Assembly: GCA_965279525.1 (NCBI GenBank)
Contig: CBDIIB010000005.1
Coordinates: 736,001-800,000 of the forward strand
DNA length: 64,000 bases
Origin: Tagaea sp.
GTDB lineage: Bacteria; Pseudomonadota; Alphaproteobacteria; CACIAM-22H2
Direction of reading: 5' to 3'
Part shown: piece by piece, positions 1-64,000 of the stretch
Layout of the letters: the number at the start of each line of letters is the position of its first letter
Position numbering within the stretch: the first letter of the stretch is position 1
The notes under the pieces: generated by a model
Databases searched by the model: none
What the model was told of the DNA's origin: nothing
Seen by the model: the letters and a program-made list of their open reading frames with translations, nothing else
Made by a program: the position numbers and the translations under genes

Positions 1-398
1 AGCGTTCCGGCGCGCGGTGATAGCAGGAAAACCCATCCGATCGCGATCGCGATTGGTGGCATTAGAATCGGGATAATCGGTAGGATTGCGGCGATCCATC
101 CCATGCGGGCATCCGTCCGCTCGTTCAGCCAAGCGAAGAACGTGCCGACCAACAGCGCAATGATGCCACTCGCGCCGATCACAATCGTCGTATTGATTAG
201 CGTCGTGCCGATCGAAGGGAGCTCGAGCGCTTCGATGATCGGGTTCGGCCCCGCATCGGCTCCTTGAAAGGCCAGCCGGAACAGCATGGATCCGAGCGGA
301 AAGACAACGAGTGCCGCCGTGACGATAGCGACGATCCCGATGGCGACGAACTCGCTCCCCCGTACCCGCGCCTTCTGCCCGACGGTTGCGGTACTCAT
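1..398 (-). CDS. ABC transporter permease (Fe3+/polyamine/thiamine-type), 5' part; runs off window
   Basis: Own translation from ATG 398 (overlapping the ATPase stop): MSTATVGQKARVRGSEFVAIGIVAIVTAALVVFPLG...LINTTIVIGASGIIALLVGTFFAWLNERTD...; hydrophobic FbpB-like pattern. Confidence 0.85.
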   Translation of the reverse strand, partial: MSTATVGQKARVRGSEFVAIGIVAIVTAALVVFPLGSMLFRLAFQGADAGPNPIIEALELPSIGTTLINTTIVIGASGIIALLVGTFFAWLNERTDARMGWIAAILPIIPILMPPIAIAIGWVFLLSPRAGT

Positions 399-1630
399 GC
401 AACCGAGTCCTGCTTCGGGGCCGTCTCATCGAAAACCATGAGGTTCTCGGGCTCTATCGAGAGCCAGGCGAGCGAACCTTCCTGGACGTCCGCAGGACTT
501 ATCAGCCAGACCCGCATGGAAGTTCCAGCGAGGTCCACCGCATACTCGAACAGCGTACCCAAAAACAGGATCGCACGGATCGTGACCTGCCACGTGTTCT
601 GTCCGGCGGGCTGCTCGCGTGTGAGCCGGTAATGTTCGGGACGTCCAATGACCGTCACCGGACGCCCGACCATCGCGGCCGCTTCGCCTTCGGAGACCAG
701 TGCGTGGATTGTCGCCTCCGGGGTGTGAATTTCGATTTGCCCCTGCTTGAATCCCGTAACGCAGCCCGCGCTCTCATTCACCGAGCCGAGGAAGCGAGCA
801 ACATAGGCAGAATTTGGGCGACGGTAGAGATCAACCGGCGGCGCGAGCTGAACAATTCTACCCGCCGATAGGATCGCGATCCGATTCGCGAGAGCAAGCG
901 CTTCGGACTGGTCATGCGTGATGTAGAGAGCCGAAAAGCCTATCAGCCGCTGCAGTTCGATGAGTTCGATCCTGAGCTGCGCGCGGACCGCCGCATCGAC
1001 ATTTGACATCGGCTCGTCAAAAAGGACGATCTTGCTTCCGGAAATCAGCGTCCGGGCCAGTGCGACCCGCTGCTGCTGACCACCGCTAATCTCTCCCGGG
1101 TGCTGGCCCGCAAGATGCCCGCAGCGGACACGCTCAAGCATCGAGGTCACCTGTGCCGTGACCGTCTCGTTTGGGATGTTCCTCGAACGGAGCGGATAGG
1201 CGACGTTCTCGAACACGGTCATGTGCGGCCACAGCGCATATGACTGAAAGAACATCGCTACGCCGCGCTGCTCGGGTGGCACATCAATGCCCTTCGCGAC
1301 GGAGAAGACCGTTCGACCGTCGAGCTCGATCTCCCCCTGATCCGGTGGCTCGAGCCCGGCGATCGCGCGCAGCAGCGTTGTCTTACCGCAACCGCTCGGA
1401 CCGAGAAGAACCATGAACTCGCCGGGCTTCACGTCCAACGAAACGCCGTTGACGGCCAATACTTCTTCGCCGTCGGCGCGTTCGTACCGCTTCACGATGC
1501 CTGAAAGACGGATAGTCGGAACGGCTCCCGAGGGATTGGTCGTATTGCGCCCTGAGTTGGCAGAGGTTGAATTCACGCTCAAAACTTGGCCTCTAACTTT
1601 TGAAACACCAGACAGCCAACGACCGCTCAA
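395..1630 (-). CDS. ABC transporter ATP-binding protein (PotA/FbpC-like, TOBE C-terminus); true start may be downstream
   Basis: Walker A GPSGCGKT, signature ISGGQQQR, Walker B VLFDEP, H-loop ITHD. Confidence 0.92.
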   Translation of the reverse strand: MSGRWLSGVSKVRGQVLSVNSTSANSGRNTTNPSGAVPTIRLSGIVKRYERADGEEVLAVNGVSLDVKPGEFMVLLGPSGCGKTTLLRAIAGLEPPDQGEIELDGRTVFSVAKGIDVPPEQRGVAMFFQSYALWPHMTVFENVAYPLRSRNIPNETVTAQVTSMLERVRCGHLAGQHPGEISGGQQQRVALARTLISGSKIVLFDEPMSNVDAAVRAQLRIELIELQRLIGFSALYITHDQSEALALANRIAILSAGRIVQLAPPVDLYRRPNSAYVARFLGSVNESAGCVTGFKQGQIEIHTPEATIHALVSEGEAAAMVGRPVTVIGRPEHYRLTREQPAGQNTWQVTIRAILFLGTLFEYAVDLAGTSMRVWLISPADVQEGSLAWLSIEPENLMVFDETAPKQDSVA

Positions 1631-2676
1631 CGGGACTGTATCAGGCCGTGAAGCTCCTTGACCTTCTCTGCCGAGACGAATTCAGGCAGCACATATCCTT
1701 CAGGCAGTTGCAGTGTGTCCGTGCCTGGGAGCATCGAGGCGCCGTCTTTCCCGTTGAAGATCTCTTGCCCTTCCTTGGTGAGCATGAAATTCATGAAAAG
1801 CCGCGCCGCCATCGGGTTCGGCGCCTTTGCGGAGACTGCCATGAAGATCTCGTTGCCCGTGGTCGTCGGCGGAATGATGTATTTTACAGGGGCGCCTGCG
1901 CTCACGATCGGTGGAACGAACGGTGACGGTGCCAACGGAACAATCGCATACTCACCGGCAGCAAGGCTCTGCAAGGCAGTTACGACGCTCTCATAGCTGC
2001 CCGGGTTCTGCTGGGCGAGCGCCTTGATATACTGGTCGCCATACTTGTCCTGCCACATTTTCAGGACCGTGTTGTAAAGCGGGCTTGCGTCCCACTTGGG
2101 AAACGTCATCTTCCCCTTGTAAGCGGGGCGCAAAAGATCCTCGAATTTTCTTGGGATCTCTCCATCTTTCAGTAGGTCGGTGTTGTAGGCGAACCCGTAA
2201 ATCTGCGCGATAATGATCGCTGTGCTTTCGAAGCGAAACGCATTCTTCGGCCACGCCGCAAGCGCAGGAACGTCCCGGTCGCTGACTTTCGCGAACGTGC
2301 CGTCCTTGGTGAGATTCTCGTAGACTTGCTCCGTCGAGATGCTGAGGAGGTCGGCGACGACCCGTCCCGATTGCCGCTCCGCCAAGTAACGCTGGGTCAT
2401 CACGCCAGTGGGTGCCCGATGCACCTGTACTTTCACGCCATAGCGTTTCTCGAAAGCGGAAACGACGCGGGTGTTCTGCTCCGGCCCGAGCGTCGAGTAC
2501 CAGACGACGGACCCTTCCTTCTTGGCTGCAGCCGCAAGTTCATCGATGCCGGCGGCAAGCGCTGGCTTCGCGGCGTTGGCACCGAAAAATGCGCCGAACG
2601 CAATCGTCAGCGCGGCAAGGAACGTTCCAGATTTTCTGTTTCCCATGGGTGACCCTCCCTGATCCGACGCCGACAA
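1627..2676 (-). CDS. ABC transporter substrate-binding protein (Fe3+/AfuA-like family)
   Basis: Signal peptide, AAKKEGSVVWYS, APNPMAARLFMNFMLTKEGQ motif. Confidence 0.9.
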   Translation of the reverse strand: MSASDQGGSPMGNRKSGTFLAALTIAFGAFFGANAAKPALAAGIDELAAAAKKEGSVVWYSTLGPEQNTRVVSAFEKRYGVKVQVHRAPTGVMTQRYLAERQSGRVVADLLSISTEQVYENLTKDGTFAKVSDRDVPALAAWPKNAFRFESTAIIIAQIYGFAYNTDLLKDGEIPRKFEDLLRPAYKGKMTFPKWDASPLYNTVLKMWQDKYGDQYIKALAQQNPGSYESVVTALQSLAAGEYAIVPLAPSPFVPPIVSAGAPVKYIIPPTTTGNEIFMAVSAKAPNPMAARLFMNFMLTKEGQEIFNGKDGASMLPGTDTLQLPEGYVLPEFVSAEKVKELHGLIQSR

Positions 2677-2971
2677 CGCCGGACATTGAATACGAAACGC
2701 CGCTTCTCTGACGCCTTCGAAGACGCCGAGGATGTTGTTGATTTGAAGCTACCGACCGTCACGTGTGCTTGCAACGCGCAACTGCAATATGTGTGTAGTT
2801 AATATATATGTATTTTGAGTCGACTGTATTGACTCACGGTATCGAGTTTCAATTTATACCGAATGAGAGATCGTTTACCCGCAATGACCGGCTCCAGAAG
2901 CTGCGGCCTGAGCCCAATTAGACCAACCACCATCCATTCTGACCGGCATCCTCGACCTGACTGAGTAACTT

Positions 2972-4357
2972 CTAAACTTTCCCGTCGCGATTAAGTTCAA
3001 TGGGCTCAATTGCTTTCAGGTCGTCGCCCGAAGTTATATTGCGCCGAATTTCGAAAGCTCCGAGGGCTACAACCGGATCGACATTTTCAAGGTTCTCGAA
3101 ATCGATGCGAGCAAACTCATCTCGCGTCGCGCGAACACTAAAGAGATAGTCATCGTGCTCAATACCCGTCGCTCGATCGATCCGCTGCGAATAGCCAGAT
3201 ACGACAATCGTTTGAGCACTTGGAACGGCAGAAAATGTACTGCCAAGGAGATGCAACCCCACGCCATGGACATGGCGAAGGTACTCAGCACGCAATTGCT
3301 TCTTTGACTTCCGCCTTATCGCGAGACCTTTTCTGGACGGTTCCGCATCAGCCAGTCGGATCGGTAAGTCTTCGATCTCCGGAAGGTCCACGTCCAAAAC
3401 GACAAAGCGGCCGTCATCTCGAACATCAAAAGACACAATGGTCTCTCGAGGCCACGATATTCCGTCCACGGCACTGCTTAGCACTTCCTCCATCAGCGAA
3501 ACGTCGCCATGGAGGCGTTTCTGCCATTCCTCGGCCAAGCGATCCTGCTCTATGGAATGCTCACTCTTACGGACTTCATATGCTGCAAGGTCAGCATGCC
3601 ACTTCTCAACTGCTGCCGCATGATTGGCAGCCGCCAACTCCTCATTCAATTCAAAATCTGAAACAGCTTTGGCATAAGCCGCCTCATCATCCCGAACAGC
3701 CTGCTCAAACGCACGACGCTTCCAAGGAAGTAACCTTGCAATAAAGCCAATCGAACGAGGCGCGGGTTGATCTGGCGAAAGTTGCCGCTCTGGTAGGAAT
3801 GGCTGATTGGGCGGTGATTCGTCAAAGACGGCACGCACATAAGTCGGGTGTATATCGGGCGGCGGCGTATCGAGATGGATATCGACAATCTGCCTGGTCT
3901 CGGAATTGATCTTGTCGGCCTGCTCACTTAACCAATCAAAAATACGCTCTCCTTGCTGCTCCCACATCAAGGCGATTTCCTTACGGGAAAGCGGCGTATT
4001 TCCTCTCGCCGTTAAGGAGAGAGTGCCGTCATCTTTCAGGCTCAGCTTACAATTGGCTAACTCTTCGGCACGCTTCCGAACTTCCCGAAGCTTTGCAGCT
4101 TCCTTTTCGGCACGAGCCAGCTCTCTTTCATAACGACGCTCCGCCCGCTCCAACTGGCTTGGCGACATGCGGTCCCCGCCAATTTTCTGGCGGAAAGAAA
4201 GTCCTGTCCCAGGGATTCCAACATTCGAATATACGCCGCGTTTGCTTACGCTAATGGACGCGCCGCGCGGACCGAGCGACCAACCTATGCCGCCAGACCC
4301 AACACTCATCCGGACACCAGGCAATAGCTTTATGCTTTTCCTAAATCGTAGCCCCAT
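2972..4357 (-). CDS. DUF4236 domain protein with coiled coil and a C-terminal domain like the non-catalytic part of long Mrr-type proteins
   Basis: N-term MGLRFRKSIKLLPGVR...GIPGTGLS is the DUF4236 signature; C-term VDLPEIEDLP...VSGYSQRIDRATG; 7 bp after the helicase gene. Confidence 0.8.
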   Translation of the reverse strand: MGLRFRKSIKLLPGVRMSVGSGGIGWSLGPRGASISVSKRGVYSNVGIPGTGLSFRQKIGGDRMSPSQLERAERRYERELARAEKEAAKLREVRKRAEELANCKLSLKDDGTLSLTARGNTPLSRKEIALMWEQQGERIFDWLSEQADKINSETRQIVDIHLDTPPPDIHPTYVRAVFDESPPNQPFLPERQLSPDQPAPRSIGFIARLLPWKRRAFEQAVRDDEAAYAKAVSDFELNEELAAANHAAAVEKWHADLAAYEVRKSEHSIEQDRLAEEWQKRLHGDVSLMEEVLSSAVDGISWPRETIVSFDVRDDGRFVVLDVDLPEIEDLPIRLADAEPSRKGLAIRRKSKKQLRAEYLRHVHGVGLHLLGSTFSAVPSAQTIVVSGYSQRIDRATGIEHDDYLFSVRATRDEFARIDFENLENVDPVVALGAFEIRRNITSGDDLKAIEPIELNRDGKV

Positions 4358-4364
4358 ATCCTTC

Positions 4365-7300
4365 TCACGCCTTTAGAGCATTCTCAATTCGGTCCCGCGC
4401 CGCGGCACTCAACCGTCTGATACCGAAATATCTCGCAATCTCGATAGGTGCATCTCCGCCGGCACAGAGTTGCTGCGCCATCCGGATTTCCTCGGACGCG
4501 ATATCTTCAATCAGCCGAACAGATGAATCATCGAATGGCTTGCGCGCAATAGACCAAGCCGCCCACTGCGGCTCATTCAGCCAAGCAAACCGCCCTCCGA
4601 CAGGGTCCTTGCAAATGAAATGGCTGCGCCTTGCAATCTTTATAACTCTATCTCGAATGCGATCGCCGGATCGTTGGAAGCCGTGGGCTCGTGCTACTCG
4701 TTCAACCAAGACATCATCTCGCATAGGTGCCTCGCATTCCAATACGAACGCGATCAGCTTTACGAGGGTAGGCACATAGTCGGGGTCTTCGAACTTGTTT
4801 CGATCCAGAATCAGTTGACTGTCTTGCGCATTTGCTGGCCGAAATGTTCCCACGACGCCTTTAGTCGCCGATGCCGAAGCGCCCCGAGCAAAAAGCTCGC
4901 GCACAGGCTCCGCTTCAGTAACTTGTACTGCAGGTGCCTCTGGAACCCGATTATCTGGCAGTACTTCGATATTTGCATACACAGCCGTTGCCGCATCCGC
5001 AGCCGCCACTACGTTGGCCACTGACGCCTCGCGCTCACGTGACTCACTGAGTATTTGGTTGATCGCCTCGTGAGTCCTTGCCAGTGCCCCCTTTTTGTCG
5101 ATCCACCAATCAGTGGACCAGATTCGAACCAGCTTCCAACCGAGCTTCTCGAGAATTGCTGCCCTGATCTTGTCTCGATCGCGTGCCGTTGCTCCGCTGT
5201 GATACATGGCGCCGTCGCATTCCACGCCGACAAGATAGTCACCAAGCCGATCTGGATGAACAACGCCAAGATCAATTCTAAATCTGGAAACTCCAATCTG
5301 GGGGATAACTCGCCATCCGAGCGTCCCAAGTTCGGCTGCAACAGCCGCCTCGAAGGGCGACTCGTAGCCTCCGACAGAACCTCTCGTCGACGTAGCGAGC
5401 GCGCGTGGACCTCGCTCGGCGAACTCTATGAAATGCTTCAAGTCGGCAACTGCGCGAGCACTTGTTCGATGCAAATCGATCATTCCCGGGGAGAAGGATG
5501 TGAAAACGACCATCTCCTTCTTCGCGCGCGTAATGGCAACATTCAGCCGTCGCCATCCACCTTCACGGTTTAGAGGACCGAAGTGCATGGACATTGTATC
5601 TGAACCCTGCGTAGTCGGCCCAAAGCCTATACCGAGCAAAACAACATCTCGCTCATCGCCCTGGACTGTCTCAAGGTTCTTCACAACAACAGGCTCAGTA
5701 ATATCCTCGTCAAAAAATGGCTCTATCTCCGGATATCCTCGACGCGCCTTGTCGAGAAGGTCCTCCACCAGAGCCTGCTGCTGTGAGTTCAAGGTTACTA
5801 CGGCGATCGAATCTGCCGCTCCGCTCTTGGCCCCATCACGAAGTCGGCGGACGACCTCATCGACCATTGCCTGTGCCTCAACGGAGTTGGTCTGGCTTTT
5901 ACCCTTCGAATAGACCCCGTCAATCTTTCGCCAAGTAACGGCGCTTTTCTTGGTTATTGGCGCAGGGAATGTAACAAGGCTTCCCTCATAGTATCGATCG
6001 TTGGAGAATGCGATTAGGCTCTCATGCTGGCTTCGATAATGCCATGTCAGGCCAATCTGGGGCAGGCCAGCCGCTTTGCATTCGTCAAGAATGCTTTCCA
6101 TGTCTTCATCGATATCGTCATCAACTGAGCTTGCGCCTCGCGAGAAAAAGTTTGTTGGCGGCATCTGTCGATGATCGCCGGCAACAATAAGCTGCTTGCC
6201 TCGCGCGATGACGCCAATGGCGTCCCAAGGAGCGATCTGAGAGGCTTCATCGAAAATGATCAAGTCAAACAGCGTTTTATCAGGCGGGAGATACTGAGCC
6301 ACAGACAAAGGACTCATGAGCATGCATGGAGCCAAATGCGTGAATGCTGGCCCCATATCCGTGATCAGCTGCCGAATTGGCTTATGCCTACGTTGCAACT
6401 GGAGTTGATGCCTCAGCACGGCATATCCGCCGTCCTGTAAAGCATCATCCTTGCGAGGGATGCCTTTTGTCAGAACGGTTTTGATATATCGGACCGAGAG
6501 ATCTGACAATTTGTCGTCAAGCTTCCTGAAGTCTTCAATTTTTGCAAGGTGCTCTGCAGCAACGAAATTGCGAATGATCGGGTCGGCGTCGATCGTACGC
6601 GCTGCAAACCAGCGTGCATAAACGATTTCGAAAAGCTGAGATAAATCGCTTCCCGCCGAGAGTCCCGCTTTGGCCAAGTCGACTATGGGGCTCAACCCAA
6701 ACGACATCGCTTCATTGCTCGCACGCATCCAACTGCACCAGGCGTTTAATTGCGCCCGGCTTTCAACGATCGAAGATGCGAGCGTTGAGATGCTTCGGAT
6801 TTGATCGAGTGGAGAACCGCTCGATAGCGTCATCAAGCTGCTTGCGGCCGCAGACAAGCGGCTCAATGACAACTTGAGTGTCGTAAGCGACCTTTGAATT
6901 TTGCCGCCTTCGCCCAGCACGTCATTCGCATCAATGACCAGGCGTGACACCTTCTGCCGGATATCTGCGAGCTCATCGGGATTTCCAGCGAACTCAGAAA
7001 TGGTTTGCCGGAGCTTCAACCCCAGCTCGACTGCCTTACGCAATTGATTTGAATCACTATTCAGCTGAGCCCAGCCTGGCATTCCCGATAGATCCGCCGA
7101 AACAGCATCGAGCTCACTCAGGCTTCCTGCCAATACCTCAATGATTGGCAAATCTCGCTCAGGGTCAGGAGGAGTGGTGGTGCCACCATGAGCCTGCAGA
7201 GTTGCAGCTATCTTCTTCTTCGAAAAATGGGATAGCGGCCAGATTTTGGCTTTTGCTTCGTGCCATAGCCCAATTAGAGAGCGCCATTCAATTCGCCGAG

Positions 7301-10205
7301 CAGATTCTGGAACATATGTCGTAGAAAGCTTCTTCTCGGTATCTTTATAGACTTCCAACGCCCTGAGAGCGCGGCCTGCGGCTTCTGCTTTTGCCGTCAA
7401 ATTTGGAGCGAATGCAAAGCGGAGATCCAGACCATGCGAACCGACAATGGAATCAACGAGTGCAAGCGCTTGTTTGGTTTGCAGGAGTGTCGAAAACTGA
7501 AAATTAATTCCGGTCGCCGCTACTATTTCCGCACAAGCTTCATTGAAATGGCGCTCCTCTGATAGGAACCCCTGTGCCGCAGCGGCAACCTGTTCCTGCC
7601 AGGCGTTCGACCACTCAATATGGGTTAAGTGGGAGAGACGGTCCATCAGACCGGAGACCGGCTGGGAATTCATCTGCAGGCGTCGGACTGCATCACGCAT
7701 CCTGGCCATGTCCTGAGCATCATGCTCGACTGAATCAGGCCAAGTGAGCTTAGGCAGTACGTCTGAGCCATCGCGAACTACAAGGCCGATTGCCTCGTGT
7801 AGCGTCAGCCCATTTGGGGCACGCTTATGCAGGGAGCGGACAAGCGAATTGAGGCCGTCGCGTAAACGAGCAAGCTCGCTTGCTTCTCGAGTCCATTCGT
7901 CATGGGAGAGCGATTCGGCGACATTCCATGCTGCATCAAGCTGTTCGAGAACGGCCGTTTTCGTTGCCTTATTTGAGTGAAGCTCGAGACAGAAATTCGA
8001 AAGTTTCTTGTCTGCGAGGCGCCTATGCACGACCTCAAGCGCTGCCATTTTCTCAGCGACGAACAAGATTCGCCGACCCAATGCCAGATTATGCGCGATG
8101 ATATTTGCAATTGTCTGTGACTTACCGGTACCTGGCGGTCCGTCCAGCACAAAATCCATTCCATCAGCAGATGCTACAGCCGCAGCTATCTGGGAGGAAT
8201 CAGCCGGCAACGGCAAAAACAGCTTGCTCGGGTCAACCTTGTCATCGAGCGCTTCGGGTGGAATGTGCTGTCGTGCGTTCGAATAGGTTTCTGACTTTCG
8301 GTCCAGCAAGTGCCGCACGATCGGGCTATCGCGAAGACTTGCCGAACGATCAACCAAATCCTTCCACATCAGGTATTTGGAAAATGAAAATGTGCCGAGC
8401 ACGATGTCCGTCGAAACTTCGAAGCCTTTCGAATCTCTGACGGCAGAACGAACCATGTTCCACACGCGTAAAATATCAATCCCGTCATTGTCTGTCGGAA
8501 GAGGCCCCGCGAGCGCGTCAACATTCAATTCGAAATCCTGACGAAGCAGCTCGACCAATGTGAGATTGAATCGCGCCTCATCTTCATGCGCTTTTAGTGT
8601 AAAGCCTGAACGCGCGCTTCGCCGTTCAAGACGAACCGGCAATAGTATCAATGGGGCACGATTTACTCTTTGATCTGAATCGGTTTTCTTCCACCTCAGA
8701 AATCCAAGAGCAAGAAATAGGGTGTTTGCGCCACCTTCGTTTATGTCCGAACGCGACTTACGATAAAGCTCTACAAGTGCTGATTCATGGTTCTTTGGAT
8801 CTACGTCGCTGATGATCTCATCTTTACCCAGTGCCTCGCGCGCGACGTCTTCACGAAGATTTGTCCTTCGCTGTTGATCGTAGATCTCACTATCTCGGCC
8901 GCCGGATGCCAAATCCGGCATCGGAACGATTCGTATCGAGTGACCTGCGGCCAATCGATCCTCGAGCTTTGCTGGGTCATGACAAAGGATCGGAACGCAA
9001 CTACTTCCAGCCGGCAAATTCAAAAGCCTATTGCGGGCGGTGAGATCGAGAAGCTTTCTCTGCCATAGAGTAATTCGATCGAGAACCGCATCGGGTTTTG
9101 CGGCAATGGCATCACCAGATTCATCTGGCAGCGGCGGCGGCTCTTCGAGGCCTGGCGGCACATCCTCTTGCTGCGTAGCTTCTGATACTTCTTGAGGGCC
9201 GCGCAAATTGTCTAAAGGCTTGATTTGGCGCATTCGGCCGCGGCGAATGTCGATAACGGCGTAGAAGCCTTCATCATTTTCCGGCACCAGCAGGCGTCGC
9301 GCCTCTTGAACCGCTTGCGAGAATGACGGCGTGGGCACTTGAGTCGCGAACGTCGTCTCAAACACAACGATTTCTTCAAGGTCAAGTCGCTTACGGAGTG
9401 CCGCTGCCTCATCAGTTGCTATATCGGCGAACTCCCGAGACTGAAGCCAGGCGCCGGCGAATGCGTGCCCCTTGATCATAACAATCAAAGGATTTAGCCC
9501 CATCTGCTCCATTGCGGCGGCAAACAGTGTCGCCGTGTCGAGGCAGGTCGCGACGCGGCCCTCCAGGATCGCCCCTGGAGATCTTATTTTCTGACCTGAT
9601 TGCTCAAAGCTTGCAGGCGGAAGTGCATAACTGAGCCGCAATCCTGCTACAGCCGACCAAAGGGCCGATATCAATGTCCACGATCGTTGCCGCGACTTGG
9701 CTTCGTAACCATCCAAACCAGACGGCTTACCTGCGCGCCGTAAAGTCTCCGAGGCAGCTTTTAGTACTTTGTCGACGGCCGGATCGTTCGGCATTACGAA
9801 TGCGGGCAAAAGCTCGGCCATGGATGCCGTGCCGCCCCATTCTGACCGCGCGAGCACTTCAACTGGAGCATGGCTGGTAGCGATATCTGCCCCGTCCTTG
9901 ACCAAGCGAAGCGTGACGGTTCCGCGCACGGATTCAGTCAAGGCGCCGAGATAGGTCGCGTTAAGCTGGACGTTGCGGTCCGGAATTCGCAATGTCGTGT
10001 CTGGATCAATACGATCCAATCGCCATATCTTGTTAGTCAGGAATGGTGGATCTGCGACCAACTCCAGAACTAAGTCCGAGATCGGAATTGAGCTTTGGTT
10101 GACTATCGAGAGTTCGCGCAAAAGAGGTGCCGCATTCTGATGCGATGCGAACCCGATTTTCCCGGAGACGATGGACTGAATCTCGATATCCATGTAGATT
10201 TTCAC
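4365..10205 (-). CDS. Hhe-like antiphage protein: transglutaminase-like, DUF4011, SF1 helicase, Vsr-like nuclease, DUF3320 (alternative ATG at 10193)
   Basis: TCLD...GHAF (Cys/His), WQRKLLDLTARNRLL (DUF4011), GPPGTGKSQT, FDEASQ, GDHRQMPP, HYRS, VQGDERD, RRLNVAITRA, ESPFE...VECDG...RIWSTDW. Confidence 0.9.
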   Translation of the reverse strand: MKIYMDIEIQSIVSGKIGFASHQNAAPLLRELSIVNQSSIPISDLVLELVADPPFLTNKIWRLDRIDPDTTLRIPDRNVQLNATYLGALTESVRGTVTLRLVKDGADIATSHAPVEVLARSEWGGTASMAELLPAFVMPNDPAVDKVLKAASETLRRAGKPSGLDGYEAKSRQRSWTLISALWSAVAGLRLSYALPPASFEQSGQKIRSPGAILEGRVATCLDTATLFAAAMEQMGLNPLIVMIKGHAFAGAWLQSREFADIATDEAAALRKRLDLEEIVVFETTFATQVPTPSFSQAVQEARRLLVPENDEGFYAVIDIRRGRMRQIKPLDNLRGPQEVSEATQQEDVPPGLEEPPPLPDESGDAIAAKPDAVLDRITLWQRKLLDLTARNRLLNLPAGSSCVPILCHDPAKLEDRLAAGHSIRIVPMPDLASGGRDSEIYDQQRRTNLREDVAREALGKDEIISDVDPKNHESALVELYRKSRSDINEGGANTLFLALGFLRWKKTDSDQRVNRAPLILLPVRLERRSARSGFTLKAHEDEARFNLTLVELLRQDFELNVDALAGPLPTDNDGIDILRVWNMVRSAVRDSKGFEVSTDIVLGTFSFSKYLMWKDLVDRSASLRDSPIVRHLLDRKSETYSNARQHIPPEALDDKVDPSKLFLPLPADSSQIAAAVASADGMDFVLDGPPGTGKSQTIANIIAHNLALGRRILFVAEKMAALEVVHRRLADKKLSNFCLELHSNKATKTAVLEQLDAAWNVAESLSHDEWTREASELARLRDGLNSLVRSLHKRAPNGLTLHEAIGLVVRDGSDVLPKLTWPDSVEHDAQDMARMRDAVRRLQMNSQPVSGLMDRLSHLTHIEWSNAWQEQVAAAAQGFLSEERHFNEACAEIVAATGINFQFSTLLQTKQALALVDSIVGSHGLDLRFAFAPNLTAKAEAAGRALRALEVYKDTEKKLSTTYVPESARRIEWRSLIGLWHEAKAKIWPLSHFSKKKIAATLQAHGGTTTPPDPERDLPIIEVLAGSLSELDAVSADLSGMPGWAQLNSDSNQLRKAVELGLKLRQTISEFAGNPDELADIRQKVSRLVIDANDVLGEGGKIQRSLTTLKLSLSRLSAAASSLMTLSSGSPLDQIRSISTLASSIVESRAQLNAWCSWMRASNEAMSFGLSPIVDLAKAGLSAGSDLSQLFEIVYARWFAARTIDADPIIRNFVAAEHLAKIEDFRKLDDKLSDLSVRYIKTVLTKGIPRKDDALQDGGYAVLRHQLQLQRRHKPIRQLITDMGPAFTHLAPCMLMSPLSVAQYLPPDKTLFDLIIFDEASQIAPWDAIGVIARGKQLIVAGDHRQMPPTNFFSRGASSVDDDIDEDMESILDECKAAGLPQIGLTWHYRSQHESLIAFSNDRYYEGSLVTFPAPITKKSAVTWRKIDGVYSKGKSQTNSVEAQAMVDEVVRRLRDGAKSGAADSIAVVTLNSQQQALVEDLLDKARRGYPEIEPFFDEDITEPVVVKNLETVQGDERDVVLLGIGFGPTTQGSDTMSMHFGPLNREGGWRRLNVAITRAKKEMVVFTSFSPGMIDLHRTSARAVADLKHFIEFAERGPRALATSTRGSVGGYESPFEAAVAAELGTLGWRVIPQIGVSRFRIDLGVVHPDRLGDYLVGVECDGAMYHSGATARDRDKIRAAILEKLGWKLVRIWSTDWWIDKKGALARTHEAINQILSESREREASVANVVAAADAATAVYANIEVLPDNRVPEAPAVQVTEAEPVRELFARGASASATKGVVGTFRPANAQDSQLILDRNKFEDPDYVPTLVKLIAFVLECEAPMRDDVLVERVARAHGFQRSGDRIRDRVIKIARRSHFICKDPVGGRFAWLNEPQWAAWSIARKPFDDSSVRLIEDIASEEIRMAQQLCAGGDAPIEIARYFGIRRLSAAARDRIENALKA

Positions 10206-10303
10206 TCTACTTTGGGTCGACTTGGCGGCTTTAAGATGACATCATAAATGATCTTCGTCGAGATATCGTCTGACTCGAGAAGAATAATTGGCCGAGGCAC
10301 CGA

Positions 10304-11131
10304 ATGCACATCAGCATTGGCGGAACATTGGTCGCTTCTGCCACCTGGAATCCGATCTATTTAAAGAATTGTATCGGATCATATGAACTGTATTTTCCGT
10401 TTTCACTGATCGCGAGCGGCGCAGATCATTCCCTCAGCGCCCAGCTCCATGGTGCTCAGGTCGAGTTAAAGGGAATTTCGGACCGACGGATTGAGCTTGG
10501 CTACGCACGTCCGGAGCATCCAATATCGATCGATGGAGTTAAGCGCGAATGGATGTCGGCCTTCATCCTCCCGCTGTCGCCTCTCCATATCGAAGAGATA
10601 GAAGTGATACGGCGCGATACCGATCTGGATTTCGCACTCGATATTCGAGCCACTGCCCAGAAGGGCGATGAACGGCGACAGATTGATCAGAATGTCTGGC
10701 ACCAGCCGATGCCCCGCTCCAAATGGATCGACATCCTGGCGGCTGCCGGTGCCCACAGCTCCATACTGATAAATGTCGAATGTCCCGTCGCCGCCCGTGA
10801 TCCCGGCCGACAGGCAATTTTCACGCTATTCAAATCAGCTCAAGCCTCATTCATGCGAGGCGCTTATATGGAATGCATATCGACCTGCCGGACTGCTTTG
10901 GAAGCGGTTCAAAAATCGACTGCCAGGAACTTTCAAAATTCGTTTGATCTGTTGAATGGCGATCGCCGCTCGATTGGTAGAACTGAGCGCGAAAACCTTA
11001 TCGGCGCCGCGGTCCTCCTCTACACCCATAAAGCACATCACCTTGATGGCGGGCAGGCGCCTGAATTTGGCCCGAGCGATGCGAAATTCGTTCTCTCCAC
11101 GACGGCGGCAGTGATTCAAAAGCTTAGCTAA
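10304..11131 (+). CDS. Hypothetical protein with C-terminal HEPN/DUF4145-like helical domain
   Basis: C-term AQASFMRGAYMECISTCRTALE...YTHKAHH...DAKFVL resembles the HEPN layout; divergent from the helicase gene. Confidence 0.6.
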   Translation: MHISIGGTLVASATWNPIYLKNCIGSYELYFPFSLIASGADHSLSAQLHGAQVELKGISDRRIELGYARPEHPISIDGVKREWMSAFILPLSPLHIEEIEVIRRDTDLDFALDIRATAQKGDERRQIDQNVWHQPMPRSKWIDILAAAGAHSSILINVECPVAARDPGRQAIFTLFKSAQASFMRGAYMECISTCRTALEAVQKSTARNFQNSFDLLNGDRRSIGRTERENLIGAAVLLYTHKAHHLDGGQAPEFGPSDAKFVLSTTAAVIQKLS

Positions 11132-11262
11132 TATCCGCCAATAGCCCCAAGGCGGCTCGTTCGTTCGCTTAGAATTTCTGTCATTCACGTAAACTGTATT
11201 ATTGACACTAAAGCACGCAAAATCTGGCACCGGTTTATAGCTCTCAGGGGCCGGGCTTGGGC

Positions 11263-13581
11263 CTATAAGGCCGTCGGTCTACAAATGCTCTCGATAGCGT
11301 TGTAATGAACCGCATCACTGGCCTTCATTAATTCAACCAAGGAATTAGCTGCGCGGTCTGCCTCTTCTACAGTCATCGAAGATTGAGTGATCAGATCGTC
11401 GAGGCTATCACCATGCGACTCAACCTGGCTGAGGCGCTCGAGCGCAGCAAACTTTGTCCTGTCAATTTCCGGAGGCAATCCCGACAGGAGCTTCCGGATC
11501 TTCTCGTCCAAGCCGAAGGAACCGGGGACTTTGAATGACAAAAATACATCAAGAACTTTTCGTAGCGCGTTTGGCACAACGAAGAAGTAAGTAGCGGGGT
11601 CGTCAATCTTGCGAATGAAGCGAAGGATAAGGTGAAACAGATAGTGGTACTCAGATTCGTATTCGCGAATGTACTTAGGCATATTCTGGAATCTTGTCCG
11701 GCGATCGGTTTCTCCCGCCTTCTGAAACGAATTTAGAAACACGAGCGCGGCAGCTGGCTCTCTTCCGGTCTCTTCCTTGCTTCTCGCTCTATTCTTGAGC
11801 CACTTCTTAACTTCATTCATGAAGTTAAGGTTATGGGTCAAAATAAAAAGCTGTGAAATCGAATCATCTAATCGCGCCTTAAGCATGCAGAACGCATAGT
11901 TGAGCGCGCCGCTGTCCAAGCTCGAAATCGGATCGTCGAGGACAATGATCAAGTCTTTCAGGCGCCGGCCATCTGCTTCGAGCATTGTCAGGAAGTAGCA
12001 AAGGGCTATGGCGGTCCTTTCTCCTTCGCTGAGCCAGCCGGTCATCGGCGCTCCGCTTCTGAAAATTTCATATCCTTCATCACGAGGCCTGAACTCAATT
12101 TCGGTACGTCCGAGATAGTTCGCAATAAGCTTATTTAAGGTCTCGGCAGCCCCTTGATGCTCTCGCATACGACGCTTGAGGGCATCGATTTCTTCCCTTA
12201 CGGCATCACGCGCGATCTTCTTTTCTTTTGCAGTATCGACGGCGATTTTTTCGCTACTCTCCAGTGAAGCGTACTCTTCATAGTTTTCCCTAAGATAGTG
12301 GCGCCTCAAGGAGTTCTTGGCATGGTCCTGCTCCGTCGCAAAGTCGTCGTGCGCCTTATTATGGGCCCAGATCACATCCACTAAAGTTGCCATGCCGGTA
12401 GAGAGTAGGCGATCAACCTCAATTGAAGTCTCGGCACTGATCACCTTATCGAGATCTATCGCGACGTTCGGGCGACTTAACTTGGCCCTCAAAGCCGAGA
12501 CGAGAGATTCGAGAATCTCAATGCCTTTTCCCCGCGCCGTAGCAACAATCTCTGACGCGGACTTGAAGTCTTCTTGCCTGACTGAAATGTCATTCGAGGA
12601 GTACATCATCAGCGATCGAAATTTCTCCACGGAACGCGTCGTGGCATCGTGAAGGGTCTGAATTCCGGCAATTAGTGCGTCGTACTTGTCGTCAATCGCA
12701 GTCGCAAGGCTCTCCAAGCGGCCATGTGGGATATCACTTGAGCAAAACAAGCATTTCGATAGTTCCTTTGATTGGTGATACGAGATGCCCGTCTTGATCC
12801 ACGGCAGCATCGACTCGTTATCCTTTAGCTCTTTAAGCGAAATCGATCCGAGCGTAACGGCGAGACGATCACGGCACTCACTGACGAGCTCGGAGATAAA
12901 TAGATCTTCGAATGTTGGAACAACCAGCTTTGGCAGTGGCGCTGCTCGATCGGCAAGCGCTACGTAGCCCTTGATCTGGGCTTCGGTCACCTGAAGTGAA
13001 GTGCCAACGTCCGGATCTTCGCTGTAGGCCTTTGCAAGTTGAGTTGCATTAAATTTTCGCGCGCCTTGACGAGCATTCGCCTCGATGCTTCGAGCCATTG
13101 CCGTTTTTCTTGTCTCAAACGCCTTACTGGCTTCGCGCTGAGCTTTGTCTGCTCTCTCGTATTCTTCTTCGAGATCCGGGAGTTTTTTTTCCAAAGTTTC
13201 GCGCTGTTTTGCGAGATCAGCTTGCGCCTTTCCAATAAAGTAAATCGGACTTGCGCTTCCTGAAGTCCACTGGAGATTCTCGTCCACGAAATCACCATTG
13301 AACACAAGAATGCGGTCTTTCAAGCGATCAAGATTGCGGTCGCTTTGAATCTCAGATGCATCGTCAAGTGAGAATTTGAAGCCAGATTCGGGAGGCAGCT
13401 TGTCGGCTATTGCACCTTTCTGAATTGATGCAAAAACCCGTGATAGCGACGTCTTTCCAGAACCATTGAATCCATAAATGAGATTGTAGCGTTTGAACTC
13501 AGGCAGATCAGACACGACCGCAGGATCCCGAAATACATGAATGCCTGTAATCGATGAAATCTTGGAAATGATCGGCGGCAT
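11263..13581 (-). CDS. rloC: RloC-like anticodon nuclease (AAA_13 ABC-ATPase, zinc hook, HEPN)
   Basis: GFNGSGKT Walker A, CLFC zinc hook in coiled coil, LSEGE signature, LDDPISSLD Walker B, LTHN, ESEYHYLF, PNALRKVL, Rx6H (RLSQVESH); GGAGG RBS before ATG 13581. Confidence 0.88.
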   Translation of the reverse strand: MPPIISKISSITGIHVFRDPAVVSDLPEFKRYNLIYGFNGSGKTSLSRVFASIQKGAIADKLPPESGFKFSLDDASEIQSDRNLDRLKDRILVFNGDFVDENLQWTSGSASPIYFIGKAQADLAKQRETLEKKLPDLEEEYERADKAQREASKAFETRKTAMARSIEANARQGARKFNATQLAKAYSEDPDVGTSLQVTEAQIKGYVALADRAAPLPKLVVPTFEDLFISELVSECRDRLAVTLGSISLKELKDNESMLPWIKTGISYHQSKELSKCLFCSSDIPHGRLESLATAIDDKYDALIAGIQTLHDATTRSVEKFRSLMMYSSNDISVRQEDFKSASEIVATARGKGIEILESLVSALRAKLSRPNVAIDLDKVISAETSIEVDRLLSTGMATLVDVIWAHNKAHDDFATEQDHAKNSLRRHYLRENYEEYASLESSEKIAVDTAKEKKIARDAVREEIDALKRRMREHQGAAETLNKLIANYLGRTEIEFRPRDEGYEIFRSGAPMTGWLSEGERTAIALCYFLTMLEADGRRLKDLIIVLDDPISSLDSGALNYAFCMLKARLDDSISQLFILTHNLNFMNEVKKWLKNRARSKEETGREPAAALVFLNSFQKAGETDRRTRFQNMPKYIREYESEYHYLFHLILRFIRKIDDPATYFFVVPNALRKVLDVFLSFKVPGSFGLDEKIRKLLSGLPPEIDRTKFAALERLSQVESHGDSLDDLITQSSMTVEEADRAANSLVELMKASDAVHYNAIESICRPTAL

Positions 13582-13715
13582 AGATTTCGTCCCTCCGGAG
13601 AAGGGTACGCTCCAAGATTGCGCAATTTGTGTCAACATACATCTGTAATGTGGGAACCTGGTTGCGTGCTCTGGGCATCGAAGCGAGGAATCTGCCTCCG
13701 TAATTCTTATCGTTC

Positions 13716-13811
13716 GGTAGGGGGCCAGGGATTCGAACCCTGCCGTTCCAGGCTATCTGCCCAGTCTCGCGCGAGTATAAGCCGCGCCCGCACTTACCAG
13801 TGCTGCCCCCC
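13716..13811 (-). tRNA. Non-canonical tRNA-like gene, anticodon UAU (Ile-type), long variable arm
   Basis: Minus strand: GGGGGGC A GCAC TGGTAA GTGC GG GCGCGG CT-TAT-AC TCGCGC [GAGA CTGGGC AGATA GCCTGG AACGG] CAGGG TTCGAAT CCCTG GCCCCCT A CCG; 7-bp acceptor, 4-bp D, 6-bp anticodon and 5-bp T stems all pair. Confidence 0.85.
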
Positions 13812-13836
13812 AAAGGAACACGATGTTGCTGCAGGC

Positions 13837-15879
13837 TTAGGGCCTCGGACGACGATCCGGATCGTTCTTCCCGATCGTGAAATTGTTCCGCAGCGCCCCT
13901 TTGTCGTGGAGTTCCTTGCGATCCATGACCCGGAATTCCTTTGGAATGTCCTTCCGCGGATAGAAGCGCGTCGGCATCCCCCGCAGCGAGAGCGGCTTAA
14001 TACGGAAGAACGTGCAACTTCCGACGATAAGGTCGGGATGGATTTTTCGACCGGGCTGCTTATCCTCATAGGTCCGCCGCAGCTTGTTCTGCGAGATGTA
14101 CTGCCGGTCGAACGCGTCGAGATCCCCCGTGAGGACACGCGCTGCAGGCCCGCCATGCAGGTCGCGGTATTCCTGCAAATACCCATCGCGAATTAGTGCT
14201 GAGACTGCTGTCTTATCGACCATCAGCCGCTTGGCAACCTGTTCCAGAGAGTGGGTCGGATTTTTGATCCCCATCTCCGCGTAGGCCCATTTGTGGGCAC
14301 TATCCCGATCGAAGATCATGCGCTCAAGGAGGTTGTGCTCCTCGGGATCGAACTTGATCGGGATCAGCTTCCCGCTCAGCACCGCGCTCACGACGGTCGA
14401 CCACGGATAGTCGACATTCTTCTTCAGCATTTCGACGACGACCTTCGTCGTGACCTGGGTGCCCGAGATGAGCATGGGGCGGACACTCGCCTCGAGTGCC
14501 GTAGCGATGGCGTCAATCTCCGCGCGCCGGTATAGCGCCTTAGCCATGCCGACCAGACGCAGGTACTCCGGCTCCACCTGCTTGAGCAGGCCGCTGTCGC
14601 ATAGATCGGCCACGACATCGTGCCTCAGGCGCCATTCTCCCCGGAGGGTTCGCGCGGAGATCATGCTCTGTAGGGCCGACATCACCTCATCGACCTTCTT
14701 CCGGCTGATCCGGAGAGGCGTACCGCTTCCCTGCCCCTCGGACAGCAGAACACCGGGGAATTTCAGGAGCTCGGTGATCCGTCGGTGGCTCCAGCCGTAC
14801 TTGGCCTTCACGTCCCGGAGCATGATGCCGTCGGAAACGTCCCCGACGGCTTCGGCCAGCGGGGTACCGGCTTTCAGGGAGATTTCGGGATGTGCCTCGA
14901 GAAAGGACCGGACGGCCGGAACGACCACGGCCCAGATCTCAGCTTCTGCACTCCATTCCCGCAGCAGGATCTGGAAGTAGCCGAATGCCTTCTTGGTCCC
15001 GTAGGCGCCAGCCCGCTCCTCCGAGATCATCTTCTCCTCCTCCAGATAGCCAAGGAGGGCATCCGGCCAGCCCGTGGCGATCTGGTAGGCGTGCAGCACG
15101 GCCTGGGACCAGTCGAGATGCGTGGTCCGGTGTCCCGGCTTCCTGGGCTCGATCAAGCGATCGACCGCGTTCTTTGGCCTCCGAGCGGCCTTCTCCTCGT
15201 CCATGCCAGCGGCCAGCGAGAACACGAACTTGAAGAGCCTACCGGTACCAAGATCCCGGATCTCGGGTGCCAGAGCCTCGCTGGCAGCCTTGGCCCGCTC
15301 GGGATCGAGGGATACGAGGTCGGCAAGCCCGGCAATCGCCACCCGGGTATCTTCGTCGACCTGATCGGGGGCCCCCGCCGCGATCGGCTCCCCACAGGCG
15401 TGGCAGGTCAGGAAGTCCGACTTGCCCCAGGAGAACTCAGTATCGCAGTGCGGGCAGGCCCCGATCAGACGCTCACCGTTCGCCGGATCGGCGATGACGA
15501 AGGTCAGGTCCCAGGACATCCGATGAATGCCCGTCGCTCTGAAGTCATGGGGTGCGATCCGGGGTGAGCCCCCGGAGAACACCGCCCGCTCGATCCAGTT
15601 CCCAGCGAAGCAGACCAGACTGACGAACTCCGGGACCGCCTCATAGCGACGCCGATCCAGCTCGGCTTTGGACACACCCAACCGCGCTGCGACTGCCTCC
15701 AGGCCGGCCCCCGTCCGGTGGAACTCAGACAGGCTGCGGGCTTCCGCCTCCGTCGCCGGGAGGATCGAAGACGGCCCCGGCAGTACGAGATCCTTAGCGA
15801 CGCGAAGGAAGTAGCCGTTGAGGCTCTCGTCCGGCTGCAGAGAGAGCGTGATGGAGAAGGCGGTCGTGATCTTATCCAT
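13837..15879 (-). CDS. tniQ: TniQ/TnsD-like target selector, 680 aa, with long HTH-containing C-terminus
   Basis: N-term PDESLNGYFLRVA, zinc finger CPHC...CHAC, C-terminal wHTH-like SLEQVAKRLMVDKTAVSALIRDGYL; last gene of the tns operon. Confidence 0.9.
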   Translation of the reverse strand: MDKITTAFSITLSLQPDESLNGYFLRVAKDLVLPGPSSILPATEAEARSLSEFHRTGAGLEAVAARLGVSKAELDRRRYEAVPEFVSLVCFAGNWIERAVFSGGSPRIAPHDFRATGIHRMSWDLTFVIADPANGERLIGACPHCDTEFSWGKSDFLTCHACGEPIAAGAPDQVDEDTRVAIAGLADLVSLDPERAKAASEALAPEIRDLGTGRLFKFVFSLAAGMDEEKAARRPKNAVDRLIEPRKPGHRTTHLDWSQAVLHAYQIATGWPDALLGYLEEEKMISEERAGAYGTKKAFGYFQILLREWSAEAEIWAVVVPAVRSFLEAHPEISLKAGTPLAEAVGDVSDGIMLRDVKAKYGWSHRRITELLKFPGVLLSEGQGSGTPLRISRKKVDEVMSALQSMISARTLRGEWRLRHDVVADLCDSGLLKQVEPEYLRLVGMAKALYRRAEIDAIATALEASVRPMLISGTQVTTKVVVEMLKKNVDYPWSTVVSAVLSGKLIPIKFDPEEHNLLERMIFDRDSAHKWAYAEMGIKNPTHSLEQVAKRLMVDKTAVSALIRDGYLQEYRDLHGGPAARVLTGDLDAFDRQYISQNKLRRTYEDKQPGRKIHPDLIVGSCTFFRIKPLSLRGMPTRFYPRKDIPKEFRVMDRKELHDKGALRNNFTIGKNDPDRRPRP

Positions 15880-15881
15880 CG

Positions 15882-16925
15882 TTACGTCTCCTCATCGACG
15901 GTATCGTCATTCGTCGATCCGTCCCGAGCACCGCTACCCCGATTCCGGGTCGTGAGTTCGCCAGCCGCCGAGCGGAGCGCCTTCTCCGATTTTGTCATCT
16001 TGCGAGTAGGCTTCTTCTTTCTCGACGTCGCATCGTCAACCTCGTAGCCCTCCTCCTGATCAGGTAGGAGAGCGCACACGGCTGTTTGGATTGCGTCCTC
16101 GTCGACCCCGGCGCGCTTCCTACTGCGCGCCTCACGGGAAGCTTCTTCGACGAGGTTGAAGATCCATCCGAAAAGCCCATTTGTGTAGGCGAGCATACGG
16201 CTCGCGACTTCCTCACTGCAGAGGTAGTCGGTGTCCGGGCATCCGAAGGCCTTCGAGTACTCGTTGAGAACACTCCGGAACTCGATGAATTCCGAAGCCT
16301 TCAGTTCCTCCCCGCCACTACGTCGGAAGTCCGGGTTCTGCGTGTCGCAGAACCCACGCAACCGAATGTTACGAATACGGCGGCGACGAACCTGCTCGTC
16401 CATCTGGATGACCATCTCGGATTCTTCGACACCGGCCATGACGATCCCGATCCTGGCATCATTCATCAGGCCTTTGATCGCATCACATACACCGGCCCGA
16501 TCTGTTCCGACCTTTCTGGTCAGATGCTGGAATTCATCCAGAACCAGCACGCGCACACCATGGTGCTTGAGGAAATGGACAAGCCGATTCCGGCGACTTC
16601 CGTTCGTCTCTCTGTTCAAGGTAGGTGCACCCAGCACAGTCAGAATTTCATCGTAGAATCCTTGCAGCGACGGATTGCTCGGCACCTTCACATAGGAAAC
16701 CGGCCGGATCGGTCGACCATTCTCTGTGCAGGGTGGGTGAAGCTCTACGAAGCTTTCGAGAATCGTCGATTTTCCACTACCTGCAGGTCCAATGACGGAA
16801 GCACATCGACCCTCGCGCCCATCGACTGCGACTTCGTAGAACCGCTCGAGATCCGACATCGCCCGCGTGAACTGACGCGTGTCGAGAACCATCGCATGAA
16901 CCTGTTTCCGAAGTGCTTCATCCAT
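15882..16925 (-). CDS. tnsC: TnsC/TniB AAA+ transposition ATPase
   Basis: Walker A GPAGSGKST, Walker B LVLDEFQHL, QVRRR arginine finger, TNGLFG. Confidence 0.92.
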   Translation of the reverse strand: MDEALRKQVHAMVLDTRQFTRAMSDLERFYEVAVDGREGRCASVIGPAGSGKSTILESFVELHPPCTENGRPIRPVSYVKVPSNPSLQGFYDEILTVLGAPTLNRETNGSRRNRLVHFLKHHGVRVLVLDEFQHLTRKVGTDRAGVCDAIKGLMNDARIGIVMAGVEESEMVIQMDEQVRRRRIRNIRLRGFCDTQNPDFRRSGGEELKASEFIEFRSVLNEYSKAFGCPDTDYLCSEEVASRMLAYTNGLFGWIFNLVEEASREARSRKRAGVDEDAIQTAVCALLPDQEEGYEVDDATSRKKKPTRKMTKSEKALRSAAGELTTRNRGSGARDGSTNDDTVDEET

Positions 16926-16942
16926 AGCTGGTCTCCTCGTGG

Positions 16943-19000
16943 TTACTTGGGTTGAAGGGACGTCTTCTTGAAGGTGTAGAGCGGAGCCTGAGCCGAGCTG
17001 GCCGAAGTGCCTGACGCCTTACGAACTTTGCCGGCGTGCCGCTTCACCGAGGGGATCGGCGTCGAAGCACCCGCGGTAGGCTTTGCTACTCGATGCCTTC
17101 CCGGCTCGTTCGACGGAGCTTCAGGGTTGAGCTTCCTCGGCCTACGTCGATTGATCTTGCCGATGTCTCTCATGATCTCCGCGCGAGCACGGCGATACTC
17201 CTGGTCCGTTCCGGGGGCTTTCTTGGACTTGAGACGTGCCTCGATCAGCCGGTGCATCCGCAGGGAAACACCTTCTCGCTTGCTCGGATCGACGGCGGGA
17301 ATCTCGACAAGTTGTCCAGATGCCGAATCCAGAACGAAGATCTTTCCGACGTCGTTCGGATCAAGGAGCGCTTCGACTACAGGATTCCGACGATGGTAGG
17401 CATGTGCATGGATGCGGATGCGCTCAACGGCGACACCGCCATATAGGATGCCCTCGACCCGGATTCCTGACCGGGTCGCCACGCTCTTTTGGCTCAGCAT
17501 GGTTGCTTCGCGGATTTCTCGTGCCGACAGTTTCACAGGCGGCGGAAACTTGACGCTCAAGTCATTCCAAGCTTGAAGGGGCGAACACCGAAGCGTGGAG
17601 TGGGGCTTCTTGTGATACAAGTCGCAGATGGTTCGTGCGATTAAGCTGTCAAGCTCTGCGAACGTCATACGGGCGTTTTCTTCCGGCTTACGATCAGCTT
17701 TCGCCGCGACATTGCTTTTCGTCGTACCGGCAATTCGATGAAGCAGGAAAGAGCAGAAAGACCCGAAGATTCTCTCGACCCTGGACTTCATATTGGGCGC
17801 ACGGGGCGGCAAGATGACAAAGTCGATATCGAGATTCCGCAGCGCTTCCTGAACTGCATGGCTCAGGAAGTCCTTTCCCCGATCGGTCACCAGCTCGATA
17901 GGAACGCCGAAGATAGGCCAGTCCGACTTAACGCCGAGTGAGTTCAGGAAAGCTCGCGTTTTCGGGAGCATCGCGAAGCGGAGTGTGGCCAGAACAGCAG
18001 AGGCATCCGGCGCTGCGACGTCGAGCAAATATCCGGGGATCATTCTGGTTTTATGGTCAATGATGGCCGTAAGCCAGACACGCCCGACAGTGACGCAGCC
18101 CTCGTCATCGAGGATATCCAGATCGATTTTTGTATGGTCGATCTCCCAGCGTGCCATTGGACCAAGAGAGTCGGGCCCGGCCATCGACTGCTTGTAGTTG
18201 AAGCGGGCGATCCGCTTTCCTTCTTCATGTTCCAGGCGCCGCAACCCACCCATCGCCTCGAGGCGACGCTTGATCGTCGAAATCGAGGGCCGCGGCCCTG
18301 TTGAAAGACGAGCATCTCGAGAGATCTTCTCGTGGAGATCTGTTTCGATTAGAGCGATTGCTCCTGCATAGTTTGCCTCATCTGCGTCGAAGTAGTGTTC
18401 GGCGCATAGTTCGGCCATCCAGATCTCGATCAGCGGATCGCAACGAGGACCACTCGTTCCACGAAGATGGAATTGGGGCACAAGGAGACTTTTGTTGGCA
18501 CTTTTCCACGCCTGTTTGATCCATCTGTAGATGGTTGCACGCGATGGAGCGTTCCGACCTTGCAGCCATTTCGGGTAGCCAGTTTTTTCGAAGTGCGTCT
18601 GGTGAATTTCGAGGGCTTTTTCCTTGGTGAATGCTGAGATTGTCCCGTTGGGTTCGATCGAACCGAACGCTTTGACGAAAGCCGCACGATAATTGGCGTG
18701 CTCTGCGTATGTCACACCACTGACGGTTCTTCGAAGAAGCGCCGTCATGAACGTGTCTTTGCGTACTCCGACTTTAGTCGGCGCCACATTGACGACGATC
18801 TTCTCGTCCATGAATTTCGTCATGAACTCGTCACGCGTTAGCTGGAAGTGGCGTCCGGTTCTGAGTGAGACGAACGTGACACTTCCGCCCGGGTTCTCCC
18901 CGCTGATGCGACATTGTTCCCCGTCGATCTCGAACGAGCTTCCGAGGCGAAAGCCGAACGCGACAGTGGGAACCGGAGGGAACGAATTTCGGGTAGACAT
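16943..19000 (-). CDS. tnsB: TnsB/TniA DDE transposase (Mu-like C-terminus)
   Basis: WEIDHT (D), VTDRGKDF (D), KSRVERIF (E), YHKKPHSTL, HTH APSRATIYRW. Confidence 0.93.
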   Translation of the reverse strand: MSTRNSFPPVPTVAFGFRLGSSFEIDGEQCRISGENPGGSVTFVSLRTGRHFQLTRDEFMTKFMDEKIVVNVAPTKVGVRKDTFMTALLRRTVSGVTYAEHANYRAAFVKAFGSIEPNGTISAFTKEKALEIHQTHFEKTGYPKWLQGRNAPSRATIYRWIKQAWKSANKSLLVPQFHLRGTSGPRCDPLIEIWMAELCAEHYFDADEANYAGAIALIETDLHEKISRDARLSTGPRPSISTIKRRLEAMGGLRRLEHEEGKRIARFNYKQSMAGPDSLGPMARWEIDHTKIDLDILDDEGCVTVGRVWLTAIIDHKTRMIPGYLLDVAAPDASAVLATLRFAMLPKTRAFLNSLGVKSDWPIFGVPIELVTDRGKDFLSHAVQEALRNLDIDFVILPPRAPNMKSRVERIFGSFCSFLLHRIAGTTKSNVAAKADRKPEENARMTFAELDSLIARTICDLYHKKPHSTLRCSPLQAWNDLSVKFPPPVKLSAREIREATMLSQKSVATRSGIRVEGILYGGVAVERIRIHAHAYHRRNPVVEALLDPNDVGKIFVLDSASGQLVEIPAVDPSKREGVSLRMHRLIEARLKSKKAPGTDQEYRRARAEIMRDIGKINRRRPRKLNPEAPSNEPGRHRVAKPTAGASTPIPSVKRHAGKVRKASGTSASSAQAPLYTFKKTSLQPK

Positions 19001-19069
19001 CGGTTACTCCAGGCAAAGCTCGGGTGTGGCTCAGGTTGAGCTTTCATTTCGGGTGCAGGACTTGGCTTG

Positions 19070-19834
19070 TTAGGCGGAAACTATCAGGCGGCTTTCGAGA
19101 CCGAGTTTGGCCTCCATGTCCGTATCGAGGACTTGCCTGGCGACAAGGGCGTAGATGTCAACCTCATGCACGGCGTCGGCGCGGAATACTTCGACGATCT
19201 TGCGTACAGTCACGTTCGGGTACCGCTTGATCGTTGCCCTGATACTGGCGACCATCGGCGCTTCTACACGTCGGTTCCGATAGTGCCAGAGCAGTTTCCG
19301 GTTGGAGTACTGGGGCTCGATCCGGATTTCTCGCTCTGTCAGAACACGATATGACCAGCCGAGTTGCTCGAAAACCTCGCGCTCTCCTCGGAAGCGCGGG
19401 TTCTCGCGTAGATGTTTCTCGAACGTGGAAAAGGTCTTGATCTGAACGATTTCGAACCGTCCACCGATCAGCCTCAGTTCGACGTCCGGATATGTCGAGA
19501 CAACCTTCTCTCCGACCTCGTAGACCACCGTGAAGGGCTGCGTAGTGTAGGAAACGACGCCCCTGTCGAAGTGGAACATCTTGAAGGCATCGGCCTCCAG
19601 GCCCGATTCGGCTTCTCCGATACCGATCGATTTTGGACTTGCGATCCTCTGCGTTGGTCGAATTCCATAGCCTGGCCTGACCTCCCGGGATGGTTTTCCG
19701 TCAGCCGCTTGCACGATGCTGCCGCAGACACCTTCCGAGGTTCGGAATCGCAGGATGTATTTGCCTTCGACTGGGCCCTTCGCAAAGCGAAACGGCCCCT
19801 CTGAAGGTTTGCTTTTGTGACGTGACTTTGACAT
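19070..19834 (-). CDS. tnsA: TnsA endonuclease
   Basis: ESGLE, QPF, YPD...VQIK PD-(D/E)xK-type motifs, GWSYRVLTEREI, C-terminal wHTH. Confidence 0.88.
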   Translation of the reverse strand: MSKSRHKSKPSEGPFRFAKGPVEGKYILRFRTSEGVCGSIVQAADGKPSREVRPGYGIRPTQRIASPKSIGIGEAESGLEADAFKMFHFDRGVVSYTTQPFTVVYEVGEKVVSTYPDVELRLIGGRFEIVQIKTFSTFEKHLRENPRFRGEREVFEQLGWSYRVLTEREIRIEPQYSNRKLLWHYRNRRVEAPMVASIRATIKRYPNVTVRKIVEVFRADAVHEVDIYALVARQVLDTDMEAKLGLESRLIVSA

Positions 19835-19974
19835 CAGAACCTCTCCTGCTCGATATCGCCAGGACCAGTACCGGACATGCGCAGACGGTCTTCGGCGTCG
19901 CCGGAAGTTCGATCTGTCAGGTCTGGAAGGTCGCCAGTCGGCCCAGGGGCCGACGCCTCACGCGTCGCCGCTGG

Positions 19975-20079
19975 TTAGCGGGATATCGAGATCAGGTGAG
20001 GAAGGGCGCGGTTCATGATGGAAACGTTGTACCTGAAATTTTCGGAAGTTTCAACAATCCGATTCAACGTGGCAGACAT
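19975..20079 (-). CDS. Putative 34-aa small protein upstream of tnsA
   Basis: AAAGGAGAG RBS 5 nt before ATG; MSATLNRIVETSENFRYNVSIMNRALPHLISISR. Confidence 0.4.
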   Translation of the reverse strand: MSATLNRIVETSENFRYNVSIMNRALPHLISISR

Positions 20080-20475
20080 CGTCGCTCTCCTTTGCAACCG
20101 AACGCGGCGCGAGCTGGCGTTCGGCAACACAGCGCCGAGTTGTTTTCGGCGCACACACGCCAAGGCTGATTGCCAAGCGCAGGGGAATAGAACATCAGTG
20201 CCGCATTGGTTTTGCACAGAAAAATTGTGTAACTGTCAAGTATATCTATTGAACAAACTCAAGTAATTTAGTAAATATATCAATTATGGTGCTTATTTGT
20301 TCGTCTTTCATATAATAAATGAACTTGAATACTTAGACACTGACAAACGTGTCGATCTTTCCCAACCGGTTCCAGTGGGTCGTTCAATTTGCCGCGCCCG
20401 GTCTTCTGCGGACATCATTAGGGCATTTGCCAGCACGCAGATCGGTTGCCTACCTGTTACCTGTGATCACTGGGC

Positions 20476-20856
20476 CTACTTTGAAACCATGCGCCCTTGA
20501 AGCCAGAAGACGCCTGCAACGTCCGAGCCTTCGACAGGCTGCTCATCGGATTTCCACACGTGATCGCCGATATAGAGCGCAAGTTTGAAGTCGCCGTAGC
20601 TGTCGGGCAGGCGAAGTGGCGTGATCACAAGGGAAGTAAGCTTTCGGCCAAATACTTCGATCTTCTCGATCCACCGGACGGGTCCTTGATACTGGTACTC
20701 GTCAGGCGCGTACGTGTCCTGGGGAATAAGGGCGGCTACACCCTTCATGCTGATCGTGATCGGCTTGAGTTGGTCGCCCGGGGTGCCTGGCTCGTTCTTC
20801 GTCCGGAGGCGGGCGGGATCGTCGATGACGATCGGCTCTGTCCTGTCGATCTTCGT
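20476..20856 (-). pseudogene. 5'-truncated fragment of a hypothetical protein gene near the transposon end
   Basis: Protein-like 90-aa ORF (DEYQYQGPV...GVFWLQG) whose frame continues 36 codons upstream without a start, up to an in-frame TGA. Confidence 0.5.
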
Positions 20857-20895
20857 TCACTGCGTCTGGCGGGCCGTCTTTGAGGCGTCAAATCA

Positions 20896-20916
20896 GCCCA
20901 AAGGACGCCTTTGGGC
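20896..20916. terminator. Perfect 9-bp hairpin inside the transposon end (possible block to gyrB read-through)
   Basis: GCCCAAAGG-ACG-CCTTTGGGC. Confidence 0.45.
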
Positions 20917-20998
20917 AGGGGGTCGAGTCAGAGAAAGTGAGATTCCGGAAATCAATACTTCCGGATTATTTGTTATCTGTCAGATAGATATGCGGATA

Positions 20999-21066
20999 AC
21001 TCGTCGCAATAAGAGTCTCACCATTTGAAAAGTCGTCTCAGTATCTCTGAGTCACGACAATAGACA
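20999..21066 (-). repeat. Tn7-like transposon end with putative TnsB-binding repeats
   Basis: Minus strand begins TGTCTATTGTCGTGACT; imperfect repeats ATTGTCGTGACT / ACTGAGACGACT / GGTGAGACTCTT / ATTGCGACGAGT; sharp GC change at this point. Confidence 0.75.
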
Positions 21067-21074
21067 AACCCCAC

Positions 21075-24702
<3,628 letters not shown>

Positions 24703-24703
24703 G

Positions 24704-25837
24704 TCAAACGCGCATCGGCATGAGGACGTAGAGCGCGCTCGGATCGGCGGCATCGGCGACCACGGTCGGCGAGGCGGCATCGGCCATCTTGAAGGTCGCG
24801 TTCTCGCCCTCGATCTGCTCGGCGATGTCGAGCAGATAGCGCGCGTTGAAGCCGATCTCGATTGCCGGGCCCTGGTAGGAAACCTCGATCTCCTCGCTTG
24901 CCGTCCCGGCGTCGGGGCTGTTCGCGGTCAGCGACAGCAGGCCCTTGGTGGCGGCGAGCTTCACCGCGCGCGACTTCTCGGTCGAGATGGTGGCCACGCG
25001 GTCGACGGCGGCGGCGAACAGCTTGCGGTCGACTTCCATCGTCTTGTCGTTGCCCGACGGGATCACGCGCTCGTAATCCGGGAAGGCGCCGTCGATAAGC
25101 TTGGAGACGAGCACGGCGTCGCCGAAGGCGAAACGCACGCGCGTGTCGGAGAGCGACACCTGCACGGCACCGGCCGTCTCGTCGATGAGCTTGCGCACTT
25201 CCATCACGGTCTTGCGCGGCAGGATCACGCCCGGGATCTTCGCGGCCCCGTCGGGCAGCGGCATTTCGAGGCGCGCCAGCCGGTGGCCGTCGGTCGCGAC
25301 CGCGCGCAGCACGTCCACGCCGCCCGACTTGGTGGCGTGGATATAGATGCCGTTGAGGTAGTAGCGCGTCTCCTCGGTCGAGATGGCGAAGCGCGTCTTG
25401 TCGATCAGCGTCTTCAGGTCCTCGGCGAGGATCTCGAAGGCGTGCGGCAGTTCGCCCGCGGCCATCTTCGGGAAATCGTCGGCGGGCAGTGCCGCAAGGC
25501 TGAAGCTGGAGCGGCCGGCGCGCAACGCGACCTGGCCCTTCTCGGCCGACCATTCGATGCCGACCTGGCTGCCTTCGGGCAGCTTGCGCACGATTTCATA
25601 GAGCGTGTGGGCCTGCACCGTGGTCGAGCCGGCCTTGGCGATTTCCGCCGGCACCGTCTCGACGAAGGCGACATCCATGTCGGTCGCGGTCAGCGAGAGC
25701 TTGCCCGCCCCGCCCTTTGCCGATGTCGCTTCAAGAAGCACGTTGGACAAGATGGGGATCGTGTTGCGGCGTTCGACGACGCTCTGGATATGACCCAGCG
25801 CCTTCAGGAGGGCGGCGCGTTCGATGGTGATTTTCAT
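24704..25837 (-). CDS. dnaN: DNA polymerase III beta clamp
   Basis: VVERRNTIPILSN, ATDGHRL, FPDYERVIP, YVLMPMRV. Confidence 0.98.
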   Translation of the reverse strand: MKITIERAALLKALGHIQSVVERRNTIPILSNVLLEATSAKGGAGKLSLTATDMDVAFVETVPAEIAKAGSTTVQAHTLYEIVRKLPEGSQVGIEWSAEKGQVALRAGRSSFSLAALPADDFPKMAAGELPHAFEILAEDLKTLIDKTRFAISTEETRYYLNGIYIHATKSGGVDVLRAVATDGHRLARLEMPLPDGAAKIPGVILPRKTVMEVRKLIDETAGAVQVSLSDTRVRFAFGDAVLVSKLIDGAFPDYERVIPSGNDKTMEVDRKLFAAAVDRVATISTEKSRAVKLAATKGLLSLTANSPDAGTASEEIEVSYQGPAIEIGFNARYLLDIAEQIEGENATFKMADAASPTVVADAADPSALYVLMPMRV

Positions 25838-25954
25838 CTCGGGTACGGTCTCGGAAAAGGGTTTCGCGCGAATCGAATCCGTGGACCGCCAAGTATATCA
25901 GAAGGCCCAATTGGCGAAAGCTTCTCGACGCCGCAAATGGCGCCAAAACCGGCC

Positions 25955-26599
25955 TTATTTCAAGGATTTGCGCGCCGCCTCGGCGAGCACGACGCGGACA
26001 GCCGCCAGTTGCTGGCGAACCCCCATCGAGGCGCAATTTTCGAGTGCCGGCGGGTCCGCCCGGCGCAGCGCCTCGGCGACCATTTCCGGGCTCGACGGCA
26101 GGTGGATGAAGCCGCACGGCCGCTTGCCGGCCCGCGCCATCAGGTGCCACAGCGCGGCATTGCAAAGATAGAGACCCGCATCGTCCGACAGGCGTGCGGG
26201 AATGCCGGCAGCCAGCAGGCGCTTCAGGATCGCGTTGAACGGCAGGTTGGCCGCACGCGTCGCCGGGCCCTTGCGATCGATCCGGCCGGTCGGGCGCTTG
26301 CCGTCATTGTCGGCGTAGGGAAACTTGAGACCGTTGTGCGCCACGCGCTCGATGCGCACGCAAGGCTCGCCCGCGGCAAGGCCCAGCGCCACGATCGCGA
26401 CCGGGTCGGTCTCCTCGATGGCGGCATCGAGAGCCGCCTCGATCTTCGCGATCGATACCGGCAGCACGCGCCCGACGACGCGCGCATCGCCGAACCATTC
26501 GCCGTCGAGCCGCTCGGCCAGTGCCTGCGTGGGATTGGTCTTGTGCGGCCCGAAGCGCTCGAAGCCGGTCAGCAGGATGCGCGGGGCGCGCGCACCCAT
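25955..26599 (-). CDS. pcp: Pyroglutamyl-peptidase I (peptidase C15)
   Basis: LLTGFERFG...NP, IERVAHN, SDDAGLYLCN, GFIHLP; ATG overlaps dnaA stop (TGATG). Confidence 0.9.
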   Translation of the reverse strand: MGARAPRILLTGFERFGPHKTNPTQALAERLDGEWFGDARVVGRVLPVSIAKIEAALDAAIEETDPVAIVALGLAAGEPCVRIERVAHNGLKFPYADNDGKRPTGRIDRKGPATRAANLPFNAILKRLLAAGIPARLSDDAGLYLCNAALWHLMARAGKRPCGFIHLPSSPEMVAEALRRADPPALENCASMGVRQQLAAVRVVLAEAARKSLK

Positions 26600-28044
26600 C
26601 AGGCTTCCAGCATGCGGCGCAGCAGGTCGACATCCTCGCTGAACGCGGCGTCGGCCGCGCGGAGCTCGTCGATCTTGCGCACCGCGTGCATGACCGTCGT
26701 GTGATCGCGCCCGCCGAACTTGCGCCCGATCTCGGGCAGCGAGCGGCTGGTAAGCTGCTTGGCGAGATACATCGCGACCTGGCGCGGGCGTGCCACCTGG
26801 CGGGCCCGGCGCGGCGAGTGCATGTCCGCCAGCCGGATCGCGAAATGTTCGGCGACCTTCTTCTGGATCTCCTCGATCGTCACGCGGCGGTCCGACGCGC
26901 GCAGCAGGTCGTGCAGCACTTCCTGCGCGCTTTCGAGGCCGATGGGCCGGCCCACAAGCGTGGAGTGCGCGACGATGCGGTTGAGCGCACCTTCGAGCTC
27001 GCGGATGTTCGCGACGATCTTGTGGGCGAGAAACTCGAGCACTTTGGGCGGCATCGCCACGCCGAGCTTCTCGGCCTTCGACTGCAGGATGCCGAGGCGC
27101 AGTTCGTACGTCGTCGGATGGATGTCGGCCACGAGGCCCCAGCCGAGACGCGAACGCACGCGGTCTTCGAGGCCTTCGAGATCGGCCGGGCTCTTGTCGG
27201 CCGACAGCACAATCTGCTTGTTCTGGTCCACCAGCGCGTTGAACGTATGGAAGAACTCTTCCTGCGTGGCGTCCTTGCCGGCGATGAACTGCACGTCGTC
27301 GACCAGCAGCACGTCGACCGAGCGGAACTGCTCCTTGAAGGACATCGTGTCCTTGAAGCGCATCGCGCGGATGAACTGGTACATGAACTTCTCGGCCGAC
27401 AGGTACAGCACACGGCGCTGGGGATTGCGCTTGCGGATGTGCCACGCGATCGCGTGCATCAGGTGCGTCTTGCCCAGACCCACGCCGCCATAAAGGAACA
27501 GCGGGTTGAACGGCACCTTCGCCTCTTCCGCCACGCGGCGGGCGGCGGCGGCGGCGAACTCGTTCGACTTGCCGTGCACGAAGGACTGGAACGTGAAGCG
27601 CGGATCGAGCTGGGCGCCGAAATCCTCGAAATCGTCGCCCGAGCGGGCGACGGCGGGCGAGGCATAGCCGTGGGCCGTGCCTGCCTGGGTGGCGGCCGGG
27701 CGTGCGGTCGCCGCCGACGCGGTCGGGCGCTGGGCCGAACCGGTGGCGGGTGCCGGGGCCGGCGTCTGCAGGCCGGCGGCCGGCTGGACGACGACCTCGA
27801 TCAGGCGCACCTGCTTGTTCTCGGCACGCCACAGCGTCTTGATGCGGTCAGAATAGTGCTGGCGCACCCAGTCCTGCATGAAGCGGGTCGGTACGGCGAT
27901 ACGCACGGTGCCGTCCTCGACGCCCACGAGCGTCAGGGGCTTCAGCCAGCTCTTGTAGGCCGCCTCGCCGAACTCGCCCTTCAGGCGGGCGCGCACGCGG
28001 ACCCATTGGGCTTCGAGGGAGGGACCGAATTCCTGCGAACGCAT
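26599..28044 (-). CDS. dnaA: Chromosomal replication initiator DnaA
   Basis: FNPLFLYGGVGLGKTHL, DDVQF, QEEFFHTFN, RELEGAL, FGGRDHTTV; AGGAG RBS. Confidence 0.98.
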   Translation of the reverse strand: MRSQEFGPSLEAQWVRVRARLKGEFGEAAYKSWLKPLTLVGVEDGTVRIAVPTRFMQDWVRQHYSDRIKTLWRAENKQVRLIEVVVQPAAGLQTPAPAPATGSAQRPTASAATARPAATQAGTAHGYASPAVARSGDDFEDFGAQLDPRFTFQSFVHGKSNEFAAAAARRVAEEAKVPFNPLFLYGGVGLGKTHLMHAIAWHIRKRNPQRRVLYLSAEKFMYQFIRAMRFKDTMSFKEQFRSVDVLLVDDVQFIAGKDATQEEFFHTFNALVDQNKQIVLSADKSPADLEGLEDRVRSRLGWGLVADIHPTTYELRLGILQSKAEKLGVAMPPKVLEFLAHKIVANIRELEGALNRIVAHSTLVGRPIGLESAQEVLHDLLRASDRRVTIEEIQKKVAEHFAIRLADMHSPRRARQVARPRQVAMYLAKQLTSRSLPEIGRKFGGRDHTTVMHAVRKIDELRAADAAFSEDVDLLRRMLEA

Positions 28045-28048
28045 GGCG

Positions 28049-28585
28049 CTACTCCTGCGTCCAGGCAAGGCCGGCGGCTTTCCAGCCCCCTGTCATGCCG
28101 CGATGATTGGCGCCGTCTCGGTCACCCTCGAACCCGCCGGAAAGGTTATATGCACGCTTGAAGCCAAGTGCCGTCACCGCCATCGCGGCCGAGCGCGAAC
28201 GCCCGCCCGAACGGCAGATGAAGATCACCGGGGCCGCCTTGTCGACCGCGTCGGCGACCGAGGCGGCGAAGTCCGGATTGGGGACCATCAGCGCCCTTCC
28301 GTCGGCGGCCGTCGCATAGTTCTGCCACGACACGAACAGCGGCGCCTTGGCCAGCGCCGCCAGATTGGGAACGCCCACGAACGTCCACTCGGCGCGCGAA
28401 CGCACGTCGATCAGCACGGCCGTCTTGTCGGCGGCGAGAAGTTCCCACGCCTGACGCGCATCGATGTCGCCGGCATAACCCTGTGCCGCCGTCGCATCCG
28501 TATCGAATTTCCTGGTCGCCTCAGCCATCGTCCCCGAACCGTTCCCGCTGCTCTCGGCGGCCTTTCGGCCGTCCGTCTTTTTCAC
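28049..28585 (-). CDS. Rhodanese-like domain protein (alternative ATG 28528)
   Basis: LIDVRSRAEW, FICRSGGRS, YNLSGGFEG...GWK. Confidence 0.9.
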   Translation of the reverse strand: MKKTDGRKAAESSGNGSGTMAEATRKFDTDATAAQGYAGDIDARQAWELLAADKTAVLIDVRSRAEWTFVGVPNLAALAKAPLFVSWQNYATAADGRALMVPNPDFAASVADAVDKAAPVIFICRSGGRSRSAAMAVTALGFKRAYNLSGGFEGDRDGANHRGMTGGWKAAGLAWTQE

Positions 28586-29447
28586 TCGTCCTGGAGGCGG
28601 GCTGCTTCACCCGCCGGGAACGGCCTCAACTCGAGGCGGAGCGGCTGGCGGAACGTCGGTAAGCGGGGCGCGGTGCATCGACATGCCGGCGCCGCATCGG
28701 GCGGGACACATCGGAGGAAAACTTGAACGACATCACTGGCGGAAATCCCCGTTCTTGCGTCTGTTCGCGTTCAGACTTGTTGTCGCCGCGCGGCTCGCGC
28801 GAAATCGCACTGCGAGCCGACGGGCGAACTTGGTTGTTTTCGGTATCGCGTTCCGTGACCGGACGCCGTCCCCCGTTCCTGAATTCCGATGAAGGGCTGC
28901 GGCGTGAAGTTCCGATCCGGCGTCGCATGTCGTCGTCCCGCTCCGCTCGTGGCCTGCCGCCGTCCCGCACCGGACCCACCCCGTTTCAGGATCCGGATTT
29001 TCGATCCGGATCCTTCGTCCGACCGCTGCCGATGCCGCTTGCCATTTCCGTGATGCGCTCTCGAAGAAGCGCGTCGGAGAATGGCGCGTCATCGCGCGTG
29101 GCGATCTGACGGGCGAACTAAATCACGATGCCCATCGACTCGCAACAGGTCCGAAGTGCGAACGCGCAAATCGTCTCGGCTGTTGCGTCCGGGCGACTCT
29201 GCGCATGTCTGGAATATCCGCGCGCACGCGCTAAAAAATTCCGCGGATGCAATCCGTCGCGAAGCGCACGCGGAGATTCAATGGCTTGCGCCGCATTGCG
29301 CGTGCGCGGTCGCAAGCGGTGCTTTGTTGCGCGCGTGCTCGAAACCGCGAACGGTGAAAATGCAAGCGCCGTCTTCGATGGAACACGAAGACGGCGCGGA
29401 TGTCTGGAAGATATTCGCGCGCGGGGAAAATCCGCGCGGCGGGAAGA

Positions 29448-29714
29448 TCAGGCCTTGAGCGCCTTGATGCGCGCCGACAGGCGCGAGATCTTGCGCGACA
29501 CCGTGTTCTTGTGGACGATGCCGGTCTTCGCGGTGCGCATCAGGACCGGCTGTGCGGCCTTGAGGGCGGCGGCCGCGGCGGCCTTGTCGCCGGCGGCGAT
29601 CGCGTCTTCGACCTTGGTGACGGACGTGCGCATGCGCCCGATGCGCGTGCGGTTGACTTCCGTGCGGCGCAGCGTCTGGCGCGCGGCCTTCTTTGCGGAC
29701 TTGGTATTGGCCAT
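29448..29714 (-). CDS. rpsT: 30S ribosomal protein S20
   Basis: [13 protein letters not shown]...[12 protein letters not shown]. Confidence 0.97.
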
Positions 29715-29825
29715 TGTCTTGTGTCTTCCGAAATGGGTTTTTCCAGGTCGCACGCCACGTGCGCACGACCTTGGGAAAGGCGGCGGGTTATAGCCCCGCC
29801 GACGGGGTCCGTCAACAGGCCCCGA

Positions 29826-30602
29826 TCAGCGGTTTTTCCAGCCCGGGGCGCGCTTCTCGACGAAGGCGGCCATGCCTTCTTTCTGGTCTTCGGTGGCGAA
29901 GGTGGAGTGGAACAGGCGGCGCTCGAAACGCACGCCTTCGGCAAGCGTGGTTTCGTACGCGCGGTTGACCGCTTCCTTGGCCATCATGACCATCGGACGG
30001 GACAGGCCCGCGATCTTCTCGGCCACCTTAAGTGCTTCGGGCAGCAGGTCGGCGGCGGGCACGACGCGGCTGACGAGCCCGGCGCGTTCGGCCTCGGCCG
30101 CGTCCATCATGCGCCCAGTGAGGCACATCTCCATCGCCTTGGACTTGCCCACGAAACGCGTCAGGCGCTGGGTCCCGCCCGACCCCGGGATCGTGCCGAT
30201 CGTGATCTCGGGCTGGCCGAACTTCGCGGTGTCGGCGGCGAGGATGAAGTCGCACATCATCGCGACCTCGCAGCCGCCGCCCAGCGCGAAGCCCGCGACC
30301 GCCGCGACGATGGGCTTGCGGCAGGTCGTCACCCGCTCCCAGCCGTCGGTGATGAAGTCGGCAAGGTAGACGTCCATATAGGTCTTGGACGCCATCTCCT
30401 TGATGTCGGCCCCGGCAGCGAAGGCACGCTCGGAACCGGTCAGCACGATGCAGCCGATATTGTCGTCCGCCTCGAAGGCGTCGAGCGCCTGGCCCAGCTC
30501 CTTGATGAGCGCGGCGCAAAGCGCATTGAGCGCCTTTGGCCGGTTCAGCGTGACGAGACCCACCTTGCCCTTGGTCTCGACGATGATGTTCTCGTAGGCC
30601 AT
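29826..30602 (-). CDS. Enoyl-CoA hydratase
   Basis: [39 protein letters not shown]. Confidence 0.95.
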
Positions 30603-30613
30603 CGCGGCAATCC

Positions 30614-30964
30614 TCACTCGGGTGACAGGAAGAAGCGCACCTGCGTGCGGCCCGCGGGTGCGGGCGGAAACTCGATGACGAGGCGCTCGCCCTCGCGCGC
30701 ATAGCGGCCCGTCCCGTCGGCGCGCCAGCCCAGCTGCGGCAGCGTGCCGGCATAGAAAGCGAGGATGGCGGCGCGCGTGGCCGTGCCCTCGGCCAGCGCA
30801 TCCACGACGCGGCCCTGGGGCGCGTCGAACACCGTGGGTTCGCCGGCGGCGACCAGGCCTGCCATCAATGGCAGGTCGTCGATGCCGTCGACGAAGCCGT
30901 CGGCCGCACGCGGGGCGGCGGCGAACATGAGGCAGAACAGGGCGATCAGGGCCGTGCGGCGCAT
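30614..30964 (-). CDS. Conserved exported hypothetical protein
   Basis: Signal peptide, DLPLMAGL...FDAPQGRVV...[11 protein letters not shown]. Confidence 0.8.
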
Positions 30965-30978
30965 GTCGACTGTCTTAC

Positions 30979-31809
30979 TCAGCGCTGGCAGCGCGGACAA
31001 TAGAAAGTCGAACGGCCGGACTGCACGATGCGCTTGACACCCTTGCCGCCGCCGCAGCCCGGACAGGGTTCGCCCTCGCGGTCGTAGACGCGCCACTGGT
31101 GCTGGAACCAGCCAAGCTCGCCCGACGCCTGCACATAGTCGCGCGCCGACGAGCCGCCGGCCTTGATCGCATCGCCCAGCGTCGCCTTGATCGCCTTCAG
31201 CAACGCCGCGGCCTTTTCGCCCTTTACCGTGCCCGCCTTGCGCAGCGGGCTGAGGCCGCAGCGGAACAGCGCCTCGCACACATATATGTTGCCCAACCCC
31301 GCGACATTGCGCTGGTCGAGCAACGCGGCTTTCAGCGGCGCCTTCGAGCCGTCCAGCGCACGCACCAGGGCCGCCGCGTCGAACGCCGGATCGAGCGGCT
31401 CGGGCCCCAGATCGGCAAAGCGCCTGTCTACGGCCAGCGACGCCGTATCGACCAGATCGATCACGCCGAAGCGGCGCGGATCGGTGAAGCGGATCGTCGC
31501 CCCTTCGTCGGTGCGCAGTTCGACATGGTCGTGCGGACCCGGCCTGTCCGGTCTGCCGTCGAGCAGCACGAGCCGGCCCGACATGCCCAGATGCACGAGC
31601 AGCGTCGCCTCGCGGTCGAGCGCCATCAGGATCCACTTGGCGCGCCGCTCGACCTTCACGACGCGTGCACCCGTCGCGCGCTGGACGAAGTCGGGCGGGA
31701 TCGGCGTGCGGATGTCGGGGCGCCTTTGCACCACGGAAGCCAGACGGCGGCCTTCCAGATGGGGCTTCAGGCCGCGCACGACGGTTTCGACTTCAGGGAG
31801 TTCAGGCAT
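30979..31809 (-). CDS. mutM: Formamidopyrimidine-DNA glycosylase
   Basis: MPELPEVET, HLGMSG, DPRRFG, GLGNIY, C-terminal zinc finger. Confidence 0.98.
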   Translation of the reverse strand: MPELPEVETVVRGLKPHLEGRRLASVVQRRPDIRTPIPPDFVQRATGARVVKVERRAKWILMALDREATLLVHLGMSGRLVLLDGRPDRPGPHDHVELRTDEGATIRFTDPRRFGVIDLVDTASLAVDRRFADLGPEPLDPAFDAAALVRALDGSKAPLKAALLDQRNVAGLGNIYVCEALFRCGLSPLRKAGTVKGEKAAALLKAIKATLGDAIKAGGSSARDYVQASGELGWFQHQWRVYDREGEPCPGCGGGKGVKRIVQSGRSTFYCPRCQR

Positions 31810-31873
31810 GGGACCCGACCCTGCCCCATGCGCCCTCCCCTTTTCCAGTGGTGCTTGCTATGGTGCCGGCCTG

Positions 31874-32620
31874 ATGACGCAAGCGACTGACGACACGACC
31901 CATTTCGGGTTCCGCGACGTGCCCGTGGCGGCCAAGGCCGGCCTCGTGCGCGAGGTCTTCGATTCCGTCGCGGGTCGCTACGACCTGATGAACGACCTGA
32001 TGTCGCTGGGCGTGCACCGGCTGTGGAAGGCGTCGTTCGTCCACCAAGTCGCCCCGCGCGTTGGCGAACGCTTCATCGACCTTGCCGGCGGGACCGGCGA
32101 CATCGCGTTTGCACTGATGGAACGCGGCGCCACGGTCACCGTGTGCGACTACAACGAACAGATGCTGCGCCAGGGCCGCAAGCGCGCGACCGACAAGTCG
32201 CTGATCCCCGGGCCCGACTGGATCACCGGCGACGCGCAGTTCCTTCCCTTCGCGAAACACGTTGCCGACGGCATCACGATCGCCTTCGGCCTGCGCAACG
32301 TGACCGATCCGGCCAAGGCGCTGGCCGAGATCCGCCGCGTGCTGAAGCCGGGCGGGCGCTTCTTCTGCCTCGAATTCAGCCGTCTCGCCCTGCCGGTGCT
32401 CGACAGGCTCTACGACCGCTATTCGTTCGACGTGCTGCCCAGGCTCGGCCAGATGGTCGCGGGCGACGGCGACAGCTACCGGTATCTCGCCGAGAGCATC
32501 CGCAAATTTCCGCCGCAGGGCGAACTTGCGGACATGATGCGCGCGGCCGGTTTCGGGCGCGTGGGCTTCCGCAACCTGTCGGGCGGCATCGCGGCGGTTC
32601 ATTGGGGCTGGCGGACCTGA
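31874..32620 (+). CDS. ubiE: Ubiquinone/menaquinone C-methyltransferase
   Basis: THFGF, YDLMNDLMSLGVHRLWK, DLAGGTGD, FGLRNV. Confidence 0.97.
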   Translation: MTQATDDTTHFGFRDVPVAAKAGLVREVFDSVAGRYDLMNDLMSLGVHRLWKASFVHQVAPRVGERFIDLAGGTGDIAFALMERGATVTVCDYNEQMLRQGRKRATDKSLIPGPDWITGDAQFLPFAKHVADGITIAFGLRNVTDPAKALAEIRRVLKPGGRFFCLEFSRLALPVLDRLYDRYSFDVLPRLGQMVAGDGDSYRYLAESIRKFPPQGELADMMRAAGFGRVGFRNLSGGIAAVHWGWRT

Positions 32621-34155
32621 TGGTCTTCCGCCTGCCCGGCCGGCTCGTGCGGCTTGCCAAGATCGCGCGCACGCTCGTCGCCTACGACGCGTTCGAGGCG
32701 TTCGGCCTTGCCGATTTCACGCCCTTGGGGGCGCGCGTGGCAACTCGCCTGCGCCGCAGCGGCCTGCCGGAACGGCCGGGCCAGCGGCTGGCATTGGCGC
32801 TGACCGAACTGGGGCCGGGCTTCGTCAAGCTCGGGCAGGTGCTGTCCACGCGCGCCGACATCGTGGGCGAAGCGGTCGCCGCCGACCTCACCGACCTGCA
32901 GGACCATCTTGCCCCGTTCGCGTTCGAACTGGCGCGCGACACGGTCGAGCGCGAGCTGGGGCAGAAGCTTGGCGAGCTTTTCTCGGATTTCGACGAAACG
33001 GCGATCGCCGCCGCGTCGATCGCGCAGGTGCATTTCGCCACGACGACCGACGGGCGCGACGTCGCGGTCAAGATCCTGCGCCCCGGCGTGGAAGCCGCGT
33101 TCGCGCGCGACGTCGACCTGCTGGCATGGATCGCGCGGCTGATCGAGCGTCTCGTCCCTTCGTTGCGCAGGCTGAAGCCCAACGCGGTCGTCGAAACACT
33201 TGCGCAGACCGTGCGCTTCGAGATGGACCTGCGCCTTGAAGCGGCGGCGGCCGAGGAACTGGCGGCCAACTTCAAGGACGATCCCGAATTCCGCGTGCCG
33301 GCCGTCGACTGGACGCGCACCGCGCGCCGCGTGCTGACGACCGAGCGCGTGGCCGGCATCCCGATCGACGAGCGCGAGGCGCTGATCGCCGCAGGCCACG
33401 ATCCGCGCGACATCGTCGCCAAGGCCGGGCGCGCGTTCTTCCGCCAGGTGTTCCGCGACGGCTTCTTCCACGCCGACATGCATCCCGGGAACATGTTCGT
33501 GGCCGCCGACGGCACGCTGCTGGCGGTGGATTTCGGCATCATGGGGCGCATCGACCGGCCCACGCGCATCGTGCTGGCCGACATGCTCGCGGGCTTCCTC
33601 AACCAGGATTACCGCAAGGTCGCCGAAGTGCATTTCCGCGCGGGCTTCGTGCCGGCCACGCAGGACGTGGGTGCCTTCGCGCAGGCCGCGCGCGCGATCG
33701 CCCAGCCAATCCTCGGCCTGCCGCTCGAGAACATCTCGCTCGCCCGCCTGCTCGCCCAGCTCTTCGAGGTGACCGAGCAGTTCCAGATGGAAACGCAGCC
33801 CCAGCTCCTTCTCCTCCAGAAATCGATGCTGGTGTGCGAGGGCGTGGGGCGCACGCTCGACCCCAGCGTCAACATGTGGGCGCTCGCCCGCCCGCTGATC
33901 GAGGAATGGATGATCGCCAATCGCGGACCGATGGCGCGCATCACCTATGGCAGCGAAGCGCTGCTCGAACGGCTGGAAGAGCTGCCCGCCCTCGTCGCCA
34001 ATCTCGACCGCGCGGCGGCCCAGGTGGCCGGCGGCGGCGTGCGCCTGCATCCCGACACGCTGCGCGCCTTCGGCACCGACCGTCCGCCGACGCGCTGGCC
34101 CTGGATCGCCGCCGGGGCCGCCGGGGCGGCGTTCCTCTATCTGCTGTTCCGATAG
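32620..34155 (+). CDS. ubiB: Ubiquinone biosynthesis protein kinase-like UbiB
   Basis: LGPGFVKLGQ, AAASIAQVH, VAVKILRP, FFHADMHPGN, DFGIMG. Confidence 0.97.
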   Translation: MVFRLPGRLVRLAKIARTLVAYDAFEAFGLADFTPLGARVATRLRRSGLPERPGQRLALALTELGPGFVKLGQVLSTRADIVGEAVAADLTDLQDHLAPFAFELARDTVERELGQKLGELFSDFDETAIAAASIAQVHFATTTDGRDVAVKILRPGVEAAFARDVDLLAWIARLIERLVPSLRRLKPNAVVETLAQTVRFEMDLRLEAAAAEELAANFKDDPEFRVPAVDWTRTARRVLTTERVAGIPIDEREALIAAGHDPRDIVAKAGRAFFRQVFRDGFFHADMHPGNMFVAADGTLLAVDFGIMGRIDRPTRIVLADMLAGFLNQDYRKVAEVHFRAGFVPATQDVGAFAQAARAIAQPILGLPLENISLARLLAQLFEVTEQFQMETQPQLLLLQKSMLVCEGVGRTLDPSVNMWALARPLIEEWMIANRGPMARITYGSEALLERLEELPALVANLDRAAAQVAGGGVRLHPDTLRAFGTDRPPTRWPWIAAGAAGAAFLYLLFR

Positions 34156-34180
34156 CCGCGCCCGCCGCCGCAAAAATCGC

Positions 34181-34272
34181 TTGACGGGAGTTGACGGTAA
34201 AGTGACGGTAAAGTGACCGTCAACCCCATCATCCCATTGAAACGAATATGTTTATCCGCTTCGAGTTGACGG
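34181..34272. repeat. TGACGG repeat cluster (tandem TGACGGTAAAG x2 inside inverted GTTGACGGT/ACCGTCAAC; GAGTTGACGG repeated at 34263)
   Basis: Direct reading. Confidence 0.7.
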
Positions 34273-34371
34273 AGAGACAGGTTTTTTTCTCGTCTCATGT
34301 ATGGCGGTCAAAGCAGGCACCCGGCACTCTCCCTCAGCAAGATTTACGATATATAGCCTATTATAGGATAA

Positions 34372-34397
34372 TTGACAATAGAGAACATATCAGGTAC
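34372..34397 (+). promoter_or_regulatory. TTGACA -35 followed by alphaproteobacterial LexA (SOS) box
   Basis: TTGACA (34372) then GAAC-ATATCAG-GTAC (34383-34397) = GAAC-N7-GWAC. Confidence 0.7.
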
Positions 34398-34422
34398 ATC
34401 CAGCGGGAAAGGAGATCCCGCC

Positions 34423-35802
34423 ATGCTGTCCCTGCTGCCCGTTTCCCGCGACAACGAAACGCCCGACTGGTTCGAACTTCTGGCCGATGTCGGCCGCAAC
34501 CGGCCCAACCGGCGCTCCGACACGTTCAAGGTCGAAAGCCTGCTCGCCAACGAAGGCGATCCCGAGATGCGCGCCGGCATCGGCCCGACCGGCGTGTGGA
34601 GCCCGCTGCTCGATGCCGCGATCCGCCGCTTCCAGAAACGCAGTGGTCTGAAAGTCGACGGCTGGCTTGCCCCCGGCGGCCCGACCATCGAAGCGCTGCG
34701 CGGCCGCCAGGCCGGTGCGTTCGCCGGCTTCGACGTGCCGACGCCCGACGAGATCGACGCGCACCACGCCGCGATCGCCGAGGGGCGCGATCCGCCGATC
34801 GTGTTCGCCGCACCGCCGGCCGCCTTGCGCCCGGTGCCGGGCCTGCCCGCACTCCGCCAGACCGACCGCGATTCGAACACCAGCCAGCTCGACTGGCTCG
34901 ACGTGCACCAGGCCGGGCTCGGCGACGTGCCGGCACAATTCGCGCGTTACGTCGCCGATCTCGGGCCGCTCGGCATCGCGCAGGCGCGCGACTTCGTCGA
35001 CCAGTTCCAGCACCGCTGGCCGGGCGAACGCGACGCGCTCGTCGACGGCATCCTCGACCGGCTCGATGCGCAGGCACAGGCAAGCTTCCTCGGCGCACCG
35101 CGCCCGAAGGGCCAGCCGTTCGGAACGCTTGCCGGCGGCGGACGCCGGCCGGCACCGGTCATCAGCGACCTCGTCCATCGCCCGCAGGACGAACCGCCGG
35201 AATCCGAAACCCGACGCACGCTCGAACTGCGCAAGGGCGGGGAAGGCGGTGGCGCGATGCTGCTGGCGGCGAACGATGCCGGCGACGACGAAGGAGACGA
35301 TGCGGCAAACGATCCGCAGACTGCGCAGGCGGAGCCGGAAGGCCCGCGCGGCTTCGTGACGCCGAAGCAGAACCCCGACATCCGTGGCCAGGACAGTCAT
35401 GGGAAAGGCGGTATGAATGTTCCGCGCAGCGGCGGCAGGACGCACAAGGGCGTCGACATCGTTGCACCGCCGGGAACACCCATTGTTTCACCGGTCGACG
35501 GAACAGTGGTGACCCCCGTCGACCCCTACAACAGCGACCCCGCCAAGAAAGGTAAGCTTTCTGGCATTCGAATAAAGACAAACGACGGATACACCGTCGA
35601 CATGTTCTATGTCGACGTTGACCAAAAGAAATTCAAAGCCGGAACGGCGATACGCGCCGGTGATCCGATAGGTTCAGCGCAGGACCTGTCACCCATGTAT
35701 CCGCCAAAGCCCGCCGGCCCGATGACGAACCACATCCATCTCCAGATCCAAAAGGAGGGCCGCTACATCGATCCAACTCCGCTTCTGAAACGGCAGAAGT
35801 GA
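34423..35802 (+). CDS. Peptidoglycan-binding domain protein with C-terminal M23 metallopeptidase
   Basis: AIRRFQKRSGLKVDG (PG_binding_1), HKGVD and HIH M23 zinc motifs; AAGGAG RBS. Confidence 0.85.
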   Translation: MLSLLPVSRDNETPDWFELLADVGRNRPNRRSDTFKVESLLANEGDPEMRAGIGPTGVWSPLLDAAIRRFQKRSGLKVDGWLAPGGPTIEALRGRQAGAFAGFDVPTPDEIDAHHAAIAEGRDPPIVFAAPPAALRPVPGLPALRQTDRDSNTSQLDWLDVHQAGLGDVPAQFARYVADLGPLGIAQARDFVDQFQHRWPGERDALVDGILDRLDAQAQASFLGAPRPKGQPFGTLAGGGRRPAPVISDLVHRPQDEPPESETRRTLELRKGGEGGGAMLLAANDAGDDEGDDAANDPQTAQAEPEGPRGFVTPKQNPDIRGQDSHGKGGMNVPRSGGRTHKGVDIVAPPGTPIVSPVDGTVVTPVDPYNSDPAKKGKLSGIRIKTNDGYTVDMFYVDVDQKKFKAGTAIRAGDPIGSAQDLSPMYPPKPAGPMTNHIHLQIQKEGRYIDPTPLLKRQK

Positions 35803-36348
35803 TCAATCGACGAGATAAAAGAAGTCATGGAAATACATCGTGATCCATGAACTCCATATCCCATTGCGACGATTGATCGTGAACAGCAGGTCCGTCCAGT
35901 CGATTCCCTTGCACGACGCGAGCTCGTCCGGGCATTCGCGCATCAACACGCGCGCCTGAAAGGAACTCGGATAGACGTAGTGGAGAAACTCGTCGACAAC
36001 GCCATAGCGCAGGACATGGCGTACCTTCGCCGGATTCACGAATCCGGACTTGTCGAGCGCATATTCGACCCGTGTCGCACGCGCTTGCGTCATGACATCG
36101 GGATGGCGGTACCTGTCGCAGCGCCTCGATCGGGCGTATTCGATGCAGCCGATCACGGTCTCGATGCCGCAGATCGGATTTCGCGGCCGTCCGATGCAAG
36201 CGGAACTCTCCGCGTTCGTCGTCACGAAGCGGATGCGCGCCGGATCGACCGAATCGGCCGGCACAAGGCCGCGACCTTGCGCGACAGCTGGCTCGGTCGA
36301 AGCCAGCAGAAGCAGGAATTGGCAGATAAACTTCCGGTTTCCAATCAT
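35803..36348 (-). CDS. Exported Cys-rich hypothetical protein, convergent with the M23 gene
   Basis: Signal-like N-term (LLLLASTEPAVA), paired Cys (SACIG...PICGIETVIGC). Confidence 0.65.
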   Translation of the reverse strand: MIGNRKFICQFLLLLASTEPAVAQGRGLVPADSVDPARIRFVTTNAESSACIGRPRNPICGIETVIGCIEYARSRRCDRYRHPDVMTQARATRVEYALDKSGFVNPAKVRHVLRYGVVDEFLHYVYPSSFQARVLMRECPDELASCKGIDWTDLLFTINRRNGIWSSWITMYFHDFFYLVD

Positions 36349-36469
36349 CGGTTGAATCTGCGCGCACACATGTTCTCCGTCAAGCCGTTGTATTTGCGGC
36401 GTGATCCGCCCCGAGTTGCGCCGCCGGCGGGGCCTCCCTAAAATAACACTCCATTCAGGGGTAAATCGG

Positions 36470-37672
36470 ATGCTGGCCGGTAAACGGATACTGCTGATCA
36501 TCAGCGGCGGGATCGCGGCATACAAAAGCCTCGACCTGATCCGCCGCCTGCGCGAGCGCGGGGCCGACGTGCGCTGCGTGCTGACGCGCGCGGCCAAGGA
36601 ATTCGTCACGCCGCTGTCGGTCGGTACCCTTTCGAAGAGCCGCGTCTATGACGAGCTGTTCGACCTGACGGCCGAGCACGAGATCGGCCATATCCGCCTG
36701 GCGCGCGACTGCGACTTGGTCGTCGTGGCACCCGCCACCGCCAATATCCTCGCCAGCATGGCGCAGGGGCTGGCGGGCGATCTCGCCACGACCGTGCTGC
36801 TGGCGACCGACAAGCCGGTGCTGGCGGCCCCGGCGATGAACCACGTGATGTGGGCGAGCCCCGCGACCGTCGCCAATCTCGCCACGCTGCGCGCGCGCGG
36901 CGTTTCGTTCGTCGGCCCCGAGAGCGGCGAGCTTGCCGAAGGCGAGATCGGGATCGGCCGCATGAGCGAGCCGATGGCTATCCTGGCCGCGATCGAGAAC
37001 CTGCTGGGTGCGGACGCACCGTTGCGCGGTAAGCGCGCGCTGGTCACCAGCGGGCCGACCTACGAGCCCATCGATCCGGTGCGCTATATCGCCAACCGCT
37101 CGTCGGGCAAGCAGGGCCACGCGATCGCGGCGGCACTCGCAGCGTTGGGTGCGGAAACCACACTGGTCAGCGGGCCCACGCGCCTTGCCGACCCGAAGGG
37201 CTGCCGCGTGCTGCGCGTCGAGACAGCGCAGGAAATGCTGGCCGCGAGCCTGTCGGCCCTGCCCGCCGACATCGCCGTGTGTGCCGCCGCCGTCGCCGAC
37301 TGGCGCCCCGCGGCTCCCGGCAACGCCAAGCTCAAGAAAGACGGGAGCGCGCCGCCGCAGATCGCTTTGGCCGAGAATCCCGACATCCTCGCGACATTGT
37401 CGCGCCACAAGCCGCGTCCGTCGCTGGTGGTGGGGTTCGCGGCCGAGACCGACGACCTGATCGCGCACGCGACGGCCAAGCGCCTGCGCAAGGGCTGCGA
37501 CTGGATCGTCGCCAACGACGTGAGCACGGGGACCGGCACCTTTGGCGGCGACGACAACCGCGTGCACGTGATCGACGCGGGCGGCACGGAATCGTGGGAC
37601 CCGATGAAGAAGGACGAGGTCGCGCGCCGCCTTGCCCGGCGCATCGCCGACCGGATCGCCGGGGCCGCGTAG
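36470..37672 (+). CDS. coaBC: Bifunctional phosphopantothenoylcysteine decarboxylase/ligase
   Basis: [48 protein letters not shown]. Confidence 0.97.
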
Positions 37673-37673
37673 C

Positions 37674-38123
37674 ATGGATCGTCCGGCCATCGGCATCGTG
37701 CGCCTCGCGCACGCCAAAGATCTTCCGTTGCCCGCCTACGCGACCGAAGGTGCCGCCGGGCTCGACCTGCTGGCGGCGGTTTCCGAACCCGTCGAGCTTG
37801 CCCCCGGCACGCATCGCCTGATCCCGACCGGCATTTCCATCGCCCTGCCCGACGGCTTCGAGGCGCAGGTGCGCCCGCGTTCGGGCCTCGCCCTCAAGAA
37901 CGGCGTCACGGTGCTGAACTCGCCGGGCACGATCGATGCCGACTATCGCGGCGAGGTGGGTGCCATCCTGATCAATCACGGCAAGGCCCCGTTCCGCATC
38001 GAACGCGGCATGCGCATCGCGCAGATGGTGATCGCGCGCGTGGCCCACGCCACGTTCACGGAACGCGACGAACTCCCCCCCACGGACCGCGCCGCCGGCG
38101 GGTTCGGTTCGACCGGCCGATAG
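37674..38123 (+). CDS. dut: dUTP diphosphatase
   Basis: [30 protein letters not shown]. Confidence 0.98.
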
Positions 38124-38136
38124 GAACCCCCCGCCG

Positions 38137-38568
38137 ATGATGCGTCTCACCAAGAAACTGCTGTTCGGCATCGAGGCCGTGCTCGACATCGCCTACAACG
38201 CCGGGGCGCGGCCCGTGCAGGCCGCGTCGATCACCAAGCGCCAGGGCATCCCCAAGCGCTATCTCGAGCAGGTGCTGCAAGCACTGGTGCGTGCGGGCAT
38301 CCTCGCCGGCCAGCGCGGACCCAAGGGCGGCTACCGGCTTGCCAAGGAAGCCAGCGCCATCTCGGTCGCCGACATCGTGCGCATCGTGCGCACGATCGAG
38401 GTGGCCCCCGATCCGCTCGACGGCGCACCGGCTTCGGCCCTCGGCCATCAGATCGTGCGGCCGATCTGGCACGACCTGCAGAGCCAGCAGATGGCGACCC
38501 TCGAAGGGCTGACGCTGGCCGATCTCGTCGGCCGCGCCAAGTCGCTCGGCGTGGCGCTGGAAACCTGA
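38137..38568 (+). CDS. Rrf2 family regulator (Cys-less, CymR-like)
   Basis: IPKRYLEQVLQAL, RGPKGGYRLA; no cysteines. Confidence 0.92.
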   Translation: MMRLTKKLLFGIEAVLDIAYNAGARPVQAASITKRQGIPKRYLEQVLQALVRAGILAGQRGPKGGYRLAKEASAISVADIVRIVRTIEVAPDPLDGAPASALGHQIVRPIWHDLQSQQMATLEGLTLADLVGRAKSLGVALET

Positions 38569-38572
38569 AGCG

Positions 38573-39373
38573 ATGGCGCAGGCGCCAACCCTCGGCGATC
38601 TCACCGACGCGCAGTTCGAACGCTATGCGCGCCACCTGATCCTCGACGAGGTCGGCGAGGCGGGCCAGGCGAAGCTGCTGGCGTCGCGCGTGCTGGTCGT
38701 GGGTGCCGGCGGGCTTGGCTCGCCCGTGGCGCTCTATCTGGCGGCCGCCGGCGTGGGCACGCTGGGTCTCGTCGATTTCGACAAGGTCGACGTGACGAAC
38801 CTGCAGCGCCAGATCGTGCATGCGCAGTCGACCGTGGGCATGCGCAAGGTCGACAGTGCGGCGGCCACGCTGCGCCGGCTCGATCCGGCGATCCGCCTCG
38901 AGACGCACGACATGCGCGTCGGCCCCGACAATGTGGTTGCGCTGGTGCGCGGCTACGATCTGGTCGTCGACGGCTCGGACAATTTCGCCACGCGCTATCT
39001 CGTCCATGACGCGTGCTATTTCGCGGGCAAGCCGCTCGTCTCGGGTGCCTTGCTGCGCTTCGAGGGACAGCTCTCGACGTTCAAGGCGCATGAAGGCAAA
39101 TACTCTTGCTACCGCTGCCTCTTCCCGACGCCGCCACCCGCCGATCTCATCCCGCGCTGCGAGGAGGCGGGCATCCTGGGCTCCGTCGCCGGCGTGATCG
39201 GCACGCTGCAGGCAACCGAGGTGCTGAAGGAACTGCTCGGGCTGGGGACGAGCCTTGCGGGCGCTCTGCTGATCTACGACGCGCTCGACACGCAGTTCCG
39301 CCGCATCAACGTGCCGCGCGACGGGTCTTGCGCGCTGTGCGGCACGCATCCGACGATCCTGCCACCCGCCTGA
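38573..39373 (+). CDS. moeB: Molybdopterin-synthase adenylyltransferase MoeB/ThiF family
   Basis: RYARHLIL, GAGGLG, TNLQRQ, CYRC, CALC. Confidence 0.93.
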   Translation: MAQAPTLGDLTDAQFERYARHLILDEVGEAGQAKLLASRVLVVGAGGLGSPVALYLAAAGVGTLGLVDFDKVDVTNLQRQIVHAQSTVGMRKVDSAAATLRRLDPAIRLETHDMRVGPDNVVALVRGYDLVVDGSDNFATRYLVHDACYFAGKPLVSGALLRFEGQLSTFKAHEGKYSCYRCLFPTPPPADLIPRCEEAGILGSVAGVIGTLQATEVLKELLGLGTSLAGALLIYDALDTQFRRINVPRDGSCALCGTHPTILPPA

Positions 39374-39447
39374 CTTTCGCCGCTTGAACCGGACCCGCCC
39401 TGCCCCGATAATCCCGCCTCCTTCGAACCGACCGGAACCCCCGCCCC

Positions 39448-39984
39448 ATGCGCCTTTTCCGCTTCCTCGTCCTTGCCCTGTTTCTGGCCCTGCCCGCAGC
39501 CGCGGGCGCGCAGGCCCCCGACCGCGAGAACCTGCTTTATATCGACGTCGAGTACGGCCGCATCGTGATCCAGCTGCGCCCCGACCTGGCGCCACGCCAT
39601 GTCGATCGCGTCAAGCAGCTCGCGCGCGCCAAGTTCTACGACGGCATCGTCTTCCACCGCGTCATCGACGGCTTCATGGCCCAGACCGGCGATCCGACGG
39701 GCACGGGCACGGGCGGCTCCGGGCGCGGCAACGTGCCGGCCGAATTCAGCCGCGTGCCGTTCGAGCGCGGCATCGTGGGTGCGGCGCGTTCGCAGAACCC
39801 GAACTCGGCCGACAGCCAGTTCTTCATCATGTTCCGGCGCAATGCCGGCCTCGACGGCCAGTACACCGTCTGGGGCCAGGTGATCTCGGGCATGGAGTTC
39901 GTCGACCGCATCCGGCGCGGCGAGCCGCCGCGCTCGCCCGACAAGATGATCCGCGTCCAGGTGGCCGCGGACGTGCCGAACTGA
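39448..39984 (+). CDS. Cyclophilin-type PPIase, exported
   Basis: Signal peptide, FHRVIDGFMAQTGDP, SADSQFFI. Confidence 0.95.
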   Translation: MRLFRFLVLALFLALPAAAGAQAPDRENLLYIDVEYGRIVIQLRPDLAPRHVDRVKQLARAKFYDGIVFHRVIDGFMAQTGDPTGTGTGGSGRGNVPAEFSRVPFERGIVGAARSQNPNSADSQFFIMFRRNAGLDGQYTVWGQVISGMEFVDRIRRGEPPRSPDKMIRVQVAADVPN

Positions 39985-40025
39985 ACCCGGGCCGAACTGA
40001 ATTCTCACACGTAAAGGACCAGACA

Positions 40026-40517
40026 ATGGCGGCCGACCTCGAAAACACCCTCTATCTCGATCTCGACTGGGGCCGCGTGACGATCGCGCTACGCGCCGAC
40101 CTGGCGCCGGGCCATGTCGCCCGCGTGAAGGAACTGGCGCGCGACGGCTTCTACGACGGCATCGTGTTCCATCGCGTCATCGACGGCTTCATGGCGCAGA
40201 CGGGCGACCCGACCGGGACAGGCATGGGCGGCTCGGACCGCGGCAACCTGAAGGCCGAATTCTCGAAGGAACCCTTCGATCGCGGCGTGGTCGGTGCCGC
40301 GCGCTCGCAGAACCCGAACTCGGCAGACAGCCAGTTCTTCATCATGTTCGACGAGGGCCATTTCCTGAACGGCCAGTACACGGTGTGGGGCCAGGTCACC
40401 GACGGCATGGAACATGTCGACCGCATCGCCAAGGGCGAGCCGCCCAAGAAGCCCGACAAGATCGTCAAGATGACGGTCGCGGCCGACGACAAGCCTGAAG
40501 CGAAGAAAAAGAAGTAA
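40026..40517 (+). CDS. Cyclophilin-type PPIase, cytoplasmic
   Basis: FHRVIDGFMAQTGDP, SADSQFFI; no signal peptide. Confidence 0.95.
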   Translation: MAADLENTLYLDLDWGRVTIALRADLAPGHVARVKELARDGFYDGIVFHRVIDGFMAQTGDPTGTGMGGSDRGNLKAEFSKEPFDRGVVGAARSQNPNSADSQFFIMFDEGHFLNGQYTVWGQVTDGMEHVDRIAKGEPPKKPDKIVKMTVAADDKPEAKKKK

Positions 40518-40530
40518 ATCGCCAGGATAA

Positions 40531-40560
40531 GCCCCGCCCGGTCCGCCGGGCGGGGTCTTT
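40531..40560 (+). terminator. Rho-independent terminator
   Basis: GCCCCGCCCGG-TCCG-CCGGGCGGGGT followed by CTTT. Confidence 0.75.
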
Positions 40561-40656
40561 CGTCAATACCCTATACTATTGTAGGTAGATGAAAAGTGGT
40601 GATAACTTCTATATGAAGGCGCCCTCGTTCACCCGCAGGAACCGAGGGCCCCGCCA

Positions 40657-41706
40657 ATGCCGAAATTTTCCGACATCACCAAGACGATCGGCCGCACGCC
40701 GGTCGTGCGCCTGAACAAGTTCGTTCCGCCGGACGTCCGGCTCTACGCCAAGATCGAAGCCTTCAATCCGATGGGCTCGGTCAAGGACCGCCTCGCCCTC
40801 GCCGTGATCGAGGAAGCCGAACGCACCGGCGCGCTCAAGCCCGGCCAGACCGTGATCGAGGCGACCAGCGGCAATACCGGCATCGGGCTTGCGATGGTCT
40901 GCGCGCAGCGCGGCTATCCGCTGGTCGTCACGATGGCGGAGAGCTTCAGCGTCGAGCGGCGCAAGCTGATGCGCTTCCTCGGCGCCAAGGTCGTGTTGAC
41001 GCCCGCCGCCCAGCGCGGCAGCGGCATGCTCGCCAAGGCGATCGAACTCGCCAAGAAGCACGGCTGGTTCCTGACCCGCCAGTTCGAGAACGAGGCGAAC
41101 GCCGACGCCCACACGCGCACCACCGCGCGCGAGATCGTCGACGATTTCGCCGGCGAACGGCTGGACTGGTGGGTGACCGGCTTCGGCACCGGCGGCACGC
41201 TCAAGGGCGTGGCCCGCGTGCTGCGCGCCGAACGGCCGGACACGAAGATCGCCGTGTGCGAGCCCGAGAACGCGCAGATGCTGGCCAGCGGAGTCGCCCA
41301 GACGCCGAATGCCGACGGCACCTATGCCGCCTCGCACCCTTCCTTCAACCCGCACCCGATGCAGGGCTGGACGCCGGACTTCATCCCGAAGCTGACGGCC
41401 GACGCCGTCACGGCCGGCTATTTCGACCGCATCGTGCCGGTCGCCGGGCCCAAGGCGATCGAAGCCGCGCGTGCGCTCGCCGTGAAGGAAGGCATCTTCG
41501 TGGGCATCAGCAGCGGCGCCACGCTCGCGGGCGCCATCGACATCTGCAAGGGCGCACCGGCGGGCACGACGGTGCTGTGCATGCTGCCGGACACGGGCGA
41601 GCGCTATCTGAGCACGCCGCTGTTCGCCGACATGCAGGCCGACATGGACGCGGCGGAAGCGGAGATCTCGCTCTCGACGCCGAACTTCCGTCTGGACGCG
41701 AAGTAG
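40657..41706 (+). CDS. cysK: Cysteine synthase A-like PLP enzyme
   Basis: FNPMGSVKDR, EATSGNTGIGLA, GTGGT, PDTGERYLST. Confidence 0.95.
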   Translation: MPKFSDITKTIGRTPVVRLNKFVPPDVRLYAKIEAFNPMGSVKDRLALAVIEEAERTGALKPGQTVIEATSGNTGIGLAMVCAQRGYPLVVTMAESFSVERRKLMRFLGAKVVLTPAAQRGSGMLAKAIELAKKHGWFLTRQFENEANADAHTRTTAREIVDDFAGERLDWWVTGFGTGGTLKGVARVLRAERPDTKIAVCEPENAQMLASGVAQTPNADGTYAASHPSFNPHPMQGWTPDFIPKLTADAVTAGYFDRIVPVAGPKAIEAARALAVKEGIFVGISSGATLAGAIDICKGAPAGTTVLCMLPDTGERYLSTPLFADMQADMDAAEAEISLSTPNFRLDAK

Positions 41707-41770
41707 TTCCGTCGCACCGGGGCCGTGGCACGCCACGGCCCCGGCCCTCCAGCCACGGAGTGAAACGCCA

Positions 41771-43246
41771 ATGCCCAGATATTCCGACATCACGCGGACC
41801 ATCGGCCGCACGCCCGTCGTGCGCCTGTCGAAACTCGAACCCGCGCATGTCGAACTCTACGCGAAGATCGAAGCCTTCAACCCGATGGGGTCGGTCAAGG
41901 ACCGGCTGGCGATCGCGGCGATCGAAGACGCGGAGCGCACCGGCGCGCTCAAGCCCGGCCAGACCGTGATCGAGGCGACCAGCGGCAATACCGGCATCGG
42001 GCTTGCGATGGTCTGCGCGCGGCGCGGCTACCCGCTCGTCATCGTGATGGCGGAGAATTTCAGTGTCGAGCGGCGCAAGCTGATGCGCTTCCTCGGCGCG
42101 AAGGTGGTGCTGACCCCCGCCGCCGAACGCGGCAGCGGCATGCTTGCCAAGGCAGTCGAGCTTGCCGGGAAGCACGGCTGGTTCCTGACCCGCCAGTTCG
42201 AGAACGAGTCCAACGCCGACGCCCATTCGCGCACCACGGCGCGCGAGATCATCGACGATTTCGCCGGCGAACGGCTGGACTGGTGGGTGACCGGCTTCGG
42301 CACCGGCGGCACGCTCAAGGGCGTGGGCCGCGTGCTGCGCGCCGAACGGCCCGACACGAAGATCGCCGTGTGCGAGCCGGACAATTCCCCGCTGCTGGGC
42401 AGCGGCCTTGACCAGAAGCTCGACGCCGACGGCGCCCACCCCGCCTTCCGCCCGCATCTGATGCAAGGCTGGAGCCCGGACTTCATCTCGAAGCTGGCGG
42501 CCGACGCGGTCGCGGCCGGCTATGTCGACCGCATCGCACCCATCCCCGGCAAGCGGGCCCTGGACGTCACGCGCGAGCTTGCGACCAAGGAAGGCATTTT
42601 CGCCGGCATCACCGGCGGCGCCACGCTGGCCGGTGCCCTCGACATCTGCCGGAGTGCGCCGGCGGGAAGCAGCGTGCTGTGCATGCTGCCGGACACCGGC
42701 GAGCGCTATCTCAGCACGCCGCTGTTCGCCGACATGCAGGCCGACATGGACGCCGAGGAAACGGAAATCTCGCGCTCGACGGCGAACTACCGCTTCGACG
42801 TGCGCCCGGCACCCGCCAGGCCCGCGGCACCCGCGCCGCAGGTTCCGGTCACGGCCGACGCGACTTCCTTCGTCGAGAACGTGCTGGGCGACGCCAGCCG
42901 GCCCGTCGTCATGTTCGCGCTGGAATGGTGCGAATTCTGCTGGGTCGCGCGCAAGCTGCTCGCGCGCATCGGCGTCGACTACCGCTCGGTCGATCTCGAC
43001 TCGGTCGAATTCCAGAAGGACGACCGCGGCGGCGACATCCGCCGCGCGCTGATCGCGAAGACCGGCATGAAGACCATTCCGCAGATCTTCATCGGCGGAA
43101 AGCTTGTCGGCGGCAGCACCGATCTGCTCGACGCCTGGAAGCAGGGAAAGGCGCAGGCGATGCTGAAGGAATCGTCCGTCGCGTTCGACACGCCCGCCGG
43201 CCTCGACCCCGATTCATTCCTGCCCGGCTGGCTGCAGGCCCGCTGA
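41771..43246 (+). CDS. cysK: Cysteine synthase-like enzyme fused to C-terminal glutaredoxin
   Basis: CysK motifs plus WCEFC, KTIPQIFIGGKLVGG. Confidence 0.92.
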   Translation: MPRYSDITRTIGRTPVVRLSKLEPAHVELYAKIEAFNPMGSVKDRLAIAAIEDAERTGALKPGQTVIEATSGNTGIGLAMVCARRGYPLVIVMAENFSVERRKLMRFLGAKVVLTPAAERGSGMLAKAVELAGKHGWFLTRQFENESNADAHSRTTAREIIDDFAGERLDWWVTGFGTGGTLKGVGRVLRAERPDTKIAVCEPDNSPLLGSGLDQKLDADGAHPAFRPHLMQGWSPDFISKLAADAVAAGYVDRIAPIPGKRALDVTRELATKEGIFAGITGGATLAGALDICRSAPAGSSVLCMLPDTGERYLSTPLFADMQADMDAEETEISRSTANYRFDVRPAPARPAAPAPQVPVTADATSFVENVLGDASRPVVMFALEWCEFCWVARKLLARIGVDYRSVDLDSVEFQKDDRGGDIRRALIAKTGMKTIPQIFIGGKLVGGSTDLLDAWKQGKAQAMLKESSVAFDTPAGLDPDSFLPGWLQAR

Positions 43247-43254
43247 AGGCGGCG

Positions 43255-44133
43255 TCAGGCGTCCGGCCAGCGGCGGTGCAGCCACAGCCACTGGCCGGGA
43301 CGCAGGCGCACCCAGCGTTCGATCTCGGCGTTGACGGCGCCAAGGACCGTCATCCGGTCGGCCGCCTCGTCGCCGGTCGCCGGCAGCGGGACCGGGCCGG
43401 TCAGCGTGATGCGGAAATAGGCGCCGCCCAGCCGTTCGAGCTGCGCGCCGATCACGATGCAGTCGTAGCGCAGCGCCAGCGTGGCGATGGCCGGCGCGGT
43501 CATCGCGTCGGCACCGAAGAAGGGCACGGCCACGCCGTCGTTCATCTTCTGGTCGAGCAGCATGCCCAGCCACTCGCCCTTCTTGAGCGCTTCCATGGCG
43601 AGCCTGGCGCCCTTGCGGCCCTTCGGGACCAGGCCCGCGACCGAGCGGCCGCGCCGGGCGCGCAGCAGCATCTCGACATAGCGGTTGTTGGCCTCGCGAT
43701 AGACCGCGTGCAACGGATGGCCGAAGCGCGTGGTCAGCATGGCGCCCAGTTCCCAGTTGGCCTGGTGCGCGCCGAAGAAGATGACCGGGCGGCCGCTTTC
43801 GGCCGCCGCGCGCACGATCTCGCCGCCGACGATCTCGACGCGGGGGGCCTCGCCGACCGAGCCGATGTCGTCCAGATGCGGATACTCGGCCGCGAGCCGG
43901 CCCAGATTGTCCCACATCTCCACGACCGCGGCCTCGATGCCGGCTTCGCCCAGCTCGGGCAGGAAGCGGCGCATGTTGCGCCGGGCGCGTTCGCTGAGGC
44001 GGATGCGCGGGCCGATCATGCGCCCGGCAAACCCGCCGATCGCGGACGCCACGTCGACCGGCAGGATCGCGAGCGACCAGTAGCAGATCAGGATGGCGCC
44101 GGCCTCGGCCGCATGACGGATGCGTCTCAGCAT
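43255..44133 (-). CDS. Lipid A lauroyl/acyltransferase (LpxL/HtrB family)
   Basis: HQANWE, LLDQK, PFFG, PGQWLWLHRRW. Confidence 0.92.
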   Translation of the reverse strand: MLRRIRHAAEAGAILICYWSLAILPVDVASAIGGFAGRMIGPRIRLSERARRNMRRFLPELGEAGIEAAVVEMWDNLGRLAAEYPHLDDIGSVGEAPRVEIVGGEIVRAAAESGRPVIFFGAHQANWELGAMLTTRFGHPLHAVYREANNRYVEMLLRARRGRSVAGLVPKGRKGARLAMEALKKGEWLGMLLDQKMNDGVAVPFFGADAMTAPAIATLALRYDCIVIGAQLERLGGAYFRITLTGPVPLPATGDEAADRMTVLGAVNAEIERWVRLRPGQWLWLHRRWPDA

Positions 44134-45089
44134 CGGACCAGCCCCGTCTCGACGAGCTTTGCGAACGCGGCCGGATCGGCGAAGCGCAGCGTGACGTCGA
44201 GCGCGGAAATGTCCGCACGCGAAGCCGCAGGCAGGCGCACGAGATCCTTGCGCGTCGTCACGAGCCGCGCCCCCAGCTGCTTCGCATCGGCCCGCAGCGC
44301 CTCGATCTCGGCCGCCGAATAGGGATGGTGGTCGGCAAATTCGCGCGTCGCGGCGATTTCGGCCCCGACTGACTTCAGCGTGTCGAAGAACTTAGACGGC
44401 CGGCCGATGCCGGCGAAGGCGAGCACGCGCGCACCCGACAGGTCGTTCGGCTCGGGGACGAGATCGGCGCGAAGCACCGGCAGGCCCGTCGCCGCACCCG
44501 CGGCGAACCGGTCCTCGCCGATCACGACGCACGCCTTGGCGCGTGCCGCACCCGAAGCGACGGGTTCGCGCAGCGGTCCCGCCGGGAACACGTAGCCGTT
44601 GCCGAAACCCGCGGCCCCGTCGACGACGATCAGCGAACAGTCCTTGGCAAGACCGGGATTCTGGAAGCCGTCATCCATCACCAGCACGTCGGCACCGTCG
44701 GCGATCGCCTGGCGCGCACTTGCCACGCGGTCGGCGCCGACATGCACGTTCGCGATCTGCGCCAATAGCAGCGGTTCGTCGCCCACGCGCGCGGCATCGT
44801 GAAGGGCCGGATCGACGCGCAACGGCCCGCGCTCGGTCCCGCCATAGCCGCGGCTGAGGATCGCCGGCTTGCGGCCAAGCACCAGCAGCTCGGCCACGAG
44901 GGCCGCGACCGTCGGCGTCTTGCCGGCACCGCCGAGCGTGAGATTGCCGGCACAGAAGACCGGAACGGGTGCCCGCCACGGGCGCGCGAAACGGATGCGC
45001 GCGGCGACACCCAGCGCATGCACGGCACCCAGCGGCGCGAGCAGCGCGCCAAGCCCGTCGTCCTTCGTCCAGAATTCAGGGGCGCGCAT
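44127..45089 (-). CDS. lpxK: Tetraacyldisaccharide 4'-kinase
   Basis: GNLTLGGAGKTP, SRGYGG, GDEP, MDDGFQN, FADHH. Confidence 0.96.
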   Translation of the reverse strand: MRAPEFWTKDDGLGALLAPLGAVHALGVAARIRFARPWRAPVPVFCAGNLTLGGAGKTPTVAALVAELLVLGRKPAILSRGYGGTERGPLRVDPALHDAARVGDEPLLLAQIANVHVGADRVASARQAIADGADVLVMDDGFQNPGLAKDCSLIVVDGAAGFGNGYVFPAGPLREPVASGAARAKACVVIGEDRFAAGAATGLPVLRADLVPEPNDLSGARVLAFAGIGRPSKFFDTLKSVGAEIAATREFADHHPYSAAEIEALRADAKQLGARLVTTRKDLVRLPAASRADISALDVTLRFADPAAFAKLVETGLVRC

Positions 45090-46371
45090 CGCGAACCGCC
45101 TCCGGCCCCAGATGTGCCAGCACGGGACCCAGTGCCGCGACGACGCGCTCGACCGTGCCGGCACCGCGTGCCGCGAACGCGCGCGCCGCCGTGCCGTCCT
45201 TCGCGACGAGAGCCGGATCGGCGAGACGTGCGCTTGCCCATGCGCCAAGGGCGGCGGCATCGGCGACCGGCGTGGCCGCTTTCGCGGCGACGAGATCGGC
45301 CGCGAGCTCGGAGAAATTCTCCATCGACGGGCCGAACGCGATAGCGGCCCCCAGCCTTGCGGGCTCGAGCGGGTTATGCCCGCCATGCGGTTCGAGCGAA
45401 CCGCCGACGAACGCGACGGGGGCCGCGCGATAGAACAGGCCGAGCTCGCCCATCGTGTCGGCGATATGCACGTCCGAGCCGCCCGGCGCTTCGCCCGCCG
45501 CCCGGCGCGTGGCTGTCAGACCCTTGGCCGCGGCGGCCTCGGCCATCGCGGGCCCGCGCTCGGCATGGCGCGGCACGAGAACGAGCAAAGCGCCGCTGCC
45601 CGACGCCTTGACGCGCACCTGCGCATCGAGGACCGCGTCGAGTTCGACGGGATGGATCTGTGCCGCAAGCCAGCGCGCGCGCCCCTTGAGCGAAGCCTCG
45701 AAGGCCGCGAGTGCCGTCGCATCGGCGCCAAGTTCGGGCGCGTCGTGCTTGAGGTTGCCGATCGTGGCGACATGGGAAAGACCGAGGCCCTGCAGGCGTC
45801 CGGCATCGGCGGCACTCTGCGCCAGCGCCACGGCGAACGCCTCGAAGGGGGGTGCGAACACCGCTTTCGCCTTCGCCCAGCGCGCGGCCGAGCGTGCGGT
45901 CAGGCGCGCGTTGACGAGCGCGGCGGGAATCGCGCGCCGCGCGACCTCGCCCAGCAGGTTGGGCCACAGCTCGCTTTCCAGCCACAGCACCGCGTCGGGC
46001 CGCCAATGGTCGAGGAAACGGCGCACCCAGCGCGGCACGTCGAGCGGCACGTACTGGTGGAAGGTGCTGGATCCGTCAAGCGCCACAGCGAGCATCTCGG
46101 CCGAGCTGCGCGAGCCGGTCGTCACCAGCACGTGGAGATCGGGGCGCGTGGCGCGCAGGCGCGCGATCAGCGGCAGGATCGAGCGCGCTTCGCCCAGCGA
46201 CGCGCCATGCACCCACAAGAGCTTGCCCGACGGGCGCGGCCGGCCGGCAATACCCTTGCGCTCGCCGATGCGGGCAGGATCCTCGCGGCCGGCCGCACGC
46301 CGGCGCTTGAGCAGCAGGTTCAGTGCCGGCTCGGCCAGCATCGCAAGTCCGCGATAGAGTGCGCGCGTCAT
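45076..46371 (-). CDS. waaA: Kdo transferase
   Basis: WVHGASLGE, ESELWPN, VPRHAER, DTMGEL, GGHNPLEP. Confidence 0.95.
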   Translation of the reverse strand: MTRALYRGLAMLAEPALNLLLKRRRAAGREDPARIGERKGIAGRPRPSGKLLWVHGASLGEARSILPLIARLRATRPDLHVLVTTGSRSSAEMLAVALDGSSTFHQYVPLDVPRWVRRFLDHWRPDAVLWLESELWPNLLGEVARRAIPAALVNARLTARSAARWAKAKAVFAPPFEAFAVALAQSAADAGRLQGLGLSHVATIGNLKHDAPELGADATALAAFEASLKGRARWLAAQIHPVELDAVLDAQVRVKASGSGALLVLVPRHAERGPAMAEAAAAKGLTATRRAAGEAPGGSDVHIADTMGELGLFYRAAPVAFVGGSLEPHGGHNPLEPARLGAAIAFGPSMENFSELAADLVAAKAATPVADAAALGAWASARLADPALVAKDGTAARAFAARGAGTVERVVAALGPVLAHLGPEAVRDARP

Positions 46372-47033
46372 GCCGGTGCCATGCCGGCCATGCGGTCGGC
46401 CTGTTCGCAGATCGCGTCGAGGCGCGTCTCGATGTGGCGGGCGAACGCGTCGAGCTCGCTCCGGGCCGTGGGCGGCTCGACGACTTCCCAGATCATCGTC
46501 CCGCGTCCGAAAGGGAACGGCACGAGGAAGCGGTCCCACGAGCCCATGAATTTCCCGCGCGTCGAATAGGCCATCAGCACGACGGGCGCCTGGCCCTTCC
46601 ATGCCGCGATCGCGATGCCGGGGGCGGCCTTGCGCGCCGGGCCGCGCGGCCCGTCGGGCGTGACGCCGATGTTTATGCCGCGCTTCATCAGATCGAGCAT
46701 CTCGCGCAGGGCCGCCGCCGCCCCGCGGTTCGTCGAGCCGACGATGGCACCGATGCCGAAGCGCGCCACCGTCTTCGAGATCAGCCGCCCGTCGCGGCTC
46801 GCCGAGATCAGCATGTGGATCGGCGAGCGGCGCGCCCAGATCGGCGCCATCAGGAAGATGCGCTGGTGCCAGAAGCACACGATGCACGAGCGTCCGGCAC
46901 GCGCCAGCGCCTGCGGTCCGCCCTCGCCAAGGACGGTCCAGCGTGTCGTGCGGTGGACGAACCACATGTAGGCGGCCACCAGCCCGGCGATCAGGCTTAG
47001 GCCCCTGTCGGAGCGGAGGAATTTCTTGAGCAA
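46368..47033 (-). CDS. DUF374 lysophospholipid acyltransferase family
   Basis: FWH, SASRDG, TPDGPRGP, SWDRF. Confidence 0.9.
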   Translation of the reverse strand: MLKKFLRSDRGLSLIAGLVAAYMWFVHRTTRWTVLGEGGPQALARAGRSCIVCFWHQRIFLMAPIWARRSPIHMLISASRDGRLISKTVARFGIGAIVGSTNRGAAAALREMLDLMKRGINIGVTPDGPRGPARKAAPGIAIAAWKGQAPVVLMAYSTRGKFMGSWDRFLVPFPFGRGTMIWEVVEPPTARSELDAFARHIETRLDAICEQADRMAGMAPA

Positions 47034-47200
47034 TTCCGGTCAGGACCGTTGGGAACGGGAGAATCGGGCGAAAGAACACGGTTCGTGGGTCGAGCGCAAG
47101 TGGGCCGGACTTCTTGCGGCCCGGCCCCGTTGTGCCGGCTCCTCCCGGCGTCCATAATTCGGCCGCGAATCGCATCCGATTCGCACGGCGGAGTGCGTGC

Positions 47201-47686
47201 TTGACCGACCGGCCCGATTTCAAGGAACCGAAACTCGCCGCGCTCTGGGACTACTGGGCGGCGCGGAAAGCTGCCCGGCGCTATCCCGACCGCGCCGATT
47301 TCGATCCCGTCGACATGCGCCCCTGGCTCGGCCACCTGATGCTGGTCGAGCTGGTCGAGGGGCGCTGGGTCTACCGGCTTTACGGCACCTATTTCGTCGA
47401 GACGTTCCGGCGCGAGATGACCGGCAAGGGCATCGACGAGCTGCCGGCCGAGCAGGCGCGCGTGCTGCAGGAAGAATACGACGCCGTGCGCGCGACCGGC
47501 GAGCCGGTCATGCGCACCTATTCGGCGCAGTTCGATTTCGGCACGCTCGACGGGCGGCAGAGCTGGCAGCTCGACCAGACATGGGAACGCGTGTCGTTCC
47601 CGCTGTCGGATGCCGCCGCAGGCCCCGGCGGCGACGTGCGCCTCGTGCTGGTCGGCGCCTATCTCGTGGGCGGCCGCGCGGCCTAG
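47201..47686 (+). CDS. PAS_5-type domain protein
   Basis: LWDYW...PDRADFDP, YRLYGT, TGK; TTG start inferred. Confidence 0.8.
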   Translation: MTDRPDFKEPKLAALWDYWAARKAARRYPDRADFDPVDMRPWLGHLMLVELVEGRWVYRLYGTYFVETFRREMTGKGIDELPAEQARVLQEEYDAVRATGEPVMRTYSAQFDFGTLDGRQSWQLDQTWERVSFPLSDAAAGPGGDVRLVLVGAYLVGGRAA

Positions 47687-47703
47687 TCACAAACTCGGCA
47701 GGG

Positions 47704-48831
47704 TCACAAACTCGGCAGGACGCGGGCGAGGCTCGTCATGCTCGCACTGCGCAGTGGCAGGAACGTGCGGCCCATCCGCCGGCAGGCGGCCTTCAGCTTC
47801 AGGCAAGCGCCGTGCGACACGCAGTCGATCGCGCAAACGACCGTGTCGGCCTGGGAGACCAGCCCGTCGATGGCGCCCAGGCTCTGCTCGATCCCGCCGT
47901 CATGGTGCAGGAAGGCGCCGCGATGGCGTTCGACCGCATCGCGCAGATGCGCCCGCTGGTTGGGCCGGCCGCCGACATAGAGCACCGTGCGGCCGGAAAG
48001 ATCGACCGGCACGCCGGCGGCCGCCGGCATCGCCCGCAACCCGTCGTCGGCATTCGGGAGGCCGTCGGATTCCTGCAGGCGTTCGAGCTGCGTCTCGGCG
48101 GCGCGCGCCCGCGCACGTTCGCTCGAAAGCTTGCGCTGCAGGGACGCGATCAGGCGTTCGGATTTCGCGTTGGCCGGCCGTATGCCGATTGCCGGTGCGG
48201 CCGGCATCGCGCGCCGCGCGAGCCGTGCTTCGAGTTGCGCGATCGTCGCGTCGCGCCGGGCAAGCGATTCGTGCATGTCGATGCGCGTGCGTTCCAGGCG
48301 CGCCTCGCTGTCGCGCAGGCGCAGCGTCAGCGCGTCGAGACGTGCGAGATCGGCGATCCGCGCCGAGCCGTTGAGGTGCGAGAGCATGTGCACGTCGCCG
48401 TAGATCTCGCCGGTCGTGGGCCCGTCGATCGCCGGATGCGTCATCAGCGCCCAGAAGGCCGGCGCGATGCGGCCCTTGGCGCGGCTGTCGCGCCAGTGCG
48501 CGAGAAGGGCCGCCGGACTGTCGAGTGCGCGCGTGCGCGCGATTTCGCCCGCGTGCAGTTTGTCGAGCAGCTTGCCCAGATGGCGCGAGAGCGGGCCCGG
48601 CTTGGCGCAGGACGACACGCAATAGACATGCAGCGAATAGTCGTCGGTTCCAGGTGCGATCGTCAGCCCGGCCTTGCGCACGACGCGGCGCAGGTCCTCG
48701 ATCGACAGGCACGTGCCGACGATCGCGCAATGCTGGCCCGGCCCCAGATCCCAGATCCGGTGGCGGGCACCACCCGCATTGGCTTCGGGCGCCACGACGG
48801 GCGGATCGCCAGGGCGCCACGCGGCACCCAT
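47704..48831 (-). CDS. DUF2325 domain protein
   Basis: HCAIVGTCLS, FWALMTHP, GDVHMLSH, LYVGGR...HHDGG...DCVSH. Confidence 0.88.
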   Translation of the reverse strand: MGAAWRPGDPPVVAPEANAGGARHRIWDLGPGQHCAIVGTCLSIEDLRRVVRKAGLTIAPGTDDYSLHVYCVSSCAKPGPLSRHLGKLLDKLHAGEIARTRALDSPAALLAHWRDSRAKGRIAPAFWALMTHPAIDGPTTGEIYGDVHMLSHLNGSARIADLARLDALTLRLRDSEARLERTRIDMHESLARRDATIAQLEARLARRAMPAAPAIGIRPANAKSERLIASLQRKLSSERARARAAETQLERLQESDGLPNADDGLRAMPAAAGVPVDLSGRTVLYVGGRPNQRAHLRDAVERHRGAFLHHDGGIEQSLGAIDGLVSQADTVVCAIDCVSHGACLKLKAACRRMGRTFLPLRSASMTSLARVLPSL

Positions 48832-48832
48832 G

Positions 48833-49027
48833 TCAGGAATCCCCGCTGCGCCGGCGCGTGCAGCCGCCCTGCGCGCGGCAGTCGATCAGGCTGCCGCCCA
48901 GCGCCAGCAGCACGAGCATCGCCACGCCGGCCGCGACACCCGCTTCGGTTATCCGCCCGTCGCGATGCCGCCGGCCCGCGAGGCGGGCCAGGAACAGCGA
49001 ACCGACGATTGCGATGAGTGAAAGCAT
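48833..49027 (-). CDS. Small membrane protein (hypothetical)
   Basis: Two hydrophobic segments; lies between a Fur-like box and DUF2325. Confidence 0.45.
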   Translation of the reverse strand: MLSLIAIVGSLFLARLAGRRHRDGRITEAGVAAGVAMLVLLALGGSLIDCRAQGGCTRRRSGDS

Positions 49028-49059
49028 CCTGGGGGCAGGATTGCGGCTTGCCGGTCATC

Positions 49060-49083
49060 TGTCAATGCAAATGATTCTCAATC
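49060..49083 (-). promoter_or_regulatory. Fur-like box overlapping a TTGACA -35
   Basis: AATGCAAATGATTCTCAAT; TGTCAA at 49060. Confidence 0.65.
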
Positions 49084-49090
49084 GCGATAT

Positions 49091-49906
49091 CTAGCGCGCG
49101 ATGAAATCGGCGATCGCGTCGACGGCTTCCCGCTCGATGCCGAAGAAGCCGTGCGCCGACAGCGCGTCGCACGGCTCGGATTCCGGCGGCAGGCCGCCGT
49201 CGACGATCCGCGATGCCGTGCGCCGCGATCCGGTGAAGCGGCGCACGAGTTCCGGGATGTCGCCGGGCGGCGTGCTCCAGCAGCCGTCGGCCGCGTGGCC
49301 AAGCACGAAGACCGGCACGCCCACCCGCGCAAGCGCGAAATCGCGGATGCCGCCGGGCTCGGGCAGCCAGTTGGGTCCGTTGCGGATCGGCCGCGTGATG
49401 CTCGAGGTCAGCACCAGCCCGTCGATGCCGGCCCCCAGCGACACCGCGGCGGCGGCGGCACTGACCGTGCCCATGCTCGTGCCGACGAGCCAGACCGGCA
49501 GCTTGTCGGGCCCGCGCAATGCCGCGACCGCGGCGGCCACGTCGGCGGCGTGCTCGGGCGAGCGGCGGAAGACGGCCGTCATCCCGCGCTCGCGCATCTC
49601 GTGGGGAACGTCGATGGCGCCGACGCGCAGGCCGCGGGCGGCGAAAAGCGCGCGCGCGCGCAGCAGGAAATTCCCGCGCGCGTAGCGTTCGCCCAGCGGC
49701 GTGGCGGAATTGGCCCACAGGCGGATGTTGCCTGGCCCGCCGTTGAACAGCAGGACCGCGGCGTGCGGCCGCGTTTCGGGTTCGACGACGAGCAGACGCA
49801 CGTCGATCCCCGGCCGGCCGGGGAATTCGTCGATGCGCTGCGTCTGGGCGTGCGCGGTCCCGGCCACGAGGACGAGGAAGACGGCGAGGAGCGCGCGCAT
49901 GGCCAT
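49091..49906 (-). CDS. Exported alpha/beta hydrolase
   Basis: Signal peptide, GNFLLR, GTSMG nucleophile elbow, HGFFG. Confidence 0.85.
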   Translation of the reverse strand: MAMRALLAVFLVLVAGTAHAQTQRIDEFPGRPGIDVRLLVVEPETRPHAAVLLFNGGPGNIRLWANSATPLGERYARGNFLLRARALFAARGLRVGAIDVPHEMRERGMTAVFRRSPEHAADVAAAVAALRGPDKLPVWLVGTSMGTVSAAAAAVSLGAGIDGLVLTSSITRPIRNGPNWLPEPGGIRDFALARVGVPVFVLGHAADGCWSTPPGDIPELVRRFTGSRRTASRIVDGGLPPESEPCDALSAHGFFGIEREAVDAIADFIAR

Positions 49907-49919
49907 CAGAACCCCGGCA

Positions 49920-50906
49920 TCAGAACATCGTGTAGACGACCTTGTCGGGCGGGTTGTGCCCGTCGACGAAGCTCTTGATGTTGACGATGACCTTCTCGCC
50001 CATCGCCGCGCGCCCGGCATGCGTGGCCGAGCCGATATGCGGCAGCAGCACGACATTGTCGAGTTCCAGAAGGCGCGCATGCACGTTGGGCTCGTCCTCG
50101 TAGACGTCGAGGCCGGCCCCCGCGATCTCGCGCGCGTAGAGTGCGCGCGCCAGCGCTTCTTCCTCGATCACGGTGCCGCGCGCGGTGTTGACGACGATCG
50201 CGCGCGGGCGCAGCAGCCGGATGCGCCGCGCCGACAGCAGGTGGTAGGTGGCCGGCGTATGCGGGCAGTTGATCGACAGCACGTCGATGTGGCCGAGCAT
50301 CTGGTCGAGGCTTTCCCAGTACGTCGCCTCGACTTCCGTCTCGACCGTCGGATCGGCCTTGCGCCGGTTGTGGTAGTGGATCGACATGCCGAACGCGCGC
50401 GCGCGCCTGGCGACCGCAAGCCCGATGCGCCCCATGCCGACGATGCCCAGCCGCTTTTCCTGGAGGCGCATGCCGAGCATCGCGGTCGGCGCCCAGCCCT
50501 GCCAGCGCCCGGCGCGCACGAGGCGTTCGCCCTCGCCGATGCGCCGCGCCACCGCCAGGATCAGCGCCATCGTCATGTCGGCGGTGTCCTCGGTCAGCAC
50601 GCCCGGCGTGTTGGTGACCGCGATCCCGCGCGCCTTGGCCGCCTCGAGGGCGATGTGGTTGACGCCGGTGCCGAACGACGCGATCAGCTTGAGCTGTTCG
50701 CCGGCATTGTTGACCAGCATCGCGTTGATGTCGTCGGTGACGGTGGGAACGAGGATCTCGGCCTCGGCCATCGCCTTCATCAGCTCGGTCTGGGTGAAGG
50801 GATGGTCGTCGAGATTGAGCCGGCAGTCGAACAGCTCCATCATCCGCGTCTCGATATGGTCGGGAAGCTTGCGCGTGACGATGACGAGCGGACGGCGGCG
50901 GGTCAT
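49920..50906 (-). CDS. D-glycerate/2-hydroxyacid dehydrogenase
   Basis: NTPGVLTEDTAD, GMGRIG, NTARG, LDVYE, PHIGSAT. Confidence 0.95.
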   Translation of the reverse strand: MTRRRPLVIVTRKLPDHIETRMMELFDCRLNLDDHPFTQTELMKAMAEAEILVPTVTDDINAMLVNNAGEQLKLIASFGTGVNHIALEAAKARGIAVTNTPGVLTEDTADMTMALILAVARRIGEGERLVRAGRWQGWAPTAMLGMRLQEKRLGIVGMGRIGLAVARRARAFGMSIHYHNRRKADPTVETEVEATYWESLDQMLGHIDVLSINCPHTPATYHLLSARRIRLLRPRAIVVNTARGTVIEEEALARALYAREIAGAGLDVYEDEPNVHARLLELDNVVLLPHIGSATHAGRAAMGEKVIVNIKSFVDGHNPPDKVVYTMF

Positions 50907-50995
50907 TTGTGCGGCGTGCTCCGGGGCTTGGGCCTGCCGCTCTGGGGTAGCACCGGAAGACGGGAGCGCGCAAACGAAACGGGGCCCCAAACGAA

Positions 50996-51023
50996 ACGGG
51001 GGCGGCCCTTGGGCCGCCCCCGT
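50996..51023 (-). terminator. Flagellin terminator
   Basis: ACGGGGGCGGCCC-TT-GGGCCGCCCCCGT; T-rich tail on the minus strand. Confidence 0.75.
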
Positions 51024-51047
51024 CCGTCTTTGGTATTCCGCCGGAAG

Positions 51048-51866
51048 TTAGCGGAAGAGGCCGAGCAGCACGGACGGCTGCTGGTTGGCGATGGACAGCG
51101 ACTGGATGCCGAGCTGCTGGCGGACCTGCAGCGCCTGCACCGAGGCCGAGGCCTTGCCGATGTCGGCGTCGACGATCGCGCCGAGACCGGTCGTGGTCGC
51201 GTCGACGATCGAGTTCACGAAGCTCGACTGGAGCTTCAGCGTACGCGTTTCCGCCGCGTTGGAGCCCAGCGAGCTGGCAACCGCCTGCGCGAAGGTGTTG
51301 AGCGAGGTGAGCGCCAGCGTTGCCGCCGAAGCCGACGTGACCGACGAACCGTTGAAGGTCGTGAAGGCCGCGTTGACCGAGGACTGCGAGGTCATCGTCA
51401 GCGTCACGGCGTTGGTGTCGGCAAGGAACGTCTTGGCGACCGAGGCGGCCGACAGGAGGTTCGTACCGTTGTAGTTCGCCTGCGTGATGAAGTTGTTGAC
51501 CTGGCTCGTCATCGCGTTGAAGTCGGCGGTGTAGATCGTGCGCTGGTTGGCGCTGATCGACCCGTCGGCGAGCTGCGTGATCTTGGCCTGCAAGTTGCCG
51601 ATGAGGTCGGAGATGTTGGTGAGTGCCGCCTGCGTGACCGAGCCGAGGCCCACGCCGTTGGCGAGCGAGCCCTGCACGGCGCCGTAAGCCTGCAGGTTGC
51701 CGCGGATGCCCTGGGCAACCGAGAAGGTCGACGCGTCATCGGCAGCGTCCGCGACCCGGTATCCGGTCTGGACCTGCTTGGACGAGACATTGAGGGCAGA
51801 CTGAGTCGTGCGCAGCGAGGCCAAAGCCACCATTGCGCCTACGTTCGTATTGATCGAATTCGACAT
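51048..51866 (-). CDS. fliC: Flagellin (minimal, 272 aa)
   Basis: SINTNVGAMVAL, TGYRVADAADD, ANYNGTNLL, DADI...QQLGIQSLSIANQ. Confidence 0.95.
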   Translation of the reverse strand: MSNSINTNVGAMVALASLRTTQSALNVSSKQVQTGYRVADAADDASTFSVAQGIRGNLQAYGAVQGSLANGVGLGSVTQAALTNISDLIGNLQAKITQLADGSISANQRTIYTADFNAMTSQVNNFITQANYNGTNLLSAASVAKTFLADTNAVTLTMTSQSSVNAAFTTFNGSSVTSASAATLALTSLNTFAQAVASSLGSNAAETRTLKLQSSFVNSIVDATTTGLGAIVDADIGKASASVQALQVRQQLGIQSLSIANQQPSVLLGLFR

Positions 51867-52087
51867 CTGAGGATCCATCCTATTCTAGGGTTATGCGCCG
51901 GCATTCTGCCGAGGCCACATCCGGTTCCCGTTTGAGGGGGTAGACCGACTGTGAGGAGGACCATACAGAAACTTTTCGGAGCCTACAAGGGGATTTTTAA
52001 AATTTGATACATTTTTTCTACAAATACCCTTGGTAATCGAGGTAAATCCAGGTATGTGTATTTAATACACTGATATAAAACGATTTA

Positions 52088-53248
52088 TCATCCACATGGC
52101 GTCACGGATACCGGCGCGGCCGGGGCCGTCAGGCTCTCGAGGAAGGCGACGAGATCGTCGATTTCTTTCGTGTCGAGGCCCAGCGGCTTCAAGATCGCCT
52201 CCCCGTCGGCGTGCAGGCGGTCGGGATCGATGCTCGAATAATGGCGCACCACGTCGCGAAGCGTGGCGAGGCTGCCGTTGTGCATATAGGGCGCGGTGCG
52301 CGCGACGCTGCGCAAGGCCGGCACGCGGAACTCGCCGAAGTTGCGATGCTGCGGATCGACATGGCGCGTCGCGGTCCCCGGTGCGTTCGCCGGATCGTCG
52401 TTGAACGCGCCAAGCTGGGTGAACGGACTTTCGCGCAGCGCCTTGATGCCGCCATGGCGGCCCATGTCCGCTCCGCTCGCGGTGAAGAACGGCACGCCGA
52501 CATCGTGGAACTCGCCGTTGGTGAACGATGGCCCCAGATGGCAGAGCGCGCAGTTGGCACGCCCGACGAACAGGCGCGCCCCGCGCTGGGCGGCGGGCGG
52601 CAGGCGTGCGGCGGCCGCCCGGTCGCCGCGCACCAACGCATCGCGGAACTCGTCGAACGGCGTGCGCGCACTTGCCAGCGTTTCCTGGAACGCAGCGAGC
52701 GCCTTGGCGGCATCGACCGCCAGCATCGTGTCGTCCACGCCCGACGCGGTGCGCGCGAAGGCCTGCGCGTAGCAGCGCGACAGAACAGGATCGCTCCGCA
52801 GCAATGCAGCAGCGCCGGCGATGCTGCCGCCAAGCTCGCGCGGTGCGAGGATCGGGCGCAGGCTCGCCGCCCACAGGCTGTCCGATGCGCCGTCCCAGCC
52901 GAACCAGCGCTGCCCCTTGAGATCGACAATCGACGGCGCGTTGCGCTCAAGCGGCCCGCGCCCGACGCTGACGGCACGCGCGTCGGTCCACGCCTTCGCC
53001 GGATCGTGGCAGCTGGCACAGCTCAAAGCACCGTCCGGCGACAGCCGCGTGTCGAAAAACAGGGTTGCGCCGAGCCGGGCGGCGAGCGGATTGCCCGACA
53101 CGCGATTGCTTGCGTCGATGGCCGGCGACGGCGGCCACGGCCCGTGGCGCGCGATGCGCGCGATCTCAGCCGGCGAGAAATCCAGCAAGTCCGCCGCATG
53201 TGCCGCGGGTGCGAGCAGCAGGAAAAGGAACGTCGCGAACGCGCGCAT
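52088..53248 (-). CDS. Di-heme cytochrome c peroxidase (MauG/MbnH-like)
   Basis: LFFDTRLS, CASCH, RNAPS, WDG, CALCH, TAPYMHNG. Confidence 0.92.
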   Translation of the reverse strand: MRAFATFLFLLLAPAAHAADLLDFSPAEIARIARHGPWPPSPAIDASNRVSGNPLAARLGATLFFDTRLSPDGALSCASCHDPAKAWTDARAVSVGRGPLERNAPSIVDLKGQRWFGWDGASDSLWAASLRPILAPRELGGSIAGAAALLRSDPVLSRCYAQAFARTASGVDDTMLAVDAAKALAAFQETLASARTPFDEFRDALVRGDRAAAARLPPAAQRGARLFVGRANCALCHLGPSFTNGEFHDVGVPFFTASGADMGRHGGIKALRESPFTQLGAFNDDPANAPGTATRHVDPQHRNFGEFRVPALRSVARTAPYMHNGSLATLRDVVRHYSSIDPDRLHADGEAILKPLGLDTKEIDDLVAFLESLTAPAAPVSVTPCG

Positions 53249-53637
53249 CAGTCGAGTTCGACCGGAGCGGTCAGTCGTTCGCCGCCGATCTCGACGACAT
53301 ATTCCCAGCGCCCGGGCATGTGGAACAGGAGCCCGTCGGCGCGGAAGCGCCCGCCGGCAAGTGCGGCGACGCTCGCCCGGTAGTTCATCCCGTGGCGGTG
53401 GGCGGGCATCCACGCGTCGATGCGCGGTGCGCGCAACGCCGATCCGTCGCGCGCGCACAGCGCCACTTCAAGCACGAAGGGCGCGTTAAGCGGCGGGATC
53501 GCAGGCACGCTGCGGATCAGCGCCACATGGCGCCGTCCTTCCACGCGCAGCGCACCGTCGCTCGCCGGCGGCTCGCACGCGAGTGCCGGCGATGCCGCCG
53601 CGAGCAGGAACGCGAGGCTAGTTGGCGCCCAGCGCAT
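53248..53637 (-). CDS. YtkA/FixH-like exported protein
   Basis: DAWMPAHRHGM, LLFHMPGRW. Confidence 0.8.
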   Translation of the reverse strand: MRWAPTSLAFLLAAASPALACEPPASDGALRVEGRRHVALIRSVPAIPPLNAPFVLEVALCARDGSALRAPRIDAWMPAHRHGMNYRASVAALAGGRFRADGLLFHMPGRWEYVVEIGGERLTAPVELD

Positions 53638-54445
53638 TGCCGAACAGCGTCTCGCCGTTGCGCCAGGCGATCCGCTCGGCCACGTCGCGCGGCAGGTCGG
53701 CCAGCCAGCGGCGCGAGAAGGCCGCGTGCTCGACGACATAGTGCCAGCGCTCGGGCGTGAAGGTGTCGGTGCCCAGCGTGAAGCGGCCGGGATGGGCAAG
53801 GAAAACCTCGCGCCATGCCGGATCGACCTTGCCGTCGCGGGCCTGGTCGGTGCGGAAGGCGAGATCGGCATAGAGCTTCGGATGGCGTTCGAGCATCGCG
53901 CGCACGTTTTCCGGCCGGTCGAAGCCCGAATGGGCCCACAGGATGCGCGCCTGCGGCCACTGGGCGAACACGCGCGTCACCGCGTCGGCATCGCCATGCA
54001 GGTGCAAGAACAGGTCGCGCGCGCGCGCCAGCTCCACCATGCCGCGCACGACCGGCAGGTCCGCGTCGGCGCCGAACACGTGGAACTCGCCGATCGCCAC
54101 ATAGCGGTACTTCGCCAGCCGGGCGGCCAGATAATCGAGCACCGTCGGATCGCGCACCCAGGTCGAAAGATCGCCGCGCTTGCGGTAGGGCCGCAGGACG
54201 GGGATCACGATGTCGGGGGCGAGCGCGTAAAGCTTCTGCGTGCCCTCGTCGTCCGAGCTCGACACCATCGCGCGCTTGAGGCCGGCCGCACGCAGGATCG
54301 CGATCGCCCGCTCGGGCGGCACCGGGTCCCACGCGTCGTGGCTGAAGTGGAGATGCGTGTCGAAGACCGGAAGATCGTCGGCCGCCGAAGCCGGCAGCGC
54401 GAACGCCGCAAGAACCGTCAGGAATGCCGCCAGTGCGCTCCGCAT
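53618..54445 (-). CDS. Exported amidohydrolase_2 family protein
   Basis: DTHLH, IGEFH, LWAHSG, GTD. Confidence 0.88.
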   Translation of the reverse strand: MRSALAAFLTVLAAFALPASAADDLPVFDTHLHFSHDAWDPVPPERAIAILRAAGLKRAMVSSSDDEGTQKLYALAPDIVIPVLRPYRKRGDLSTWVRDPTVLDYLAARLAKYRYVAIGEFHVFGADADLPVVRGMVELARARDLFLHLHGDADAVTRVFAQWPQARILWAHSGFDRPENVRAMLERHPKLYADLAFRTDQARDGKVDPAWREVFLAHPGRFTLGTDTFTPERWHYVVEHAAFSRRWLADLPRDVAERIAWRNGETLFGNALGAN

Positions 54446-54535
54446 CCGCCCCTCCCCGTGATGGGCGACAATATAGCGTGCGGCTGGCCGGCTGCCACTG
54501 GTCCGCCGGCCGGCCCGGCCGCTATACTGGTGCCC

Positions 54536-55018
54536 ATGATTCGCGCACTCGCCGTCCTGCTCGCCCTTGCGGCATCCCTGCCCGCCCTCGCCCAGACCCA
54601 GCGCGAGACGCTGCCGATCCCGCGCTTCGTCACGCTGCGCTCGGAGGAAGTGAACCTGCGCGCCGGCCCGGGCGTGCGCTATCCGGTCGAATGGGTGTTC
54701 GTGCGCCGGCAGATGCCGGTCGAGATCCTGCAGGAATTCGAGAACTGGCGGCGCATCCGCGACCGCGACGGCACCGAAGGCTGGGTCCACCAGAGCATGC
54801 TGACCGGGCGGCGCGCGGCCATCGTGGCGGGCGACATGCGCAACCTGCGCCGCCGGCCCGAGGCGGAAGCGCCGGTCGTGGCGCGCGTCGAGCAAGGCGT
54901 GATCGGCGCGCTTCTTGAATGCAAGGATGCCTGGTGCCGGCTCGAGGCGGGCGGATTCCGCGGCTGGCTGCCGCGCGAGGAGATCTGGGGCGTCTACCCC
55001 AACGAGGCGATCAAATGA
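54536..55018 (+). CDS. SH3 domain (SH3_4) protein
   Basis: PRFVTL, NLRAGPG, WRRIRDRDGTEGWVHQSML. Confidence 0.92.
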   Translation: MIRALAVLLALAASLPALAQTQRETLPIPRFVTLRSEEVNLRAGPGVRYPVEWVFVRRQMPVEILQEFENWRRIRDRDGTEGWVHQSMLTGRRAAIVAGDMRNLRRRPEAEAPVVARVEQGVIGALLECKDAWCRLEAGGFRGWLPREEIWGVYPNEAIK

Positions 55019-55518
55019 TGTCGATCCCGGGCGGAACCATCCTTGCCGTGCGTCGCGGCCTCTACTGGCATGTCGGCATCGCCGACGGACGCGGCCACGC
55101 GATCAGCCGTACGCGCGGGGCCGGCGTGATCCGCGAGCGCCTCGACGCCTTCGCGCGCGGCGGATCGCTGCACGTGGTCCCCATCGACCGGCCGAGCTTT
55201 CCGCCGGCCGAGATCGTCGCGCGCGCCGCCGAACGCCTCGGCGAGGTCGGCTACGACTGGATCGACGACAACTGCGAGCATTTCGCAGGCGAGTGCGTCT
55301 ACGGCGAGCGGCGCAGCCGCCAGGTGCGCATTGCCGGCGCCATCGGCACGATCGCGGGCGTGGCGCTCAACTTCGTCGGCCCGAACTGGATCGCGGCGGG
55401 TGCCGTCGCCGCCCTCTCCTTCGCCGCCTTCACCCTCACCGCCCGCCCGCTTCACGCGGCGGCGTTCGATGCCGCCCTCGCCGACCCGTCCGTTTCCCCG
55501 GAGGAAATCCATGCGTAA
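55015..55518 (+). CDS. LRAT/NC-domain permuted NlpC/P60 protein
   Basis: YWHVGI...Y...NCEHF, C-terminal hydrophobic helices. Confidence 0.85.
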   Translation: MMSIPGGTILAVRRGLYWHVGIADGRGHAISRTRGAGVIRERLDAFARGGSLHVVPIDRPSFPPAEIVARAAERLGEVGYDWIDDNCEHFAGECVYGERRSRQVRIAGAIGTIAGVALNFVGPNWIAAGAVAALSFAAFTLTARPLHAAAFDAALADPSVSPEEIHA

Positions 55519-57079
55519 CGCGCTGCTCGCCGCCACCGCTGCCCTCGCCCTGTTCGCCGCTTCCGCCGACGCCCAGACGCGCACCGTGCGCTTCTCGTTC
55601 AACGCGGATGCCAACACGCTCGATCCGCACGCCAACAACGCGCTGACGACCAACGCGCTGCTCGACCAGATGTACGAGTGCCTGACGACGCGCGACAAGG
55701 ACATGAAGCTGGCGCCCTCGCTCGCCACGTCGTGGCGCCAGGTCGAGCCGACGCGCTGGCGCTTCGAGCTTCGCCAGGGCGTGAAGTTCCACGACGGCTC
55801 GCCCTTCACCGCCGACGACGCGATCTTCTCGCTGCTGCGTGCGGTCTCGCCGACCTCGCAGTACGGCATCTATGTCGACAGCTTCGCCGGTGCCGTGAAG
55901 GTGGGCGCCAACGCGATCGAGATCATCACAAGGGTCCCCGACCCGGTGCTGCCCGACAAGCTGACGCGCGTCGTGATGATGAGCAAGGCGTGGACGGAAG
56001 CGAACCGGTCGGTCCAGCCGCAGAACTACGCCGCCAAGGAAGAGACCTTCGCCGCGCGCAACGCGATGGGCACGGGTCCGTTCGTGTTCCGCAGCAGCGT
56101 GCCCGACGAGCGCACGGTGATGACGCGCTTCCGCGACCACTGGGACAAGTCCGTCCAGACCAATGTCGACGAGCTGATCCTGCAGCCGATCGCCAGCGAC
56201 GCCACGCGCATCGCGGCCCTGCTCGCCGGCGACATCGACATCACGAACTTCGTGCCCGCCCAGGATCTCGAGCGGCTGCGCCGCGACCCGCGCGTCAAGG
56301 TCATCGACGGGCAGGAGAACCGCACGCTGTGGCTCGGCTTCGACCAGGGCCGCGACGAGCTCCTCTATTCCGACGTCAAGGGCAAGAACCCGTTCAAGGA
56401 CGTGCGCGTGCGCAAGGCGGTCGCGCACGCGATCGACGTCGAAGCACTCAAGTCGCGCGTGATGCGCGGCCAGGCGATCCCCTCGGGCTCGATGTGGACC
56501 GAGTTCGTCAACGGCTATTCGAAGGAAAACGACGCACGCCTGCCGGTCGACCTGCCGCGCGCGCGGGCCCTGCTCGCGGAAGCGGGCTACCCCAACGGCT
56601 TCGGCGTGACGCTCGACTGCCCGAACGGCTCCTACGAGCAGGTCTGCGTGGCGCTCGCCGGCATGCTCTCGCAGATCGGCATCCGGCTGAACGTCAACCT
56701 GACGCCCGGCGGCGTGGTGTTCCCGCGCCTCGTGCGCACCGATATCTCGATGTTCGCGCTGTCGTGGGGCGTGCCCACGTTCGACGCGATGTACACGCTG
56801 CGCGGCATCATGATGACGCGCGAGAAGGTGGGTGCGGCGTCGTGGAACGGCGGCCAGTATTCCAATGCGCGCGTCGACACGCTGATCGAGCAGGCGCAAG
56901 CCGAGACCGACGCCGAGAAGCGCCGCGGCCTGATGCGCGCGGCCCACCGGCTGCACAACGACGACGTCGGGCACATCCCGATCTACCACCTGATGATCCC
57001 GTGGGCGATGAAGGCGAGCATCAGCGTGCCGCACCGCGCCGACAACTTCGTCGTCGGCAAGTGGATCGTGGTCCGGTGA
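55511..57079 (+). CDS. ABC peptide/nickel substrate-binding protein (family 5)
   Basis: LDPH, LRQGVKFHDGSPFTADD, GTGPF, DVRVRKA. Confidence 0.93.
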   Translation: MRNALLAATAALALFAASADAQTRTVRFSFNADANTLDPHANNALTTNALLDQMYECLTTRDKDMKLAPSLATSWRQVEPTRWRFELRQGVKFHDGSPFTADDAIFSLLRAVSPTSQYGIYVDSFAGAVKVGANAIEIITRVPDPVLPDKLTRVVMMSKAWTEANRSVQPQNYAAKEETFAARNAMGTGPFVFRSSVPDERTVMTRFRDHWDKSVQTNVDELILQPIASDATRIAALLAGDIDITNFVPAQDLERLRRDPRVKVIDGQENRTLWLGFDQGRDELLYSDVKGKNPFKDVRVRKAVAHAIDVEALKSRVMRGQAIPSGSMWTEFVNGYSKENDARLPVDLPRARALLAEAGYPNGFGVTLDCPNGSYEQVCVALAGMLSQIGIRLNVNLTPGGVVFPRLVRTDISMFALSWGVPTFDAMYTLRGIMMTREKVGAASWNGGQYSNARVDTLIEQAQAETDAEKRRGLMRAAHRLHNDDVGHIPIYHLMIPWAMKASISVPHRADNFVVGKWIVVR

Positions 57080-57103
57080 TGGCCAGCCGCTGATGGCCAA
57101 CCG

Positions 57104-57532
57104 GTGATGGATTGCCGCGTCACGCTGGTCACGCTCGGCGTGGCCGACATGGGCGTGGCGCGCGCGTTCTACGAGAAGCTCGGCTGGCGCGCGCACGCAT
57201 CGAGCACGCCGGACGTCACCTTCTTCGATGCCGGCGGCATGGTCGTGTCGCTGTTCGGGCGTTCGGCCCTGGCGGCCGATGCGCGGATGGCGGAAGCCCC
57301 GCTGCCGGCGTTCCGGGGCACGTCGCTGGCGCAGAACGTACGTAGCGAAACGGAGGTCGACACGGTCATGGCCGCCGCCGTCGCGGCCGGTGCGCGCGAA
57401 GTGAAGCCCGCACAGGCGACGTTCTGGGGCGGCTATGCCGGCTATTTCGCCGATCCGGACGGGCACCTGTGGGAGATCGCCCACAATCCGTTCTGGCCGC
57501 TCGATGCGGCCGGGAAGCTTTCGCTGCCCTAG
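57104..57532 (+). CDS. VOC/glyoxalase family protein
   Basis: TLVTLGVAD, FWGGYAGYFADPDGHLWEIA. Confidence 0.93.
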   Translation: MMDCRVTLVTLGVADMGVARAFYEKLGWRAHASSTPDVTFFDAGGMVVSLFGRSALAADARMAEAPLPAFRGTSLAQNVRSETEVDTVMAAAVAAGAREVKPAQATFWGGYAGYFADPDGHLWEIAHNPFWPLDAAGKLSLP

Positions 57533-58077
57533 GCGGCGCGCCGTCCCCACAGGCCGACGGCGACCAGCAGCACCGAAGCGGCACCGACCACGACAAGCGT
57601 CGGCGTCGGAAGATAGAAGGTCGTGTAGACCTCCCAGCCCATCACGCGCAGCACGTGCGAGACGGCCGTGTAGATCCCGACGAGATGGCCGCCAAGCGTG
57701 CCGGTGATGCCGAGCAGCACGCTCCCGAACACCGCAAGTCCCGCCATCGCCCAGCGCATGCCGCCTTCCCAGACGGCTTCGCCCAGCCGCCAGCGCGTGA
57801 CGAGCAGCAGCGCCCAGTAGGCCGTCGTCCATGCCGCGAGCAGCATGTGGTTGCGCCCCAGCGGGGTGGACGAGATCGTCTCCCACGGCCAGACCTGCGT
57901 GCCGACCACATAGGCGAGGATGCCGGTGACGAGGCCGATCGCAAGCAACGGAACGAGTGCCCGGTCGATCGACCTGGCCAGCTGGCCGTCCGACAGCGCG
58001 CGCCAGACGATCGCCAACGTCGCTGTCATCCACAGCGCGATGGGGAAGTGGACGAGGACCACATGATAGGCGGACAT
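57529..58077 (-). CDS. DUF2231-like membrane protein
   Basis: HVVLVHFPIAL, 4 TM helices, TGTLGGHLV. Confidence 0.8.
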   Translation of the reverse strand: MSAYHVVLVHFPIALWMTATLAIVWRALSDGQLARSIDRALVPLLAIGLVTGILAYVVGTQVWPWETISSTPLGRNHMLLAAWTTAYWALLLVTRWRLGEAVWEGGMRWAMAGLAVFGSVLLGITGTLGGHLVGIYTAVSHVLRVMGWEVYTTFYLPTPTLVVVGAASVLLVAVGLWGRRAA

Positions 58078-58079
58078 GA

Positions 58080-59501
58080 TCAGGCTCCTTGCTTGCGGGC
58101 GACGAGCAGGTTGAGGGCGAAACCGAAGGCCGCGACGAGCGCAAGGCCGGCCAACAGGGTCAGCAGCCACTGGCTGCGGATCGCGTCGGCGAACTCGGTC
58201 TCGATGCCGTAGTGGGCCAGCTGCTCCTCGCTGTGGCGGTAGCGGACGGGAACGCCCTTCCTGATGTTGTCGGCACCGGCATGGCGAGCACTGTTGAGCA
58301 TCCCCCAGCCGACCTGGCCGGGATAGAAGAGCGTCGCCTTGAAGGCGGGCTGGCTCCAGTCGGGTGCCGCACCTTCGAAGCGCTTGGCCTCAATCTCGGC
58401 CTGCCGGCCGAAGCCCACCGAGAAGGGCAGCGAGACATAGTGCCAGCGCCCGCCCGTCGCCTGGCGGTGGATGGCGAAGGCGACCTGGTAGACGCCGCCG
58501 TCGCGCAGGATCTTGTCCTCGGCCGGCTTCTCGGTGTTCATCTTGCGCCGCAGCGTGACGTCCCAGTAGCCGTCGACCCAGCGCGCGCGCCCGACGACGC
58601 CGATGTCGGCGCGCGAGCCCTGCGGGGCGCGCAGGATGCGACGCGGGATCGTGTCGCCTTCCTGCCAGCCGGCGGCCGCATCGAAGGGCACCGACTGGTC
58701 CTCGCGCAGATAGTAGACGTCGTTCGGCCCGATGCGGCCCTGGACGATGTCGTCCCACTTGAGCGAAGCCTTGCCGACCTTCGAGCGGTCGAGCATCAGG
58801 CGCGGGATCTTCTTCTCGCCGTCCCAGTTCGTCGCATAGGCACCGCGCCCGGAATCGCTGAGCCGGCCGGCACCGACGAACTGGTCGTCCGCGACGCCCA
58901 TGGGATCGGAGCGCTGCGCGCGCCAATGCCAGAGGTCAAGAAAGTAGCCCGCCGCGCGCAGGCGGTCCTGCTGGGCTTCGGGCACGACCGACTTCCAGTC
59001 GGCGTTGTCGCTCCGGGTCGACGGCAGGTATTTCGTCGGCTCGTCGAGGCCGAGCTTCTTGCCGAGATAGGCGTGATCGCGCACCTCGCGTCCGCTCGCC
59101 TCGCCGGTGAAGCCGGCAAGCCGGTCGCCGACCGTGACGTAGCCGCCGTAACGGCCGAACTCCGGCACGCTGCCGTCGTCGAGCATCATCGATACCCGAT
59201 CCTCGTGCAGCCCGTCGGGCTGCGAACCGGGTACGGCCTCGCCGCGCACGGCCCACGCCCCGTTCGTGTACCGCAGCACGTCGTGGAAGATGCCGGCGTT
59301 GGGGGCCGCCCAGCGATAGCGGAAGAAGACGTTCTCGCCGTCGTGTGCTGCCCAGACCTCGAGCGGAACGGTGAGTTTCGCCGGAATGCTGATGTTGCGC
59401 GCCGGATCGTCGCGCACGACGCCGGTGCCGTGCGTGAGCCAGGAATATCCCAGCGCCCCGATGAAGATCGCGTGTGCCGCATAGAGCGCCAGACGTCTCA
59501 T
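58080..59501 (-). CDS. Ethylbenzene-dehydrogenase-gamma-like (DOMON-type heme b) membrane-anchored protein
   Basis: HDGENVFFRYRW, EDRVSMM, DLWHWRAQRS, RWHYVS; C-terminal TM. Confidence 0.8.
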   Translation of the reverse strand: MRRLALYAAHAIFIGALGYSWLTHGTGVVRDDPARNISIPAKLTVPLEVWAAHDGENVFFRYRWAAPNAGIFHDVLRYTNGAWAVRGEAVPGSQPDGLHEDRVSMMLDDGSVPEFGRYGGYVTVGDRLAGFTGEASGREVRDHAYLGKKLGLDEPTKYLPSTRSDNADWKSVVPEAQQDRLRAAGYFLDLWHWRAQRSDPMGVADDQFVGAGRLSDSGRGAYATNWDGEKKIPRLMLDRSKVGKASLKWDDIVQGRIGPNDVYYLREDQSVPFDAAAGWQEGDTIPRRILRAPQGSRADIGVVGRARWVDGYWDVTLRRKMNTEKPAEDKILRDGGVYQVAFAIHRQATGGRWHYVSLPFSVGFGRQAEIEAKRFEGAAPDWSQPAFKATLFYPGQVGWGMLNSARHAGADNIRKGVPVRYRHSEEQLAHYGIETEFADAIRSQWLLTLLAGLALVAAFGFALNLLVARKQGA

Positions 59502-59649
59502 GTGCCTCTCCCAAAAATTCTTTCGACGCAGGACGGCGTCGGGGAGAAGCGTGCGCCTTCGGCGTGCGCGCGCCTGTGACATGGATCAAGCGCCGCCAGC
59601 CGCGGCGGTGCAATCGCACGGCGCCTAATTCAGCGCCGCGCCGGATGTA

Positions 59650-60246
59650 TCAGGCGAAATCGGCGGCGAGTGCGGCGCGCACGGGCTCGGGCAGGATCGC
59701 CATGTGGCCGTATTCCGGGTGGTCGAGGCCGAGCACGATGCGCGCCCCTTCCTTACGGAACGCCGATATCTGGCCGGCCGAGAACGGGAAGCGCAGGAAG
59801 TGGACGGACGACGTCTTGCCGTCGTCCTTCGTGCGTTCGACGTCGGTCTCGGCGACAGCCGCGATGCGTGCGCCGTCGATCTCGAAGAAGATGTGCCGCT
59901 CGATATGGCCGAGCTTCGCCAGCGTGTTCGCGCGCACGACCGGATCGGGGATCTCGAGCATCAGCGTGGCGACGAGCTCGCTGCCCTGGGGGATAAGCGG
60001 GTTGAACGCCGCCAGCTCGTCGGCGATCTGCGCCTCGCCGCCCTTCTCGATGAACAGCATCTCATGCACCTGATGCCACATCGTCTGGTAACTCTCGAAA
60101 TAGAACGTCGCGACGGGGCCGACTTCCACGCGCCGGCGCTTCTTGGCCGCGACCACGGCTTCGCGCAGCGACTTGCGCTCGCGCGCGTAATCGGCGATCG
60201 GCAGGATGTCGGCGCGCGTGATCTGGCGCTTCAGCGTTGCGGTCAT
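59650..60246 (-). CDS. DUF3501 family protein
   Basis: KKRRRVEVGP, QVHEMLFIE, ELAAFNPLIP, SSVHFLRF. Confidence 0.92.
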   Translation of the reverse strand: MTATLKRQITRADILPIADYARERKSLREAVVAAKKRRRVEVGPVATFYFESYQTMWHQVHEMLFIEKGGEAQIADELAAFNPLIPQGSELVATLMLEIPDPVVRANTLAKLGHIERHIFFEIDGARIAAVAETDVERTKDDGKTSSVHFLRFPFSAGQISAFRKEGARIVLGLDHPEYGHMAILPEPVRAALAADFA

Positions 60247-60256
60247 CTTCGGTCTC

Positions 60257-61603
60257 CTAGGCCAGGCCGTAGGCCTTGGCGAACAGCTCGATGGGGTGCA
60301 TCGAATGGTCGATCGTCGGCAGGTCGGCCTCGCCCAGACGCTCGATCCCCTGCACGATGTGCTCGCCCGCAAGCGGGCACTCGGACGCGAGATACGTCTT
60401 GGCGTTCTTGGCGGCCGTGCGTGCGACGGGCTTGCCGACCTTCAGGGCGGTCTCGAAATTGTTCTTCATCACGCCCCACGAACCGCCATGGCCCGAGCAG
60501 CGCTCGATGATGGCCACGTCGATCTTGGGCACGAGGCGCAGCATCTCGGCCGCCTTCGGCCCCATGTTCTGCGCGCGCGCATGGCAGGCGAAGTGCATCG
60601 ACACGCCGCCGTCGAGCGGTTGCAGGCCCGGGGCGAGCCCGTGCTTCTTGTGGATGTCGACGACGTATTCCGACGCGTCAAACGTGGCCTTGGCGAGCTT
60701 GGCGACCAGCGGGTCGTCCGGCACGATCAGCGGCCATTCGAATTTCAGCATCAGCGCGCAGGACGGGATCAGCGCCACGATGTCGTAGCCCTCGTCGATG
60801 AGCGGGCTCATTTCGGCGGCGACGGCGCGCGCACTGGCGGCGACCTTCTCGATCTCGCCATGCTCGAGCTGCGGCATGCCGCAGCACTTCGGGTAGACGA
60901 CCTTGCTGTCGACGCCGTTCTTGGCGAGTACGGCGCGCATCGCCATGCCGATGTTCGGGTTGTTGTAGTTGACGAAGCAGGTCGCGTAGAGCGCGGCCTT
61001 GCGTTTGCCGAAGGCCGGCGCCTTGTCGTTGATCTCGACGCCCTCGCGCTTCGCGCGCACGGCGAGCGTGGCACCGTGGAACTTCGGCAACGCAGCCTCG
61101 GGGTGGACGTCGGCGACCTTGTCGAGCAGGCCGCGCGTCAGCGCGTTCTTCGTGTCGGTCGCCCAGTTGGCGATGCCCGGCGCCATCGACGCGAGCTTGC
61201 CGTTGCGGTCGGTCTTGGTCAGTTCCTTCTCGGCGAAAGGAACCTTGCCCTTCTTTGCTTCGATGGCGCGGTAGCGCAGCATCAGATGCGGGAAATCGAG
61301 ATTGAATTCGTGCGGCGGCACATAGGGGCACTTCGTCAGGAAGCACATGTCGCACAGCGTGCAGGCGTCGACGACGTCCTTGAACGCCGACGACGGCACG
61401 TCTTCCATCACCTCGTTCGGCGAATTGTCGACGAGATCGAAAAGCTTCGGGAAGGAGTCGCACAGGTTGAAGCAGCGCCGGCAGCCGTGGCAGATGTCGA
61501 AAACGCGGCGCAGCTCGGCATCGAGCTTGGCCTCGTCCCAGAAATCGGGATTCTGCCAGTCGATCTTGTGGCGGGTCGGGGCTTCGAGGCTGCCTTCGCG
61601 CAT
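60257..61603 (-). CDS. Rubrerythrin-associated Fe-S oxidoreductase (GlpC/CCG family)
   Basis: CHGCRRCFNLC, CTLCDMC...CP, CCGMP, RCSGHGG. Confidence 0.92.
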   Translation of the reverse strand: MREGSLEAPTRHKIDWQNPDFWDEAKLDAELRRVFDICHGCRRCFNLCDSFPKLFDLVDNSPNEVMEDVPSSAFKDVVDACTLCDMCFLTKCPYVPPHEFNLDFPHLMLRYRAIEAKKGKVPFAEKELTKTDRNGKLASMAPGIANWATDTKNALTRGLLDKVADVHPEAALPKFHGATLAVRAKREGVEINDKAPAFGKRKAALYATCFVNYNNPNIGMAMRAVLAKNGVDSKVVYPKCCGMPQLEHGEIEKVAASARAVAAEMSPLIDEGYDIVALIPSCALMLKFEWPLIVPDDPLVAKLAKATFDASEYVVDIHKKHGLAPGLQPLDGGVSMHFACHARAQNMGPKAAEMLRLVPKIDVAIIERCSGHGGSWGVMKNNFETALKVGKPVARTAAKNAKTYLASECPLAGEHIVQGIERLGEADLPTIDHSMHPIELFAKAYGLA

Positions 61604-61673
61604 GTCGGACTCCGGTCGGAAACGTAGCGGCCCCCCGCGCGTTCAGCGCGAGGGGCCGGAACGGCAGTGACGC

Positions 61674-62102
61674 TTAGGCCGAGGCCTTGAGCGCTTCGAG
61701 GGTCTTCGAGAACTTGCCGGCGTGCGACTTCTCGGCCTTCGCCAGGGTCTCGAACCAGTCGGCGATCTCGTCGAAGCCTTCCGAGCGCGCGTCCTTCGCC
61801 ATGCCCGGGTACATGTCGGTGTACTCGTGCGTCTCGCCGGCGATCGACGCCTTGAGGTTCAGCTCGGTCGTGCCGATCGGCTCGCCCGTGGCCGGGTCGC
61901 CGGTCTCCTCGAGGAACTCGAGATGGCCGTGCGCGTGGCCGGTCTCGCCTTCCGCCGTCGAGCGGAACACCGCGGCGACGTCGTTGTAGCCTTCCACGTC
62001 CGCCTTCTGGGCGAAGTAGAGGTAGCGGCGGTTGGCCTGGCTTTCGCCGGCGAACGCGTCCTTGAGATGCTTCTCGGTCTTGGTTCCCTTGAGCTTGGGC
62101 AT
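61674..62102 (-). CDS. rbr: Rubrerythrin (short type, no rubredoxin domain)
   Basis: [36 protein letters not shown]. Confidence 0.95.
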
Positions 62103-62222
62103 GGGAGGCTCCCTCGTTCCATCGGTGGCGATCGGGTCGCCGCATTATGTGTGCGGCCCGCCCCGGGCATTGGCACCCGGGATGGCCACTTATATGGACC
62201 TTGAATCAGGGTCGGTCAATAC

Positions 62223-62239
62223 TCTGGAAACGTTCAAAA
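62223..62239. promoter_or_regulatory. Irr-box (ICE)-like site upstream of rubrerythrin
   Basis: Minus strand TTTTGAACGTTTCCAGA vs consensus TTTRGAAYNRTTCYAAA. Confidence 0.55.
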
Positions 62240-62273
62240 CTAGATGAGAACTGTTTGCAGTTAATTGGTAATT

Positions 62274-62690
62274 TTATTCTTTGGCGACGCGCACGACGAC
62301 GTCGACGCGCGACACGCGCATGCCTTCGGGCGCCGGCGGCAGGGCCGCCAGCGAGACCTGTTCGGCCGGGATGTCCTGCAGGCGGCCTTCGGCCTCGAAA
62401 TAGAAATGATGGTGCTCGCCGGTGTTGGTGTCGAAATACGAGCGGCCCGGCTCGACGACGACTTCGCGCAGCAGCCCGCTGCGCGTGAACTGGTTGAGCG
62501 TGTTGTAGATCGTGGCGAGCGACACTTCGAGGCCCGCCGCCCGCGCTTCGGCGCGCAGCTGCTCGGCCGTCAGATGGCGGTGGCCGCCCTCCTGCAGCAC
62601 GCGCAGCAGCTGCACGCGCTGGCGCGTCGGGCGCAGGCCCGATTCTTTCAGCCGGGCGATCGCCGGCGAGAAGGGTCGTTCGGTCGTCAT
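62274..62690 (-). CDS. irr: Irr/Fur family iron-response regulator
   Basis: GLRPTRQR, HLTAE, SLATIYNTL, YFDTN..HHHF, VDVVVR. Confidence 0.9.
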   Translation of the reverse strand: MTTERPFSPAIARLKESGLRPTRQRVQLLRVLQEGGHRHLTAEQLRAEARAAGLEVSLATIYNTLNQFTRSGLLREVVVEPGRSYFDTNTGEHHHFYFEAEGRLQDIPAEQVSLAALPPAPEGMRVSRVDVVVRVAKE

Positions 62691-62766
62691 GCCTGCTTAT
62701 ATATGGCAACTGCCGGGAAATTGAAAGGTCTGGGCCGGTTCCTGGAATCGCTCCAAGGCCCGGCGC

Positions 62767-63393
62767 CTAGCCCGAAAACCCGAATCCCTGCAGGAAGTCG
62801 TTGAAGAACCGGGCGGCGACCGCGACCCAGATCGTGCCTGTCAGGCGCACGAGCCAGCCCAGCAACAGGGCGAAGACGAAGACCGACGCGAAGAGATAGC
62901 CGAAATCCCCGGCGCCGAGTTCGACGAGCGCCACCCAGCCGGGTGCCAGCATCGCGGCATAGAGGGCAGCCGCGGCCGCGTTCGCGGACCAGAACGCCAT
63001 GCGCTTGCGCAGGCCCTTCAGCACCAGACCGCGGAAGACGAACTCGTCGCACAGGGCCGCGAAGGCGAGACTGACGCTTGCCACGATGAGGCTCGAAGGC
63101 GGGACCGGCGGGATCGCGATCCAGTCCGATCCGGCCAGCACGTCGACGACACGTGCCCCCAGCGTGACCAGGATCGCCACGAGCCACGCTAGCCACGCGA
63201 GCTGGCCCGGGCGCTGGTCGATCGCCAGCCGCGGGTCGAGGCGCTCGACCCAGAAGACCCAGCCCAGCGGCAGCACGACCCAGATCGCCAGCCGCCAGAG
63301 TTCCGCGATCGTCCGGGCGTCCGCCACGTTGTCGGCGGCAAGGTCGCTGACCGGCAGGGCCGCCAGCCGCAGCACCCAGGCGACGAACAGCAC
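62767..63393 (-). CDS. CPBP/CAAX-family membrane protein (start uncertain)
   Basis: DEFVFRG motif, multiple TM helices; later His motifs degenerate. Confidence 0.75.
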
Positions 63394-63469
63394 GCCGACG
63401 AACGCGAGCGGCCGCGCGAGCGCTTCCGAGCGCGCGAAATCGTGCGGTCCGGTCAGATGGTGGGGCCGG

Positions 63470-63631
63470 TCAGAAATCGACGCAGCGCCCCGCCCGCTCC
63501 CAGTCGCCGTAGCGGGTGGGTTCCGGCCCCTTCGGCCCGCCGAACTCGGGCGCGGGCTTGGGTGCCGCGGCGGGCTTTGCCGGGGGCCTGGCAGGGTCGG
63601 CAGCGGGCTTTTGAGTGTCGGCGTCGGTCAT
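63470..63631 (-). CDS. DUF1674 (SDHAF4-like) small protein
   Basis: [25 protein letters not shown]. Confidence 0.92.
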
Positions 63632-63670
63632 GCTTCTAGGATATGCGGCTTTTGCCCGGCCCCGGCAAGT

Positions 63671-63699
63671 CTTGAACCGGCGGCCCGGCAGCCTTACCT
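63671..63699 (+). promoter_or_regulatory. RpoH (sigma32)-like promoter
   Basis: CTTGAA...CCTTACCT just upstream of htpX. Confidence 0.5.
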
Positions 63700-63706
63700 G
63701 ATGGAC

Positions 63707-64000
63707 ATGAACTACGCCAAGACCGCCATCCTGCTGGCCGCCATGACCGGCCTGTTCCTCGCCATCGGCTTCCTGCTCGGCGGCGAGGGCGGCATGGTCA
63801 TCGCGTTCGTCGTCGCCGCCGGCATGAACCTGTTCGCCTACTGGAACGCCGACAAGATGGTGCTTTCCATGTATGGCGCGCGCCAGGTCGGACCCGACGA
63901 GGCGCCAGGATTCCACCGCATCGTCGCCGGGCTTGCCGCCAATGCCGGCCTGCCAATGCCGAAGGTCTTCCTGATCGACGACCCGCAGCCCAACGCGTTC
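63707..64000 (+). CDS. htpX: Zinc metalloprotease HtpX, 5' part
   Basis: [17 protein letters not shown]...YWNADKMVL...[19 protein letters not shown]. Confidence 0.93.

What the first reader, a model, noticed from the sequence alone, without database searches (positions are those of the whole stretch)
11263..15879. Non-canonical tRNA-like RNA (anticodon UAU) between TniQ and an RloC-like anticodon nuclease: candidate undescribed RNA-protein system
Seen: 25 nt after the tniQ stop and ~135 nt before rloC, on the same strand, is a fully pairing cloverleaf (13718-13811, 94 nt) with a perfect T-arm (CAGGG-TTCGAAT-CCCTG) and a UGG-containing D-loop. It deviates from normal tRNAs: G1.U72 pair, a single nt (A, no U8) between acceptor and D stems, 6-bp anticodon stem, 26-nt variable region with its own 6-bp stem, and encoded 3' end ACCG. 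Established: RloC is a DNA-damage/phage-activated ABC-ATPase-HEPN nuclease that excises the tRNA wobble nucleotide; most bacteria avoid tRNA-Ile(UAU) and use lysidine-modified CAU; non-canonical 'allo-tRNAs' have been described. Inference, three options: (a) a U34 decoy or antitoxin RNA that restrains or tunes RloC, (b) a toxic or AUA-decoding tRNA serving the AT-richer cargo, or (c) a cofactor co-transcribed with the tns operon.
Basis: partly seen in the sequence, partly recalled or inferred. Interest (0 to 1): 0.9.

Follow-up and report, generated by a model that had tools for sequence, protein, structure and literature searches.

The report
Phage-type AUA tRNA on a transposon
The odd cloverleaf is a real, intact tRNA gene with anticodon UAU from a poorly annotated family that normally sits in phage tRNA clusters; here a Tn7-like transposon carries it, and no comparison ties it to the neighbouring nuclease or to TniQ.

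Summary
A 96-nt tRNA-like gene (anticodon UAU, minus strand, 13716-13811) lies 25 nt after the tniQ-like gene and 77-135 nt before an RloC-like AAA_13/PDC-S06 gene, inside a Tn7-like transposon inserted next to gyrB.

The headline idea of an RNA-protein system is not supported:
- 0 of 21 other PDC-S06 loci carry the RNA.
- 0 of 4 related tnsABC-tniQ loci carry it.
- None of its 3 bacterial or 107 viral homologues lies near any homologue of the element's proteins.

The RNA belongs to a tight family: 86 + 22 members in uncultivated viral contigs, and 77 of 86 loci hold three or more tRNAs.
- Covariation is strong: 97.2% of cells pair, 22 of 28 pairs change on both sides, 0 of 500 shuffles reach this.
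- Shared features are G1.U72, a single A linker, a compact D arm, a long variable arm with an N-G-A-N' loop, A73 and an encoded CCA.
- The anticodon is UAU in 107 members and CAU in one.

Best reading (about 0.55): an AUA (isoleucine) decoder of phage origin travelling as cargo. The cargo genes use AUA about six times more than host genes.

Rfam scores it only as a sub-threshold tRNA-Sec. It resembles the published allo-tRNA(UAU) but has a 7/5, not 8/4 or 9/3, acceptor branch.

The parts
13716..13811 (-). tRNA(UAU) gene. Acceptor 13811-13805 pairs with 13725-13719 (G1.U72). Linker A 13804. D arm 13803-13790. GG 13789-13788. Anticodon arm 13787-13769, anticodon UAU at 13779-13777. GAGA 13768-13765. 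Variable arm 13764-13748, loop AGAUA. AACGG 13747-13743. T arm 13742-13726. A73 at 13718. CC at 13717-13716, followed by G (13715) instead of A.
   Evidence: ARAGORN; sequence; fold; family alignment A4 and covariation.
13837..15879 (-). TniQ/TnsD-like target-selector gene (680 aa), last gene of the tnsA-B-C-tniQ operon.
   Evidence: PADLOC TniQ_IF E=4.6e-5. One of 15 homologues carries PF06527. Syntenic with tnsABC in relatives.
15882..16925 (-). tnsC / TniB-type AAA ATPase.
   Evidence: Pfam TniB E=3.4e-36.
16943..19000 (-). tnsB transposase (rve integrase core).
   Evidence: Pfam rve E=2.6e-6, 28.1 bits, below the curated cut-off of 32.6. 50% identity to the tnsB of relatives.
19070..19834 (-). 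tnsA-like endonuclease.
   Evidence: Pfam Tn7_TnsA-like_N E=1.7e-5; NCBIfam TnsA_like 55.2 bits, below the cut-off of 110.
11263..13638 (-). RloC-like AAA_13 ABC ATPase (PADLOC candidate defence gene PDC-S06), the first cargo gene after the tRNA.
   Evidence: Pfam AAA_13 E=9.2e-133 over residues 44-765. PADLOC PDC-S06 E=7.7e-159 and PrrC E=3.4e-13 over residues 501-747. A CLFC (CXXC) motif is seen in the translation. No PDB relative.
4365..10205 (-). ProA-type anti-phage helicase/nuclease (cargo).
   Evidence: NCBIfam antiphage_ProA 2098.5 bits, cut-off 1500; PADLOC PDC-S37/Hhe; Pfam DUF4011, AAA_11/12, MTES_1575.
2972..4357 (-). DUF4236 protein (cargo, AUA-rich).
   Evidence: Pfam DUF4236 E=6.2e-21; 7 AUA in 462 codons.
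2790..21070 (.). Approximate extent of the Tn7-like element. The ends are inferred, not mapped. The right end lies just after the gyrB stop codon (21075); the left end lies between the DUF4236 gene and a host solute-binding-protein gene.
   Evidence: GC is 0.50-0.65 per kb inside against 0.64-0.73 in the host DNA beyond 21 kb. Sequences read. gyrB and ABC-transporter genes flank it. No long terminal inverted repeat was reported.

Best explanation
The feature is a functional-looking tRNA gene of a structurally non-canonical, phage-associated tRNA(UAU) family. The family has a 7-bp acceptor stem with G1.U72, one A linker, a compact GCAC/GUGC D arm, and a 5+1-bp anticodon stem with loop YUUAUAN. 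The variable arm is flanked by GAGA and AACGG, and the family keeps a 5-bp T arm, A73 and an encoded CCA. In viruses it sits inside tRNA arrays of T4-like phages. The most likely job is to read the rare isoleucine codon AUA without needing lysidine synthetase (TilS). In this window a copy has been picked up as cargo of a Tn7-like transposon, directly behind tniQ and ahead of AUA-richer defence genes. Shown: the gene, its family, its covariation, its genomic contexts and the codon-usage contrast. Inferred: that it is released by RNase P and 3' processing, completed by the host CCA-adding enzyme, charged (probably with isoleucine), and helps translate the cargo's AUA codons in a 67% GC host where AUA is scarce. 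Its position next to the RloC-like gene is best read as cargo adjacency, not a dedicated partnership.
For: Family membership: a single-sequence model of the window RNA scores 55-92 bits on 57 distinct viral sequences and 86.3 bits on one bacterial sequence. Covariation holds in four of the five helices; the D stem was fixed by the search pattern. Positions that were not in the search pattern are near-invariant, and the window RNA has all of them: linker A 59/59, GG 58-59/59, GAGA 52-55/59, V-loop G and A 59/59, the CGG of AACGG 59/59, and A73 59/59. tRNA-like behaviour: 85 of 86 viral members encode ACCA, and 77 of 86 loci hold three or more ARAGORN tRNAs. In Rfam output, members sit in register inside dense arrays, for example L253 449-541 between tRNAs at 373-443 and 557-627. 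The neighbouring genes are T4-like: RegA, clamp loader, Hsp20, dCMP deaminase and homing endonucleases. The anticodon is fixed even when it was not required by the pattern: 21 UAU and 1 CAU among 22 further members. CAU is the anticodon of ordinary lysidine-type tRNA-Ile2 (established knowledge). AUA use is 34 in 3477 codons (9.8 per 1000) in the four cargo ORFs. It is 1 in 1970 in the tns genes, and 1.5 per 1000 in 745 long host ORFs; that host figure is biased down by my GC3>0.75 filter. The host has a PolyA_pol/CCA-enzyme-type gene, so the missing terminal A need not be disabling. In river-metagenome contigs 83-92% alike, many well-supported differences are listed in both flanks but none inside 13716-13811 (that table is truncated).
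Against: There is no expression, processing or charging data: no RNA run holds the locus. The host already has TilS and three CAU tRNAs, so a helper is not required. PDC-S06 itself has only 3 AUA codons. This copy departs from the family in two ways: 3' ACCG instead of ACCA (57 of 59 have the final A) and two extra D-loop bases. Amino-acid identity is unknown. Mukai et al. 2017 (PMC5389517, sections 12 and 16 read) report that six allo-tRNA(UAU) species converted to CUA gave no activity in an E. coli CAT Ser146TAG assay. That assay detects only Ser or Ala and destroys the anticodon, and I could not check whether their sequences belong to this family. The family is rare in bacteria: 3 of about 349 other genomes searched. 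This copy could therefore be a passenger without benefit.
Confidence: 0.55

Rival explanations
1. It is an inactive relic: a phage tRNA gene dragged into the transposon's cargo with other foreign DNA, now neutral or decaying.
For: The family is overwhelmingly viral and rare in bacterial genomes. This copy has lost the encoded terminal A and has a 2-nt D-loop insertion relative to the family. It stands alone, not in an array. No sigma-70-like promoter was found nearby.
Against: All 28 modelled pairs are intact, and every family-invariant unpaired base except A76 is kept. Diverged relatives of the element in other metagenomes keep the arrangement, and no well-supported change is listed inside the tRNA while the flanks differ by 8-17%.
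Confidence: 0.2
2. It is a non-translational or mistranslating RNA of mobile elements, as Mukai et al. suggested for allo-tRNA(UAU). It could be a regulatory or toxic tRNA, for example charged with a non-Ile amino acid through its long variable arm, used in addiction or conflict between elements.
For: The architecture is tRNA-Sec/allo-like. Mukai 2017 links allo-tRNA(UAU) with transposon-related genes and toxin-antitoxin loci, and found two of six variants lethal in E. coli (section 16 read). Nematode V-arm tRNA-Ile(UAU) is mischarged with Leu (abstracts of PMC3333845 and PMC4300185 seen in listings). The discriminator A73 plus a long arm would also fit LeuRS rules (recalled).
Against: In phages the family sits as one member of ordinary tRNA arrays that also carry a standard tRNA-Ile(GAU) (one search shows this for the related standard-D-arm type). 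One family member has CAU. A mistranslating tRNA would harm an AT-rich phage that uses AUA heavily (inference). No toxin-antitoxin pair is recognisable next to it here.
Confidence: 0.15
3. It is the RNA partner (decoy, antitoxin, sensor or preferred substrate) of the adjacent RloC-like anticodon nuclease.
For: It is on the same strand, 77-135 nt upstream. No terminator-like site was found on that strand between them. The adjacency is kept in 83-92%-alike metagenome relatives, including one contig with a 53-nt deletion in the spacer. That agreement is by common descent, not independent.
Against: None of 21 other PDC-S06 loci drawn from 400 genomes of the phylum has any tRNA or model match within about 1.5 kb. 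None of 3 bacterial or 107 viral family members has an AAA_13 homologue in the fetched flanks. There are no tandem RNA repeats as in type III toxin-antitoxin systems.
Confidence: 0.07
4. It is a cofactor or guide of the Tn7-like transposition machinery, made with the tns operon.
For: It starts 25 nt after the tniQ stop on the same strand. Tn7-like elements are known to use RNA guides or to target tRNA genes (recalled; titles listed).
Against: The nearest available tnsABC-tniQ relatives (TniQ 62-63% identical in three loci, 29% in one) have no such RNA and carry different cargo after tniQ. The family's normal home is phage tRNA arrays with no tns genes. The element sits beside gyrB, not beside a tRNA.
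Confidence: 0.03

Closest known systems
allo-tRNA(UAU) and other allo-tRNAs (Mukai et al. 2017, PMC5389517; review PMC7609411)
   Same: Both surface as sub-threshold tRNA-Sec-like hits. Both have a long variable arm, a lengthened anticodon stem and a compact D arm. UAU is the predominant anticodon, and both are found with transposon-related genes.
   Different: Allo-tRNAs are defined by a 12-bp acceptor branch of 8/4 or 9/3, and mostly have G73 or U73. This family has 7/5, with covariation in the first T-stem pair, and an invariant A73. Its main home is phage tRNA arrays. Whether Mukai's UAU subgroup (their Supplementary Fig. S5) is the same family could not be checked, because supplements are closed.
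Bacterial tRNA-Sec (Rfam RF01852)
   Same: It is the best Rfam match. Both have a long variable arm, a 6-bp anticodon stem and a short D loop.
   Different: The score is 24.2 bits here and 30.9-35.3 bits for viral members, against a gathering score of 47. The anticodon is UAU, not UCA. The acceptor branch is 7/5, not 8/5, and there is one linker base.
AUA-decoding tRNA-Ile2: lysidine-type CAU tRNAs including the T4 phage tRNA-Ile, and the rare bacterial tRNA-Ile(UAU) such as in Mycoplasma mobile (recalled from memory)
   Same: The presumed job is the same: reading AUA. Phages carry such tRNAs in arrays. One family member has CAU. A73 is shared.
   Different: Those are ordinary class I cloverleaves with a 4-5-nt variable loop. 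This family has a long, sequence-conserved variable arm and a one-base linker.
Standard-D-arm long-variable-arm tRNA(UAU) of phage arrays, e.g. Synechococcus phage SynMITS9220M01, annotated tRNA-Ile
   Same: Shared features are anticodon loop CUUAUAC, frequent G1.U72, A73-CCA, and a variable-arm hairpin whose loop carries the same AGAU-type motif.
   Different: Those have a normal two-base linker, a normal D arm and a 5-bp anticodon stem. The window RNA belongs to the compact-D-arm group.
RloC/PrrC anticodon nucleases
   Same: The neighbouring gene has the AAA_13 architecture, a CXXC motif in the insert and a partial PrrC match.
   Different: As far as I recall, no RNA partner gene is part of the described RloC or PrrC systems, and none is found at 21 related loci here.

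Membership tests
Compact-D-arm phage tRNA(UAU) family (defined here, alignment A4) | 7-bp acceptor stem with G1.U72, and an invariant A73 | tested here: met
   The window has G1.U72 and A73. In the family, G.U occurs in 51/59 and 78/86, and A73 in 59/59.
Compact-D-arm phage tRNA(UAU) family (defined here, alignment A4) | Single A linker, GCAC/GUGC D stem, GG spacer, GAGA and AACGG around a 6-bp variable stem with an N-G-A-N' loop | tested here: met
   All are present in the window RNA. The D loop is 6 nt here against 4 nt in 51 of 59.
Compact-D-arm phage tRNA(UAU) family (defined here, alignment A4) | Anticodon UAU in a 7-nt loop YUUAUAN | tested here: met
   The window loop is CUUAUAC. Among 22 members found without requiring the anticodon, 21 have UAU and 1 has CAU.
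Compact-D-arm phage tRNA(UAU) family (defined here, alignment A4) | Encoded 3' CCA | tested here: not met
   The window has CCG. The family has ACCA in 85/86.
Compact-D-arm phage tRNA(UAU) family (defined here, alignment A4) | Located in a phage tRNA array | tested here: not met
   It is the only tRNA in the 64-kb window and lies on a Tn7-like element. The three other bacterial copies also stand alone.
allo-tRNA (Mukai 2017) | 12-bp acceptor branch arranged 8/4 or 9/3 | tested here: not met
   The first T-stem pair covaries (CG 19, AU 16, UA 14, GC 10 of 59) and all 7 acceptor pairs covary. The linker A cannot pair with the G at the end of the T stem in the window.
allo-tRNA (Mukai 2017) | tRNA-Sec-like look: long variable arm, longer anticodon stem, short D loop | tested here: met
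   The sixth anticodon-stem pair is a standard pair in only 21 of 59.
allo-tRNA (Mukai 2017) | Sequence identity with the published allo-tRNA(UAU) group | not testable with these tools
   Those sequences are only in the paper's supplement, which is closed. The main text was read.
tRNA-Sec (RF01852) | Score at or above the gathering threshold; UCA anticodon | tested here: not met
   24.2 bits against 47; the anticodon is UAU.
Dedicated RNA-protein system with RloC-like PDC-S06 | RNA and protein genes co-occur across independent loci | tested here: not met
   0 of 21 PDC-S06 loci. 0 of 110 other family RNAs lie near an AAA_13 homologue.
Dedicated RNA-protein system with TniQ / Tn7-like core | The RNA is conserved after tniQ in related elements | tested here: not met
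   0 of 4 loci. It is present only in close (83-92% alike) metagenome variants of the same element.
RloC (neighbouring gene) | ABC ATPase with a coiled-coil insert bearing CXXC, plus a C-terminal PrrC-like anticodon-nuclease domain | tested here: inconclusive
   AAA_13 matches over the full length. A CLFC motif is seen. The PrrC model matches residues 501-747 at E=3.4e-13. Catalytic residues and activity were not tested.
Tn7-like transposon | tnsA, tnsB, tnsC and a tniQ/tnsD-type selector in one operon | tested here: met
   The ends are only approximately placed.

The most novel reading that the evidence does not exclude
The conserved variable-arm module (GAGA, a 6-bp stem, an N-G-A-N' loop whose first and fourth bases covary A..U to G..C, then AACGG), together with G1.U72 and A73, may be a built-in recognition handle. 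It would let isoleucyl-tRNA synthetase, or a modification enzyme, accept a U34 tRNA. That would give T4-like phages, and here a transposon, a TilS-independent AUA decoder of a previously unrecognised tRNA architecture. On this element it would act as a translational key carried with the AUA-rich defence cargo.
Probability: 0.15. Interest if true: 0.75.

Novelty: new member of a known kind. Interest (0 to 1): 0.45.

Why it matters
**For this locus.** The result removes a tempting but unsupported story of a tRNA-like antitoxin or guide. It replaces it with a testable one: a mobile AUA-decoding tRNA travelling with defence cargo in a high-GC host.

**More broadly.** More than 100 related genes in phage tRNA arrays escape standard annotation:
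- Rfam scores them below threshold, as tRNA-Sec.
- ARAGORN calls a UAU tRNA in only 36 of 86 loci.

These genes share an unusual, strongly conserved architecture with a fixed UAU anticodon.

**If they are charged with isoleucine.** They would show how phages and other mobile elements read AUA without depending on the host's lysidine pathway. They would also offer a natural scaffold with a protein-recognisable variable arm.

**If they are not.** They would be a widespread mistranslating or regulatory tRNA.

**Published precedent.** Either way, the conclusion that allo-tRNA(UAU) is 'not used for translation' deserves re-testing. It rested on a Ser/Ala-only reporter after the anticodon had been changed.

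Tried and rejected
**Searches that led nowhere**
- BLAST of the 96-nt RNA against 400 genomes of the phylum gave only T-arm matches and one chance match inside a coding ORF (L002).
- blastn against plasmids found nothing. tblastn of TniQ against plasmids gave two matches at 23-24% identity, which I did not follow.
- An integrase-type att duplication of the tRNA 3' end: no repeat of 11 nt or more of the tRNA region lies elsewhere in the element, apart from one 11-mer at 3221 on the other strand. Rejected.
- Long terminal inverted repeats of the element were not found by the repeat finder. The ends are therefore placed only by GC content and reading.
- Other candidate allo-like tRNAs in the genome flagged by ARAGORN (Asp-atc, Ile-gat 93 nt, 'cacg', Lys-ctt 84 nt, Arg-tcg 91 nt) lack T-loop features. 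I take them as false positives in GC-rich coding DNA.

**Ideas weakened**
- The idea that the variable loop mimics the GAU anticodon loop of tRNA-Ile. It fits the common loops CAGAUUA, CAGAUAA and CUGAUAA. It is weakened by the GGAC variant and by A..U to G..C covariation of the flanking loop bases. I keep it only inside the novel case.
- gyrB as a shared attachment site. gyrB was not seen in the 2 kb upstream of tnsA in L014 and L015. No conclusion.

**Expression and reads**
- No RNA holder was listed for the locus.
- Summed contig depth is highest over the tRNA bins in two river metagenomes. Contig depth cannot rank parts, so I make no claim from it.

- Supplements of PMC5389517 were not available.

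**Print searches for a description of long-variable-arm phage tRNA(UAU)**
- Searches listed none. This covers only the held library.

Full report
**1. The observation**

ARAGORN reports one tRNA in the whole window: tRNA-Ile(tat) at 13716-13811 on the minus strand, 96 nt. Reading that strand gives:
- acceptor GGGGGGC paired with GCCCCCU, so a G1.U72 pair;
- a single A linker;
- D arm GCAC-UGGUAA-GUGC, followed by GG;
- anticodon stem GCGCGG/UCGCGC with loop CUUAUAC;
- GAGA, then variable stem CUGGGC/GCCUGG with loop AGAUA, then AACGG;
- T arm CAGGG-UUCGAAU-CCCUG;
- A73, then CCG.

The gene starts 25 nt after the stop of the 680-aa tniQ-like ORF. It ends 77 nt before the longest start of the next ORF, or about 135 nt if Met20 is used.

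Alone, the fold is only modestly better than shuffles: z = -2.39, and 4 of 200 shuffles fold as well. Rfam gives only a sub-threshold tRNA-Sec match, 24.2 bits against 47.

**2. Surroundings**

All genes below lie on the minus strand.

| Coordinates | Gene | Evidence |
|---|---|---|
| 21075-23762 | gyrB (host) | |
| 19070-19834 | tnsA-like | |
| 16943-19000 | tnsB (rve) | |
| 15882-16925 | tnsC/TniB | |
| 13837-15879 | tniQ-like | |
| 13716-13811 | tRNA(UAU) | |
| 11263-13638 | AAA_13 / PADLOC PDC-S06 | AAA_13 E=9.2e-133; PDC-S06 E=7.7e-159; partial PrrC match; CXXC seen |
| 4365-10205 | ProA anti-phage gene | 2098.5 bits |
| 2972-4357 | DUF4236 | |

- An unassigned ORF on the other strand lies at 10304-11131.
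- GC is 0.50-0.65 per kb across roughly 2.8-21 kb, against 0.64-0.73 in the host DNA beyond 21 kb.
- The tRNA is therefore inside a Tn7-like element of about 18 kb, at the junction between the transposition operon and a defence-gene cargo.
- On the minus strand no promoter-like or terminator-like site was found around it. Co-transcription with its neighbours is plausible but not shown.

**3. Test of the proposed partnerships**

*(a) RloC-like gene.*
- The PADLOC family PDLC04894 was found in 21 other genomes of 400 sampled from the phylum.
- ARAGORN finds no tRNA in any of the 21 loci, each with about 1.5 kb of flank. One locus has a tmRNA.
- The window-derived model with filters off finds nothing in 19 of them. 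The family model finds nothing in the other two.

*(b) TniQ.*
- The four reachable relatives are three with TniQ 62-63% identical and one at 29%. All have syntenic tnsABC.
- None has a tRNA or a model match.
- In the one locus examined (L014), the gene after tniQ is different.

*(c) Close variants.*
- Only close variants of the same element keep tniQ-tRNA-PDC-S06. These are contigs 83-92% alike in river metagenomes, and one has a 53-nt deletion in the spacer.
- That agreement is by descent and is not independent evidence.

**4. What the RNA is related to**

*First homologue.* A model built from the window RNA alone found one strong homologue among 49 other genomes of the order: G435, 86 bits.
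- It has compensatory changes in every stem, keeps UAU, and encodes ACCA.
- It sits upstream of an unrelated AAA ATPase.

*Viral family.* A pattern taken from the shared D arm and anticodon loop then hit 109 stretches of viral contigs.
- 86 are full family members, 57 of them distinct.
- 85 of 86 end in ACCA, and 78 of 86 have G1.U72.
- 77 of 86 loci carry three or more other tRNAs.

*Covariation.* Aligned to the model (59 distinct sequences including the window), the structure is strongly supported.
- 97.2% of cells pair.
- 22 of 28 pairs change on both sides.
- 0 of 500 shuffles reach the observed values, and slid controls pair at 29-44%.
- The D stem never varies, but it was fixed by the search pattern.
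- The innermost anticodon-stem pair is a standard pair in only 21 of 59.

*Conserved positions that were not in the pattern*:
- the A linker, 59/59;
- GG, 58-59/59;
- GAGA, 52-55/59;
- the variable-loop G-A, 59/59, whose flanking bases covary (A..U 49, G..C 7);
- the CGG of AACGG, 59/59;
- A73, 59/59;
- a U54/A58 to A54/U58 swap in 18 of 59.

The window RNA has all of these.

*Phage type.* Neighbouring viral genes are typical of T4-like phages: RegA, clamp loader, Hsp20, dCMP deaminase and homing endonucleases. None of 107 viral loci has a homologue of any of the eight element proteins.

*Annotation gap.* In Rfam the viral members are sub-threshold tRNA-Sec hits (35.3 and 30.9 bits) or not listed, although they sit in register inside arrays of normal tRNAs. 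ARAGORN calls a UAU tRNA in only 36 of 86 loci.

*Cultured phages.* They gave no match beyond the T arm.

*Bacteria.* With the family model:
- two more bacterial copies turned up among 150 genomes of the class, at 88 and 78 bits, and none among 150 of the phylum;
- their surroundings are unrelated to each other and to this window.

**5. Mechanism**

The family behaves like a translational tRNA:
- it is a member of phage tRNA arrays;
- it encodes CCA;
- its anticodon loop is canonical, with U33 and A37;
- a tertiary U54-A58 pair is preserved through a swap;
- all variable helices show full covariation.

Its anticodon is fixed to UAU, with one CAU. This points to the AUA codon, the codon for which T4-type phages classically bring their own tRNA (recalled knowledge).

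Here the four cargo ORFs use AUA at 9.8 per 1000 codons (34 of 3477). The tns genes use it at 0.5 per 1000. In 745 long host ORFs it is 1.5 per 1000, a figure pushed down by my GC3 filter.

The host has TilS, three CAU tRNAs and a CCA-enzyme-type gene. The tRNA would therefore be a helper, not a necessity, and the missing terminal A can be added.

I therefore favour a phage-derived AUA decoder riding as cargo (0.55). Processing, charging and benefit are all inferred.

The rivals are:
- a neutral relic (0.2);
- a mistranslating or regulatory tRNA of mobile elements (0.15);
- an RloC partner (0.07);
- a transposition cofactor (0.03).

**6. Comparison with what is known**

The closest description is the allo-tRNA class of Mukai et al. 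2017. They note that UAU species are the most abundant, look slightly different from standard allo-tRNAs, and lie near transposon-related and toxin-antitoxin genes (sections 12 and 16 read; review passages).

The defining 8/4 or 9/3 acceptor branch is not met here: the first T-stem pair covaries, so the branch is 7/5. The discriminator is A73, not G/U73.

Whether their UAU group is this family cannot be decided without their supplement.

Their negative translation test changed the anticodon to CUA and could detect only Ser or Ala. It therefore does not bear on an isoleucine identity (my inference).

My literature searches listed no description of long-variable-arm phage tRNA(UAU), within the held library only.

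**7. Verdict**

The feature is real and intact. The proposed RNA-protein system is not supported. The locus is a new, transposon-borne member of a non-canonical tRNA(UAU) kind whose family-level biology is under-described and worth testing.

I rate interest at 0.45. The most novel reading that survives (0.15) is that the conserved variable-arm module is a recognition handle enabling TilS-independent AUA decoding.

Noticed in passing
viral loci L023-L141 (e.g. L038:12861-12954, L043:7704-7797, L095:7352-7452): A second, larger-looking group of phage-array tRNAs has anticodon loop CUUAUAC, a normal D arm and a long variable arm. Its hairpin loop is conserved as CAGAUUA, AGAUA, CAGAUAA or similar. 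69 viral candidates have a 7/7-paired acceptor stem, and 55 of 71 rows end in ACCA (the 71 rows include the window RNA and L143). Two cultured Synechococcus phages carry it; it is annotated tRNA-Ile in one and unannotated in the other.
   Followed up: partly
L284, L307, L319 (viral contigs): Three family genes have a normal 5' half up to the anticodon stem. AT-rich unrelated sequence and an ORF start then follow. This may be an insertion or intron at the anticodon loop, or a truncation.
   Followed up: no
L289:about 3414-3510 (viral contig): One family member has anticodon CAU (loop UUCAUAA) instead of UAU, as in lysidine-type tRNA-Ile2.
   Followed up: no
L337:5993-6206 (G000:C5:618492-618705, outside the window): Two irregular tRNA-like genes lie in tandem in a lower-GC patch. 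The first has a tRNA-Leu-like body with anticodon UGG and no CCA (Rfam tRNA 47 bits). The second is 103 nt, with a 7-bp 'anticodon' stem closed by a GCUA loop and a ~31-nt variable arm (33.8 bits; fold z = -3.5). They sit between DUF4340/unknown genes and SnoaL-like and ribonucleotide-reductase genes.
   Followed up: partly
window 19835-21070: About 1.2 kb separates tnsA from the inferred right end beside gyrB. It includes a very AT-rich stretch at about 20200-20340 and an unassigned 128-aa ORF (20497-20883, + strand). This is unusual spacing for a Tn7-like right end.
   Followed up: no
window 10304-11131 (+): A 275-aa ORF lies between PDC-S06 and ProA on the opposite strand. It has no Pfam, PADLOC or NCBIfam match and the highest AUA use in the element, 6 in 276 codons.
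   Followed up: no
alignment A4, T loop (columns 79 and 83): In 18 of 59 family members the T-loop bases at positions 54 and 58 are swapped from U...A to A...U (loop AUCGUAA). This is covariation of the tertiary reverse-Hoogsteen pair.
   Followed up: no
window 13693-13814: In two river metagenomes, the summed depth of contigs at least 80% alike is 2-6 times higher over the tRNA bins than over the flanks. One contig of a freshwater run diverges from the window inside the tRNA, at 13768. This hints that the tRNA also occurs in other contexts there. Contig depth is a weak measure.
   Followed up: no

Follow-up and report, generated by a model that had tools for sequence, protein, structure and literature searches.

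A Tn7-like transposon that probably homes to the 3' end of gyrB through a long TniQ-family protein

Tn7 has its insertion point about 23 bp past glmS, and the distance of that point from the TnsD site is described as fixed. The element analysed here, from a Tagaea genome (G000), resembles Tn7 in several respects: both carry TnsA, TnsB and TnsC together with a long selector containing a TniQ domain; in both, the TGT...ACA ends bear several transposase-binding repeats whose arrangement differs between left and right, and a 5-bp duplication is present; and both sit directly past an essential gene's stop codon in one orientation, with the right end towards that gene (Tn7 features as given in excerpts of PMC10293859 and PMC11406308). 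It differs from Tn7 in its target, gyrB rather than glmS, and in the placement of insertions, which for gyrB elements fall 0-10 nt past the stop codon; sequence similarity between its selector and TnsD is confined to the TniQ domain, the C-terminal half giving no significant match, and no TnsE-like family was named among its ORFs in a general Pfam scan. In parE-homing elements (Tn7017/EasCAST, and those of Acinetobacter with a TniQ of about 486 aa), a TniQ directs insertion downstream of parE, according to excerpts of PMC11406308 and PMC11014353. The present element shares with these a TniQ-family protein and insertion downstream of the gene for a type II topoisomerase B subunit, GyrB and ParE being paralogues with similar C-terminal tails, but its target is gyrB and its TniQ is 680 aa long. 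The closest solved relatives of its TnsB, TnsC and TnsA belong to the type I-F3 CAST systems Tn6677 and PseCAST, from which it differs in carrying neither cas genes nor a CRISPR array; targeting is presumably by protein alone.

The window, a stretch of 64,000 nucleotides from contig C5 of the 4.35-Mb source genome, contains the transposition genes, the right end and gyrB (Table 1). The complete element spans 69,523 bp (C5:687537-757059; window -48463 to 21059), and G+C content is low across approximately window -48,500 to 21,059, matching this span. An inverted-repeat search and a blastn-short search over 200 kb with the right end did not find the left end; the two ends agree at only about 17 of their 24 terminal bases. 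The left end, which a preliminary description had expected upstream of the window, was instead spotted by eye at C5:687537, 48,463 bp before the window start, and confirmed by a pattern search and a site matrix. No tRNA genes were detected in the 64 kb upstream, and no Rfam family matched within window positions 1-24000. We consider it likely that the unit is an intact Tn7-like transposon of the heteromeric TnsA+TnsB type, in fixed orientation, which is directed to the gyrB 3' end by its TniQ. The gene set, the asymmetric ends with 17-nt repeats, the 5-bp duplications and the recurrence of independent insertions at one locus in related genomes, on which this reading draws, are all observed.

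Table 1. Features of the element and of gyrB within the window.
Feature	Position	Strand	Evidence or remark
Cargo continuing out of the window	1..2676	-	ABC-transporter ATPase 395-1630, solute-binding protein 1627-2676 (Pfam)
DUF4236 protein, 461 aa	2972..4357	-	Pfam PF14020, 75.1 bits
ProA-like anti-phage helicase/nuclease, 1946 aa	4365..10205	-	NCBIfam NF058533, 2098.5 bits (cut-off 1500); PADLOC PDC-S37
AAA_13 ATPase, 791 aa, candidate defence gene	11263..13638	-	Pfam PF13166, 444.9 bits; PADLOC PDC-S06, E 7.7e-159
TniQ/TnsD-like candidate target selector, 680 aa	13837..15879	-	TniQ domain, HTH array
TnsC (TniB-type AAA+ adaptor), 347 aa	15882..16925	-	Pfam TniB; VchTnsC
TnsB transposase, 685 aa	16943..19000	-	PDB profile matches
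TnsA endonuclease, 254 aa	19070..19834	-	Pfam, NCBIfam, PseTnsA
Conserved leader, about 290 nt, upstream of tnsA	19835..20123	-	blastn, alignment; includes a conserved inverted repeat; no Rfam match
Right end of transposon, terminus 21059	20900..21059	-	Conserved with right ends of G001, G002, G045
17-nt TnsB-type repeat, reversed, 114 nt from right terminus	20929..20945	+	Identical in G000, G001 and G045 elements
Two inward-facing 17-nt TnsB-type repeats, right end	21013..21049	-	Offsets 30 and 10 from terminus; same offsets in G001
Right copy of 5-bp target-site duplication ATAGA	21060..21064	.	Left copy C5:687532-687536
gyrB, intact; 3' coding end the presumed attachment-site determinant	21075..23762	-	Pfam DNA_gyraseB, DNA_gyraseB_C, Toprim, HATPase_c

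The genes for TnsA, TnsB, TnsC and TniQ are co-directional and all lie downstream of an intact gyrB. The putative TnsB, a predicted DDE transposase, matched the solved TnsBs of PseCAST (E 6.8e-41) and Tn6677 (4.6e-34), with a sub-threshold match to Pfam rve, and is distant from the TnsB of Tn7 (1.1e-15), a further difference from that element. The predicted TnsC/TniB AAA+ adaptor scored above the cut-off of Pfam TniB (PF05621, 124.9 bits) and matched VchTnsC (E 1.1e-17). Assignment of the probable TnsA comes from three weak, concordant matches (Pfam Tn7_TnsA-like_N, 25.8 bits, cut-off 26.5; NCBIfam TnsA-like, 55.2 bits, under its cut-off; PseTnsA, E 0.001) and from the position of its gene immediately upstream of tnsB. 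The 680-aa protein appears to be a TniQ-domain target selector: its N-terminus carries a TniQ domain with a Cys4 zinc ribbon and its C-terminal half an array of winged-helix/HTH modules, in agreement with the HTH-rich extension noted earlier. PF06527 matched all 15 members of the TniQ family at E<=1 (best 5.1e-7), and the best PDB profile matches were TniQ 7u5d and TnsD 8v32; against the assignment, the 680-aa protein on its own reached only E 0.01 and 16.9 bits, below the Pfam cut-off of 27. An AF2 model had pLDDT values of 80-95 over most of residues ~350-660, with local Foldseek matches to Xis/BldC HTH folds; residues 80-340 towards the N-terminus were modelled with low confidence, which also counts against the explanation, and the whole model gave no global Foldseek match at E<=0.001. 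TniQ is 62-63% identical between G000 and its relatives G001 and G002, versus 47-51% for TnsA, TnsB and TnsC. A plasmid search with TniQ gave no match, and in a class-level search the family profile matched 3 of 400 other genomes, through the N-terminal domain alone.

A CRISPR system or a second selector elsewhere in the element would be another way to account for the site. Pfam scanning of ORFs >=100 aa across the whole 69.5-kb element revealed no cas families, a script for exact 18-mer repeats at 40-110 nt spacing found no CRISPR-like repeats in it, and the count of TniQ proteins within it was one; the combination of cas genes and CRISPR array that marks a CAST is thus absent.

Both ends of the element have the asymmetric structure of Tn7-like termini. 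The right terminus reads, as reverse complement, TGTCGTGACT, with the first 17-nt repeat beginning 10 nt in. Repeats lie at offsets 10, 87 and 118 from the left end, and at 10 and 30, with a reversed copy at 114, from the right; this arrangement is identical in G000 and G001, and a scan of G002 that covered its left end gave the same left-end offsets. A site matrix trained on sites from other genomes only had, as its top four matches in the entire 4.35-Mb genome, window 20929 and the left-end sites -48453, -48376 and -48345. The element thus has TGT/ACA termini with multiple, unevenly spaced repeats of the transposase-binding type. The terminus had previously been placed at a TGT at 21066 (21064-21066), 8 bp past the gyrB stop codon, with a predicted AACCC duplication. 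Neither survived comparison: the conserved end starts at 21059, and therefore 15 nt, not 8, separate the terminus from the stop codon, and the element is flanked by ATAGA (21060-21064 and C5:687532-687536). Another candidate left end, at 2825, was rejected; it has no repeat sites and its flank does not match.

It is also possible, although we regard it as a somewhat unlikely history, that the 69.5-kb unit arose by fusion of two or three related elements that had stacked up in succession at the gyrB position, the inner ends and older transposition genes having been deleted; of the ends, the outermost on the left and the innermost on the right would alone be intact. This would bear on the history of the element and not on its target. 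Within the element, at window -12719 to -12505, a 215-nt segment duplicates the 3' end of the left-end AAA+ gene with 81% identity, G+C content steps from ~0.60 to ~0.52 near 2500, and a 25-nt stretch at 2825..2849 (+) resembles the left terminus (TGTATTGACTCA...), possibly as a relic of an inner left end; moreover, repeated insertion at one fixed position would leave identical ATAGA at the outer flanks. However, the element contains no second tnsABC/tniQ set or right-end array, and the stretch at 2825 lacks an ATAGA flank and scored no repeat sites at >=14 bits in the matrix scan. The genome G002 has an element of the same family of at least 62 kb, and therefore large size alone needs no stacking.

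The identification of the gyrB 3' end as the attachment site is supported by comparison among related genomes. As stated in the preliminary description, gyrB is intact, a full gene on the minus strand with its stop codon at 21075-21077. All three complete elements are flanked by perfect 5-bp duplications, ATAGA in G000, GCCGC in G001 and CCGCG in G002; the three duplications differ, and the insertions are therefore independent. Right ends begin 15, 5 and 7 nt past the gyrB stop codon in G000, G001 and G002, respectively, corresponding to insertion points 10, 0 and 2 nt past it, and in a single orientation. A matching right end after gyrB in G045 is a fourth case. The TniQ family is patchily distributed, being present in 3 of the 21 genomes of the genus, with a 29%-identical relative in a fourth. 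The closest gyrB relatives have no element, and in one genome, G050, gyrB abuts DNA that in G000 lies beyond the left end, at window -52123. The tail of GyrB is identical in 14 of 17 other genus genomes read and differs by one residue in the remaining three. Insertions thus recur in one orientation at a fixed site next to a conserved gene, as in TnsD-type homing elements.

Several observations count against so simple a picture. The spacing from stop codon to terminus varies (5, 7 and 15 nt) within one TniQ family, whereas a constant spacing is described for Tn7. In G003, the sister TniQ (29% identical) belongs to an element beside a TetR/RND efflux operon while the gyrB site is empty. In five genomes of the genus, repeats resembling transposon ends follow gyrB with neither TniQ nor TnsB detected, and these repeats are either relics or ends of elements whose contigs are missing from the bins. 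A metagenome scan recovered one contig, L017, which has no right end and is therefore uninformative on the insertion site. One could argue that adjacency to gyrB is untargeted, a product of shared ancestry or of recombination into a variable island downstream of gyrB, since the region after gyrB differs in nearly every genus genome and holds relic repeats, and G000 compared with G050 has 3.66 kb of additional DNA to the left of the element. Yet three different perfect duplications at three slightly different positions, a constant orientation, and distant elements in other families and classes that abut the same stop codon all speak against this, and by chance an element would land within 15 nt of a given stop codon in a 4-Mb genome with negligible probability; an untargeted position is therefore disfavoured, and we judge it very improbable.

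For homing to the gyrB 3' end, we infer a selector role for TniQ by analogy with TnsD of Tn7 at glmS. Using its C-terminal winged-helix array, the TniQ/TnsD-like protein would bind the conserved DNA that codes for the final ~20 residues of GyrB, and it would recruit TnsC; TnsA and TnsB would then insert the element a few bases past the stop codon, leaving gyrB intact.

A conserved gene for a Lon-like AAA+ ATPase at the left end of the element is an unexplained extra. It is 62-63% identical between G000 and G001/G002, which makes it as conserved as TniQ, its offset from the left end is the same, and it is preceded by a small Cys-rich ORF. In G000, a second Tn7-like element has a 55%-identical paralogue at what is presumed to be its left side; the ATPase and the Cys-rich ORF are found ~0.5 kb inside the left end in at least two different Tn7-like families of the genus. 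Pfam and NCBIfam revealed no DNA-binding domain in the AAA+ protein, and an Atlas search returned generic 'AAA family ATPase' clusters only. In Tn6022, TnsF/Orf3 acts with TniQ as a site recogniser (excerpt of PMC10293859). By the same token TniQ could here be an adaptor only, the site being read by another element protein, for which the AAA+ ATPase and the Cys-rich ORF are candidates, or by a host factor bound at the gyrB end. The conservation and constant offset of the AAA+ gene, its paralogue in the second element and the precedent of accessory selectors in Tn6022 fit such an arrangement, but the AAA+ protein has no recognised DNA-binding domain, and a 680-aa TniQ with a confidently modelled multi-winged-helix C-terminal half has an architecture that one would expect in a protein contacting DNA directly. 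We consider this alternative improbable and favour direct recognition by TniQ.

Elements at the gyrB end extend beyond the genus. In G321, from another alphaproteobacterial family, a TGT end lies 11 nt past the gyrB stop codon, followed by tnsA, tnsB, tnsC and a gene for a 672-aa TniQ. A sample of 400 Pseudomonadota genomes contained 18 with a TniQ of the superfamily, and five of these have a repeat-bearing TGT end 0-7 nt past the gyrB stop codon, with TniQ 1-23 kb away on the same contig. The TniQs of these distant gyrB-abutting elements are 600-760 aa long. Relatives in other bacteria insert at the same spot, and the gyrB end is therefore a dedicated landing site. Counting against the favoured explanation, gyrB adjacency was not clustered on a TniQ tree (6 changes, versus a shuffled mean of 6.3); that tree comprised 19 sequences joined by long branches, was built with a 'quick' method and included seven rows labelled 'other contig' for lack of an assigned position relative to gyrB, and it did not settle whether gyrB homing arose once.

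The proposal that the site is paralogous to the parE site found no support: in none of the 18 sampled genomes does a superfamily TniQ lie close to parE, and the region downstream of parE in G000 is unoccupied. The last 90 nt of parE and gyrB in G000 share 53 bases. Of the preliminary description as a whole, the intact gyrB, the tns gene set, the single TniQ and the absence of cas genes hold, as does the interpretation of the gyrB 3' end as an attachment site, with one TniQ and no CRISPR in the element; the terminus and the AACCC duplication do not, and the kinship with the parE site was not supported. The Tn7 literature searched yielded no paper that gives gyrB as an attachment site of Tn7-like elements. 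A more far-reaching reading, which we hold to be doubtful, is that the AAA+ ATPase and Cys-rich ORF form an undescribed functional component, such as a second targeting or regulatory pathway, and that gyrB homing represents a widespread, unnamed class of site in Pseudomonadota.

Among the cargo are narK-narGHJI and nnrS, together with transporters, catabolic genes and anti-phage candidates. A complete respiratory nitrate reductase operon can thus travel with defence genes on one Tn7-like unit, which bears on the spread of denitrification traits, and the recurrent relics after gyrB mark the locus as a long-lived hotspot of island building in the genus. Tn7-like elements are prized for delivering a large cargo a single time and in a fixed orientation to a conserved site where it does no harm. 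A selector for the gyrB end, if true, would add a new natural safe-harbour site, beside a gene that is both essential and universal; in the 18 genomes read from the phylum sample, the GyrB tail (EPRR-FI--NAL...) is conserved.

The boundaries of the element, a Tn7-like transposon, emerged from comparison with elements in two Tagaea sp. MAGs, G001 (= G048) and G002 (= G042), whose TniQ proteins are 62-63% identical to its own. In these relatives the right end opens with TGTCGTG, at 5 and 7 nt past the gyrB stop codon, and this conserved start aligns with window position 21059 instead of the TGT at 21066, which the preliminary description had taken for the terminus. The 5 bp beyond 21059, ATAGA, also precede a TGT-initiated end at C5:687537 (C5 being the contig that carries the window). 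This locates the left end sought upstream of the window, gives an element length of 69,523 bp, and replaces the predicted AACCC duplication with ATAGA at both ends. Identical 5-bp flanks likewise enclose the ~25-kb element of G001 (GCCGC) and that of G002 (CCGCG), which is at least 62 kb long and spans a contig break.

A 17-nt repeat matrix (consensus CAGAGAAAGTGAGATTC), trained on sites from other genomes only, had its best four matches in the whole 4.35-Mb genome at one right-end and three left-end sites of the element (see table). Left-end sites lie 10, 87 and 118 nt from the terminus in the genome under study (G000), G001 and G002; right-end sites lie at 10, 30 and, reversed, 114 nt in G000 and G001. 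The reversed copy is a perfect transposase-type repeat, identical across G000, G001 and G045; its conservation exceeds that of the terminal sites, and it may be a regulatory operator. G+C content of the element is 0.50-0.63, compared with 0.65-0.67 for the contigs. The element is a real, intact Tn7-like transposon.

The 3' end of gyrB serves as its attachment site, as originally proposed. The three perfect 5-bp duplications, at 0, 2 and 10 nt past the stop codon, all differ, and the insertions are therefore independent; in each, the right end faces gyrB. Comparison with an empty-site relative bore this out: in G050, the gyrB stop codon runs within ~20 bp into DNA found at window -52123 in G000. 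Likewise missing from this empty site is a 3.66-kb stretch just outside the left end, with an NnrU-like gene, a 462-aa ORF and a PDC-S14/DUF4357 defence candidate (E 5.4e-125), which may be an older island.

Sequence downstream of gyrB was readable in 18 genus genomes. The right end of this element family follows gyrB in four (G000, G042, G048, G045), TGT ends of other repeat families in two (G044, G038), and repeat remnants lacking a terminus in two (G040, G035); the other 10 showed no such end or repeat there. In G045, the right end is followed by a type I restriction gene and then by the contig end. Only three of the 21 genus genomes encode a member of the TniQ family itself. Neither TniQ nor TnsB was detected in G044, G045, G038, G040 or G035, which hold either relics after gyrB or elements whose contigs are absent from the bins. 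Within the first 100 nt past the gyrB stop of G040 (L031), a transposase-type repeat and its inverted copy, ~60 nt apart, have the look of a mini-remnant left by the collapse of an element from another gyrB-homing family. A type I restriction-modification system lies between right end and tnsA in G001, G002 and G045, an unusual position for cargo.

Four genes, tnsA, tnsB, tnsC and the 680-aa ORF, lie downstream of gyrB, all co-directional with it. For the TnsA-like protein the three matches (Pfam, NCBIfam and PseTnsA) are each weak and all concordant. The ~290 nt upstream of tnsA are kept between elements, as is an inverted repeat within them, CTCGATATC ... GATATCGAG; they may also encode a leader ORF of 13 codons. 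A search of Rfam with this stretch returned no match.

Features of the element and its surroundings. Negative positions lie upstream of the window start; L-numbers are stretches of DNA read for the comparison.
Feature	Window position	Other coordinates	Orientation	Details
gyrB	21075-23762		minus	stop codon 21075-21077; all GyrB Pfam domains matched
tnsA-like gene			as gyrB	254 aa; Pfam 25.8 bits; NCBIfam 55.2 bits; PseTnsA E 0.001
tnsB			as gyrB	685 aa; solved TnsB chains: PseCAST E 6.8e-41, Tn6677 E 4.6e-34, Tn7 E 1.1e-15
tnsC			as gyrB	347 aa; TniB 124.9 bits; VchTnsC E 1.1e-17
TniQ/TnsD-like ORF			as gyrB	680 aa; Pfam TniQ E 0.01, residues 10-128
Left terminus	-48463	C5:687537
Left-end matrix sites	-48453, -48376, -48345
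Right-end matrix site	20929-20945		reverse	17 nt
Stretch upstream of tnsA	19835-20123	L005:5740-6029		~290 nt
Cys-rich ORF	~-48160			small
Lon-like AAA+ ATPase gene	-47921 to -46548	C5:688079-689449		457 aa
AAA+ 3'-end relic	-12719 to -12505	C5:723281-723495		215 nt, 81% identical
Terminus-like stretch	2810-2850			TGTATTGACTCA (25 nt at 2825)
Stretch outside left end	-52122 to -48464	C5:683878-687536		3.66 kb
Multicopy sequence	-49564 to -49491	L001:10437-10510; C5:703370-703444		~70 nt
Second Tn7-like element		C5 ~1165100-1205200		AAA+ paralogue 1165762; TniQ 1197876-1198283; tnsC ~1203000; tnsB ~1204400-1205200
Restriction-modification systems		L005:85-5317; L026 (G045)		type I
Sister element		L087:1380-2040 (G043:C3, ~19380-20040); L007

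The 680-aa protein had been described as a long TniQ with an HTH-rich extension. All 15 members of its family matched Pfam TniQ at E<=1 (best 5.1e-7), and the best solved relatives in a family-profile search were TniQ 7u5d (E 0.0054) and TnsD 8v32 (E 0.015). An AlphaFold2 model built from the 15-row family alignment had a mean pLDDT of 65.9 and was poor over residues 80-340. Residues 350-660 were mostly confident (10-residue block means mostly 80-95, two blocks lower) and were modelled as helix-helix-helix-strand modules in series. Foldseek found no global match to the model; local matches were to Xis/BldC-type HTH folds (probability 1.0). Together, the TniQ matches, the modelled modules and the local matches uphold the description. 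Within the final 120 nt of gyrB, the best-conserved positions are scattered over the C-terminal codons, 20-70 nt from the insertion points, where a putative TnsD-like footprint would fit.

No target selector of another known kind came to light, in agreement with the initial reading: scans of ORFs of at least 100 aa across the element found no cas families, CRISPR-like repeats and tRNA genes were not found, and the element holds a single TniQ. A second TniQ of G000, accompanied by its own tnsB and tnsC, belongs to another Tn7-like element outside the window and lies >440 kb away. The ~70-nt sequence listed in the table, of which G000 and related genomes hold many copies (82-90% identity), was not called a tRNA by ARAGORN.

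Adjacency of TniQ homologues to gyrB was seen in the three genus elements and, beyond the genus, in G321, from another alphaproteobacterial family. There, a TGT end that bears repeats of its own starts 11 nt past the gyrB stop; next come tnsA, tnsB, tnsC and a 672-aa TniQ (21% identical over its full length). Among 400 other Pseudomonadota genomes, 18 encoded a TniQ of the broad superfamily (E<=1e-20). Five of these (G748, G471, G530, G787, G586) have a repeat-bearing TGT end 0-7 nt past the gyrB stop, with TniQ on that contig at a distance of 1-23 kb; in G586 it has the opposite orientation. In the rest, TniQ is on the gyrB contig but far off in six, including G626, excluded from the count with a TGT 5 nt past the stop lacking clear repeats, and on a different contig in seven, where DNA downstream of gyrB seems empty. 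TniQ was near parE in none of the 18. In G003 (= G043), which encodes the nearest outgroup TniQ (29% identical), the gyrB site is empty, and the right end of this sister element adjoins a TetR/RND efflux operon on its promoter side; the stretch from that right end to tnsA contains a SIR2-like gene as well as a type I restriction-modification system. A quick tree built from 19 TniQ sequences required 6 changes in gyrB adjacency versus a shuffled mean of 6.3, and thus gives no support for one origin of gyrB homing. Stop-to-terminus spacing varies even inside the TniQ family (5, 7 and 15 nt).

Cargo includes genes for respiration and metabolism (narK-like MFS, narG, narH, narJ, narI, NnrS, hemerythrin, PPIase, carbonic anhydrase and a Crp-family regulator), TRAP and ABC transporters, GntR/IclR regulators, a P450 with reductase and FAD enzymes. 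Defence candidates near tniQ are a ProA-like protein (NF058533, 2098.5 bits), a PDC-S06 AAA_13 ATPase and a DUF4236 protein. A Lon-like AAA+ ATPase is encoded ~540 nt inside the left end, just downstream of a small Cys-rich ORF. It is 62% identical to the product of the gene at equal offset in G001, and genome searches gave 62-63% identity in G001 and G002; it is therefore conserved as well as TniQ. The second Tn7-like element has a 55% paralogue at what is presumed to be its left side, and genomes of the genus encode paralogues at other places too, with 43-55% identity. A relic of the 3' end of this gene inside the element hints at an older, fused element. A terminus-like 25 nt, without repeat sites or an ATAGA flank, adjoins a short stretch resembling the outer tip of a right end. 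This terminus-like sequence and the relic point to possible growth of the 69.5 kb through stacked insertions at one site, with deletions afterwards.

In the searchable full-text literature, supplements and subscription papers aside, gyrB is not named as a Tn7-like attachment site. It is absent from the sites in the searchable text of Faure 2023 (PMC10293859), Benler 2021 (PMC8649781) and Hsieh & Peters 2024 (PMC11406308), and likewise in that of an Acinetobacter paper (PMC11014353), PMC12452197 and PMC9298801; the sites given across these six are glmS, ffs, parE, guaC, rsmJ, tRNA genes, comM, yhiN and nrdB. Targeting of the element would follow the TnsD paradigm, and gyrB is a new target variant for Tn7-like transposons, a kind already known.
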